Positions 1-32,000 of a stretch of DNA of 32,000 nucleotides are shown here, piece by piece. The stretch lies in contig OY969938.1 in assembly GCA_963704755.1 (NCBI GenBank), positions 3,690,001-3,722,000 on the forward strand, read 5' to 3'. This DNA comes from an uncultured Chloroflexia bacterium. Lineage in GTDB: Bacteria > Chloroflexota > Anaerolineae > Anaerolineales > Anaerolineaceae. The stretch's first letter is position 1. Each line of letters begins with the position of its first letter. Both the position numbers and the translations under genes were made by a program. The notes under the pieces were generated by a model. The model had not been told where the DNA came from and did no database searches. It was given only the letters and a program-made list of their open reading frames with translations.

Positions 1-424
1 ATTTGCGAGCCACGGATTCGACTGAAGATTTCAATCCCTGCCTTTCTCAGATATCCGTTTTTGGGATCTGAATAAGTGTTTTGAAAGGATCATGTATTGT
101 GAAACCATTTATTCCATTTTAGCGAGCCAAGAGATTCATGACAACGGCGAAAGTGGTAATTTCTTTTGGCGTATTTACCAGTTCTCTTTGTTGACAATGA
201 AAACTCTTTCTTATTCCCACTCGATTTACTTGAGAAAAGTATTGATTGATTTATATTAGCTTTTTGAACGATTCAACCAATAATTAGGTCAATATACCTA
301 AAGGTCGGTAAACCTAAAATGAACTATTTTACTTCTACCACATGCACTTTACGCCAGTCGCCGTAAATGAGAAATTACTCTGGATAAATTACTACGAAAC
401 AAATCTTATTTAATCCTTATGAAA

Positions 425-477
425 ACCACTCGCATTGTAATTTCTGTTATAATAATTAAAATTACAATGCGAGTGGT
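425..477. repeat. 19-bp perfect inverted repeat (ACCACTCGCATTGTAATTT / AAATTACAATGCGAGTGGT) with a 15-nt AT-rich spacer, ending 5 nt before the ATPase ATG
   Basis: Read directly: 425-443 is the exact reverse complement of 459-477. Function is unknown (operator, translational hairpin or element end). Confidence 0.6.
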
Positions 478-481
478 AGTC

Positions 482-1967
482 ATGATAGAATCCCCACCAT
501 TTGTCGGTAGAATAGCTGAATTAAACCTGCTGGATGACCTGTACGCCAGCAATAAATCTGAATTTCTGGTTCTTTACGGTCGGCGTCGTGTAGGAAAAAC
601 AAGGCTGTTAACCGAATGGCTCACGACCCGGAAGATCAAACCCATCTTCTTTGTTTCCGAACAAGATTTCAAGAGAATCATTACTGCGCCAGTTTTCGCA
701 AATAGTTTACAAGAAAGCATTCCCGACTTTACCCGTACCCGAATCATTTTCGTTTGCCAATTGGGGCCAGGTCTGGAACCAGATCGGCGAGCTTGCCAAA
801 GGGGAAAGGTTGGTTGTATTCATCGATGAATTTACTTACATGATGGCCGCAGATCCGACCCTCGCCAGCAATCTGCAACGCGCCTGGGATGCTGCATTAG
901 AAAATGCCAATATTTTCCTGTGTATTTCCGGTTCCCATTTAGTTATGATGGTTCGAGGGATATTATCCGGAACTGCGCCATTGTATGGGAGAACCACAGC
1001 CAAAATGGAATTGAAACCGCTTCCTTTTGGCATCACAAAGTCATATTTTAAGCGCTATCCAGCTCCTGAAAGGGTCATGCTCTATTCCGTTTTTGGCGGC
1101 ATTCCCCACTATTGGCGGCTGATTGACCAGAATAAATCTGTTTCGGACAATATCAAGCGCTTATTGTTGTCACCGGGCGGAAATTTGAAGGATGAACCGC
1201 GTATTCTTTTGAACGATTACATCAGTGATCCCAATAATTATATTGCCATCCTACGAGCAATAGCGAATGGATACGCTACACCTAAGGAGATTGAAAATTT
1301 TACCGGGATTCCCAATTTCCACCTGTCACAATATATTTCCAACTTGGTAAGCACAGGATATGTGGTCAAAAAAATGCCTGTTACGGCAGGACTTTCTTCC
1401 AGAGCAGGGCGGCATACAATTACCGACCCATTTTTGCGGTTCTATTACCGTTTTATTCATTCCAGGCTGACCCAGTTGGAAATGGGTGAAATTGACCAAA
1501 CTCTGGAAGAGCTCCAAAAGCATATGGTGGATTATATCGGTACATATACATGGGAAGAAATTTGTCGCGAATGGACTATCCGGGCAAGCAATCGTGGAGT
1601 CCTACCTCTCTATCCTGATCGAGTAGAAAGCGATTGGGGAAAAGACCACCAGGTGGATGTCGTCGGCATTAATACGATGAAAAAGCACCTGATCTTAGGC
1701 GAATGTAAATGGATTAAAGAACGTGGAAAGGCAACCATTTTACAGGAACTTGTTGAGAAAAAAACGCCCAAAGTCGTTCCAACTTCCGGCAACTGGCAAG
1801 TCTACTTCCTTGGGTTCTCGCGTGAGGGGTGGAATGAAAATGCTGTTGGATATGTGAGGAATTTTTCTCAATCCCCTCCAACGGGTACAAATTGGACAGG
1901 GCAAGGAATCCGGTTACTCACGCTGGATGATGTGGATACGGACCTGTGCGAATGGGCAAATTCATAG
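482..1967 (+). pseudogene. AAA+ ATP-binding protein of the archaeal-ATPase/DUF234 family, split by a 1-nt frameshift near 660-668
   Basis: Walker A (YGRRRVGKT) lies in the frame of ORF 419..829, with a likely start at ATG 482 (MIESPPFVGR). Walker B (LVVFIDEF) and the DUF234-like C-terminus (VDVVGIN..LILGECKW) lie in the frame of ORF 651..1967. The two frames overlap, and the protein reads continuously as ..KPIFFVSEQ / ISRESLLRQFS if one base is skipped. A sequencing error cannot be excluded. Confidence 0.6.
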
Positions 1968-2248
1968 TTCTTTTCCTTTCACAAATCATCTTTTAGCATT
2001 AGTTTTTTTATGTAACCAAACATTTTTCTTCCCCCTGCGATTGGCCCTTTCCTATCGTTATACTCACGTCGCAATATCCTGAATAAGGGCTCTATTGTCT
2101 ACTAAACCCATCAATGTACATAGAACAGCGGTTTTGGAAATCAAAACTGCCGTACTTAAATGGTATGTCTATTTACGGCATAACGAATCCCTGCCAAACA
2201 ACGGTTTTTTCGCTGGCTTGGCTTTTTTTTGCCGTATTTTTTGTGGTA

Positions 2249-2277
2249 AAACTTCGGGCCAACTTGGCCCGAAGTTT
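2249..2277. terminator. Palindromic hairpin AAACTTCGGGCCAA-C-TTGGCCCGAAGTTT downstream of the permease gene (bidirectional terminator candidate)
   Basis: 14-nt arms are exact reverse complements, with T/A runs on both sides. It lies about 80 nt past the stop of the minus-strand permease. Confidence 0.55.
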
Positions 2278-2354
2278 AATTGTCTTTGACTATGCTTGTG
2301 AATCACTTGACCTGGTTATTTTTGATATTCTATCAAGCAATAATTGGTATCGAA

Positions 2355-4940
2355 TCAAGTCATATCATCCCGAAGCGCGTCAATAATATTTTCTCTTTTT
2401 ATTTTGCTAATGGCATACATCATGGTGACAAAGATTACAAGAAGCACGCTGAACATGCTGATTCCGAAACTGGCCCACGGTACCACAAAATGGATATTGT
2501 CCGCCCCGCCTGCGACCATCCCTTTATAGATCAGCCAGGAGAAGATCATTGCCAGGGGAAGCCCGTAAAGCAGCGCTCTCAGGCCATAAAAAGCACATTC
2601 GAAGCGCATCATTTTATTGAAATTGCGATCGGACATCCCCACCGAGCGGAGCATGGCAAGCTCCCGACGGCGCAGTTTGATATTCGTGGAAATCGTGTTG
2701 AACACATTGGCAACCGCAATCAACGATATCATGACGATAAACGTATATGCGAACACATTGGCAATGAATATCATGTTACGATTCTGATCGAGCATTTCGG
2801 ACGTATTCAAAATGATGTATGCGGTTTTGATTCCCGCGTCCTGGATCATCGCTTTCATTTCGTCCATCGATTGCATTGGATTGGTCGACTGAAAGGTCAT
2901 GCCTTTGACCAGGGTATTTCTCGTGGTATCGGAAGGAGCAAGCTTTTCCTTGAGCGAATAGGGACTTATTACCCAAAAAGCGTAGGGTCGCCGTTCGGAG
3001 GTGCCTATCATCGGGGGCGTGTCAGGCAACACGACATTGACAAACGTAATGTTCACGTTTTGCCCTTGTTCCGTTTGCGGCTTGCCATTTATTTCAGGCG
3101 CAATGGCAAAACTCGCGGAAGAACTTTTGAACAGATCGCTAAGCTGATCACCCCCGTTCTCCGTATTGCTGTTTCCCTGTATTTTGGCCACGGCGATCAT
3201 TTTAGCATTTTGTCCGGTATATTCCTCCGTAGGCAGCCCCAGGCTTTTGATCATATTCAGATAGGTGCTGTCGTCAAGAAACTGGACGTTCATTGGCAGA
3301 TTCACGGTTTCACCCGGTGTATGTGCGCCTGCAAATTCCCAGTAAGTGTCCGATAGCTTGTCTGCCTGAATGGCAGCAGAATACATCATAATCACCTGGT
3401 ATGAGCTGCCGGTAACGCCATTGGCGGTCTTCAGTTTGTCGTAAAGTTGCAGCAATTCGCTGTCGCTCATATCCTGTGTGCCAAAACCGATATCATAGGT
3501 AGTGACCACTTTTGCCGGCTCCGATGCCTGACTCAAATCCGTTACAAAAGCAGTAGCCGATACAAAAAGCACAATGCTCAAAACGAGTGACAGCACAATA
3601 CTGCGATAACGCCTTTTATTTCTTTTGAAATTCTTTAGCGCAAGGATTCCCTCCAGGCCGTAAACACGTTCCGCGAGTTTTGAAGTTTTCACGGCTTTGG
3701 ATTCGATTTTGATCTCATTCGTCTGGCGAATACTCTCCATCACCGGCGTGCTTGCGGCCTTACGAGCCGGGATATAGGCTGAGATCAAAATGGTGACCAT
3801 GCTGACCACCGCCGCAGCGCCAATGGCGGGGAAGGATACCGTCAAGGTTAACGGGACGTTCTTGTAGAGAATGTTGGTGAAATTTTTGGCGACAACCGAA
3901 AGCACCACCCCCATGCTGCCTATCCCAACGATAACGCCGATCGGTATGCCGACCGCGCCGATACAGAGCCCCTCAAACAACACCGAATAGCGCAGTTGTT
4001 TTGCGGTAGCCCCTACCGACGAGAGAATCCCGAACTGGTGCATGCGCTCATTCATGGAGATGTTGAATGAATTGTAAATCAGGAAAATCGAGCCAATCAT
4101 GATAATCGCTATCACGATGCCGCCAACCGAGTAAAGTAATGCGTTGAAAATATTATCGGACGAAAGCCCCATGAAACGCAGCACATCATTGTTCAAGATG
4201 TAAGCATGGCTTCCGGCCGTGCTTTTTGCGTAAGCATAAACTTCACGTGGGTTTTTCAGGGTGACAAACAAGCTGAAATCATCCGTCGGGTTTCCGGCAT
4301 CTGCGGCTGTGACGATGGTGTATCCCGGTGCAGAATCCTCCTCAAAGTGGGGCGTTTGGTAAATGCCAACCACCGTGTATGTCCTCTCAGCTTTTGAGAC
4401 AAGGGTTTCTTTCCCGGAAATGTAAGGATCGTGTTGACCGAGCTTCTCGCTTCCGTCCATGCGATTCCCAACAGCAAGAGCAAGCGTGTCGCCCACCTTG
4501 AACTGAACGCCCCCCTTCGTCAAGACACTCCCCGGAATAAGAACTTCCTCGTTGTTTTTTGGCAGCCTGCCTGATACCAATGTTAAGGGCAAGGTATCAA
4601 AGGCTTTCTCCGTGAACCCGGCGATAAAGAGATATGGTTTGTTGGCGCTCTTCCCGCCGTCAAGTTTTGCGTAACCGATATTTTCAAATGTCGCTATGTT
4701 TGCCACTTTGCCGTTACTTGCCTGTTTTTCTACAAAGGAAGAGTTCACATCCTCAAATTCGACCTGCCAGCCGCCGTATTTCTGGGCCGCGCCGTTGGCC
4801 ATATAGTTCAGCAGAGAAACGCCAAAGTTGGCGACAGCCGTAATCATTCCGGCGGAAAGGACGACGCCAATTATCGTGACAATGGTGCGGGTACGGCTTT
4901 TTCTCATGCTTTGTAGGGTGACTTTGTTGAAAATGTTCAT
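2355..4940 (-). CDS. ABC transporter permease, FtsX/MacB-type, duplicated (861 aa)
   Basis: An N-terminal TM is followed by a large hydrophilic domain and a TM bundle, and this pattern occurs twice. This matches two fused FtsX-type modules. Its start overlaps the ATPase stop (ATGA at 4937-4940), indicating translational coupling. Confidence 0.85.
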   Translation of the reverse strand: MNIFNKVTLQSMRKSRTRTIVTIIGVVLSAGMITAVANFGVSLLNYMANGAAQKYGGWQVEFEDVNSSFVEKQASNGKVANIATFENIGYAKLDGGKSANKPYLFIAGFTEKAFDTLPLTLVSGRLPKNNEEVLIPGSVLTKGGVQFKVGDTLALAVGNRMDGSEKLGQHDPYISGKETLVSKAERTYTVVGIYQTPHFEEDSAPGYTIVTAADAGNPTDDFSLFVTLKNPREVYAYAKSTAGSHAYILNNDVLRFMGLSSDNIFNALLYSVGGIVIAIIMIGSIFLIYNSFNISMNERMHQFGILSSVGATAKQLRYSVLFEGLCIGAVGIPIGVIVGIGSMGVVLSVVAKNFTNILYKNVPLTLTVSFPAIGAAAVVSMVTILISAYIPARKAASTPVMESIRQTNEIKIESKAVKTSKLAERVYGLEGILALKNFKRNKRRYRSIVLSLVLSIVLFVSATAFVTDLSQASEPAKVVTTYDIGFGTQDMSDSELLQLYDKLKTANGVTGSSYQVIMMYSAAIQADKLSDTYWEFAGAHTPGETVNLPMNVQFLDDSTYLNMIKSLGLPTEEYTGQNAKMIAVAKIQGNSNTENGGDQLSDLFKSSSASFAIAPEINGKPQTEQGQNVNITFVNVVLPDTPPMIGTSERRPYAFWVISPYSLKEKLAPSDTTRNTLVKGMTFQSTNPMQSMDEMKAMIQDAGIKTAYIILNTSEMLDQNRNMIFIANVFAYTFIVMISLIAVANVFNTISTNIKLRRRELAMLRSVGMSDRNFNKMMRFECAFYGLRALLYGLPLAMIFSWLIYKGMVAGGADNIHFVVPWASFGISMFSVLLVIFVTMMYAISKIKRENIIDALRDDMT

Positions 4941-5623
4941 GGCCGTAGCATCCTCTCATCCCGCGTCACCTTGCCGTCTGATATACCGATGATGCGATGT
5001 GCCTGCAAAGCGATATTTTCGTCGTGAGTGATCAGGATCAGGGTCTGCCCATATTTTTGATTGCTTTCTTTCAGCAGTTTGATGATTTCATGCCCATTCC
5101 GGCTGTCCAAACTACCCGTGGGTTCATCGGCAAGCATGACCGCCGGGGCGTTCATCAAGGCTCGACCGATGGAAACCCGCTGTTGTTGACCGCCCGAAAG
5201 CTGATTGGGTAAATGCGTTTTGCGATCTTGCAACCCAAGCATATCGAGCAGGTCATTCAGCCGTTCCTGGTTGACCTGGCGCCTGTCCATCAATACGGGC
5301 AAGGTGATGTTTTCTACCACGTTCAGCGTGGGAATGAGGTTGTGAAACTGGTAAATCAGCCCAACCTGCCGCCTGCGGAAAATGGCGAGTTTTTCATTGT
5401 TTTGGGCATAGACGTCCTGGCCGTCCAGGTACACCTTCCCGCTTGTCGGTACGTCGACGCCACCGATGATGTGCAGCAATGTGGATTTACCGGAGCCGGA
5501 TGAACCGATGATGGAGGTAAACTCTCCCTTTTCGATGTTTAGCGAAACGTGATCAAGTGCAGTGACCTGGTTTTCGCCTTTGCCGTAAACCTTGCATAGA
5601 TTTTCAACTTTCAAAAACTCCAT
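4937..5623 (-). CDS. ABC transporter ATP-binding protein (MacB/BceA-like)
   Basis: Walker A GSSGSGKST, signature LSGGQQQR, Walker B MLADEPTG, H-loop ITHD. Confidence 0.92.
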   Translation of the reverse strand: MEFLKVENLCKVYGKGENQVTALDHVSLNIEKGEFTSIIGSSGSGKSTLLHIIGGVDVPTSGKVYLDGQDVYAQNNEKLAIFRRRQVGLIYQFHNLIPTLNVVENITLPVLMDRRQVNQERLNDLLDMLGLQDRKTHLPNQLSGGQQQRVSIGRALMNAPAVMLADEPTGSLDSRNGHEIIKLLKESNQKYGQTLILITHDENIALQAHRIIGISDGKVTRDERMLRP

Positions 5624-5705
5624 TATGTGAGTCTCCTTTATAGCGTACTACCCATATAATAGAATTTTCTACTTACATTTCTGTGACGAGCAGGTGAGAG
5701 ATCAG

Positions 5706-6701
5706 TCACTTTGGGAATCGAATAACGAATATCGCGCCTCCCTGTGGATGATTTTTTGCGGTAATCGTCCCTCCTTGCCGAGTGATTATCGTCTTGCACA
5801 GGGCTAAGCCAATCCCGTATCCTGTAGCGTTCGAATTTTTCCCACGATAAAACCGGTCAAACAGGTAAGGCAAATCTTCTTTTTCGAAGCCCGCGCCGCT
5901 GTCGTGGATGGCGATCTCGGTAAATAACGGGTTGTCCAGGCAAATAATCTCAATCTTTCCGTGCTCTCCTGCACTTTCAAGACAATTCTTGAGCACGTTT
6001 TGAATTGCTTCCGAAAGCCAACCGGCATCACCCTGAATAGTCATCGCCTTTGGCGCATCTACCTGCACATTCATAGCACGCAGTTCCATTGGGATCAGGA
6101 ACGGGCGAAGCGCAGCGCCGATCAAGTCGTTTACATCTATCCGGTCGCTTTGGAACGTCACAATGCCCGCGTCCAGGCGGGATAATTTCAAAAGGGAGGT
6201 AATCAGCCAATCCATGCGCAGCAGCAATTCCTCGGTTTCCCGCACAAATGCTTTCCGCTCATTCTCATCCGGGTTATTGGCTAACAATGACAGGATAAGG
6301 TTGGCGGACGTGAGCGGGGTGCGGAGTTGGTGAGCGATGTCGGCCAGCGATTCGGCCAGGTGTTCTTTTTCCTTTTTCAGCGCGTCGTTTTGCTCCCGAA
6401 TACGCAGCATCATTTTTGTGATCTCGCTGTGCAGAATGGAAAGTTCACCCTCGTCCGATTCACCGATGTACAGATGGTCGGCATTATGAAGTACCAGGTC
6501 GATTTGATTTGAGATTTGCGCAATGCTTTCGTACCGGGTTTTGGTAAACAAGAAAAACGCTGTGCCAAAGGCGACGACAGAAGCAATGGCTACGATTCCG
6601 GCCGTGGTATTGATGGCAAATTCCAGCATTACAGCAACGGCGGCGATTATGGCGAACAAAATGGCAAACCGCAGCAACTCTCTATTCCGAAGCATACTCA
6701 C
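5706..6701 (-). CDS. Sensor histidine kinase, intramembrane-sensing type (two N-terminal TMs, no sizeable extracytoplasmic domain)
   Basis: H-box IAHQLRTPLTS, G1 HDSGAGF, G2 GYGIGLALCK. Two hydrophobic helices lie in the first ~55 aa. The ORF overlaps the end of the response regulator gene. Confidence 0.85.
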   Translation of the reverse strand: MSMLRNRELLRFAILFAIIAAVAVMLEFAINTTAGIVAIASVVAFGTAFFLFTKTRYESIAQISNQIDLVLHNADHLYIGESDEGELSILHSEITKMMLRIREQNDALKKEKEHLAESLADIAHQLRTPLTSANLILSLLANNPDENERKAFVRETEELLLRMDWLITSLLKLSRLDAGIVTFQSDRIDVNDLIGAALRPFLIPMELRAMNVQVDAPKAMTIQGDAGWLSEAIQNVLKNCLESAGEHGKIEIICLDNPLFTEIAIHDSGAGFEKEDLPYLFDRFYRGKNSNATGYGIGLALCKTIITRQGGTITAKNHPQGGAIFVIRFPK

Positions 6702-7368
6702 CCCCCAACCGGTACCCCGTCCCGCGAACGGTCAGAATAATTTGCGGGTTGGCGGGGTCGTTCTCGATCTTCTCTCGCAAGCGCTTGATATATACGGTCA
6801 ACGTATTGTCGTTGACAAACTCGCCCGCCGCGTCCCACAATTCGTCAAGTAACTTGACCCGTGTGAGAACACTTTTTGGGTGATTGATAAACACCAGCAA
6901 CAGGCGATACTCTAAGGCTGAAAGAAAAACCTCGTTACCGTCTTTTGTCACAACGCCGCTGGCCGTATCGACATGCAGCCCGCGAATGTTAAAATCCGAC
7001 TCGGATTGGCCTCTTTTTCGCAGGGCGGTTGCAATGCGAGCGATCAATTCACGCGGACGAAAGGGCTTGGTGATATAGTCATCCGCGCCCATATTTAACC
7101 CGGTCACAACGCTCGCTTCATCGCCAGAAGCCGTCAGAAAGATAACGGGAATATCTTGCGTTGCTTTGATTTCCGTGCAGACTGCAAAGCCATTTCCGTC
7201 AGGCAATGAAATGTCGACCAACGCCAGGTCAAATTTATTTCCGGCAAGCGCGGCAAGGGCATCCTTCCGCGTAGAGGCGTGGATGACCGTAAATCCCTCC
7301 GAGCGGAGCAAAAGTATCAGGTTTTTAGCGATTTCCTTATCGTCCTCAACCAGAAATATTCGTGGCAT
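6682..7368 (-). CDS. OmpR/PhoB-family response regulator
   Basis: Receiver domain (IFLVEDD, LVDISLPDGNG, TASGD, KPF) plus a winged-helix output (LTVRGTGYRL). ATG at 7368 is preceded by GGAGG with an 8-nt spacer. The ORF track extends to an upstream ATG at 7395. Confidence 0.85.
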   Translation of the reverse strand: MPRIFLVEDDKEIAKNLILLLRSEGFTVIHASTRKDALAALAGNKFDLALVDISLPDGNGFAVCTEIKATQDIPVIFLTASGDEASVVTGLNMGADDYITKPFRPRELIARIATALRKRGQSESDFNIRGLHVDTASGVVTKDGNEVFLSALEYRLLLVFINHPKSVLTRVKLLDELWDAAGEFVNDNTLTVYIKRLREKIENDPANPQIILTVRGTGYRLGGEYASE

Positions 7369-7676
7369 TTGTCGGACCTCCATTTTCTTATCCACACTCG
7401 CAAGTTGTTCTACTCTTAATCAGCCAGGCCCTGTCAAGAGTTGACTGGCGGCTTGTAGGCCCAGATAGCTTTCATCACTTTAAATTCTGCGTCGTGAAGC
7501 CTTTTCAAATAATCACTCTTTCTACTGGCATAACCCATTCCGCGCGGATTCATACGATTGATTGGATTGGCCCCAGCACAGCCCCAGCGATAGAGTGATT
7601 TGAAACCAGATTTCTCGCGACGTGAAGCATGCCATTCTTACATCATACATTCTTGCCCGTAAATTGACCATCCCAG

Positions 7677-7940
7677 GTGCAGGTTTCCCTCAGCAATGGA
7701 AGTTCTGTAAAGGAACATCAGTTCCTGGAATTAACCGATCGAGAAAGGGAGATTCTGGCCTTGTTCGTTCAAGGGTGCACAAATCCCGAGATTGCAGACC
7801 GCTTGATGCTTAGTCATCAAGCGGTCAGAAATGAGGTTTCAATTCTTACTGATAGCCATGGGAATGAGTATTTTGCTACTATTAAAGATCGCTCTAATCG
7901 TGAGGTTAAAACTTTTATCTGTGCTCAAAAAGTATTTTAG
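7677..7940 (+). CDS. Short LuxR-type HTH protein, probably a truncated remnant of a NarL/FixJ-type regulator
   Basis: LTDREREILALFVQGCTNPEIADRLMLSHQAVRNEVS matches the LuxR_C-like HTH pattern. There is no receiver domain, and the sequence after the HTH diverges from the family. No convincing RBS was seen. Confidence 0.35.
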   Translation: MQVSLSNGSSVKEHQFLELTDREREILALFVQGCTNPEIADRLMLSHQAVRNEVSILTDSHGNEYFATIKDRSNREVKTFICAQKVF

Positions 7941-8026
7941 GCTCTTCCTTTTCTAACGTAAAAATTCGGGCAAACTATTTGGCGCACTGTACTTGACCAA
8001 CGCGAGGTGAAAGTCACTAATATCTA

Positions 8027-8605
8027 TTAAGGGTTGGAATTACCAGCCAATCCATAGAAAAACAGGCCGTTTAAATCAATACGTGCTTCTTTTGGAATAT
8101 TCGGTTGGGTCAGGAGTGTCCTGAGGGTATTAACGTATAACAGGATGGCCTCATTGGAATAGTGATTATTAATAAAGCCTTCCGCTCTACCCTGTTCCAC
8201 CAGACGTAAAATAAAAGGTTCGGATATCTTTTTTGAATATGCAACTAACTTGTCGAGAATCATGGGATCAATGCTAAGCGCGGATTCAAATAATTCTGGG
8301 CTGGTTTGGCGGGTGGCTTCGTCTGTCATGAAAAGCAGCTTTTCAACTTTTTCGCGAAAAGGGATCTCGCTTTCCAAGATTGTCTCACTTGCTTTTACGC
8401 CTTCTTCGACAAAGGCTAATATGGTTTCCCGCACTAAATTCTCTTTGCTTTGGAAAAAATTATAGATGCTTGCCTGAGAAACGCCGGCCTTTTTTGCGAT
8501 TTCTGCGGTAGTTACATCCTTTATTCCCCGAGCTAAAAATAGATCCCAGGCTGCTGCCAGGATGCTTTTCATCTTTTTTTCTCTGCGGCGTTGAAATCCA
8601 TCCAT
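8027..8605 (-). CDS. TetR/AcrR-family transcriptional regulator
   Basis: N-terminal HTH TTAEIAKKAGVSQASIYNFFQSKENL. GAGGAGG lies 5 nt upstream of ATG 8605. Confidence 0.85.
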   Translation of the reverse strand: MDGFQRRREKKMKSILAAAWDLFLARGIKDVTTAEIAKKAGVSQASIYNFFQSKENLVRETILAFVEEGVKASETILESEIPFREKVEKLLFMTDEATRQTSPELFESALSIDPMILDKLVAYSKKISEPFILRLVEQGRAEGFINNHYSNEAILLYVNTLRTLLTQPNIPKEARIDLNGLFFYGLAGNSNP

Positions 8606-8632
8606 TGGATCCTCCTCTCTTTATGTTAACCG

Positions 8633-8723
8633 AAATTATAGAATAACACAACCGTAGATTCTATATCTATTGACAGTACCGCTAAAAAGTTATAGAATGA
8701 GACAGGCGAATATTCTATAATTT
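8633..8723. promoter_or_regulatory. Divergent promoter region with two copies of the palindromic operator TATAGAAT-N13-ATTCTATA, plus a sigma70-like promoter for the hydrolase gene
   Basis: TATAGAAT occurs at 8637-8644 and 8691-8698. ATTCTATA occurs at 8658-8665 and 8712-8719. Both pairs have 13-nt spacers. TTGACA (8670-8675) - 17 nt - TAGAAT (8693-8698) points toward 8742, and the -10 lies inside operator 2. Confidence 0.6.
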
Positions 8724-8741
8724 TCAAAATGAGGAATGATT

Positions 8742-10394
8742 ATGTCACTCTTGACCAGGCTGGCATCGCTGCTGCTCGATCTGCCCCCTGCCGTAACTCA
8801 CAAAATCGAATACCAGCTTGATCTCCCGGTGCCAATGGCGGATGGGACCATCCTGCTGGCAAACCGGATTGCCCCAGTTGGTGGGGAAAAATTGCCGATT
8901 ATCTTGATCCGCAATCCCTATACCTCGCGGGGGAAGAAACCCGACTTCATTTCCTTAATAATTGCTGAGCGTGGTTATCAGGTGGTGGTCCAGAACTGCC
9001 GAGGCACCTGGGGTTCAGGCGGCACGTTCCAGCCTTTCGTGGATGACCGGGAAGATGGGCTGGCGACCTTTCAATGGTTGGCACAACAGCCCTGGTTCAG
9101 CGACTCAGTCGGAATGTACGGGTTGAGCTACTGGGGATATGCACAACTCGCTGCCGGTGCGGGCGCGCCGGATTTTGTCAAGGCGCTCATCCCTCAGATG
9201 GCAGCCTCACGTCTCTACGGCGTCATGTACGACCATGGGGTATTGAGCTTGGATGTTGCGCTCACCTGGAACTATCAAACCTATGTGTCGAATGTCCAGG
9301 AATCGGACAAGGATAAGGTGCGAGCCAATAAACAGCGCAAAGCCGCATTATCCAGAGGGTTCATGCACTTGCCTGTTGGAGAAGCAGATCAGGTCGCCCT
9401 AAAATTAACCTCTCCATTTTTCCAGGATCTCCTGTGTAATCAAAAGCCGGATGACAAGTTCTGGGCGACAATCGATCACTCGAAACGGGTTGATCAGATT
9501 GAGGCGCCGGTGCACTTCGTCGACGGATGGTACGACTTTTTCTTAGCCGATATGCTTGCCGACTACGCCGCGCTTTGCAAAGCTGGCAAAAAGCCGTACC
9601 TGACCATCGGCCCCTGGACGCACGCTGAAACCGGCGGTTTAAAGGCGGGTTTCACAGAAAGTTTTGCCTGGTATGACGCCTATCTGCGTGGCAACCGGGC
9701 CGCACTCCGTTCAGATCCGGTACGGGTTTTTGTGATGGGCATTAAAAAATGGGTGAACCTGCCAGCCTGGCCGCCACCTTCCACGGCGGCTGGTTGGTAC
9801 CTGCAAGCCGGCGGAAAACTCTCAACCGAAGCCCCTGTGGGGGAAACGGCCCCATCCCGTTATTGTTATGACCCAGCGAATCCAACACCGAGCGTGGGTG
9901 GTACCTTGTTGTTTGAGGGTGGTCCCAAGGATAATCGCACGCTCGAAGCGAGGACCGACGTACTCAGCATGACCAGCGATGCGATGGCTCACAACACCAC
10001 GATTATGGGCGCGGCATCGGTCGAGCTGTACATCCGGTCAACAAATGAGCACACTGATTTCTTTGCCAATCTGTGTGATGTATCCCCAAATGGCCGAAAG
10101 TCGATCAATATCTGCGATGGGATCATCCGGCTCACGCCACAATTGCAACCAAGCGACAAGGATGGCATCCGAAAAGTTACCATAGAGCTGCTTTCCACAG
10201 CCCATTGTTTCAAGAAGGATCACCGCATTCGTCTTCAGGTCTCAAGTGGCGCCCATCCCCGATATTTGCGTAACCTGGGAACCGGTGAGCCGATTTCAAC
10301 CGGCACATTGCTGCAGAAGGTTGACCAGGAGATATTCCATGATCGGGCCCATCCTTCCGTGCTCATTCTTCCTGTCCTTCCGACTCCAATTTAA
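8742..10394 (+). CDS. CocE/NonD-family (peptidase S15, X-Pro dipeptidyl-peptidase-like) alpha/beta hydrolase
   Basis: Nucleophile elbow GLSYWG and typical family length, with a C-terminal beta-sandwich-like region. GAGGA lies 6 nt upstream of ATG 8742. The ORF track starts two codons earlier, at 8736. Confidence 0.85.
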   Translation: MSLLTRLASLLLDLPPAVTHKIEYQLDLPVPMADGTILLANRIAPVGGEKLPIILIRNPYTSRGKKPDFISLIIAERGYQVVVQNCRGTWGSGGTFQPFVDDREDGLATFQWLAQQPWFSDSVGMYGLSYWGYAQLAAGAGAPDFVKALIPQMAASRLYGVMYDHGVLSLDVALTWNYQTYVSNVQESDKDKVRANKQRKAALSRGFMHLPVGEADQVALKLTSPFFQDLLCNQKPDDKFWATIDHSKRVDQIEAPVHFVDGWYDFFLADMLADYAALCKAGKKPYLTIGPWTHAETGGLKAGFTESFAWYDAYLRGNRAALRSDPVRVFVMGIKKWVNLPAWPPPSTAAGWYLQAGGKLSTEAPVGETAPSRYCYDPANPTPSVGGTLLFEGGPKDNRTLEARTDVLSMTSDAMAHNTTIMGAASVELYIRSTNEHTDFFANLCDVSPNGRKSINICDGIIRLTPQLQPSDKDGIRKVTIELLSTAHCFKKDHRIRLQVSSGAHPRYLRNLGTGEPISTGTLLQKVDQEIFHDRAHPSVLILPVLPTPI

Positions 10395-11298
10395 TAGGGG
10401 TAATCATAGATAAACTAATTCGATTTACCTTTGTGCTACGGACTACTTTTCCCGGTAAAAACGGGAACATAAACAGAAGCCAAATTTGTTTATTTATTAA
10501 ATTGATTTTTAATTATCAATTTCAGTAAATAACATATATAAGTATTTGACTAGCTGGAACAGCCATCAAAATTCTGAAGACATCCCGGACAATTCGGCTG
10601 AGCAAGTGAGTAAACCGTTAAGATCAAATGCGAGCTTCACTAAAACGACCCAAATCAGGCGCAAGCAAACGAGGAGTTTCCCAACAAAGAAAGCCCCAGA
10701 CGTTGACCAGGGGCATGTAGACGACCAACGGGAAGAAGTGGATAGCTTGATTATATGAAGTTGCCATCACCCACCCTCAAGGAAAGGGCCAGTAACTACA
10801 CTTGAACCCGAAACAGCGACGATATTCATAATTGAAATTCTCAGCATCAAATTTGACTTGATGGCGATGAATCCCAACCGCCAATTACAGGGATTACCGG
10901 ATTTATCTGGAACGAGGGCGGCTTGGACGGCAAGAATCGGACGAATGCCATCTGTAAACTTGTTTTCGGATCGCTACCTCATGTTACCATGACAAAAGTT
11001 CGGGTACAACCTTCCTCGGATCGGACAGGCGATGATGGCCAATTGCTTTTCTTCTTTCAAATGGCCAATAATTTTGATCAAGATAAAGCCTTTATCAGAG
11101 TAATGTACCGTTAAGAGGCGAAAATGGAGGCCTTGGAATCACTCGGGCAAGATTTTGCGAATTTCCAATCCATTTTCATCAGAAGGGACAAAGCAAAAGG
11201 CAAGCCCCAGGCACACCTGTCGTTCGATGATATAAATGCTGGCAATCTACATGATGGGGGTGGGGTGGACAGGTCCTTCTTGGGGGATTCGAACCAAC

Positions 11299-11325
11299 AA
11301 AAAAGCGCCTAAAAAGGCGCTTTTT
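11299..11325. terminator. Rho-independent terminator AAAAAAGCGCC-TAAAA-AGGCGCTTTTT just past the 3' end of tRNA-Met (bidirectional shape)
   Basis: GC stem GCGCCT/AGGCGC with an AAAA loop, flanked by A and T runs. Confidence 0.7.
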
Positions 11326-11331
11326 CTTAGG

Positions 11332-11403
<72 letters not shown>

Positions 11404-11414
11404 ATATGTTGAGT

Positions 11415-11443
11415 ATTATAAGCGCATAATCCCTCCCCGTCAA
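11415..11443 (-). promoter_or_regulatory. Sigma70 consensus-like promoter for tRNA-Met: TTGACG-17 nt-TATAAT
   Basis: Read on the minus strand: TTGACG (11443-11438), a 17-nt spacer, and TATAAT (11420-11415), about 11 nt before the tRNA 5' end. Confidence 0.6.
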
Positions 11444-11663
11444 GCCCAGGTATCTTTTTCGGCGAGATTGGTCTTAGCGCTTTTTTTATTTCCTTTTAAT
11501 CTGTAATTTACATGATTCCAGTCAAAATTCTCGTATTATTTTGATGCGATCACTAAAAATTTAAGTTCTCGGATGTTAATAAATCAGGTAGTCTGGCGAT
11601 TTAATTTGCGGGAACGCAAGTTCTTTAGTTCTTTTTCAAACCTTTATTCATAGGGAGGGATAA

Positions 11664-13994
11664 ATGCGATTAGGTTCTTTGCGCCAAGGCCGTTCGGACA
11701 GAGTAGCCTGGGTTTTTACGATCGAGGGAAAATTAACGCTGGCTTTTTTGCTGCTCGTTTTAGTCGTGGTGGCTATCATCGGCGGAAGCGCTTATATCCA
11801 GAGTGAAAAAGCTCTAGAAGAATCATCATCAAACAGCCTGCAATCTCAAGTCCAGATTTCTTCGGATTATGTGACCGACTGGTTAAACCAACGTATGACG
11901 GATATGAATACTCTGGCCGGCATCAGCCAGTTGCGTTCAATGGACGCTGGTCAGGCAGGCACGATTGTCCAGAAATATTTCCAGCAGTGGAAGATCTACG
12001 AAACAATTATTTTGACCGGTCTGGATGGCAAGTCGATTACCGCCAGCGATGGCGGCTCCTACGACCTGAGCATACGTGACTATTACCAGCAGGTGCTGCA
12101 AAACCAGACGGTGATTTCCGAGCCGGTTGTATCTCTGGCAACCGGGAACATTATTTTCGTGGTGGCTGCCCCGGTTTATTCCGTGAACGATCCTTCGAAA
12201 TTGGTGGGTATGATTGTTGGCACTTTGCCGACGAAACAATTTGATCAGGTCCTTTCGGCGTCTTTTACCGGCAAAACTGGCGAAGCGTTTTTGGTCAATC
12301 AGGATGGCTTTTTTATTACCCCTTCGCGTTTTACGGATCAATTGAAGTCCGAAGGGCTGATCAAAGACCGTTCCGAGCTGGAGCTGAAGGCCAATGATGG
12401 TGTCGTCCAGCGTATCCAGGCCAAGCAGACCGGCACATCCAGTTACGTCGATTACCGCGGCCAAAAAGTGATCTCCGCCTATGCGCCAATTCCATTGGTG
12501 GGTTGGGGGCTGGTGATTAAACAAGATACTTCGGAAGCCTACGCCAGGGCTTATGCCCTGCGCAATTCCCTGGCGATGATTCTGGCGCTGGTGATCGTTT
12601 TTTCTGTCACTTTGTCGATTATTTTTGCCCGCACGTTGTCTCGGCCAATCCGCGCTATGGCCGGTGCTGCCCAGGCCCTGGCCGTCGGGGATATCGACCA
12701 GAACATTGCGTATCGAAACAAAGATGAGGTTGGGCAACTGGCCGATTCTTTCCGCCAGCTTATCCATTATCAGCAAAGCATGGCGCAGGCTGCTGACCAG
12801 ATCGCTAATGGCATTTTAACCGCTGAGATCGAACCTGCCTCCGAAAAGGATGCCCTGGGGAATTCTTTCCACAAGATGATCGACAATTTGCGCGCTCAAA
12901 TTGGCTCGATCAGTCTGAGTGCCAATACACTGAAGGCGGCTTCCGGCCAGTTGTCGATCGCGGCTGACCAGGCTGGACGGGCGACCTCACAAATCGCGGC
13001 CACCATCCAGCAGATCACGGCCGGCATCAGCCAGCAAAGTGATGCGATCGGCCGTACCACAATGCCTGTGGATCAAATGGTGCAGACGATCAATGGGATT
13101 GCCAACGGCGCCCAGGAGCAGGCCAGGGCGATTGAACATACCTCTGACCTGACCAGCCAGCTCAACGAATCGATCCGGCAGGTTTCTGAAAATGCTGAAG
13201 CGGTCTCGAAAGGCTCTACCTCGGCCACCCAGGAAGCCCAAAACGGGCAAAATACCATCGGGCAGACCATTGCCGGGATGGAAAATATCCGCCAGAAGGT
13301 CCAACTTTCCTCGAAGAAGATGGCCGAGATGGACCAGCGGTCCAATCAGATTGGGATCATCGTCGAAACGATCGAGGATATTGCCACCCAAACCAACTTG
13401 CTGGCGCTGAATGCGGCCATCGAAGCCGCACGGGCCGGTGAACACGGCAAAGGCTTTGCGGTCGTCGCGGATGAAGTCCGCAAGCTGGCCGAACGCTCCT
13501 CGGCCTCTACCCGCGAGATCGGCGAGTTGATCAAAGGGATTCAGGTGACCGTGAACGAAGCCGTTACTGCCATGCAGGAAAGCGCCCAGGAAGTGGAAAA
13601 CGGTGTGGTGAATGTCAATAACGCCGGGACGGTTTTACACAGTATCCTGACGGCTGTTGAATGGGCCAGCCGGCAGGCTCAGCAGGCCTCCATAGCGGCC
13701 CAAATTATGAGTACCTCAGCCGGGAAAATGACCCAGGCGGTCGAATCGGTTTCGGCGGTGATCGAAGAGAATACGGCTGCGACAGAACAAATGGCCGCCG
13801 GCTCGTCTGAAATATCCACAGCGATCGAAAATATCGCCAGCGTCAGCGAGGAAAATTCCGCCGCAATCGAAGAGGTATCGGCTTCGACCGAAGAAATGAG
13901 CGCGCAGGTGGAGGAAGTTTCCGCCTCGGCCCAGTCCCTGGCCGATATGGCTGATGAATTAGAGCAGGTAGTAGCTCAATTTGTGATCGAGTAA
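11664..13994 (+). CDS. Methyl-accepting chemotaxis protein (TM - Cache-like sensor - TM - HAMP - MA signalling domain)
   Basis: Conserved MCP hairpin core [40 protein letters not shown]-like segment [40 protein letters not shown] before the ATG. Confidence 0.9.
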
Positions 13995-14078
13995 ATCCGC
14001 TCGCACCTTTTTTTGACTAGAGGTGCACCACCTTAGCGATATCCTTTAGCGGAAAACATTTATTGGTAGAAAGGCAGC

Positions 14079-14109
14079 AAAAATGGAGCAGATTTTCTGC
14101 TCCATTTTT
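14079..14109 (+). terminator. Intrinsic terminator AAAAATGGAGCAG-ATTTT-CTGCTCCATTTTT downstream of the MCP gene
   Basis: 13-nt complementary arms ending in a T run. Confidence 0.7.
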
Positions 14110-14151
14110 GCTCGTTAAATCGTAGCGACTCGGCTTGATTGAAAAAATACC

Positions 14152-14198
14152 GAATTTTAGGTATGTGCAGGGCAAAGCCCCGCACATACCTAAAATTC
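14152..14198. repeat. Long palindromic hairpin (17-bp stem + GGGC-AAA-GCCC tip), member of palindrome family A; may also serve as the der terminator
   Basis: GAATTTTAGGTATGTGC (14152-14168) is the exact reverse complement of GCACATACCTAAAATTC (14182-14198). It is homologous in layout and sequence to 23173-23227. Confidence 0.7.
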
Positions 14199-14226
14199 AG
14201 GTACGTTTTAATAGGAAGCTGATTAT

Positions 14227-15585
14227 TTATCTGCGGGGTTTCAACACCAGGCGGATAGGGGTGCCGGTAAAAGGGTATACCTTGCGGATGCTGTTTTCCA
14301 GGTAGCGCAAATAGCTAAAATGGGCCAGCTTGGGGTCGTTAACATAGATCATAAAGGTGGGGGGATCGGAGCGCACCTGGGTGGCGTAGTACAGGCGCAG
14401 GGATTTCCCTGATTTGGAGGTGGCGTGATGCGCATCCTGGGCGTTTTGCAGGATTTTGTTGAGCTGGCCGGTGGTCATGCGGGCCAGCCGTTCTTCCTGT
14501 ACTTTGAGCGCCAACGGCATGACCTGTTCCACCCGCTGCCCGGTCTTGGCCGAGATGAACAGGATGGGGGTGTAGTCGATAAAGTTCAGGTCCTTGCGGA
14601 TTTGCTCGGTGTAGGCTTGCATGGTATAGGTGTCTTTTTCGATCGCATCCCATTTGTTGACCAGTACCACCGTGCTTTTCTGCGCCTCCAGGACATACCC
14701 GGCGATGTGGGCGTCCTGGGCGGTGATCCCGCTGATTGCATCGATCATCAGCAGGGCCACATCTGCCCGCTCGATGGCGCGCATCGAACGGATCACACTG
14801 TATTTTTCTACCCCGGGCTCTACCTTGCCCCGGCGCCGGATACCGGCAGTATCGATCAGGGTGACGGGCAAGCCCTCGTATTCGATTTTGGTGTCCACCG
14901 CGTCGCGGGTCGTCCCGGCAATCGAGCTGACGATGGACCGGTCTTCACCCACCAGGCGGTTGAGCAGGCTGGATTTGCCCACGTTCGGTTTGCCCACCAG
15001 GGCAATTTTGGCCGAATCGTCCTCTTCTTCCTCGATCTCTTCGGGGAAAGCGGTCACCAGGTCGTCCAACATATCGCCGGTGCCGGTGCCGTGCAGGGCC
15101 GAAATCGGGTAAGGGTCGCCAATACCCAGTTCATAAAAATCGGCGGCGTTGTTGCGAAAGGAAGCGTTATCGGCCTTGTTGATTACCAGGAACACGGGTG
15201 GGTAAGGCTGCCCTTCGATTATTTTCTGGTTATGGCGCAGGATGTCGGCAACTTCGCGATCGGCCGGGGTCACCCCGCTGATCGCATCGGCCAGGAACAG
15301 GACCACGTCCGCCTCGCGGATGGCCAGCTCGGCCTGGCTGCGGATCTGGCCGATGTAATCGGCTGAGCCGACCGAAAGGGGATCTTTACCCCCGCTAGGG
15401 TCGATGCCGCCCGTATCAATAATATGGAAGACACGCCCATTCCAGTCGGCCTCGGCCATCAGGCGGTCGCGCGTCGTGCCAGGGGTATCGTCCACAATGG
15501 CCAGGGGCTCGCCGGCCAGGCGGTTAAACAAGGTGGATTTGCCAACATTTGGCCTTCCCACCAGGGCTACAATAGGCTTTTGCAT
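14227..15585 (-). CDS. der: Ribosome-biogenesis GTPase Der (EngA)
   Basis: Two tandem GTPase domains (GRPNVGKST.. and GKPNVGKSS.., each with DTAG/DTGG and NKxD) plus a KH-like C-terminus. Confidence 0.95.
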   Translation of the reverse strand: MQKPIVALVGRPNVGKSTLFNRLAGEPLAIVDDTPGTTRDRLMAEADWNGRVFHIIDTGGIDPSGGKDPLSVGSADYIGQIRSQAELAIREADVVLFLADAISGVTPADREVADILRHNQKIIEGQPYPPVFLVINKADNASFRNNAADFYELGIGDPYPISALHGTGTGDMLDDLVTAFPEEIEEEEDDSAKIALVGKPNVGKSSLLNRLVGEDRSIVSSIAGTTRDAVDTKIEYEGLPVTLIDTAGIRRRGKVEPGVEKYSVIRSMRAIERADVALLMIDAISGITAQDAHIAGYVLEAQKSTVVLVNKWDAIEKDTYTMQAYTEQIRKDLNFIDYTPILFISAKTGQRVEQVMPLALKVQEERLARMTTGQLNKILQNAQDAHHATSKSGKSLRLYYATQVRSDPPTFMIYVNDPKLAHFSYLRYLENSIRKVYPFTGTPIRLVLKPRR

Positions 15586-15639
15586 GTTTCTCCTAGGGTG
15601 TTGGCGTGGGAGTCGCTGTACCCTTTTCGATTTTGACTT

Positions 15640-16854
15640 CTACGCTCCCAGGAAGAACTGATTTATCGTTAAATCGCTAATCAGTACCTGGACAGACGGA
15701 TCGATCTGGTAAGTGCCGGCGGGTTTGTCGGTTAAATCGACTTCCACAGTGACATCGCTGGCCTTCAATTTGTCCAGCAGCGCCACCGGGCCGGACAGGA
15801 TGACGGTGATTTTTTCGGGTGAGATGTTGGCGATCAGTCCGGGGCCCAGGCCGGTGACGTTGACCGGCAGGTCTGGCAGGGTCAGGCTGCTTTCGATCGC
15901 GGCGACGCCGATGCGGACCAGGACTTCATTTTGGTCGTTGACCACCGATACGCCGTCGGGAAGGGCCAGGCCGACGGATTGATCCCGGTCATCCTTGAGG
16001 TTGGTGATGTCGACCGGATCGGTCTCGATGAAACCGGGCAAATTGGAAACAGTCTGCGGGTTGGCCGAAAATACCGTCACAGTAGGTGGAAATACCGAGA
16101 TGTTGGTCAGGCGGTAGCCATCTGCGATCTGGCCGGTAAGGTTTTCGGTGACGATGACGGTGCGATAGCCAAACCTTTGGGTGATCTGCTGGTTGATGGT
16201 GATTTTGTCCGGCACCAGGGTCAGCCCGCTGACGGCCACTTCGTTCGCGTCCAGCGCCTGAAGGGTGATCGTGCGGTTGATGCTCTCCACCGCCTGGCTG
16301 ATATCGATTTCGGCGCGGACTTCGGCTACCCGGTCCACGGCCGGTTGCGGGCCGGTGATCGTTACTGTGTTGCGGCTCAAGGTAGGCGTATCGGCCTGAT
16401 AACCCTCAGCCGGGGAGCCTTTTTGCACCAGGTTGATCGAGAACTCCTTGCTGGCCAGGTTTTCCAGGGTCACGGTCACGCTTAGCGGTGATTGGCTGAC
16501 TTTACGGACCGGGTGCGGGACGATCTGGGTTTGCACATCCACCGTGTGGGTGCCGGCCGTCAACCCCGAGAGGTCAACGATTGCCCGTACCGCACCGGAT
16601 TCGTTATCTAACTGGGTCCAAATGGAGGTGGGCGCGTTCAGCACCAACGAAATCGACGCAGGCAGCGAATTGGTGATGACCAGGTTAGGATCCTGGCCGA
16701 CGATCTCGATTGGCACGGCGGATGGAAAAGCGTGCTCCTCGAGCGGATCTTTGGCAGTGACGGCTGAGATCCATACGGCCAGGGCCAACACAAATGCGAT
16801 TAGAAAGGCAGGCAGGTAGCTCGTAATCCGGCGAAGAATAGTCATAGCCATCAA
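15640..16854 (-). CDS. cdaR: YbbR-domain protein (CdaR-type regulator of diadenylate cyclase)
   Basis: N-terminal TM followed by repeated YbbR-like beta-rich modules. Its start overlaps the cdaA stop (ATGA at 16851-16854), the canonical cdaA-cdaR arrangement. Confidence 0.8.
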   Translation of the reverse strand: MMAMTILRRITSYLPAFLIAFVLALAVWISAVTAKDPLEEHAFPSAVPIEIVGQDPNLVITNSLPASISLVLNAPTSIWTQLDNESGAVRAIVDLSGLTAGTHTVDVQTQIVPHPVRKVSQSPLSVTVTLENLASKEFSINLVQKGSPAEGYQADTPTLSRNTVTITGPQPAVDRVAEVRAEIDISQAVESINRTITLQALDANEVAVSGLTLVPDKITINQQITQRFGYRTVIVTENLTGQIADGYRLTNISVFPPTVTVFSANPQTVSNLPGFIETDPVDITNLKDDRDQSVGLALPDGVSVVNDQNEVLVRIGVAAIESSLTLPDLPVNVTGLGPGLIANISPEKITVILSGPVALLDKLKASDVTVEVDLTDKPAGTYQIDPSVQVLISDLTINQFFLGA

Positions 16855-17738
16855 TCCTCTCCTGCCGGTTTGGACGGATTCGAATTGCGATTTGGTTTGA
16901 ACAGGTCCATAAAACTGTGTACCGGTTGGGGTGCCTGGAAAAACGCGATCAAAATATTTTCCAATCGTTCGCTATCCAGGCGGCGGATCATGCGGCCGCC
17001 ATGGGCGATCGAAATCGAGCCGGTCTCTTCGGAAACGACCACGGTCACCGCATCGCTGGCCTCCGAACTGCCCAGGGCAGCGCGGTGGCGCAAGCCCATC
17101 TGCCGTTCCGGCGAACGGTTGAGGATCCCGCTGGCCGAAAGGGGCATCACGCAGGCGGCGGCGACGATCTCATCTTCGATGATAATGGCTGCGCCATCGT
17201 GCAGGGGGGTGTTGGGGTAAAAGATCTGCAGGAGCAGTTCGGGGGTCACGCGCGCATTCAGCCTGACGCCGGTGCGGATGTATTCGCGCAGGCTGTCGTG
17301 GCGCTGCATCACGATCAGGGCGCCGTGCTGGCGGGCCGAGAGCCGCGCGCAGGCCGTGACCACGGCCTGGATCGTATCGATCATATTCTCATTATTGCGG
17401 TTCACCCGCTGCCAGATAGGCGTCGAGCCAGAGCCGGCCCGGCCCAGCCGCTCTAATCCGCGCCGGATCTCGGGTGCAAAGATTACCGGTATGGCAAACA
17501 CCAGGGTCGGTACAATGGTCTGGATGAGCCAGCTAAAGGCGGGTAGGTCCACCAGGCTGGTTAGCAGGCTGAGCGCCACAATGATCAAGATCACCCCGCG
17601 CAATAAGATCATCGCCTGGGTGTCGCGAAGTAACAGTAGAATGCCAAAGAAGACCAGGGTCACCAGGAGCAGGTCTAATGCGCTCAGCCAATCAAAGCGC
17701 TGGAAAATGAAAATAATTTCGTTGAATAATTGAGCCAC
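16851..17738 (-). CDS. cdaA: Diadenylate cyclase CdaA (membrane-anchored DAC domain)
   Basis: Three N-terminal TMs. DAC motifs LHDGAAII, GLRHRAALG and VVVSEETG. Confidence 0.9.
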   Translation of the reverse strand: MAQLFNEIIFIFQRFDWLSALDLLLVTLVFFGILLLLRDTQAMILLRGVILIIVALSLLTSLVDLPAFSWLIQTIVPTLVFAIPVIFAPEIRRGLERLGRAGSGSTPIWQRVNRNNENMIDTIQAVVTACARLSARQHGALIVMQRHDSLREYIRTGVRLNARVTPELLLQIFYPNTPLHDGAAIIIEDEIVAAACVMPLSASGILNRSPERQMGLRHRAALGSSEASDAVTVVVSEETGSISIAHGGRMIRRLDSERLENILIAFFQAPQPVHSFMDLFKPNRNSNPSKPAGED

Positions 17739-17761
17739 GATTTGTTCTCGATAAAACGATT

Positions 17762-18901
17762 TTAAATCGGCCGCAGCACGCGGTCCTGACGCAATTTCTT
17801 GAAGAGCAATACCGTGCCTTCTGGCATCGATTCGTGAGCTGCGTCCTGCCAGGCCATGACTTCGAGTGTATCGGGCTTGACAAGTTGGTAGCCTAACCCG
17901 TGCCAGATATCCTCGTGACGGGCCAGGTCGGGTGGGACAAAGATGAGGGATGCTTCACACTGCAAATCCTGCGAGGCCCGCTCGATCTCTTTGACCATGG
18001 CCGGTACGGCCCGGGTGAGCGGCACGCTGGGATCGACCACCATGTCGGTGGTGCGGGAGACCAGGTTTTCCACCTGCCAGCCGACCAGGCCTTTCAAGCT
18101 CTGGTCTACCTCGAGCAGCAAGAATGCTTTTTCACCGAAGGCGGCCATGATATCTTCTTCGTTGAGCGAACTGCGGCTGTGCTTGCGCAAACGGTTCAGC
18201 AAACCGGCAATCTCGGCCGAATGGCGCGGCCGGGCACGGGTGACTTCCAGTTCGCCTTTCTTGCCGGGTTGGGCTGGCAGCGCAGCGACTTCCTCGGCGA
18301 CCGGGACGTAATTCCGCCAGGCGGCTACCGCCTGTTTCCAGGTATCCTCGTAGCTGCCCGCGTTGCGGATGACCACCTTGGCCGCGGCGATCTTTTTCTC
18401 CTGGGCCGGCTGGGCCTCGATACGCTGGCGTGCGTCGATCGCAGACATACCGCGCTGCTTGATCAGTCGCTGGAGTTGGACCTCGGCCGGTGTATAAACG
18501 GTCCAGATGCAGTCACAGGCTTTAGCCAGATCACTTTCGAGTAATTTGATCGCCTCGATAATAATGACCGGTTGGGATGAACGCCCGATTAAATAATCAA
18601 CGGCTTGCCCGACCAACGGGTGAACGATATTCTCCAGGCGTTTCAGCGCTTCGGGGTCACTGAACACCAGGCGGCCCAGGCGGGCGCGATCGATTTCGTC
18701 TTTGGGTCCCAAAATAAATTTGCCGAACAGGTCAACTACCTGTTGGTAGCCAGGTGCGCCTTTGGCAATCGTCCGGTGAGAAAGGGCGTCTGCATCGATA
18801 CCATAAGCGCCCAGGTGCTCCAACATCCGGCGCACAACGCTTTTCCCGGTACCGATATTCCCCGTCAATCCAATGACGAATTTACCCGCCCATTTACTCA
18901 C
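17762..18901 (-). CDS. coaE: Dephospho-CoA kinase with a ~180-aa C-terminal extension (379 aa)
   Basis: P-loop IGLTGNIGTGKS and CoaE-like first ~200 aa. GTG start preceded by AAGGAG (6-nt spacer). The C-terminal half has no motif I can name with certainty (GNAT-like fold suspected). Confidence 0.85.
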   Translation of the reverse strand: MSKWAGKFVIGLTGNIGTGKSVVRRMLEHLGAYGIDADALSHRTIAKGAPGYQQVVDLFGKFILGPKDEIDRARLGRLVFSDPEALKRLENIVHPLVGQAVDYLIGRSSQPVIIIEAIKLLESDLAKACDCIWTVYTPAEVQLQRLIKQRGMSAIDARQRIEAQPAQEKKIAAAKVVIRNAGSYEDTWKQAVAAWRNYVPVAEEVAALPAQPGKKGELEVTRARPRHSAEIAGLLNRLRKHSRSSLNEEDIMAAFGEKAFLLLEVDQSLKGLVGWQVENLVSRTTDMVVDPSVPLTRAVPAMVKEIERASQDLQCEASLIFVPPDLARHEDIWHGLGYQLVKPDTLEVMAWQDAAHESMPEGTVLLFKKLRQDRVLRPI

Positions 18902-19171
18902 TGTTTCTCCTTGATGTTGAAGAGTTCTTGGCTTCAGTTGCCGGCCGCCAAAATGCCAGAAATTGAAGGCAAAATGATCTCTTTATTCTTTTTCTCCCGA
19001 ACCTAAATTGGTTTTCTACTCAGCCAACGATGAAAAAACGAAAGGGGAAGGACGCGACTGACACATTGAGCGGAAGTTTCATCCAAATACAGCCAGCCGA
19101 GCAGCACAAACCTGATATGGATCAATGGGGTCTGCCTTCATTTTATCTTTGGGGAGCAAGAATGTCAAAGG

Positions 19172-19221
19172 AAAAAGGGGGCGCGTGCATGCGTATATAC
19201 GCTTGAACGCGCTCCTTTTTT
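19172..19221. terminator. Compound hairpin AAAAAGGGGGCGCGT..(GCGTATATACGC)..ACGCGCTCCTTTTTT downstream of tRNA-Cys
   Basis: GC-rich arms with one mismatch, an internal 12-bp perfect palindrome, and A/T runs on both flanks. Confidence 0.55.
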
Positions 19222-19263
19222 AGATCGAAGGACTTCTTGTTTCTTTCGAATTTCCCAGCCTAG

Positions 19264-19334
19264 AGGCGACGACGGGATTCGGACCCGTGATCAGGGTTTT
19301 GCAGACCCTTGCCTTACCACTTGGCCACGTCGCC
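19264..19334 (-). tRNA. tRNA-Cys (anticodon GCA)
   Basis: The reverse complement is GGCGACG-TG-GCCAAGTGGTAAGGC-A-AGGGT-CTGCAAA-ACCCT-GATC-ACGGG-TCCGAAT-CCCGT-CGTCGCC-T. The U73 discriminator is typical of tRNA-Cys. Confidence 0.9.
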
Positions 19335-19346
19335 GGAAACAGAACG

Positions 19347-19375
19347 ATTTTAACAAACAAGCTGGGATTGGTCAA
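19347..19375 (-). promoter_or_regulatory. Promoter candidate for tRNA-Cys: TTGACC-17 nt-TAAAAT
   Basis: Read on the minus strand; the -10 ends 12 nt before the tRNA 5' end. Confidence 0.5.
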
Positions 19376-19628
19376 GGTGAGGATTCGGAGGGGGTTGAAA
19401 ACTCCCTCCATTCCAGCTCCTGGATCCCCAGGGAAATCACTAATGGTCATTGTTCTCCATTTCCCGGTAAGCCCTGCTATACTCAAAGAATAAAGTTTTT
19501 ATAACCGCCCGGCCTGATGGTTAAAAAAAAAGCCCGAAATTGCGGTGTTTGCCGTCGATTTTGGCATAGGGCTGAAGTGCTACAAAATTTTAATGTTTCC
19601 TCGGTAGAACCTGATCGGTGAGGTGAAT

Positions 19629-19958
19629 ATGGCATATGATGAACAGTTAGCCCGGCGAATCCGGGAAGCGCTGGATGGTCTAGAAAATGTCGTCGAAAAG
19701 AAGATGTTCGGTGGGGTGACTTTTTTGGTGCAGGGCAATATGGCCTGTGGCGTGAATAAGGAAAACCTGATCGTGCGCCTGGGCAGCGATAAGGTGAAGC
19801 AGGCGCTTTTAGACGACTATGTAATTCCTTTTGCACTAACCGGCAGCCCGATGGCCAACTGGGTTTTGGTCAAGCCGGCCGGCTGCCGCAGCGATGAAGA
19901 TTTAAAAAATTGGGTCGGCCTGGGTGTGGATTATGCCTCCTCGTTACCGCCTAAATAA
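19629..19958 (+). CDS. TfoX/Sxy N-terminal-domain family protein
   Basis: ARRIREAL..KKMFGGVTFLVQGNMACGV..LIVRL is the typical TfoX_N pattern. ATG 19629 lies behind GGTGAGG. Confidence 0.7.
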   Translation: MAYDEQLARRIREALDGLENVVEKKMFGGVTFLVQGNMACGVNKENLIVRLGSDKVKQALLDDYVIPFALTGSPMANWVLVKPAGCRSDEDLKNWVGLGVDYASSLPPK

Positions 19959-20004
19959 TGGTTTACTTGCCGACTGGATCGAAAATAAGCGAGAAGTAAA
20001 CACG

Positions 20005-20361
20005 ATGTACGAGCATAAAAACGAACCCTTACTGCCAAGAGCAAAATTCTACCTGCGCATGGCTTACCATCTTGCTTTTGCATTGGGTATGGTGATCGTG
20101 TCCCTGGCGATTGGGGTGGTGGGGTATCACTATCTGGAAGGGTTATCCTGGGTCGATTTGCTGTTGAATTCAGCCATGCTGCTGGGGGGAATGGGGCCGG
20201 TCAACCCGCTGCAAACCACGGCCGGGAAACTGTTCGCCTCGTTTTACGCCCTTTTCTCGGGGATGATCTTCCTGGTTATTTTTGGGGTCCTAATTGCCCC
20301 GGTTTTTCACCGCTTTTTACACCGTTTTCACCTCGAGTTGGAGGATGACACGGATAATTAA
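20005..20361 (+). CDS. Small membrane protein resembling a two-TM pore-loop ion channel with a non-canonical filter
   Basis: Layout is TM1, then SWVDLLLNSAMLLGGMGPVNPLQTTAGKLF, then TM2. This parallels the K+-channel pore helix/filter region (xxDAxYFSxxTxTTVGYGDxxPxTxxGKxF), but GGMGP replaces TVGYG. Confidence 0.6.
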   Translation: MYEHKNEPLLPRAKFYLRMAYHLAFALGMVIVSLAIGVVGYHYLEGLSWVDLLLNSAMLLGGMGPVNPLQTTAGKLFASFYALFSGMIFLVIFGVLIAPVFHRFLHRFHLELEDDTDN

Positions 20362-20415
20362 CGACGTCACGTGAGAATGAAAAGATCGTAATTACTCAGC
20401 CAGCGCAGAAGAAAT

Positions 20416-20472
20416 AGGGTGTTGATCTTATTTTTTGCATGCGAAGCATGCAAAAAATAATATCAACACCCT
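20416..20472. repeat. Long palindromic hairpin (27-nt arms, 1 mismatch, GAA tip inside GCATGC-GAA-GCATGC), palindrome family B
   Basis: AGGGTGTTGATCTTATTTTTTGCATGC / GCATGCAAAAAATAATATCAACACCCT. No T run follows it. Confidence 0.7.
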
Positions 20473-20556
20473 CCCCTTCAAAACTTGCTCGAGCAGTTAC
20501 AAAAAAGCCATCAAGTTTTTATCTTCAATTGTATAGCGATCGGGTGGGAGGAAATT

Positions 20557-20979
20557 ATGGATGATTCAAAGTTGGTTAATTGTGCGGCCGTGTTCTTGTC
20601 GGAAAACGTGGAACGTACCGTCCAGTATTATCAGGATGTGTTAGGTTTTCGGGTGGTGACCCATTACGAAAATCCCGAGAAATTTGCCGCGATGTACCGG
20701 GATGACATCGAAATTGTGGTGGTGCTGGCCAGGTTTGGTCCGGTGCTGCCGAACCGGCGCCGCTATGGCGCGGGCTACGATGCCTACCTGGACCCCGCAA
20801 CTGTGGAAGGGGTGGACGGCCTGTACCAGGAATTCAGAAACCGCGGAGCGGTAATCCTCAATGCGCCGTCAATGACAGCCTATGGCAGCTATGAATTTAT
20901 CCTGGAGGACATCGATTCACGCCAGGTGTGCATCGGGCGGATCAAGCAGAAGGAAGTCTTCTTCGGCGACAAGGCCTGA
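20557..20979 (+). CDS. VOC (glyoxalase/bleomycin-resistance fold) family protein
   Basis: Size and pattern (VERTVQYYQDVLGF..) fit the family. GGGAGG RBS before ATG 20557. The assignment rests on pattern recognition only. Confidence 0.65.
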   Translation: MDDSKLVNCAAVFLSENVERTVQYYQDVLGFRVVTHYENPEKFAAMYRDDIEIVVVLARFGPVLPNRRRYGAGYDAYLDPATVEGVDGLYQEFRNRGAVILNAPSMTAYGSYEFILEDIDSRQVCIGRIKQKEVFFGDKA

Positions 20980-21068
20980 CCCGGGCAGCGAAGGCGTTTT
21001 CATGTGCAGGTGGCTCGATGACCAGCAGCTTCACAACTTTTGCGCTGCCCCCTTTGGCGGCTGAGTGC

Positions 21069-22055
21069 TCAAGTCGGGCGGCACTCGACCATAAAGGTGC
21101 TGGATGATTGTTGTCCGGCAGCGATTACTTCCAGTCCAGCCTTCTGCGCAAGCCCCCGAAACTCTGTTATGGTGCGATTCTTCCCTCCTAATAGCACCAT
21201 TTCGATCCGCAAGTCTTTGGGGGTATTATCCGGCCCGACACTTTTCAGAACCACGACCCGGCCGTCCGGCCGGGCGGCCTCGGCGCAGCGCTGTAAAATC
21301 TGGACCGCTTCTCGATCAGGCCAATCGTTCAGTACTCCCCTGAGTAAATAAAGGTCAGCACCGGGTGGCAGCAATTCGAAGAAACTCTGCCCGGAGATGG
21401 ATGCCCGTTCAGCTACACCGGCAGCATGGAAGATCGATCCAGAACGGGCCACTGTCCGGGGTAAATCGACCAGGGTTCCCCGGACTTCCGGGTGGGCACG
21501 CAAAATCTCGGCCAGCATTGCCCCGGTCCCTCCACCGACATCGACTACCGTCCGCACCGATCCCCAGCCGCCGGTAAGGCGGATTTCCGGATCAGGGGCG
21601 CCGTGGCCAGATGGCCCGATGAGGGCGTCAAAATCGGCGGCCAGGTTCGGGTGAGCGTCGAGGTCTTCCCAGAAAGGCAGCCCAAAAAGTTTGCTATAAG
21701 CCGGTTCACCGCGTCTGACATAATCGAGCAGAGTACCCCAGGCGTAAGCCATCCGTCCGCCGATGCCATCAAGATTAAGGAATTGTCCAAAAGAGGGGTC
21801 TAATAGCTGCCGGGCAGCATCGTTTAGTGAGAATTGGCCGGGAGCAATTTCTTCGAACACACCTTTGGCGATCAAGTGGCCAAGCACCTGATGGAGGGCA
21901 GTGGGATCACAGCCTGCGGCCTTGGCGAGGTCGTCGATTCGGTCTATCCCGGCCGCGATATGACCGGCAATGTCCAGGGTCGCCACTACGTGAATGCACC
22001 AGGGCGTGCACAGATCGGTCAGATCAAAGAGGTTTACTTCGCTTTTTTGAGGCAT
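21069..22055 (-). CDS. SAM-dependent O-methyltransferase (Methyltransf_2 family with N-terminal dimerisation/winged-helix domain)
   Basis: SAM motif VVDVGGGTG, the downstream DLP..V motif, and ~330 aa, typical of small-molecule OMTs. Confidence 0.85.
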   Translation of the reverse strand: MPQKSEVNLFDLTDLCTPWCIHVVATLDIAGHIAAGIDRIDDLAKAAGCDPTALHQVLGHLIAKGVFEEIAPGQFSLNDAARQLLDPSFGQFLNLDGIGGRMAYAWGTLLDYVRRGEPAYSKLFGLPFWEDLDAHPNLAADFDALIGPSGHGAPDPEIRLTGGWGSVRTVVDVGGGTGAMLAEILRAHPEVRGTLVDLPRTVARSGSIFHAAGVAERASISGQSFFELLPPGADLYLLRGVLNDWPDREAVQILQRCAEAARPDGRVVVLKSVGPDNTPKDLRIEMVLLGGKNRTITEFRGLAQKAGLEVIAAGQQSSSTFMVECRPT

Positions 22056-22134
22056 TCCTGAAACCTTTAAAATTTTTACATATACACCAAACTATACCGC
22101 ATATATCTAAATGTTGTCATGAAATAATATTAAT

Positions 22135-22980
22135 GCTATAAAAACACAAAGCCCGGCTTACGTCGGGCTCTCTGGTTGCGTAGCTCGGCTTTCAAAGCCG
22201 AGAAAACGCCGGCCGAAAAGAGTTCCGGCTACGGAAACGACCTGAACCAAAAAGGAGCCCCACGAAGGTGGGGCTTTGTGTATCTGTAGGTGCAGCTTTA
22301 GCTGCCAACAGTTCGTTCCTGCTTCTACGTTGGCGACTGAAGTCGCAGCTATAAAAACACAAAGCCCGGCCTACGCCGGGATCTCTGGTTGCGTAGCTCG
22401 GCTTTCAAAGCCGAGAAAACACCGGCCGAATAGATTTCCGGCTACGGAAACGACCTGAACCAAAAAAGAGTCCCACGAAGGTGGGGCTTTGTGTATCTGT
22501 AGGTGCAGCTTTAGCTGCCAACGGTTCGTTCCTGCTTCTACGTTGGCGACTGAAGTCGCGGCAAAAAGTACACAAAGCCCGGCCTACGCCGGGCGCTCTG
22601 GTTGCGTAGCTCGGCTTTCAAAGCCGAGAAAACGCCGGCCGAAAAGAGTTCCGGCTACGGAAACGACCTGAACCAAAAAGGAGCCCCACGAAAGTGGGGC
22701 TTTGCGTATCTGTAGGTGCAGCTTTAGCTGCCAACGGTTCGTACCTGCTTCTACGTTGGCGACTGAAGTCGCAGCTATAAAAACACAAAGCCCGGCCTAC
22801 GCCGGGCTCTCTGGTTGCGTAGCTCGGCTTTCAAAGCCGAGAAAACGCCGGCCGAATAGAGTTCCGGCTACGGAAACGATCTGAACCAAAAAGGAGCACC
22901 ACGAAGGTGGGGCTTTGTGTATCTGTAGGTGCAGCTTTAGCTGCCAACGGTTCGTTCAATAGCTCGGCCTTCAAAGCCAG
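22135..22980. repeat. Tandem array 1: ~3.9 copies of a 213-bp hairpin-dense unit (REP/BIME-like)
   Basis: ACACAAAGCCC recurs at 22143, 22356, 22569 and 22782, an exact 213-bp period. Each unit has at least 5 GC-rich stem-loops. The array ends with a degenerate hairpin copy at about 22960-22978. Confidence 0.92.
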
Positions 22981-22987
22981 GAAATAT

Positions 22988-23140
22988 CTATGTTGTTTTT
23001 TTCGTGTTTAATTGCCTTGCTCCAAGGATAAAAAGAAAAATTCCCAAAGCCGTGATTGGCATGCCGGCCGCATAGCTAACCGTTGAATTTAATATCGGTC
23101 CACTTATGATTAGGATTATTCCAAAAATTACTCTCGGCAT
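22988..23140 (-). CDS. Candidate small membrane protein (50 aa, two hydrophobic segments); not in the supplied ORF track (<60 aa)
   Basis: Minus strand reads GGGAGG-TTAATT-ATG, then MPRVIFGIILIISGPILNSTVSYAAGMPITALGIFLFILGARQLNTKKTT, then TAG. Strong RBS. No homology can be asserted. Confidence 0.4.
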   Translation of the reverse strand: MPRVIFGIILIISGPILNSTVSYAAGMPITALGIFLFILGARQLNTKKTT

Positions 23141-23172
23141 AATTAACCTCCCACGTAACTATTTAAGAAGTG

Positions 23173-23227
23173 CCCGAATTTAAGGTGTTTGCGAGGGCGA
23201 AGCCCTCGCAAACACCTTAAATTCGGG
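23173..23227. repeat. Perfect 26-bp-stem palindrome with GAA triloop (palindrome family A)
   Basis: CCCGAATTTAAGGTGTTTGCGAGGGC-GAA-GCCCTCGCAAACACCTTAAATTCGGG; the arms are exact reverse complements. Confidence 0.85.
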
Positions 23228-23340
23228 GTTCTTACCCTTCAGACTAAGCAGTTACCCGCTACTTTATAGATAGCTCTTTGGAAAATAATATCATGAAATT
23301 TAAGCTAATAATCGAATAAACCGTTACACACTGTAAGAAT

Positions 23341-23997
23341 ATCGTCGTGGCAACCCACGAAGCTTAAAAAGAAAAACCTCAACTTTATGAGGTTTTTTGA
23401 GCGGGCGATGGGAACTCGATCATTGATCCCCCTACGGGGAACCACGAACTTAAAAAGAAAAACCTCAACTTTATGAGGTTTTTTGAGCGGGCGATGGGAC
23501 ACGATCATTGATCCCCCCGCGGGGAACCACGAGCTTAAAAAGAAAAACCTCAACTTTATGAGGTTTTTTAAGCAGGCGATGGGACACGATCATTGATCCC
23601 CCTACGGGGAACCACGAGCTTAAAAAGAAAAACCTCAACTTTATGAGGTTTTTTGAGCGGGCGATGGGACACGATCATTGATCCCCCTACGGGGAACCAC
23701 GAGCTTAAAAAGAAAAACCTCAACTTTATGAGGTTTTTTGAGCGAGCGATGGGACACGATCATTGATCCCCCTACGGGGAACCACGAAGCTTAAAAAGAA
23801 AAACCTCAACTTTATGAGGTTTTTTGAGCGGGCGATGGGACTCGATCATTGATCCCCCTACGGGGAACCACGAGGTTAAAAAGAAAAACCTCAACTTTAT
23901 GAGGTTTTTTGAGCGGGCGATGGGACACGATCATTGATCCCCCTACGGGGAACCACGAAGCTTAAAAAGAAAAACCTCAACTTTATGAGGTTTTTTG
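23341..23997. repeat. Tandem array of eight 85/86-bp units directly abutting the tRNA-Gly 3' end. Each unit has a terminator hairpin plus a CCCC-CTAC-GGGG hairpin, and seven units also carry a 15-19-nt copy of the tRNA-Gly 3' end.
   Basis: CCTCAACTTT starts at 23377, 23463, 23548, 23633, 23718, 23804, 23889 and 23975. AGCGGGCGATGGGA(C) recurs 7 times and an eighth time as the true tRNA end. Confidence 0.92.
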
Positions 23998-24070
<73 letters not shown>

Positions 24071-24088
24071 AGTCCTGAACGTTCCGAA

Positions 24089-24117
24089 ATTATATACAGG
24101 AATTCTCCAGACGTCAA
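24089..24117 (-). promoter_or_regulatory. Sigma70 consensus-like promoter for tRNA-Gly: TTGACG-17 nt-TATAAT
   Basis: Read on the minus strand: TTGACG (24117-24112), a 17-nt spacer, and TATAAT (24094-24089). An 18-nt leader precedes the tRNA. Confidence 0.6.
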
Positions 24118-24242
24118 CCCTTCTCCAGGTTATCAAAACTATCAAGTTGCATTGCTTGACACGCATTTTTCAGTATGCTAAAGTTAATTTCACTCCGAAA
24201 GGCCACTTCGGTGTATGTGACTCTGGAATAAGGAGTTCCCCC

Positions 24243-24614
24243 TTGACTAAAAATCGTACTCAAATGATGGTAGAGCGTTTGCGTGAACTTCAAGCCTCAT
24301 CGATGGACATCGAAGCCTCTGCGATCGTAAGCGTGGATGGCTTGACCATCGCTTCTGCCCTCCCGCAAGGCGTGGAAGAGGACCGTGTCTCGGCTATGTC
24401 GGCGGCGATGTTATCCCTGGGCGAGCGGATTGCCAGCGAGCTTGGCCGGGGAGGACTGGAACAGGTTTACATTAAAGGAGAGAAAGGCTACGTGGTCTTG
24501 ATGTCAGTAGGGGAAGAGGCCGTACTCACCACCCTGGCACGCGAACAAGCCAAGCTGGGCCTGATTCTGCTGGATATGCGCCGGGCAACTGAAGACCTGG
24601 AAAAGTTGATCTAA
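24243..24614 (+). CDS. Roadblock/LC7 (MglB-like) domain protein
   Basis: ASAIVSVDGLTIASAL..RVSAMSAAMLSLGERIA..LEQVYIKGEKGYVVLMSVGEEAVLTTL fits the Robl_LC7 pattern. AAGGAG lies 7 nt before TTG 24243. Alternative start at ATG 24264. The track's upstream extension to 24147 runs into the tRNA promoter. Confidence 0.8.
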   Translation: MTKNRTQMMVERLRELQASSMDIEASAIVSVDGLTIASALPQGVEEDRVSAMSAAMLSLGERIASELGRGGLEQVYIKGEKGYVVLMSVGEEAVLTTLAREQAKLGLILLDMRRATEDLEKLI

Positions 24615-24622
24615 CGGGCATT

Positions 24623-25255
24623 ATGGAATTGATTCCGAAAAGCGGTTACTATTATCCGAACAAGATTGCCCGCATCGCGCTCCTGGCGATCGAGGACGTG
24701 ATGGGCAAAAATGGACTTAATGCAGTTTTGAACCTGGCCGGGTTAAGCGAAATCATTAACCATTACCCGCCGGATAACCTCGAGCGCCAGTTCGACTTTG
24801 CCGATTTCTCGGCCGTTCAGGGTGGGCTGGAGGAGATGTACGGTCCGCGCGGTGGGCGAGGACTGGCTTTACGGGCCGGACGGGCTACTTTCGACGCTGC
24901 GCTGCGTAACTTCGGCGCCCTGGCCGGGGTGGGTGACCTGGCTTTCAAGGTGCTGCCGCTGCAAGCCAAGCTGCGCATCGGCATGGGGGCAATGGCCCGT
25001 ATCTTTTCACAAACCAGCGACCAGCAGACCACGGTCGAGGAAAAAGACGACCATTTCGTCTACCTTATTCACCGCTGCCCGGTCTGTTGGGGGCGACAAA
25101 CCGAAAAGCCGGCCTGTTTTATCGCCACGGGCTTGCTCCAGGAGGGCCTGAAATGGGTCTCGGGGGGACACGAGTTTCGCGTTTCGCAGGAAACGGCCCA
25201 TTCGGCAGGAGACGAATCCTGCAATTTCATCATTTATAAAGATCCGCTCGAATAG
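24623..25255 (+). CDS. V4R (4-vinyl reductase) domain protein
   Basis: C-terminal pattern HRCPVC..KPACFIATGLLQEGLKWVSGG..AGDESCNFII is characteristic of V4R / COG1719-type small-molecule-binding domains. Confidence 0.7.
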   Translation: MELIPKSGYYYPNKIARIALLAIEDVMGKNGLNAVLNLAGLSEIINHYPPDNLERQFDFADFSAVQGGLEEMYGPRGGRGLALRAGRATFDAALRNFGALAGVGDLAFKVLPLQAKLRIGMGAMARIFSQTSDQQTTVEEKDDHFVYLIHRCPVCWGRQTEKPACFIATGLLQEGLKWVSGGHEFRVSQETAHSAGDESCNFIIYKDPLE

Positions 25256-25355
25256 GGGACCGGGTGGAATGAGAGCGTCCTCTCTGCTTTTCGGGAGCAA
25301 TTTTCGACAAATAGAGGGTTGCCTCGATCCAAATCGGGATAAAATTAGTGCATAT

Positions 25356-25392
25356 CCGGCGGCCCAGAAATTTCCATTGGCCGCCGGTTGTT
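25356..25392 (+). terminator. Weak terminator candidate CCGGCGGCC..(13-nt loop)..GGCCGCCGG-TTGTTT
   Basis: 9-bp GC stem followed by a short interrupted T tract, downstream of the V4R gene. Confidence 0.35.
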
Positions 25393-25441
25393 TACGGCGT
25401 CGTGAACGGCGCTGCATAAAAAATCAATCATCAGGTATTCT

Positions 25442-26179
25442 TTGAAAACGACTTTTGTTATTCCGACGTATAACGAAGCAGAGAATTTGCCCAAGCTGGC
25501 TTCGGCTTTATTCGATTTGGGCTTGAGCGATTTGAGCCTGCTGGTGGTGGACGATAACAGCCCGGACGGTACCGGCCAAATCGCCGAAGACCTGGCGGTG
25601 CAGTGGAACGGGCGAGTGCAGGTGATGCACCGGCCGGGTAAGATGGGCCTGGGCAGTGCCTACATTCAGGGTTTTACCCGCGCGCTCAACCTGGGGGCCG
25701 AGGCGATTGGCCAGATGGACGCCGATTTTTCTCACCCGACCGAAAAGGTGGCTGACTTAACGCGTTCCTCCGAAACTGCCGACCTCTCGCTGGGTTCGCG
25801 CTACGTGCCGGGCGGAAAATTGGACGATCGCTGGCCGGCCTCGCGAAAATGGCTCTCCGGCTTTGGAAATGTTTATGCTCGTACTATCCTGGGAATGCAG
25901 ATTCGCGACGTGACCGGTGGGTTCCGCCTATGGCGGGCGGAAGCGCTGCGGCGTATGCCTTTGGAGCGGGTCAAGTCGAATGGTTACATCTTCCAGGTGG
26001 AGATGGCTTACATCGCCAGCCTGTTGGGGTTTCGTGTCACCGAAATCCCGATCTACTTTGCCGACCGGCGCTGGGGCCAGTCCAAGATGTCGATGCGGAT
26101 CCAGTTGGAGGCGGCTTACCGGACCTGGCTGCTGCCTGGCCTGTACACCGATCTGCGCCGGAAGCGCTCGCTGCTGTAG
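25442..26179 (+). CDS. GT2 polyprenol/dolichol-phosphate mannosyltransferase (Ppm1/DPM1-like)
   Basis: FVIPTYNEAENL, VVDDNSPDGT and QMDADFSHP motifs. TTG start. The stop codon TAG (26177-26179) lies inside the first GTAG motif of repeat array 2. Confidence 0.85.
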   Translation: MKTTFVIPTYNEAENLPKLASALFDLGLSDLSLLVVDDNSPDGTGQIAEDLAVQWNGRVQVMHRPGKMGLGSAYIQGFTRALNLGAEAIGQMDADFSHPTEKVADLTRSSETADLSLGSRYVPGGKLDDRWPASRKWLSGFGNVYARTILGMQIRDVTGGFRLWRAEALRRMPLERVKSNGYIFQVEMAYIASLLGFRVTEIPIYFADRRWGQSKMSMRIQLEAAYRTWLLPGLYTDLRRKRSLL

Positions 26180-27000
26180 CCCGGCTTTCCAAGCCGGGAA
26201 TGTGCTGGGTTAAAGAGCCTTCGAGGTTATAACCAGGCCTTTGGCCACGGCGGTGGCAGTTGAAACTGCACCTACAAGGACACAAAGCCCCACCTGCGTG
26301 GGGCTCCTTTGGGAGTGCAGGTCGCTGCCTAAGGCGGAACTCTGTTCGGGCGGCGTATTCTCGGCTTTGAAAGCCGAGCTACGCAACCGGGGAGCCCGGC
26401 GAAGGCCGGGCTTTGTGTATTTGTAGAAGCGACTTCAGTCGCTAACGAATGAAGACACCCTGTAGCCCGGCTTTCCAAGCCGGGAATGTGCTTGGTTAAA
26501 AGAGCCTTCGAGGTTATAACCAGGCCTTTGGCCACGGCGGTGGCAGTTGAAACTGCACCTACAAGGACACAAAGCCTCACCTGCGTGGGGCTCCTTTTTG
26601 GCTACAGGTCGCTGCCTAAGCCGGAACTCTGTTCGGGCGGCGTATTCTCGGCTTTGAAAGCCGAGCTACGCAACCGGGGAACCCGGCGAAGGCCGGGCTT
26701 TGTGTATTTGTAGCCGCGACTTCAGTCGCTAACGAATGAAGACACCCTGTAGCCCGGCTTTCCAAGCCGGGAATGTGCTGGGTTAAAAGAGCCTTCGAGG
26801 TTATAACCAGGCCTTTGGCCACGGCGGTGGCAGTTGAAACTGCACCTACGAGGACAAAAAAGCCCCACCTGCGTGGAGCTCCTTTTGGGGGTGCAGGTCG
26901 TTTCCGTAGCCGGAGACCTGTTCGGGGGGCGTATTCTCGGCTTTGAAAGCCGAGCTACGCAACCGCGGAGCCCGGCGAAGGCCGGGCTTTGTACTTCTGT
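26175..27000. repeat. Tandem array 2: ~2.9 copies of a 286/287-bp unit. It has a core homologous to array 1 but in inverted orientation, plus an extra GTAG-hairpin module.
   Basis: TGTAGCCCGGCTTTCCAAGCCGGG occurs at 26175, 26461 and 26748. The core (e.g. 26265-26420) is the reverse complement of the array 1 unit at roughly 80-85% identity by eye. Confidence 0.92.
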
Positions 27001-27137
27001 TGATGCACTTTCTATCGTTAACGAGGCAAATTAATCCCACCGATCCAATTGCACTGCATCCTTTCTCAAGGAATTTTCGTATACGAAAGTGGGATAAACA
27101 AAATTGGATGAGGGGGGTAAAAATATTGGGAGGAAAA

Positions 27138-27578
27138 ATGCAGCAGGCTATTTGGGATTTTGTACAGTGTAAAGAAATTGCCGTCGTTGGCGCTTCACGT
27201 TCCGGCAAGAAGTTCGGCAACTCCATCGCTAGCGAGTTACGCCAACGGGGCTACCAGGTTTTTTTAGTGCATCCAGAGGCTCAAGAAATCGATAGGCAAC
27301 TTTGCTACCCCAATCTGGCAGCCCTGGAGGGCAAAGTCAACGCAGTGGTCATCTGTGTACCGCCGTACAAGGCTGCCCAGGTGCTGCGTGAAGCGGTTGC
27401 GGCCGGGGTGAAGAATATCTGGCTTCAGCAAGGAGCCGACTTAAGTGAAGCCCAGAAAGTGGCCCACGAACTGGGCGTCGAACCGGTCTCCGGCAAGTGC
27501 ATTTTGATGTATGCGGGGCAGGTCAGTTCGGTGCACGCTTTCCATCGCTTCATCTGGAAGCTGGTCGGTCAGTATTAG
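27138..27578 (+). CDS. CoA-binding domain protein (YccU/YneT-like)
   Basis: IAVVGASRSGKKFGN.. is the typical CoA_binding_2 N-terminus. GGGAGG lies before ATG 27138. The upstream part of track ORF 26943 runs through repeat array 2. Confidence 0.8.
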   Translation: MQQAIWDFVQCKEIAVVGASRSGKKFGNSIASELRQRGYQVFLVHPEAQEIDRQLCYPNLAALEGKVNAVVICVPPYKAAQVLREAVAAGVKNIWLQQGADLSEAQKVAHELGVEPVSGKCILMYAGQVSSVHAFHRFIWKLVGQY

Positions 27579-27594
27579 ACGGGGTGGAGGTAAC

Positions 27595-28179
27595 GTGGCG
27601 AAGATTTTGATCGCGTATACGACCAACTCGGGTTCGACGGCCGAAGTTGCCGATGTCATTGCAGAAACGCTGAGACAGGATCACAATACCATCGAAGTGC
27701 GTCGACTCGAGGAGGTCGGCGACCTGGAGCCCTATCAGGCGGTGCTGATTGGCGCTCCGATGATCCTGGGTTGGCACAAGGCCGCGTTGAGCTTTATCAA
27801 GAGAAACCACCAATCCCTGGCCGGCAAGAAGGTGGCCTATTTCTGCATGGCGATGAGCCTGACTCAGAGTAGTGGGGGTGAATTCGTCCCACCCTTGTGG
27901 ATCGATCCTGATTTGCCCACCCCACCCAGGCGCCCCGGTAAATTGAGCCTGAAAGAGCGTTACGCCACAGCCGCCAATTACATTGCGCCTATGCCGAAAA
28001 ACGCACCGGATGTCAAACCGTTGAGTATTGCCTTTTTCGGCGGTAAACTGGAGCTGTTTCGCCTGAAATGGTGGCAGATGCTGTTCGTTATGATCGTGAT
28101 CGGGGCTCAACCGGGCGATCGGCGGAACTGGCCGGCAATCCGCGAATGGGCGGGTAATCTTGGGGCGCTGCTCTTGTAA
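27595..28179 (+). CDS. Flavodoxin-like domain protein
   Basis: KILIAYTTNSGSTAEVA.. is an FMN-binding loop pattern. GTG 27595 lies behind GGTGGAGG. Confidence 0.7.
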   Translation: MAKILIAYTTNSGSTAEVADVIAETLRQDHNTIEVRRLEEVGDLEPYQAVLIGAPMILGWHKAALSFIKRNHQSLAGKKVAYFCMAMSLTQSSGGEFVPPLWIDPDLPTPPRRPGKLSLKERYATAANYIAPMPKNAPDVKPLSIAFFGGKLELFRLKWWQMLFVMIVIGAQPGDRRNWPAIREWAGNLGALLL

Positions 28180-28210
28180 TCATTCCGTCGATTCTGTATA
28201 GTAAGATTAA

Positions 28211-28246
28211 ACCCGGGAACATAAGCGCAGGTTATCCGGGTGTTTT
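28211..28246 (+). terminator. Intrinsic terminator candidate ACCCGGGAAC..GTTATCCGGGT-GTTTT
   Basis: Imperfect GC stem followed by a T run, 30 nt after the flavodoxin-like gene. Confidence 0.5.
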
Positions 28247-28327
28247 AATTCTATAAGCCTCTCGTGTTTCCAAACCCCGGCGAATATCCGGCCGGGTATT
28301 TCTATTTGACTTCCAGGGAGGATTGCC

Positions 28328-28921
28328 ATGCAAGTAACCTTCGACCTGCCGCAGGAAAAAGTCGACATCCTGGTGCACGCCTTTTCCCCTTCACGTTTTG
28401 AAAATCAGCAAGAGCTGCTGGATGAGCTGCTGCCCATGATGGCCGACGCCTGGATCGACTGGGTCAGCGGGGCCAGGCGCTACCGTTCGCAGACCGAGCA
28501 GTACGTCGATTGGGTCGAACAGTTGTACAACCAGGTTCTGCCACTGGATGAGCCGCCTTCAGCCGACCGGCTCTTCAATTCGTTCAACATCCCATTCGGC
28601 CAGGCGCAATATATTGCCCGGGTTTTGAATAACCGCTCCCAGGTACACTGGCGCGAGTCCGCACTAACAAAGCTGAAAGAAATGCTCTCGGAAAAGAAAG
28701 TCGAGGCGGAAAACATGCTCGCACATGAGGCAGGTGATCAGACCATCGAGCTGCTGCTTTACCGCCCGTCTTTTCAGGAACTTGAATTTGCCATCGAAGA
28801 ACTGTTTCGAGCGGATTCATCCACAGTCGATATCCCCAAAATCACTTCTACCCATAACCTGTATGCGGTCCGAGTCACCGCCCGCACGCTCATTGCGGTG
28901 TGCGGATCCTTTAATTTATGA
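28328..28921 (+). CDS. Hypothetical protein (197 aa), no recognisable domain
   Basis: Long ORF with a GGGAGG RBS and coding-like composition. I recognise no motif. Confidence 0.6.
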   Translation: MQVTFDLPQEKVDILVHAFSPSRFENQQELLDELLPMMADAWIDWVSGARRYRSQTEQYVDWVEQLYNQVLPLDEPPSADRLFNSFNIPFGQAQYIARVLNNRSQVHWRESALTKLKEMLSEKKVEAENMLAHEAGDQTIELLLYRPSFQELEFAIEELFRADSSTVDIPKITSTHNLYAVRVTARTLIAVCGSFNL

Positions 28922-28949
28922 GGAACTGTTCAGCCGGATAGGAAACCCC

Positions 28950-29001
28950 CGCAGTTGAGGTATTTGCACGGGGTATTCCTTCGGCAAATGCCTCAACTGC
29001 G
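28950..29001. repeat. Long hairpin (18-nt arms with 1 mismatch, 16-nt loop), related to palindrome family A through the inner stem AGGTATTTGC
   Basis: CGCAGTTGAGGTATTTGC..GCAAATGCCTCAACTGCG. Confidence 0.65.
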
Positions 29002-29062
29002 AGCGCTTATCGCCTAAGCCAAAATCCAAATACAAATCATCTCGTGAAGGGAGGTACCTCCG

Positions 29063-29515
29063 ATGAACCTGTCCACACCCGCTGATACCCTGTCGGTCAT
29101 CGGATTTTTTCTGACCCTGGTGGGTCTATTGGGCTCGTTCTTTTACATTCACCTGGCCGATTGGCTGCGCGAGGTGCTCACCCTGGAAACCAAGTGGCAG
29201 GTCAACCAGTTTGGCGACGAGGATGACCAGAAAGCCGCCCGGCGAGCCTGCCGTTACGAGGTGGTCCAGCTTGCGAACTGGACCACCCTGGTGACCAGCC
29301 TGGCGGTGAGCGGATTTTTGCTGCTCATATTCATCCTGGGAACGATCTTGTGGGCAGCTGCAGGGGATAAATCGCTGGCCTGGGCTTTCATTGGCTGGGC
29401 CGGACTGGTGTTTATGTTGATTTACCTGGGAATGACCATTGCCATGCTTGTTCTTGGGTATCGCAAAGCGCGCCAGGTGCAGATAGAGGTGGGCGAATAT
29501 TTCAAGAAAAAATAA
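29063..29515 (+). CDS. Hypothetical integral membrane protein (150 aa, ~3 TMs)
   Basis: Three hydrophobic helices. GGGAGG RBS. Confidence 0.6.
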   Translation: MNLSTPADTLSVIGFFLTLVGLLGSFFYIHLADWLREVLTLETKWQVNQFGDEDDQKAARRACRYEVVQLANWTTLVTSLAVSGFLLLIFILGTILWAAAGDKSLAWAFIGWAGLVFMLIYLGMTIAMLVLGYRKARQVQIEVGEYFKKK

Positions 29516-29583
29516 CGGCTCAGCCGGCCGATATCCACTCGTATTCTGGAACTGCCCGAGTATTTACTAGAAAAAACGCCAGG

Positions 29584-30405
29584 TCAGTCCCTGGCTTTGT
29601 ATGTACTGGTCAACCGGCCCCATTCCTCCAGGCTGAGCGTTTCGGCCCGTCGTTGCGGGTCGATCCCGGCGGAGGCGAGTAACTCGGCGGTGGGCTGGGG
29701 CGGCAGGTGCAGACCGGCCGACAGGGCGTTCCGTAAGGTTTTGCGCTTCTGGGAGAATCCGGCCTTGATCAGGTTGAAGAACACACCCAGGTCATCGGCC
29801 GGGATACGCGGCTGGGGGTACAGGTCGATCCGCAGGCTGGCCGAATCGACGGTGGGCGGCGGGTAGAAAGCCCCGGCAGGAATGCGCAGAACCGGTGTGG
29901 GAGCCCCGTACACCTGCACAGAGAGCGCCAGCAGGCTCATCTGCCCGGGGCCGGCGCAAATCCGCTCGGCGACCTCGCGCTGCATGGTCAGCACCATGCG
30001 GGCCGGGCGCGGCGATTTGGAAAGCAGGTGGCGCAGGATGGCCGAGGTTATGTAATAGGGAATGTTGGCCACTACCAGGTAGCCCTCTTCACCGATCAGG
30101 CCAGCCGGGTCCAGTTCGAGGATGTCACCTTGCACCAGGGTCACATTGTCGCAGCCGGCCAGCACCGATCGCAGCAGGGGCATCAGGTTGGCGTCAATCT
30201 CGACCGCCACCACCCGCCGGGCGGCGCGGGCTAGCTCCAGGGTCAGGCCGCCGGCGCCTGGGCCGATTTCCAGGACGGCCGCGGAAGGCTCGACCTCGGC
30301 CGCTTCGACCAGTTTGCGCAGAAACACCGGCTCGACCAGGAAGTTCTGGCCCAGGCCCTTGTGCGGGGTCAGGCCGTGTTGGCGCAGCAAGGCGGGCACG
30401 TTCAA
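29584..30405 (-). CDS. rsmA: 16S rRNA (adenine1518/1519-N6)-dimethyltransferase RsmA/KsgA
   Basis: GQNFL, VLEIGPGAGGLT and VANIPYYITS motifs. Confidence 0.92.
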   Translation of the reverse strand: MNVPALLRQHGLTPHKGLGQNFLVEPVFLRKLVEAAEVEPSAAVLEIGPGAGGLTLELARAARRVVAVEIDANLMPLLRSVLAGCDNVTLVQGDILELDPAGLIGEEGYLVVANIPYYITSAILRHLLSKSPRPARMVLTMQREVAERICAGPGQMSLLALSVQVYGAPTPVLRIPAGAFYPPPTVDSASLRIDLYPQPRIPADDLGVFFNLIKAGFSQKRKTLRNALSAGLHLPPQPTAELLASAGIDPQRRAETLSLEEWGRLTSTYKARD

Positions 30406-30417
30406 AGAATCAGGAGT

Positions 30418-31809
30418 TCACGGCAAAATCCAGGGGATGCTCTTGGGAATGGGGGTGAGGAAGTACATGGTCACCGTCTGGCTCCAGGCGACGTAATCGC
30501 TGTCGCTGTAGCCCAGGTCGATCCAGTATTTACCTGGGATGCCGCCGCCGATGTCGGCCACCACGGCGATGCCGTAGCCGGGAATATAGACGCGCTGGCC
30601 GACCATCCAGGAATACCAGGCGCTCGAGACGGCGATGACGCCGTGCTGCACCGGCAAGCCGCTGGCGGTACCCGAATAGCATTTCGATCCGCCCGACTGG
30701 CAGGGTGAGTAAGAGGTGGCATACACGTTGACGGCGCGCCAGTAATCCATCTGGCCGTCGGGTGTATCCACCTTGGCAGTGACCACCTTGGTGCCGTAAC
30801 CGACCACCTGGTCCACCGGGTCTTTGGCCACCCATTGGGCCTCGGACGTACGGGAGACTTCCTGTCCGTCTTCGTAGCGCACCCGCACGCGCGAAACCTG
30901 CAGGCCATATTCGCCCGCGGTAACGATCGAGCGCTTATCCAGTTCGGTGTTGGCATCCGGCTGGTAGCTGCTTTCGTAGGGAAGGGCTTTTTGCTCCAAC
31001 TCGACTTGCTCGCTCACCCGCACGACCTTGATGTTGCCGTCTGCCGGCAGGGGGGCATCCTCGGCCGGCTGGCTGTAATCCAGGCCCTGCAGCGAAATGC
31101 CCGCTTCCGCCAGGGCAGGGCCGACCGTATCGGCGGAGGTGGCGGTATGGAGCGTCTGCCCGTCCACTTGAATGGCCAGGCTGCGCACGGGTTGGATGGT
31201 CACTTCGACCGGCCCGTTGAGGGGTGACGCCACTGAGGGCGAGACCCGGTCACCGGATTGGAGCTGCAAGCCGGCCTCCCACAAGGCGTCTCCGACCGTC
31301 GCGGCGCTGGAGTAGCGCTCGATGGTCTGGTCGCCGCTATGAATGGTCACCGGTACGGCCTGGCGGAGCTGCAGGAATGCGCCTGAGACATCCTCCAGGG
31401 CTTTCCCTGGGTCGATGGGCTGGCCGTTGAGGGTGAGTTGATCGCCCGGGTAGAGGGCAATGCCGGCCTGGGCCAACCAGTTGGCCGGGATGCGTTCGGC
31501 CGTGACCAGGTTGATCGTTTTCCCGGAAGGCTCGACCTGGATGCGCACGGTTTGGGCCCGCTCCAGGCGGATCAGCGGGGTGGAGAAAATGAATGCACCG
31601 CTGGCCGGCGTCAGCCGGTCGTCGGGATGCAGGACAATGCCGGCCTGGTTCAGCAGGCTGCCCACGGTCAGCGCGCGGGTTTCCAGGGTTTGCAGAGCCC
31701 CGTCCTGGTCGAGGGTTACTTTTTGTTCCAGCCCCAGATAAACCATTAAGCCGCCCAACAGGATCAACACCACTGGGGCGAGATTTAGCAAGAGTTTTTT
31801 AGGGTTCAC
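30418..31809 (-). CDS. YabE/RpfB-like cell-wall protein: N-terminal TM, DUF348-type repeats, G5 domain, C-terminal 3D domain
   Basis: Repeated ~45-aa GD.L..G modules. G5-like segment (VVRVSEQVELEQKALPYES..). 3D-like C-terminus (GVIAVS..YIPGYGIAVVADIGG..IDL). GTG start. Confidence 0.8.
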   Translation of the reverse strand: MNPKKLLLNLAPVVLILLGGLMVYLGLEQKVTLDQDGALQTLETRALTVGSLLNQAGIVLHPDDRLTPASGAFIFSTPLIRLERAQTVRIQVEPSGKTINLVTAERIPANWLAQAGIALYPGDQLTLNGQPIDPGKALEDVSGAFLQLRQAVPVTIHSGDQTIERYSSAATVGDALWEAGLQLQSGDRVSPSVASPLNGPVEVTIQPVRSLAIQVDGQTLHTATSADTVGPALAEAGISLQGLDYSQPAEDAPLPADGNIKVVRVSEQVELEQKALPYESSYQPDANTELDKRSIVTAGEYGLQVSRVRVRYEDGQEVSRTSEAQWVAKDPVDQVVGYGTKVVTAKVDTPDGQMDYWRAVNVYATSYSPCQSGGSKCYSGTASGLPVQHGVIAVSSAWYSWMVGQRVYIPGYGIAVVADIGGGIPGKYWIDLGYSDSDYVAWSQTVTMYFLTPIPKSIPWILP

Positions 31810-31857
31810 ATGCCGATTGTATCAGATAAAGTAACTGCTCAGGCCAGTTCAAAGGGA

Positions 31858-31906
31858 AGGGTGCTGTTGGGTTTCGCACGAAGCACGCGAAACCCAACAG
31901 CACCCT
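31858..31906. repeat. Long palindromic hairpin AGGGTGCTGTTGGGTTTCGC..GCGAAACCCAACAGCACCCT (palindrome family B)
   Basis: About 20-nt complementary arms with a CGAAG-containing centre. It shares the AGGGTGyTG / CArCACCCT ends with 20416-20472. Confidence 0.65.
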
Positions 31907-32000
31907 GTCTTTCCAGGAAAGCTGAATAGTGACCAGATTAAAACATTGACACCCCAACAAATGGGGTGCCGGTTTGGAAGTTATGTGTGCCGAGAGCCAG

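Follow-up and report, generated by a model that had tools for sequence, protein, structure and literature searches.

GTAG-tagged hairpins in a tandem array of an Anaerolineae-related genome, probably a BIME-like cluster of REP-type palindromes

The repeat array at 22135-22957 (array 1) of the 32-kb stretch of DNA analysed here, called the window throughout, is best explained as a non-coding BIME-like cluster of REP-type palindromes that was amplified in tandem after insertion, with a probability of about 0.6. A sequence-only reading of the same DNA had left the choice between a REP/BIME-like mosaic and tandem structured-RNA genes. The mosaic is the better supported of the two: GTAG hairpins with 5-8-bp stems and 3-4-nt loops alternate in orientation, their linkers are conserved, and the whole is repeated in tandem. 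Further support comes from a second, inverted array, from compensatory changes in the stems and from counterparts in other phyla. A deletion derivative of another insertion sequence, a set of small-RNA genes and a terminator array selected by the host are all less likely.

Array 1 was described by Tandem Repeats Finder (TRF) as 3.9 copies of a 213-bp period with 94% matches, 0% indels and a score of 1499. Units 1-3 agree pairwise at 198-203 of 213 bases, and unit 4 ends after 184 bp. The 213-bp period and its recurring motif, noticed earlier, are borne out, with the correction that all coordinates given for them were 1 too low; on the plus strand, ACACAAAGCCC starts at 22144, 22357, 22570 and 22783. 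With at most one mismatch allowed, ACACAAAGCCC/GGGCTTTGTGT occurs 12 times in the whole window against 0.73 expected, and all 12 occurrences lie inside array 1 or a second array described below (array 3). The motif GTAGCYCGGCTTTCMAAGCCGRG has 10 matches in the window against 0.00 expected. Each array 1 unit contains GTAG/CTAC 5 times, whereas the rest of the window would lead one to expect 0.84 (Poisson P ~0.002). Compared with shuffles, one 213-bp unit has a fold z of -6.2 as plus-strand RNA, -4.8 as minus-strand RNA and -5.3 as DNA.

The beginning of the array was also found in an independent short-read assembly (Logan ERR11571143, L001), which matches 20919-22193 at 99.9% and covers the first 59 bases of array 1, including variants specific to unit 1. 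Because this assembly reproduces both the junction and the unit-1 variants, the left junction is no assembly artefact. Array 1 is real.

Each unit is a mosaic of two inverted, terminator-like T hairpins (GAGCCC..GGGCTTTGTGT) and four to five short GTAG-tagged hairpins of REP type, here called R modules (Table 1). The modules follow one another as A(-) B(+) C(-) D(+) E(+) F(-), with conserved linkers, and this order is repeated 3.9 times in array 1. In the R modules (B, B', E, F and, less convincingly, C), GTAG stands 0-2 nt before a short hairpin with a TCA, TTCA or TTTA loop. The stem is perfect and 8 bp long in B and B', 5-6 bp in F and 5 bp in E, and the loop is 3 nt in B and B' and 4 nt in the other two; in all four, tag and stem together measure 11-12 nt. 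An unpaired GT[AG]G tag at the stem foot, or 1-2 nt from it, is present in B, B', E and the F of array 3. It is degenerate in the F of array 1, which reads ATAG, and in the C of array 3, which reads CTAAG and whose hairpin is not clearly conserved in the alignment.

Table 1. Positions of the arrays and of their hairpin modules, counted from the first letter of the window.
Feature	Position	Strand	Description
Array 1 units	22135-22347, 22348-22560, 22561-22773, 22774-22957	.	From TRF, unit identities and alignment
T-type hairpin A	22144-22170	-	Minus-strand reading GAGCCCGACGTAAGCCGGGC + TTTGTGT; repeats at +213, +426, +639
REP B	22180-22202	+	GTAG + CTCGGCTTTCAAAGCCGAG, 8-bp stem, 3-nt loop; also 22393-22415, 22606-22628, 22819-22841
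Module C	22209-22232	-	Minus-strand GTAG + CCGGAACTCTTTTCGGCCGG, weak 4-5-bp stem; every 213 bp
T-type hairpin D	22255-22281	+	GAGCCCCACGAAGGTGGGGC + TTTGTGT; every 213 bp; inverted partner of A
REP E	22286-22306	+	GTAG + GTGCAGCTTTAGCTGCC, 11 nt past the D stem (T-R dyad); every 213 bp
Hairpin F	22325-22352	-	GCGACTGAAGTCGC 22333-22346, CTAC 22325-22328
Degenerate terminal REP	22959-22981	+	ATAG + CTCGGCCTTCAAAGCCAGG, right edge of array 1
Array 3	26174-26992	.	287-bp unit x 2.9 (TRF)
REP B'	26176-26198	+	GTAG + CCCGGCTTTCCAAGCCGGG; also 26462-26484, 26749-26771
REP B in array 3	26360-26382	-	Identical to array 1 B; also 26647-26669, 26936-26958
T-R dyad, array 3	26392-26443	+	GAGCCCGGCGAAGGCCGGGC + TTTGTGT + ATTT + GTAG + AA + GCGACTTCAGTCGC; recurs at +287
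T-R dyad, array 3	26253-26306	-	T hairpin D 26280-26306, then GTAG + GTGCAGTTTCAACTGCCAC 26253-26275

The hairpins listed in the sequence-only reading are all present, namely A at 22151-22168, GTAG and B at 22180-22202, D at 22256-22275, GTAG and E at 22286-22306, and F at 22333-22346. GTAG does alternate with CTAC as had been described, and after correction by 1 the CTAC positions are 22229 and 22325. That GTAG lies next to a palindrome is true of the R hairpins; it does not extend to the terminal hairpins A and D, which have no tag of their own and form a separate module type. A core bounded by inverted 11-nt termini had also been proposed. The termini exist, and the core measures 138 bp (22144-22281) rather than 135 bp. 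These 11-nt termini are explained by the inverted orientation of A and D, which are two variants of the pattern GAGCCC-NN-CG-NAG-G-NN-GGGC followed by TTTGTGT, with compensatory changes between them. In the minimum-energy fold, A pairs with D over ~20 bp; each of the two also folds alone, and GTAG is carried by neither. A and D are the most conserved hairpins and yet untagged, and they may belong to a different system.

T and R modules are joined in a fixed geometry. In a T-R dyad, a T hairpin ending in TTTGTGT is followed by exactly 4 nt, GTAG (or ATAG) and an R hairpin. The 213-bp unit is near-palindromic, with two outward-facing, inverted T-R dyads placed around the centrally opposed REPs B and C. 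On the minus strand, an ATAG at 22349-22352 lies between the hairpin A of the next unit and F, giving a degenerate dyad. The right edge of array 1 is formed by a degenerate terminal REP, which stands 6 nt from the stop of a small minus-strand ORF (22988-23140).

Array 3 contains the ~175-bp F-A-B-C-D-E core of array 1 in reverse orientation, at 82-84% identity, together with a different spacer and the additional REP B'. Its last copy is decayed and extends to ~27034. Because the core is reused in inverted form with different modules, the two arrays point to a modular family and not to a single local duplication. Within the 32-kb window the modules are confined to these two intergenic loci, and singletons are absent. 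The stems of the modules have changed in a compensatory manner, with C-G replaced by T-A in the E stem between array 1 and array 3, and T-A replaced by C-G between B and B'. For the T hairpins, 97.7% of cells were paired across 34 copies and two stem positions were double-changed, in 7 sequences and in 8. The observed value was not attained in any of 500 shuffles.

The window proteins come from a single 4,871,623-bp contig, and they have their relatives among Anaerolineae/Anaerolineaceae such as Bellilinea, Anaerolinea thermolimosa and Ornatilinea; the chromosome is Anaerolineaceae-like (Chloroflexota). Array 1 lies between the small minus-strand ORF at 22988-23140 and the start of a minus-strand O-methyltransferase gene (21069-22055). 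At array 3, a GT2 gene (25442-26179) takes its TAG stop codon from the first GTAG and encodes 245 aa, a length equal to that of its orthologue; the plus-strand dyad at 26392-26443 is co-oriented with the flanking plus-strand genes. A further tandem array in this neighbourhood, at 23355-24016, consists of 7.7 copies of an 85-bp unit that comprises the last ~21 nt of a tRNA-Gly and its terminator. Arrays 1 and 3 and this tRNA-Gly terminator array are all located within the same 5 kb.

The closest available relative, whose GT2 is 78% identical and whose gene order is the same, carries just one tRNA-Gly, followed by a plain terminator. Between the GT2 and CoA-binding genes its spacer measures 304 bp, against ~960 bp here, and tandem arrays are absent from its syntenic region. 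T- and B-like sequences were likewise absent from ~65 kb of contigs from three relatives. This absence from the contigs of relatives indicates that the arrays are recent, lineage-specific gains. One GTAG REP dimer of different sequence (GTAG+GGTGGGCTTTAGCCCACC) was found elsewhere in the closest relative.

A metagenome scan with the T pattern yielded 13 contigs from one sample, of 69-74% GC and carrying housekeeping genes, between which T is situated. One of these contigs (L006) was assigned to Longimicrobiaceae (Gemmatimonadota) through a 90% protein cluster shared with a MAG protein. In these contigs T shows the GAAG and GCAG loop variants seen here, and it is always followed by TGCC-GTAC and the imperfect palindrome CCCCGGGYTTCARCCCGAGGG, which is the dyad geometry of arrays 1 and 3. 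The spacing from T to the GTA[G/C] tag is constant at 11 nt. Most copies of T there are single; others form inverted pairs 120-130 bp apart or ~200-bp tandem duplicates. In orthologous spacers of strains that share 88-94% DNA identity in the flanking genes, the elements differ in number and arrangement or are lacking altogether. The 13 contigs and the related contigs examined carry housekeeping and metabolic genes only, and no transposase was found on them.

The R modules have counterparts of their own. In a scan of one genome per GTDB species, exact B was found in a Prosthecobacter MAG (Verrucomicrobiota) and exact B' in a Phycisphaerales MAG (Planctomycetota), one match each, and neither was found in another Anaerolineae genome. 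In both of these PVC MAGs the module is part of a REP-like dimer, an inverted pair of tagged hairpins. The Phycisphaerales dimer lies in frame within a ggt (gamma-glutamyltransferase) gene and is read through; a REP dimer within a gamma-glutamyltransferase gene of another species is on record (PMC3733652). Viral contigs contained no T or B module, a plasmid collection gave only a chance 27-nt match, and a literature search for the hairpin sequences returned only unrelated primer matches.

The earlier statement that genomes of this kind have no known family of the sort is outdated. According to Di Nocera et al. (2013), REPs with a GTAG tag occur in Proteobacteria, Cyanobacteria, Chloroflexi and the PVC group; in Chloroflexi, for which REPs clustered in blocks are described, they are published for Thermomicrobium roseum, Roseiflexus castenholzii and Chloroflexus aggregans (PMC3733652). 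The GTAG super-family has stems of 6-9 bp and very short loops (PMC3733652). Short REPs have also been defined by a foot plus stem of 10-13 nt (PMC6006769), a type that B, B', E and F fit with their 11-12 nt. A published REP description for Anaerolineae was searched for and none was found.

The GTAG-23 family of T. roseum and R. castenholzii (Di Nocera et al., 2013; PMC3733652) resembles the present REPs in its GC-rich stem-loop and unpaired terminal GTAG; in the arrays described here, however, a second type of hairpin, the untagged T, is interspersed with the REPs. E. coli BIME-2, made of tandem, alternating Y and Z2 REPs, shares the alternating palindromes, the conserved motifs between units, the variable reiteration and the location between genes or just past stop codons. 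The present unit is longer (213-287 bp) and holds six to seven modules of at least three types, and it is not built from the enterobacterial Y/Z REP sequences, a blastn search of 5,426 E. coli genomes having given no match to it. In the REPINs of Pseudomonas fluorescens (Bertels and Rainey, 2011; PMC3116915), inverted palindromic modules are likewise predicted to pair, as A and D are, and the paired long hairpin is the proposed mobile unit (PMC3116915). Here, by contrast, the paired modules lack GTAG and the spacer is much longer, with ~85 bp that hold two more REPs.

The T-R dyad also has a likeness among known elements. In the terminal inverted repeats (TIRs) of certain tyrosine transposases, a degenerate GTAG unit adjoins an unrelated stem-loop, and hundreds of copies are present in P. 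putida and P. fluorescens (PMC3733652). These double-palindromic TIRs resemble the dyad in setting an untagged stem-loop beside a GTAG-type unit; they differ in that those described flank a transposase gene (PMC3733652). No such gene was seen here. The alignment of RAYT and TIR tyrosine transposases in the same source includes a sequence labelled rca 2775 (PMC3733652), which is taken to be from R. castenholzii. Y1 enzymes as a group have a patchy distribution that has been interpreted as horizontal transfer and loss (PMC6006769). The Acido-Lenti-1 RNA motif (RF01687) likewise combines two hairpins with a TAG-containing linker. The Longimicrobiaceae T-R dyad scored 21.1 bits against this motif, for which the gathering score is 37, and the window dyads had no match at E up to 5; membership was rejected.

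If the array is a BIME-like cluster, single modules or dyads would be non-autonomous elements that fold as hairpins in single-stranded DNA. Their resemblance to REP families suggests that a Y1 HUH enzyme (RAYT/TnpA-REP-like) encoded elsewhere in the genome may act on them in trans, cutting and joining them. None of the sizeable ORFs in the 32-kb window has a Y1 transposase domain (Y1_Tnp), in keeping with the earlier remark that the window holds no RAYT gene. Once in place, the composite would have multiplied on the spot, its own repeated hairpins serving for unequal recombination or replication slippage; the outcome would be units that are 94% identical and edge copies that are decayed.

A more specific proposal, tentative and on balance unlikely, is that the T-R dyad is the actual moving unit. 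The dyad would then be a two-hairpin Y1 HUH substrate that spread among Chloroflexota, Gemmatimonadota and perhaps PVC bacteria, its first hairpin doubling as an intrinsic terminator, and inverted dyad pairs would be super-units amplified in tandem. Every insertion would then carry its own transcription stop.

Alternatively, the 138-bp core could be a MITE or PATE, that is, a deletion derivative of a non-RAYT insertion sequence (IS200/IS605-type or DDE-type) that was later duplicated in tandem. In IS200/IS605-type elements such as IS608, the right end consists of a hairpin and a cleavage tetranucleotide ~10 nt downstream. The constant 11 nt between the T hairpin and GTAG/GTAC, here and in Longimicrobiaceae, recalls these ends, and the inverted termini ACACAAAGCCC...GGGCTTTGTGT as well as a fold that pairs both ends are in line with such an origin. 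So is the patchy Y1 distribution, which suggests horizontal transfer (PMC6006769). However, the core has no target-site duplication in either array, its flanks being different (AAAA vs ATCT; AAGG vs ATTT), and no transposase of any kind was found beside any copy in the window and the contigs examined. Conservation is lacking 5' of the T stem, the place expected for a guide sequence, and the T hairpin of Longimicrobiaceae is mostly single and unpaired. A MITE or PATE origin is thus distinctly improbable.

The second half of the earlier proposal, tandem structured-RNA genes, fared badly. It would have each unit encode a structured small RNA of ~135 nt, running from ACACAAAG to the D hairpin as terminator, with the gene amplified in the manner of known tandem sRNA arrays. 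The strong predicted fold (z = -6.2), the hairpin with a U-rich tail at the 3' end of the core and the AT-rich TATAAA just upstream of it are what such a gene would have. Yet a consensus scan found no sigma-70-like site inside either array, and the TTGGCG/TATAAA pair is separated by a gap of just 14 nt. At gathering thresholds, Rfam 15 recognised the window's three tRNAs only; the arrays gave nothing credible and no family even at E up to 5, their best scores being 17-32 bits against thresholds of 47-110. The core is, moreover, symmetrical and terminator-like on both strands, and the modules, both here and in other phyla, are found separately and recombined, facing either way with respect to genes. 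Together these results leave small-RNA genes a slim chance.

The same symmetry agrees with the earlier observation that a hairpin followed by TTTGTGT is met from either side, and the arrays would probably act as terminators. Between 21900 and 27300, the consensus scan listed 29 terminator-like sites against 8.5 expected, roughly half of them in arrays 1 and 3. A-type and D-type hairpins, with a GC-rich stem and a T/U-rich tract, were listed on the gene-sense strand of both arrays. In both, the A-type T hairpin, whose TTTGTGT tail is followed by more T, points in the same direction as the flanking genes. In array 1, hairpin A looks like a terminator for the minus-strand genes that flank the array. 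In RNA, to judge from the consensus scan, the hairpins and their U-rich tails would act as stacked terminators and 3'-end stabilisers, and, since the A-type T hairpins are aligned with the flanking genes, the arrays may insulate neighbouring transcription units. Transcription termination and transcript-end stabilisation are thus likely side effects of the arrays.

Whether termination could be the very reason for the arrays is a separate matter. Intrinsic terminators might have been duplicated locally under host selection for strong bidirectional termination, as an insulator array with no mobile element involved; the excess of terminator-like sites, the alignment of the A-type T hairpin with the flanking genes in both arrays and the likewise tandem-amplified terminator of the neighbouring tRNA-Gly are compatible with this. 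The same 27-nt hairpin and its loop variants are found, however, in a Gemmatimonadota organism of 72% GC, often against the direction of transcription. The GTAG tags are enriched though unneeded for termination, and the closest relative, which lacks the arrays, has plain single terminators at these sites. Host selection alone therefore seems a poor account of the arrays, on a par with that of small-RNA genes.

A protein-coding repeat was rejected and is effectively refuted. The period is divisible by 3 (71 codons) and three 60-aa ORFs repeat in register, yet every frame of each unit contains stops, and the longest ORFs, of 60 aa in array 1 and 83 aa in array 3, have TTG or GTG as start codon. 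For the homologous core of array 3 the period, 287, is no multiple of 3. When 5.8 billion proteins were searched with a profile of the five recurring ORFs, nothing homologous came up at E up to 10. CRISPR, integron attC arrays and iterons were also considered and rejected, as the spacers are non-variable and neither cassettes nor replication genes are present.

In its architecture the BIME-like cluster belongs to a known class, the selfish or regulatory repeat clusters of E. coli and Pseudomonas, and opens no new mechanism; what goes beyond expectation is the conservation of the T-R dyad in a distant phylum. If the BIME-like reading is true, the range of REP/BIME-type clusters takes in the Anaerolineae, a class that is large and for the most part uncultured. 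Near-identical hairpins of 23-27 nt are found in four phyla of very different base composition, and interchangeable modules of this kind bear on whether REP systems spread horizontally together with Y1 enzymes. Arrays of this sort interrupt short-read assemblies and give rise to spurious ORFs. They can also provide a stop codon, as array 3 does for the GT2 gene, and MAG annotation gains when they are recognised.

The tandem array lying between the two REP/BIME-like arrays of the window (array 2; see table) has a unit that, when read on the minus strand, is composed of the final ~21 nt of tRNA-Gly(GCC) and the hairpin of its terminator (AAAAACCTCATAAAGTTGAGGTTTTT), together with a spacer of 28 nt that includes CCCCGTAGGGGG. 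The array looks like an att-like tRNA 3' end that has been reiterated. The closest available relative (contig L020) also has a tRNA-Gly(GCC), with one terminator that differs from that of the window, and no counterpart of array 2 is found at this tRNA. Between the first array and array 2 lies a perfect palindrome of 26 + 26 nt with a 3-nt loop (CCCGAATTTAAGGTGTTTGCGAGGGC / GCCCTCGCAAACACCTTAAATTCGGG), which shows no relation to the REP modules.

Coordinates of features in the window and in related contigs
Contig	Feature	Position	Properties
Window	ATPase_2, N-terminal part	419-829	
Window	ATPase_2/DUF234, remaining part	651-1967	
Window	Region of the three arrays	22135-27034	
Window	Palindrome	23173-23227	
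Window	Tandem array 2	23355-24016	85-bp period, 7.7 copies, 96% identity
Window	tRNA-Gly(GCC)	23997-24070	minus strand
Window	GT2 gene	25442-26179	
Window	First REP B' of array 3 (GTAG tag plus hairpin)	26176-26198	
L020	REP dimer	5985-6050	
L020	Region syntenic to the arrays	6900-11060	
L020	Transposase_mut, SLATT_5, RVT_1	15541-18452	
L003	Tagged hairpin pair	6200-6295	
L006	Composite-element duplicates	1270-1560; 2400-2740	

The GT2 gene, whose product is polyprenol-phosphate mannosyltransferase-like, takes its stop codon from the third array (array 3), where the first GTAG tag supplies the TAG. The protein has the same length as its orthologue, 245 aa, and the sole difference at the C-terminal end is the last residue (L versus A). 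Elsewhere in the window, ATPase_2 is split over two overlapping frames, probably reflecting a frameshifted gene or a sequencing error.

A single REP dimer of other sequence (GGTGGGCTAAAGCCCACC-ATAC ... GTAG-GGTGGGCTTTAGCCCACC) sits within a 1-kb spacer without genes in L020, and GTAG REPs of this Anaerolineaceae clade are therefore not confined to the window genome. On the same contig, a Transposase_mut gene is followed by genes for a SLATT_5 protein and an RVT_1 reverse transcriptase; the latter two form a pair of retron-like or defence-like type that is missing from the window.

Tagged hairpins were also found in other phyla. In a Phycisphaerales MAG (L003, JAXMAK010000001.1), one member of a GTAC/GTAG-tagged pair is identical to REP B', a GTAG-tagged hairpin of array 3. 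A 579-aa gamma-glutamyltransferase ORF reads in frame through this pair, which contributes ~30 residues, PGLESRAT among them. In a Longimicrobiaceae contig (L006), tandem duplicates of ~200 bp lie in inverted orientation on either side of a serine-hydrolase gene; the duplicated element is a composite (CCCCCGGCTGGAACAACAGTCGC... plus the T hairpin, an untagged GC-rich hairpin with a TTTGTGT tail, plus a GTAC hairpin). At the same place, two other strains (L018 and L019) carry a single element, or else a pair in inverted orientation that belongs to another subtype.

Three independent tandem arrays, with periods of 213, 85 and 287 bp, are found within 5 kb of the window, and none of them is present in the syntenic region of L020, the closest relative. 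Their clustering and their absence there suggest that hairpin-rich intergenic DNA beside tRNA-Gly tends to be amplified, either in this genome or in this region specifically.

Follow-up and report, generated by a model that had tools for sequence, protein, structure and literature searches.

Two inverted arrays resembling GTAG-tagged REP/BIME clusters at the 3' ends of divergent transcription units in an Anaerolineae chromosome

Described repeat systems and the layout of the locus

The BIME-2 elements of the E. coli REP-RAYT (TnpA_REP) system consist of short, imperfectly palindromic sequences bearing an unpaired GTAG at the foot, which alternate in orientation, are joined by conserved linkers and are reiterated as pairs in tandem, extragenically and just 3' of stop codons, with tandem copies that are well conserved at any one locus but diverge from locus to locus (Ton-Hoang et al. 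2012, PMC3333891). For the phylum Chloroflexi, Di Nocera et al. 2013 (PMC3733652) describe GTAG-23 REP blocks of Thermomicrobium roseum and Roseiflexus, associated with small GC-rich palindromes whose loops measure 3-4 nt (CCGSSCC n3-4 GGSSCGG), and mention in passing, with no mechanistic data, that GTAG-1 repeat arrays immediately flank an EPS gene cluster, which includes functions of glycosyltransferase type, in Thauera sp. MZ1T and are proposed to modulate its expression. The arrays described here lie in a window of 32,000 nt (the whole stretch of DNA analysed) from a member of the Anaerolineae (Chloroflexota). In REPINs, reportedly described by Bertels and Rainey as hairpin-forming REP doublets, two inverted REPs and a spacer fold into one long hairpin. 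Site-specific invertible segments (Hin/Gin/Cin, the fim switch, shufflons) and IS-bounded composite transposons, which likewise comprise a few kb bracketed by inverted repeats, rely on short crossover sites that are nearly identical, or on intact IS copies, next to which a recombinase or transposase is encoded, and the invertible segments switch a promoter or gene end.

A preliminary description of this DNA had reported two inverted arrays bracketing a small gene group (tRNA-Gly, Roadblock, V4R, GT2 and a small ORF) with no recombinase or transposase in the window. Repeat and inverted-homology analysis confirmed the arrays, tRNA and domain searches confirmed the gene content, and a domain search of the sizeable ORFs of the window found no recombinase or transposase. 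A third array, inside the supposed cassette, had been omitted; it adjoins tRNA-Gly and repeats the tRNA's 3' end. The locus is laid out as follows.

21069-22055, minus strand: O-methyltransferase gene
22120-22091, minus: promoter-like site of the O-methyltransferase gene, just outside the outer end of array 1
22135-22990, minus: array 1, ~4 units of 213 nt (22135-22347, 22348-22560, 22561-22773 and 22774-22990, the last partly degenerate)
22988-23140, minus: putative gene, a 50-aa ORF, predicted membrane-spanning, with a weak GtrII match (E=5e-4)
23173-23227: perfect palindrome with a 26-bp stem, CCCGAATTTAAGGTGTTTGCGAGGGC-GAA-GCCCTCGCAAACACCTTAAATTCGGG, between array 3 and the small ORF
23355-24016, minus: array 3, 7.7 units of 85 nt (96%), directly 3' of tRNA-Gly
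23997-24070, minus: tRNA-Gly(GCC), at whose 3' end homology to relatives ceases on the left
24117-24089, minus: promoter-like site for tRNA-Gly, TTGACG-17-TATAAT
24156-24184, plus: promoter-like site for the Roadblock operon, TTGACA-17-TAAAGT
24243-26179, plus: conserved core operon (Roadblock/LC7, V4R, GT2)
24243-24614, plus: Roadblock/LC7 (Robl_LC7)
24623-25255, plus: V4R
25442-26179, plus: GT2 (Glycos_transf_2)
26174-27034, plus: array 2, 3 units of 286-288 nt (26174-26459, 26460-26746 and 26747-27034)
27138-27578, plus: CoA_binding_2 gene, forming with its ancestral upstream region the stretch 27035-27578

The sense strand of array 1 was set as minus because its T-tract terminators lie there, on the same strand as the upstream small ORF. 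Tandem Repeats Finder places array 1 at 22135-22957 (period 213, 3.9 copies, 94% matches) and array 2 at 26174-26992 (period 287, 2.9 copies, 94% matches), and degenerate edge units push their limits to ~22990 and ~27034. Together they form one repeat family in opposite orientation: each unit of array 2 shares ~205 nt of homology with array 1 in reverse complement, and an extra segment of ~75 nt in each makes the unit lengths of the two arrays unequal. Inverted arms extend, per unit pair, over 133-141 nt at 85-86% complementarity plus 57-64 nt at 83-88%. The ~0.8 kb of inverted homology claimed previously is real, but units that are 90-96% identical within an array (90-95% in array 1, 91-96% in array 2) are of unequal length and only 80-85% identical between arrays. 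The longest perfect inverted match is 31 nt, held in common by 12 unit pairs, and a 31-nt block is invariant in 7/7 units; at 32 diagnostic columns both arrays are pure, with no crossover mosaic.

The modules of the units and their likeness to GTAG-tagged repeats

Each unit is a mosaic of four to five short stem-loops, rich in GC and tagged at the foot by an unpaired GTAG (or ATAG), which alternate in orientation and are separated by conserved linkers, in which GC hairpins are followed by T tracts.

26176-26198, 26462-26484 and 26749-26771, plus: h0 (array 2 only), GTAG-tagged hairpin GTAGCCCGGCTTTCCAAGCCGGG
26255-26275, 26542-26562 and 26829-26849, minus: h1 of array 2, GTAG-tagged hairpin GTAGGTGCAGTTTCAACTGCC
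22286-22306, 22499-22519, 22712-22732 and 22925-22945, plus: h1 of array 1, GTAGGTGCAGCTTTAGCTGCC
26284-26310, 26571-26597 and 26859-26885, plus: linker h2 of array 2, GC hairpin and T tract AAAGCCCCACCTGCGTGGGGCTCCTTT
22254-22277, 22467-22490, 22680-22703 and 22893-22916, minus: linker h2 of array 1
26330-26355, plus: h3 of array 2, imperfect hairpin, CCGGAACTCTGTTCGG-like
22208-22232 and in steps of +213, minus: h3 of array 1, GTAGCCGGAACTCTTTTCGGCCGGC
26360-26382, 26647-26669 and 26936-26958, minus: h4 of array 2, GTAG-tagged hairpin GTAGCTCGGCTTTCAAAGCCGAG
22180-22202, 22393-22415, 22606-22628 and 22819-22841, plus: h4 of array 1, with a degenerate copy at 22959-22981
26391-26416, 26678-26703 and 26967-26992, plus: linker h5 of array 2, GC hairpin and T tract GGAGCCCGGCGAAGGCCGGGCTTTGT
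22148-22171, 22361-22384, 22574-22597 and 22787-22810, minus: linker h5 of array 1, with a GTAG loop
26423-26442 and 26710-26729, plus: h6 of array 2, GTAG-tagged hairpin GTAGAAGCGACTTCAGTCGC, degenerate in unit 3
e.g. 22332-22352, minus: h6 of array 1, ATAG-tagged

Between the arrays the h1 stem carries one compensatory change (T-A vs C-G), and h4 lies within the invariant 31-nt block. The h3 tag is GTAG in all units of array 1 and in unit 3 of array 2, and has degenerated to TAAG in units 1-2 of array 2. Five hairpin types carry GTAG, on both strands of one unit; 19 of the 21 sites in the window that combine GTAG with a perfect hairpin fall inside arrays 1 and 2, where shuffles of the window lead one to expect ~6 in all. 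Several modules hold unrepaired stem mismatches in single copies, which suggests weak selection on each hairpin.

We propose, at a probability of about 60%, that arrays 1 and 2 represent clusters of GTAG-tagged, REP-type small palindromic extragenic repeats that have been amplified in tandem. In layout they are similar to E. coli BIME-2 or to the GTAG blocks that cluster in Chloroflexi; such clusters have already been published and, by analogy, the present arrays match them. They share with BIME-2 the tagged palindromes, alternating orientation, conserved linkers, tandem reiteration, within-locus conservation and position, but differ from it in host (a proteobacterium there, Anaerolineae here) and in complexity, since a BIME-2 pair measures ~100 nt or less and the units here 213-287 nt, with six or seven modules and terminator-type linkers. 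The h2 and h5 linkers are comparable to the palindromes associated with GTAG-23, a likeness of description and not of aligned consensus sequences, although here the palindromes serve as linkers, not as demonstrated insertion targets. The Thauera arrays belong to another repeat family and phylum. As in REPINs, the quasi-palindromic 213-nt unit can fold as one long imperfect hairpin, and the closest relative, L018, holds one simple doublet, GTAG-tagged and tail-to-tail, that has the form of h1; REPINs, however, are dispersed single doublets replicating via RAYT, and the doublets here occur only in local tandem arrays. The same GTAG hairpin is found in Tepidisphaeraceae, Actinoplanes and Arcicella, often beside further GTAG hairpins. 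The tag also supplies stop codons: that of GT2 is the TAG (26177-26179) of the first h0 GTAG (...CTG CTG TAG in the window vs ...CTG GCC TGA in L018), and the TAG of the small ORF (22990-22988) comes from an ATAG adjoining the first, degenerate module of array 1, a behaviour reported for GTAG REPs by Di Nocera et al. 2013 (PMC3733652).

Against a REP-type origin stand the size and complexity of the units relative to classical BIMEs, the absence of any module copy from the other ~30 kb of the window (shuffles: 0 matches expected) and of a RAYT/Y1 transposase gene from the window. Exact-pattern scans of genome, metagenome and viral collections gave no match to the family, nor did searches via translated ORFs, and it may be confined to the present locus. 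Two diverged family members probably landed at the 3' ends of divergent units, the small ORF on the minus strand and GT2 on the plus strand, and each copy then expanded locally, by slippage or unequal exchange or by strand transfer through a Y1 transposase of the REP-associated type. The inverted layout of the arrays would then follow from the divergent orientation of the genes.

Synteny and transcription around the arrays

What is the relation of the arrays to the genes they enclose? L018 has the same order, tRNA-Gly, GT2, CoA-binding, RsmA and G5, with no arrays at either site, and array 2 is thus an insertion into conserved backbone. This backbone, 23997-26173, is collinear with relatives and runs past array 2 into the CoA-binding, flavodoxin, RsmA and G5 genes as it does in L018; the motif TTTTCGTATAC, common to the 27035-27578 region and the L018 spacer, places the insertion between the GT2 stop and that region. 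The divergent promoter-like region (24089-24184) is also conserved in L018. Most relatives have a response-regulator gene between V4R and GT2; it is missing here, as in L028 and L029. By contrast with this backbone, 22981-23996 is part of a lineage-specific island between tRNA-Gly and tRNA-Cys, and array 1 is situated in this variable island. The synteny comparison and the tests of GC skew and codon usage that the preliminary description had envisaged for a cassette did not bear one out: the segment is not one unit but backbone plus part of an island, and its core matches the flanks in plus-strand GC skew, in sign and size, and in GC3. By synteny, the enclosed genes belong to ordinary chromosomal backbone and to part of a variable island, and are not cargo.

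CRISPR arrays occupy the same post-GT2 position in the Bellilinea-like relatives L015, L030 and L033. The arrays of the window are likewise regular palindromic-repeat arrays in this intergenic slot, but they lack unique spacers, with identity extending over whole units, and show no similarity to the CRISPR repeat GTCCGAATCAATAAATGCCCGTAAGGGCATTAAGAC; no cas genes were found in the window.

Consensus scans detected 29 terminator-like sites in the region against 8.8 expected, and those of the arrays point only along the direction of the upstream gene (array 1, 10/10 minus; array 3, 8/8 minus; array 2, 4/4 plus), so that they would stop transcripts from the upstream small ORF, tRNA-Gly and GT2. 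The arrays had been described as stacks of bidirectional hairpin-plus-T-tract modules that insulate the cassette on both sides; the stacks are present, but the terminator scan finds them directional, and, judged from consensus scans only, they could insulate transcription in that directional sense. Once transcribed, they would probably act as stacked intrinsic terminators and 3'-end-stabilising hairpins, insulating GT2 from the CoA-binding gene, and tRNA-Gly and small-ORF transcripts from the O-methyltransferase gene.

Alternative explanations

Could the arrays instead be arms for RecA-dependent inversion of 22991-26173, yielding two genomic isomers? The preliminary description had seen in them ample substrate for such exchange, and both the ~0.8 kb of inverted homology with its 12 perfectly matching 31-nt unit pairs and the change in orientation and position of the Roadblock-GT2 block relative to RsmA-G5 in the deeper relatives L033 and L034, compared with L018, L028 and L030, speak for it. 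A perfect identity of 31 nt is, however, about the minimal length for efficient RecA pairing, mismatch repair would further suppress exchange at this divergence, and the arrays are unmixed at the diagnostic sites. The core has the same orientation relative to the right flank in the window, L018, L028 and L030, its GC skew has not departed from that of either flank, and the rearranged relatives carry no such arrays. Crossover sites, intact IS copies, a recombinase and a promoter or gene end to be switched are all lacking here. We consider inversion very unlikely, except perhaps as a rare event within a population, and infer that the arrays are no functional pair of recombination arms. Still less credible are the ideas that the arrays delimit a composite transposon or some other mobile cassette, or that a mis-join in the assembly produced one of them, even though inverted repeats do bracket a few genes and the left flank is non-syntenic with relatives: transposase and integrase are absent from the window, the right half of the interior and the right exterior are contiguous ancestral backbone, neither array copies the other, in contrast to what a mis-join or collapsed repeat would give (unit length and 32 diagnostic sites differ), and a homologous protein record lies on a single 4.87-Mb contig. 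The earlier proposal of a composite element or invertible segment is thus not supported, in view of the missing recombinase, the composite nature of the segment and the collinearity of array-free L018. To us the arrays look like ordinary palindrome/terminator clusters 3' of two divergent units, not the ends of a mobile or invertible cassette.

If an intergenic stretch rich in terminators had been duplicated once, in inverted orientation, and both sites had then grown independently by slippage or unequal crossover, the GTAG would be a mechanistically meaningless inheritance from one ancestral hairpin, and neither a transposase nor a wider family would be required. The confinement of every copy in the window to arrays 1 and 2, the lack of homologues in the genome, metagenome, viral and protein collections searched, and nearby array 3, where the locus has amplified short terminator-bearing segments without GTAG-REP structure, are consistent with this origin. 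We nevertheless regard it as rather unlikely, given that five distinct hairpin sequences retain GTAG or ATAG in both orientations, that the tag provides the stop codon at both insertion points, that the nearest relative has a GTAG doublet of like form, and that the founders differ by 15-20% and a 75-nt indel, which points to two long-separated family members. It is improbable that the arrays are cis- or trans-acting structured RNAs, with units processed to small RNAs or serving as a long 3' or 5' UTR that regulates flanking genes. Folding of the units far exceeds that of shuffles on either strand (z = -4.9 to -7.4), the hairpin model pairs 95.8% of cells, although this statistic is biased because the model derives from the same sequences, the h1 compensatory change is clear, and the sense strands are co-directional with flanking genes. 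But both strands fold equally, as expected of DNA palindromes, mutations break stems in individual copies, the arrays are not conserved in relatives, and the promoter scan found no sigma-70-like site in any unit. An Rfam search of the arrays returned no family match (the best hits, which carry no meaning, were a miRNA model at 31.6 bits vs a gathering score of 110 and tRNA-Sec at 22 bits vs 47). The strong folding, the directional terminators, the lack of internal sigma-70-like sites and the lack of an Rfam match also count in favour of the REP-type reading.

Each unit of array 3 contains a pseudo version of the tRNA's 3' third (..TCCCATCGCCCGCTC), into which 24 nt with the hairpin CCCC-GTAG-GGGG are inserted, and after it a perfect terminator, AAAAACCTCATAAAGTTGAGGTTTTT. 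An element similar to the palindrome at 23173-23227 occurs in L018 at 7269-7317.

Two inverted arrays of one repeat family

The preliminary description reported two inverted repeat arrays bracketing a gene group, and this layout is real, being recovered by Tandem Repeats Finder, by a repeat finder and in an alignment of seven units. The genes listed were also right: tRNA-Gly(GCC) at 23997-24070 (-), Roadblock/LC7, V4R, GT2 and a 50-aa ORF with a predicted membrane span. A third array, inside the supposed cassette (22981-26174), copies the tRNA-Gly 3' end together with a perfect terminator.

Repeat arrays, tRNA-Cys and the hairpin modules or linkers (h0-h6) of the array 1 and array 2 units, the units being read on the strand of the T-tract terminators (+ for array 2, - for array 1)
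22135-22957, array 1: period 213, 3.9 copies, 94% matches (Tandem Repeats Finder)
26174-26992, array 2: period 287, 2.9 copies, 94% matches (Tandem Repeats Finder)
23355-24016 (-), array 3: 85 nt x 7.7, 96%
19263-19334, tRNA-Cys
h0: in array 2 only, an extra GTAG-tagged hairpin (8-bp stem, 3-nt core loop), plus two small stem-loops
h1: hairpin with its GTAG tag on the opposite strand; 5-6-bp stem, 4-nt loop
h2: GC hairpin and T tract (linker)
h3: imperfect GTAG-tagged hairpin with a G·T pair
h4: hairpin with GTAG on the opposite strand; 8-bp stem, 3-nt core loop; within a 31-nt block unchanged in 7/7 units
h5: GC hairpin and T tract (linker)
h6: GTAG- or ATAG-tagged hairpin; 5-6-bp stem, 4-nt loop

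In the seven-unit alignment, degenerate edge units carry arrays 1 and 2 out to about 22990 and 27034, and units of the two arrays are homologous over ~205 nt, with ~75 nt extra per array 2 unit. Each array is internally homogeneous (unit identity 90-96%), diverged from the other (80-85%) and oriented with its upstream gene. The repeat finder joined the arrays by inverted arms of 133-141 nt at 85-86% complementarity and of 57-64 nt at 83-88%; the longest perfect inverted match between them is 31 nt. The inverted homology reported earlier stands, with the corrections that unit length differs between the arrays and that identity is lower between them than within each. Array 1 has a 106+107 substructure. 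The array 1 and array 2 motifs have no copy in the remainder of the 32-kb window, shuffles giving 0.00 and 0.52 matches.

The module order h1(-) h2 h3(+) h4(-) h5 h6(+) is kept in 7/7 units, with consensus sequences of GTAG + CYCGGCTTTCNAAGCCGRG, GTAGGTGCAGYTTNARCTGCC, GTAGCCGGAAC.., GTAGNNGCGACTTCAGTCGC. GTAG with a perfect hairpin occurs at 21 sites in the window, against ~6 in composition-matched shuffles, and 19/21 lie in arrays 1 and 2, where some copies carry the tag variants ATAG and TAAG. Tagged hairpins number ~31 in total, every one in these two arrays and none elsewhere in the 32-kb window. Because they alternate in orientation, the 213-nt unit is quasi-palindromic; either of its strands is predicted to fold as a single long, imperfect hairpin (z = -6.0 and -7.4), the z values for the 287-nt unit being -4.9 and -5.9.

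Other identities for the units were considered and rejected. Protein-coding repeats do not fit: stops occur in all frames of every unit, and 287, the array 2 unit length, cannot be divided by 3. Among 5.8 billion proteins, 0 homologues turned up for a profile built from the 60-83-aa array ORFs, and together these results mark the ORFs as spurious. Rfam, searched at gathering thresholds and at E<=1, matched tRNAs only, the sub-threshold matches to a miRNA (31.6/110 bits) and a tRNA-Sec-like family (22.2/47 bits) being palindrome artefacts, and ARAGORN placed 0 tRNAs in array 1 or 2. A CRISPR is excluded by the repetition of whole 213- and 287-nt units at 90-96% with no unique spacers, and integron attC sites by the lack, on inspection, of RYYYAAC/GTTRRRY core sites. 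A blastn search of both arrays against all loci returned nothing past the 23-25-nt hairpin. The pattern GTAGCNCGGCTTTCNAAGCCGNG recovered only isolated hairpins in unrelated taxa (13 loci in genome_contigs, 9 in metagenome_contigs) and 0 matches in viral_contigs, as did the array 3 pattern in that last set.

Lineage-specific additions at two intergenic sites

The genes between the arrays belong to a conserved neighbourhood. The V4R protein has 5135 homologues, one of them identical and on a 4.87-Mb contig, from a genome that is absent from the genome and metagenome contigs with a repeat-pattern match; the nearest named ones are from Anaerolineaceae (Bellilinea caldifistulae at 85-86%, Levilinea and Anaerolinea), and a Roadblock-V4R-(response regulator)-GT2 block is conserved across the relatives' loci. 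In blastn comparisons the limits of homology to these relatives are, on the left, precisely the 3' end of tRNA-Gly (window 23994-23997) and, on the right, the stop codon of GT2 (26173). The closest relative, L018 (V4R 89% identical, ~80% at the nucleotide level), has the same order as the window, tRNA-Gly(-), Roadblock, V4R, RR, GT2, CoA-binding, flavodoxin, RsmA(-) and G5(-), and no tandem arrays. Its tRNA-Gly is followed by one plain terminator, and its GT2 to CoA-binding spacer measures ~300 nt, versus 958 nt in the window, where the motif TTTTCGTATAC of the ancestral CoA-binding upstream region is retained beyond array 2. The shared order and the retained motif identify array 2 as an insertion into a conserved backbone.

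On the other side, tRNA-Gly and tRNA-Cys are adjacent in L028, a locus from a different genus, and 4.66 kb apart in the window, which places array 1 in a lineage-specific island. The interval 19335-23996 holds TfoX_N, an Ion_trans_2 protein, a glyoxalase, an O-methyltransferase, array 1, the 50-aa ORF and array 3, and looks like an island without an integrase at a tRNA 3' end. The arrays are thus lineage-specific additions at two intergenic sites. With array 1 in the island and array 2 in the backbone, the cassette proposed earlier as one unit is a composite of both, and synteny does not bear it out. Within it, 23000-23354 is AT-rich (GC 0.40).

Could the segment between the arrays nevertheless invert? 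The preliminary description saw in them ample substrate for RecA, and a 31-nt exact match is indeed common to 12 unit pairs. RecA has a minimal pairing length, and mismatch repair suppresses exchange between diverged sequences; at 80-85% identity, with 31 nt as the longest exact match, a divergence of 15-20% makes the arrays a poor substrate. Reciprocal crossover would leave mosaic arrays, and these are unmixed at 32 diagnostic alignment columns; the sole exception, a four-site block with the array 1 state in the outermost array 2 unit, is most simply ancestral. The core (23997-26173) has the same orientation relative to the right flank in the window, L018, L028 and L030. The deeper relatives L033 and L034 are rearranged without these arrays, having a CRISPR array after GT2 instead. 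We therefore regard RecA-mediated inversion as very unlikely.

Readings that need an enzyme fare no better. No recombinase, integrase or transposase domain was detected when all sizeable ORFs of the 32-kb window were scanned with Pfam, which upholds the earlier remark that no recombinase or transposase is encoded there. The suggested invertible segment lacks both an adjacent serine or tyrosine invertase within 32 kb and near-identical inverted crossover sites (array identity 80-85%), and a programmed one is not supported. A composite transposon is likewise not supported: no flanking transposase-encoding IS is present, and relatives have the supposed cargo, 23997-26173, collinear and at the corresponding site. 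The checks proposed for a cassette also came out against one: the core is present in relatives in the same orientation to the right flank (L018, L028, L030), and its GC, GC3 and + strand GC skew (+0.06 to +0.14) match those of the flanks, - strand genes there included. That the layout reflects a composite element or a mis-assembly is extremely improbable.

The neighbourhood varies among relatives in other respects. A response-regulator gene (~870 nt) between V4R and GT2 is present in most of them (L014-L018, L030-L034) and absent from the window, which has a 186-nt spacer at 25256-25441, and from L028 and L029, with a spacer of ~190 nt. In the window, as in L018, L028 and L030, the RsmA-G5 pair is found downstream of the Roadblock-GT2 block with convergent orientation; in L033 and L034 it is upstream and co-directional. 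This difference implies at least one inversion or translocation of the neighbourhood within Anaerolineaceae.

Relation to GTAG-tagged REP and BIME clusters

We propose that arrays 1 and 2 are probably a new member of the GTAG-REP/BIME clusters, being built like them and, by prediction, working like them. The criteria of the GTAG-tagged REP superfamily follow Di Nocera 2013 and Nunvar 2010. Its members, palindromes of 20-40 nt that end on one side in an unpaired GTAG, have been reported from several phyla, Chloroflexi among them (Di Nocera et al. 2013, PMC3733652). Of the array modules, h0, h1, h4 and h6 are short GC-rich stem-loops of this kind (20-40 nt, stem about 5-13 bp), h3 being imperfect, and an unpaired GTAG or variant stands at the palindrome foot, as in the 19 perfect GTAG-hairpins. 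Superfamily units commonly form inversely oriented pairs across spacers of 20-100 nt, in which stem-loops are possible, and they lie mainly 3' of ORFs, where the neighbouring genes are unidirectional or convergent, often supplying a TAG stop codon from their GTAG terminus (PMC3733652). Here each array sits between co-directional genes, 3' of an ORF that takes its TAG stop from GTAG or ATAG: the first GTAG of array 2 ends GT2 (CTG CTG TAG in the window, CTG GCC TGA in L018), and the first, degenerate module of array 1 (GTAG/ATAG) ends the 50-aa ORF.

The tandem arrangement resembles E. coli BIME-2, in which REP/iREP copies stand in tandem, their sequence well conserved per locus and their number differing among strains; strand transfer by TnpA_REP can build such tandem copies (Ton-Hoang et al. 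2012, PMC3333891). Binding of IHF, DNA gyrase or Pol I is a further BIME trait. Alternating REP and inverted REP at regular spacing, with conserved linkers, recur in 7/7 units of our arrays, and the copies are conserved per locus (90-96% within, 80-85% between). All structural features that can be tested here fit the descriptions by Di Nocera and Ton-Hoang. Superfamily members have many copies throughout the extragenic parts of a genome; the copies seen here, in a window of 32 kb, lie in two arrays. Published cases include Chloroflexi GTAG-23, clustered at few loci, and a Thauera EPS gene cluster flanked by GTAG repeat arrays (PMC3733652).

The confinement to two arrays in this window is what a one-off inverted duplication without a wider repeat family would give. 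GTAG-hairpin counts in the relatives' loci are at chance level, save one tail-to-tail GTAG doublet in L018 that has the form of h1. One Tepidisphaeraceae (planctomycete) MAG has the hairpin GTAGCACGGCTTTCCAAGCCGTG at four distinct loci (L005, L009, L010, L012), and the hairpin stands beside further GTAG-tagged ones in other phyla, in Actinoplanes (L007) and Arcicella (L001/L003/L004/L006); from these loci the GTAG/CNCGGC/TTTCNAA form appears to be a REP-type element far outside Chloroflexota. We consider a one-off duplication rather unlikely. Arrays of structured RNAs are an unlikely reading. The units fold strongly; covariation among the seven sequences amounts to only about two independent compensatory events, too few to give the test much power.

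Under the REP/BIME reading, two already diverged family members would have arrived at the 3' ends of two transcription units that face outward, the inverted layout being a by-product of gene orientation. Each member may then have expanded in place, hairpin-rich DNA undergoing slippage or unequal exchange, or a Y1 transposase transferring strands. A cognate RAYT (Y1 HUH transposase) gene with the same REPs on its flanks is a further trait of the GTAG-REP superfamily; the 32-kb window contains no Y1_Tnp/RAYT gene. Should the full genome have a cognate Y1 transposase, the REP-RAYT system would extend to an Anaerolineae lineage and the clustered, rather than dispersed, mode in Chloroflexi would be explained. 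To our knowledge, REP/BIME-style clusters have no prior description in Anaerolineae. For annotation, the arrays serve as a warning: they yield spurious ORFs, can break assemblies and ought not to be taken for a mobile cassette.

Terminator-like sites, repeated tRNA 3' ends and nearby palindromes

Terminator-like sites are concentrated in 21800-27400 (29 versus 8.8 expected), on the - strand only in arrays 1 and 3 and on the + strand only in array 2, so that in each array their direction is that of the upstream gene. No promoter-like site falls within any array 1 or array 2 unit; one lies just past the outer end of array 1, ahead of the O-methyltransferase gene. The earlier suggestion of transcriptional insulation survives for a directional effect but not for a bidirectional one, since each array has such sites on one strand. 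As RNA, the arrays would present terminator-type hairpins in consecutive runs of 8, 6 and, for array 3, 8, predicted to stop GT2 read-through into the CoA-binding gene, and read-through from the strong tRNA-Gly promoter (TTGACG-17-TATAAT) into the 50-aa ORF and the O-methyltransferase gene. The arrays are plausible natural multi-terminator insulators, open to experiment.

Array 3 consists of 7.7 x 85 nt of pseudo tRNA-Gly 3' thirds behind tRNA-Gly. Each unit joins the start of the variable loop and T-arm, a 24-nt T-loop insert bearing the CCCC-GTAG-GGGG hairpin, the T-stem with the acceptor 3' strand (TCCCATCGCCCGCTC) and then a perfect terminator. L028 has 2 x 70 nt built in the same way behind tRNA-Cys (9078-9229, -), with the parts ACGGGTTCAAA, CCCCC-GCAG-GGGGGCGCTGT and CCCGTCGTCGCC; such arrays are missing from nine other tRNA genes examined in the window and in relatives. 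The two tRNA constructions, and the fact that arrays 1 and 2 begin in stop codons of upstream ORFs and have GNAG-loop hairpins as linkers, prompted the thought that one undescribed, lineage-specific process tandemly copies transcription-unit 3' ends together with GNAG-loop GC hairpins. We think this improbable. If true, it would imply an undescribed kind of 3'-end-templated amplification in Anaerolineae, for example by single-strand HUH/Y1 strand transfer or hairpin template switching, and the inverted homology left as a by-product could drive the rearrangements observed near this operon in the family. Arrays 1 and 2 would gain weight if they shared a mechanism with the tRNA 3'-fragment arrays of two genera.

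Other palindromic elements occur nearby. A perfect palindrome with a 26-bp stem (CCCGAATTTAAGGTGTTTGCGAGGGC-GAA-...) lies at window 23173-23227, ~30 nt upstream of the 50-aa ORF's ribosome-binding site, and a similarly built long hairpin is found at L018 7269-7317, in the variable region left of tRNA-Gly. Their outer arms are equal (AAATTTAAGGT...ACCT(T/C)AAATTT) and their inner stems different yet complementary; they may represent another palindromic element family in the clade. Directly 3' of GT2, in the slot of array 2, Bellilinea-like relatives carry a CRISPR array (L015 16019-16644, L030 12734-13204, L033 12570-15295) with the repeat GTCCGAATCAAT(A/C)AATGCCCGTAAGGGCATTAAGAC and spacers of ~35 nt; the window contains neither this repeat nor cas genes. 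L015 also has, at 3226-3887, a different hairpin-rich tandem array of GTCATTGCGAGCCGCCG...CGGCGGCGTGGCAATCTCCCGC-type palindromes, with a period of 106 (x 6.3), or of 210 as a two-subunit higher-order repeat (x 3.2), a periodicity that resembles the 106+107 substructure of array 1. It lies between cytochrome cd1 and Tmk, exactly where the relatives' gene order varies: cd1 adjoins RsmA in L030, and RsmA adjoins Tmk in L033.

Follow-up and report, generated by a model that had tools for sequence, protein, structure and literature searches.

The tandem array that adjoins the 3' end of the glycosyltransferase (GT2) gene, here called array 2, is probably a BIME-like cluster of GTAG-tagged REPs, and thereby a member of a known repeat class; we put this reading, together with the origin proposed for it below, at roughly 0.6. 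A GTAG tetranucleotide with a hairpin behind it is the signature of that class, and it was overlooked in the original prediction. The array lies in a window of 32,000 nt (the whole stretch of DNA analysed), which also holds a paralogous cluster in inverted orientation, array 1:

22135 to 22957, - strand: array 1, 213-nt unit x 3.9; paralogous cluster, inverted, 3.2 kb from array 2
25442 to 26179, + strand: GT2 gene, polyprenol monophosphomannose synthase-like, 245 aa (Pfam PF00535, E=1.8e-25)
26174 to 26459, + strand: array 2 unit 1, 286 nt (Tandem Repeats Finder and repeat-family search)
26460 to 26746, + strand: array 2 unit 2, 287 nt, 96% identity with unit 1
26747 to 27024, + strand: array 2 unit 3, near-identical to units 1 and 2 until about 26890

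Extent and relationship of the two arrays

Tandem Repeats Finder (TRF) places array 2 at 26174-26992, with a period of 287, 2.9 copies and 94% matches. Together with the motif positions this bears out the predicted recurrence of TGTAGCCCGGCTTTCCAAGCCGGG, which starts at 26175, 26461 and 26748; the GTAG of the units begins at 26176, 26462 and 26749. The array is extragenic, lies 0 nt from the GT2 stop and has both of its flanking genes on the + strand, while array 1 is flanked by a tRNA-Gly and a methyltransferase gene, both on the - strand. The recurrence is not due to chance: 10 matches to the 23-mer hairpin were counted in the window, but none in 100 shuffles.

Unit 3 is 93% identical in a further repeat-family comparison (repeat search), and nhmmer matches reach 27039, but its last half-unit is decayed (26884-27024 at 84% vs unit 1) and its terminal GCGAC hairpin is degenerate. 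Identity follows a gradient, from 96% between the interior copies of array 2, to about 84% in the terminal half-unit and 78-85% between the arrays. It is scarcely credible that the array or its copy number comes from mis-assembled repeats. Tandem repeats of 0.8 kb are difficult for short-read assembly, but the copies are not identical (96%, with the last copy at 81-82% over the 213-nt core), their decay is ordered at the edge, and the proteins of the window belong to a single 4.87-Mb contig, suggestive of a finished or long-read assembly. Open reading frames of up to 83 aa within the arrays are spurious and should serve as a warning to annotators; none of the repeat ORFs was present in the protein collection, and used as protein queries their translations gave no matches.

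The array 2 unit corresponds to the 213-nt array 1 unit in reverse complement, enlarged by a 72-nt insert. The original prediction had recognized the inverted core but gave it an extent of 155-170 bp, whereas after rotation the array 1 unit aligns (MAFFT) to array 2 over its full length, at 78-80% identity over 213 nt (84-85% in the first 175 alignment columns), and the inverted arms of the two arrays are 85-86% complementary over 133-141 ungapped nt. This formal alignment also confirmed that the similarity is not confined to GC hairpins; the shared part covers the linkers as well, e.g. the 31-nt invariant TTCTCGGCTTTGAAAGCCGAGCTACGCAACC. A motif search recovered in array 2 the GCCCCAC, CTCGGCTTT, GCCCGGC and GCGAC hairpins that had been predicted to be kept, and a fifth hairpin, GCAGY, is also kept between the arrays via a compensatory C-G to T-A change.

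Copy 3 does carry array-1-type sequence (CGTTTCCGTAGCCGGA at 26899-26914), as originally reported, but the accompanying suggestion that the two arrays exchange segments is weak. At 21 diagnostic sites copy 3 is of array-2 type in 16 and of array-1 type in five, and four of these five fall within one 7-nt patch (26901-26907) in the decayed terminal half-unit. Since array 1, as outgroup, shares the state of this patch, ancestral retention suffices and exchange is not needed. An ancestral state kept at the un-homogenised edge of the array would explain the patch equally well, and a short conversion tract is possible.

Tagged hairpins within a nested palindrome

The hairpins and modules of the array 2 unit, by position in units 1, 2 and 3 where three positions are given, are as follows:

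26176-26246, 26462-26533 and 26749-26820, + strand: extra 72-nt module, absent from array 1 (rotated alignment and motif positions)
within the extra module, + strand: REP-I', GTAG-CCCGGCTT-TCC-AAGCCGGG
26256-26275, 26543-26562 and 26830-26849, - strand: REP-II, GTAG-GT-GCAGT-TTCA-ACTGC
26287-26304, 26574-26591 and 26862-26879, + strand: hairpin b, GCC(C/T)CAC-CTGC-GTGGGGC then CCTTTTT
26360-26382, 26647-26669 and 26936-26958, - strand: REP-I, GTAG-CTCGGCTTT-CA-AAGCCGAG
26394-26411, 26681-26698 and 26970-26987, + strand: hairpin d, (G/A)CCCGGC-GAAG-GCCGGGC then TTTGTGTATTTGT
26710-26729, and 26423-26442 with an AA spacer, + strand: REP-II', GTAG-CC-GCGAC-TTCA-GTCGC; degenerate in unit 3
26906-26925, + strand: fifth GTAG-tagged hairpin, GTAG-CCGGAGACCTGTTCGG, in unit 3 and all array 1 units only

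The extra module, present as predicted, contains GTAG-CCCGGCTTTCCAAGCCGGG, CCTTCGAGG, GGCCTTTGGCC and GGCC-TTT-GGCC; CCTTCGAGG, which had been called a palindrome, is not a perfect one but a near-palindrome, reading CCTCGAAGG in reverse complement.

In each array 2 unit four hairpin types are preceded by GTAG, on the 5' side and at 0-2 nt from the stem. The largest two, b and d, have no adjoining GTAG, and units 1 and 2 read CCTAAG at the site of the GTAG-CCGGAGACCTGTTCGG hairpin. GTAG is the top tetramer preceding the unit hairpins (six cases vs three for the next tetramers), and throughout the 32-kb window the perfect stems of 5 bp or more that have GTAG 0-2 nt ahead of them on the 5' side all fall in the arrays except one, in a coding region. 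REP-I and REP-I' have 8-9-bp stems and 2-3-nt loops, REP-II and REP-II' 5-6-bp stems and 2-4-nt loops, and the loops TCAA/TCCA include CMA.

The hairpins of the unit have been maintained. REP-I is invariant across all seven units of arrays 1 and 2; REP-I' is paralogous to the core hairpin, from which a compensatory change of T-A to C-G sets it apart; and REP-II, which reads GCAGC-TTTA-GCTGC in array 1, differs between the arrays by a compensatory pair. Paralogous hairpins show compensatory differences of the same kind (CTCGG/CCGAG vs CCCGG/CCGGG, GCAGC vs GCGAC, and GCCCCAC vs GCCCGGC). Overall 94% of cells pair, vs 29-45% with the partners slid, and in two pairs both partners have changed. 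The covariation comes from very few independent events, and the covariation term of RNAalifold is slightly unfavourable (+1.31 kcal/mol). As to selection on RNA vs DNA, the G-U vs A-C mismatches of the hairpins show no consistent bias toward either strand in the alignment.

The hairpins are organized in half-units of about 98 nt, each comprising a small GTAG-NN-tagged hairpin of 5-6 bp, a GC-rich hairpin of 7-9 bp and a GTAG-tagged hairpin of 8 bp. Two half-units in inverted orientation make up a 196-nt quasi-palindrome (a doublet), which is 62-65% self-complementary, with an alignment score of 32 vs -125 +/- 20 in shuffles, and the unit matches its own reverse strand with nhmmer at E=1e-12 to 1e-16. 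This core composite is found at two loci, arrays 1 and 2, in opposite orientation. Such a quasi-palindrome might instead be an ERIC/Correia-type MITE, built from the ends of an unrelated IS and amplified in tandem without dependence on a RAYT, a reading that we regard as improbable. Its overall self-complementarity, its long imperfect palindrome with arms of about 57 nt that are 72-75% complementary (repeat search), and a size of 200-290 nt that is typical of MITEs are in keeping with it, and ERIC/IRU and the Correia elements of Neisseria are similarly imperfect palindromes, 100-200 nt long and located in intergenic DNA that is transcribed. Those elements are, however, dispersed single copies with defined termini, in the case of Correia with target duplications, and have neither GTAG-tagged sub-hairpins nor head-to-tail arrays. 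Here there is no target-site duplication and there are no common termini, arrays 1 and 2 beginning and ending at differing phases of the unit; the plasmid and phage collections gave no match; and the GTAG tags point toward the REP class. To our knowledge, head-to-tail tandem MITE arrays are unusual.

Hairpins b and d are terminator-like on the + strand in array 2. Terminator-like sites number four on + and none on - in array 2, ten on - and none on + in array 1, and in both arrays they are co-directional with local transcription. From this we infer a terminator or RNA role for the array, in which array 2 would be transcribed as the GT2 3' UTR and the two U-tailed GC hairpins of each unit would act as redundant intrinsic terminators, or as barriers to 3'-exonucleases, between GT2 and the next gene. 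An alternative RNA function is very unlikely, whether as tandem structured ncRNA genes or as a functional 3' UTR domain of GT2 that binds or titrates a protein or RNase. On both strands the units do fold far better than shuffles (z = -4.8 to -6.2), and both arrays are oriented alike relative to local transcription, but the two strands are equally stable, as expected for DNA palindromes, RNAalifold finds no net covariation in the units, and no conservation was found beyond this genome. Rfam 15 likewise yielded no family: at the gathering score only tRNAs are found in the window, and relaxing to E<=1 adds nothing but miRNA and tRNA-Sec matches, spurious and well short of threshold. Independent sRNA genes were rejected, as no promoter-like site per unit was found.

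The GT2 stop codon and the spacer in relatives

The GT2 gene, whose homologues in Anaerolineae bear the name polyprenol monophosphomannose synthase, ends within the repeat. Its TAG stop (26177-26179) falls inside the first GTAG of array 2 and is supplied by it, as had been predicted, and the first 6 nt of the repeat (26174-26179, CTGTAG) are the last codon and stop of the gene. The original prediction went on to propose that the array had defined the C-terminus of GT2, and named repeat-free orthologues ending at the same residue as the finding that would refute this. Such an orthologue exists. P0002 (78% aa, locus L002), the closest one, has a 304-nt downstream spacer with no tandem repeat, shares the length of 245 aa and ends in the same column (...YTDLRKKRSLA* vs ...YTDLRRKRSLL* here). 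In the 20 further homologues of the alignment the end lies between 8 residues before and 7 residues after the GT2 column; in three (P0108, P0109 and P0025) it falls exactly there. Because P0002 has the same length and end without the repeat, array 2 did not set the C-terminus; the end of the protein is ancestral and its length unchanged by the array, and the repeat contributed at most the last codon and the identity of the stop (CTG TAG). TAG stops are not rare here (7 of 26 genes), so that TAG usage does not inform the origin of the GT2 stop.

The spacer between GT2 and the next gene measures 959 nt here vs 304, 167, 118 and 10 nt in four relatives, and array 2 is lineage-specific, absent from the relatives. 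Alignment of the spacer beyond the array with that of the relative gave no insertion boundary, the spacers being too diverged.

Likeness to known repeats and proposed origin

GTAG-tagged REP clusters occur in Chloroflexi too (Di Nocera, De Gregorio & Rocco 2013, PMC3733652). They reiterate in tandem with flanking DNA and often donate the TAG stop of the upstream ORF, uni-directional REPs lying no more than 20 bp from its 3' end (PMC3733652). By the same source a REP is a stem-loop of 20-40 bp whose stem measures 5-13 bp and whose loop is short, a description that covers REP-I, REP-I', REP-II and REP-II'. A second rule (PMC6006769) asks for GTAG or GTGG 0-2 nt 5' of a hairpin and joins REPs into clusters if they are no more than 150 nt apart; the four array 2 hairpin types, and the fifth in unit 3 and array 1, have their GTAG at this distance, while the small unit hairpins, with 5-6-bp stems, fall below the 7 bp of its stricter form. 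REPs are extragenic and near the 3' end of an upstream ORF, with co-directional or convergent genes on either side, and both arrays are sited in this way, between co-directional genes. Array 2 resembles the GTAG REP families (PMC3733652) in abutting the upstream ORF, in the GTAG that gives its TAG, in tandem clusters that include flanking DNA, and in having sub-types whose stems differ by complementary changes, as well as a variant in which a dinucleotide separates the tag from the stem. The closest likeness is to the GTAG-23 family of Thermomicrobium roseum (unpaired GTAG, 5-9-bp stem, 2-4-nt loop; PMC3733652), a likeness by description, not by consensus sequence, to a Chloroflexi host from Thermomicrobia where ours is from Anaerolineae. 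Unlike that family, the repeat described here is a composite unit of 213-287 nt with two untagged GC-rich hairpins.

BIMEs are defined by REPs alternating in orientation with regular spacing (PMC2817692). In array 2, REP-I' (+) and REP-I (-, starting at 26360, 26647 and 26936) alternate with conserved linkers, at start-to-start distances of 184, 102, 185, 102 and 187 nt; in array 1 the REP-I copies are all in one orientation. As in the BIMEs of Escherichia coli, which are known to bind IHF and gyrase and for which Pol I binding is a further mark, REP hairpins form a mosaic of alternating orientation with conserved non-REP motifs between them, the basic unit is reiterated in tandem, and the site, where a transcription unit ends, has co-directional genes on both sides. 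There is no sequence similarity to E. coli BIMEs, however, and the unit here is several times longer, with six to seven hairpins of three types; a unit of 213-287 nt, much larger than a classical BIME unit, counts against the REP reading. REPINs (Bertels & Rainey 2011, PMC3116915) offer a further parallel, an inverted doublet with palindromic arms that can fold into a long imperfect hairpin, and the inverted-doublet form is seen here; the presence of the whole composite at two loci would suit REPIN-type replication as a unit. REPINs are about 100 nt long, with hundreds of dispersed copies and a single RAYT gene (PMC3116915), whereas here the arms are three-hairpin structures of 98 nt and two tandemly amplified loci are seen in the 32-kb window. 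A CRISPR array was rejected, as the full 287-nt period repeats with nothing unique between copies, and an integron attC array was rejected for lack of cassettes.

Genome dispersal in many extragenic copies is a hallmark of REPs, as is a copy lying no more than about 1 kb from a RAYT/TnpA-REP gene (a REPtron). In the 32-kb window no module has a solitary copy outside the two loci, and both this and the 3.2-kb distance between the loci would suit a local minisatellite, i.e. an intergenic terminator or hairpin stretch duplicated in tandem and copied once by inverted segmental duplication, without a transposase and with an incidental GTAG. So would the absence of a RAYT gene among the window ORFs (no Y1_Tnp/RAYT match, PF01797, in the 30 scanned with Pfam, all long ones included) and that of the composite unit from every other sequence searched (genome and metagenome 23-mer scans, fetched loci beyond the hairpin, plasmids and phages). 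Between arrays 1 and 2 sits a third tandem array, unrelated to either (85 nt x 7.7, TRF), so the region is prone to tandem duplication. We nevertheless consider a minisatellite unlikely. Its GTAG would have to precede four hairpin types at 0-2 nt, as the top-ranked flanking tetramer, by accident, and simple duplication of a terminator region would not give nested inverted doublets. The same tagged hairpin, moreover, is a REP in unrelated bacteria. The exact 23-mer was found in genome contigs as one REP doublet, in a Prosthecobacter MAG, with no match in metagenome contigs, and 19 metagenome loci matched a degenerate hairpin pattern, with similarity ending at the hairpin of about 23 nt; in the MAG and at these loci the 23-25-nt hairpin occurs in typical REP doublets or clusters adjoining ORF ends. 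Finally, at a syntenic site, downstream of the tRNA-Gly, a contig of a related Anaerolineae (L024) carries another kind of GTAG-hairpin array, 74 nt x 2.6 of GTAG-TG-GCGGC-TTYA-GCCGC.

For a BIME-like cluster of GTAG-tagged REPs we propose that a RAYT/TnpA-REP-type Y1 HUH transposase, presumably encoded elsewhere in the genome, first seeded the hairpins, acting on single-stranded DNA. In array 2 an extra GTAG hairpin with about 50 nt would have been inserted at the unit junction, and the enlarged unit then amplified head to tail, the tandem copies arising and staying homogenised via unequal recombination or replication slippage. The inverted 0.8-kb blocks bracket a tRNA-Gly/Roadblock/V4R/GT2 segment, and a rather improbable variant is a Chloroflexi-type system of its own, in which the arrays would be more than passive REP remnants, a large 196-nt nested-palindromic, multi-hairpin element would multiply mainly as local tandem blocks instead of dispersing, and the inverted blocks could be a substrate for programmed inversion or a strong bidirectional insulator of the segment.

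If confirmed genome-wide, a REP/BIME-type assignment would extend GTAG-tagged repeats of this kind to the class Anaerolineae and would provide a second Chloroflexi case of the unusual 'few large blocks' distribution. The series from half-unit to inverted doublet to tandem array to secondary REP insertion could help to explain how REP clusters grow, and the 0.8-kb inverted repeats around a 3.2-kb gene segment are a potential hotspot of inversion and mis-assembly.

Two tandem arrays in inverted orientation

Tandem Repeats Finder called three arrays in the window:

22135-22957: array 1, period 213, 3.9 copies
23355-24016: third array, period 85, 7.7 copies, unrelated in sequence to arrays 1 and 2
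26174-26992: array 2, period 287, 2.9 copies, 94% matches

The motif TGTAGCCCGGCTTTCCAAGCCGGG, by which array 2 was originally recognized, does start at 26175, 26461 and 26748. A repeat search linked arrays 1 and 2 through inverted arms of 133-141 nt (85-86% complementary), and when units were rotated to one shared phase before alignment, all 213 nt of the array 1 unit could be aligned to array 2, with identities of 78-80% over its full length, rising to 84-85% in the first 175 columns. Because this similarity runs without a break through linkers as well as hairpins (e.g. the 31-nt invariant block TTCTCGGCTTTGAAAGCCGAGCTACGCAACC), it is not confined to the GC hairpins, and array 2 is, as predicted, an inverted paralogue of array 1. 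Its unit is an array-1-type unit plus a single 72-nt insert (26176-26246, 26462-26533 and 26749-26820, from the rotated alignment and motif coordinates), which holds all three of the extra motifs listed in the original prediction. A profile search of the 32-kb window found no further copies of the unit, bar one degenerate hairpin at the edge of array 1 (22956-22984). Identity falls from 96% among interior copies to ∼84% in the terminal half-unit and 78-85% between arrays, which is the pattern of tandem arrays that became homogenized internally once the composite had been copied to a second locus.

Array-1-type sequence in the third copy of array 2 had suggested that the arrays are mosaics exchanging segments. 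Such sequence is present: copy 3 is of array-2 type at 16 of 21 array-distinguishing sites, and four of its five array-1-type sites form one patch (26901-26907), lying within the decayed terminal half-unit, that gives the fifth tagged hairpin its GTAG back. As this patch state is common to array 1 and copy 3, the simplest reading of the alignment is that the edge copy retained an ancestral patch and that a derived, clustered change is common to units 1 and 2. Conversion over a short tract is possible; exchange of segments is not needed.

Arrays 1 and 2 are thus placed as 0.8-kb inverted repeats, 78-85% identical, bracketing a 3.2-kb segment that carries tRNA-Gly, the 85-nt array and the Roadblock/LC7, V4R and glycosyltransferase (GT2) genes. 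Homologous recombination between the arrays could invert this segment; its current orientation is the same as in the relatives. The 85-nt array directly continues the 3' end of tRNA-Gly(gcc) (23997-24070, minus strand). On the minus strand its unit comprises the last ∼21 nt of tRNA-Gly (TCGAGTCCCATCGCCCGCTCA), a terminator hairpin (AAAAACCTCATAAAGTTGAGGTTTTT) and a CCCC-GTA-GGGG hairpin at the would-be T-arm site, making the array a tandem series of pseudo-tRNA 3' halves with terminators. Between it and array 1 lies a perfect palindrome with a 26-bp stem (23173-23227; CCCGAATTTAAGGTGTTTGCGAGGGC-GAA-GCCCTCGCAAACACCTTAAATTCGGG). The variable region of L002, the locus of the closest GT2 homologue, contains AAATTTAAGGTTTGTTGGGCC-AAAAT-GGCCCAACAAACCTCAAATTT (5753-5800), in which the outer stem is unchanged and the inner stem, though different, still pairs; the palindrome may be a conserved hairpin element.

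Hairpin anatomy and resemblance to GTAG-tagged REPs

Each unit consists of short, perfect hairpins strung together.

Hairpins of the repeat units
REP-I: GTAG-CTCGGCTTT-CA-AAGCCGAG; minus strand of array 2; invariant in 7/7 units
REP-I': GTAG-CCCGGCTT-TCC-AAGCCGGG; plus strand, in the 72-nt insert; paralogue of REP-I
REP-II: GTAG-GT-GCAGY-TTYA-RCTGC, then (C/T)AACG
REP-II': GTAG-NN-GCGAC-TTCA-GTCGC, then (C/T)AACG
Hairpin b: GCCCCAC-N4-GTGGGGC; GC-rich, untagged; ACACAAAG on one flank
Hairpin d: GCCCGGC-N4-GCCGGGC; GC-rich, untagged; ACACAAAG on one flank
Fifth tagged hairpin: GTAG-CCGGAA..TTCGG; retained in array 1 and unit 3 of array 2

The stem difference between REP-I' and REP-I is compensatory. 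GTAG ranks top among the tetramers preceding the units' hairpins, and 19 of the 20 cases in the window where it stands 0-2 nt before a perfect hairpin lie inside the two arrays. Across the six full units the hairpins are maintained: 94% of hairpin cells pair, against 29-45% with slid partners, and two pairs are altered on both sides. The 196-nt core is a quasi-palindrome, 62-65% identical to its own reverse complement, and the unit is therefore an inverted doublet of a ∼98-nt three-hairpin half-unit. Aligned to its reverse complement, the array 1 unit scored 32 (shuffles about -125 ± 20) and the array 2 unit 6 (shuffles about -112 ± 20); nhmmer matches between the core and its reverse strand had E-values of 1e-12 to 1e-16. 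Along array 2, REP-I' (+) and REP-I (-) alternate at spacings of 184, 102, 185, 102 and 187 nt.

Repetitive extragenic palindromes (REPs) recognized by RAYT/TnpA-REP transposases are typified by a GTAG at the base of a short hairpin (PMC3733652, PMC6006769), and GTAG REPs have been found in Chloroflexi and Verrucomicrobia (Di Nocera et al., PMC3733652). Their stems measure 5-13 bp, their loops often fit TY or CMA, and some families have a dinucleotide between tag and stem and a conserved motif on the opposite side (PMC3733652); all these points have a counterpart in array 2. The array units have no Rfam match, and ORFs within the arrays no Pfam match or homologue. Array 2 is probably REP/BIME-like (probability about 0.6). 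No Y1 transposase was found among the 30 window ORFs scanned, all long ones included, which keeps a transposase-independent minisatellite as the main, though much less likely, rival.

Similar hairpins occur elsewhere. A Verrucomicrobium, the Prosthecobacter sp. MAG (JBILYB010000028.1, 2665-2775), has a classical inverted GTAG-REP doublet just 3' of an ORF stop, and one of the two arms is formed by 25 nt identical to REP-I (GCGTAGCTCGGCTTTCAAAGCCGAG). The match stems either from convergence on a REP form in common use or from horizontal transfer. REP-I variants are also present in 19 metagenome contigs as doublets, head-to-tail pairs or clusters, and in these loci and the MAG similarity to the window stops at the hairpin. 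Metagenome contigs of unrelated organisms (L011 364-474, L013 4391-4537, L020 1646-1804, L021 808-867) hold GTAG-CNCGGCTTT..AAGCCGNG variants in head-to-tail pairs spaced by 88 and 124 nt, in clusters and in head-to-head doublets, so this hairpin form is a widespread REP type. In a related Anaerolineae contig (L024; GT2 76% identical), the syntenic tRNA-Gly (1466-1539) is followed downstream by a tandem array of 2.6 units of 74 nt (1175-1364, minus strand), at a place that corresponds by synteny to the stretch of the window rich in repeats. Each unit contains CCCGTAG-TG-GCGGC-TTYA-GCCGC, with the GTAG-NN-hairpin architecture of REP-II, so tandem blocks of GTAG-tagged hairpins recur in this lineage.

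The array and the end of the glycosyltransferase gene

The ORF at 25442-26179 encodes a family 2 glycosyltransferase (PF00535). Its homologues carry the annotation polyprenol monophosphomannose synthase or dolichol-phosphate mannosyltransferase, and those from named organisms belong to Anaerolineae (Anaerolinea thermolimosa, Ornatilinea apprima). The stop codon of the ORF (TAG, 26177-26179) is the TAG of array 2's first GTAG, and the overlap with the repeat is limited to the last codon and stop (CTG TAG). The closest homologue (P0002, 78% identity) comes from an ENA metagenome contig whose gene order matches that of the window (Roadblock/LC7, V4R, GT2, CoA-binding, flavodoxin, RrnaAD, DUF348-G5). 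It too is 245 aa long, ending ...YTDLRKKRSLA*, homologous to the window's ...YTDLRRKRSLL*, and the 304-nt spacer 3' of its gene contains no tandem repeat. No array follows GT2 in three further relatives, whose spacers measure 167, 118 and 10 nt. In the 20 other aligned homologues the C-terminus lies anywhere between 8 residues before and 7 after that of the window's protein, and in 3 it falls at exactly the same column. The C-terminus is therefore ancestral. The original prediction is thus borne out in the inverted paralogy and in the array's donation of the stop codon; its idea that the array defined the C-terminus fails on the repeat-free orthologue, an outcome it had itself named as refuting, and its segment exchange is unneeded.

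Between the V4R gene and GT2, the relatives L002, L023 and L024 carry a gene for a response regulator (Response_reg; in two of them GGDEF is also present), whereas the window (25255-25442; 186 nt) and L022 have a short spacer only. Upstream of the CoA-binding gene the window has a palindrome, TTTCGTATACGAAA (27080-27100). The occurrence of TTTTCGTATAC at a similar position in L002, where the spacers are otherwise too diverged for alignment, hints at an operator.

Probable transcription and origin of the arrays

Terminator-like hairpins (a stem plus a T-rich tail) are strictly strand-asymmetric, with four on the plus strand and none on the minus in array 2, and ten on the minus and none on the plus in array 1. 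They are co-directional with the flanking genes in both cases:

Array 2: GT2 and CoA-binding gene (+)
Array 1: tRNA-Gly and O-methyltransferase gene (-)

No promoter-like site per unit was found in the arrays. Either strand of the units folds well (z = -4.8 to -6.2) and covariation is not net positive, so nothing favours a role at the RNA level over DNA palindromes.

The hairpins would have been seeded by a Y1 HUH transposase and amplified through unequal recombination or slippage, and the array 2 block would be co-transcribed with GT2 and may serve as a redundant terminator or 3'-end barrier. There is no sign of a new mechanism in array 2, which offers a well-resolved nested architecture of an already known kind of repeat.
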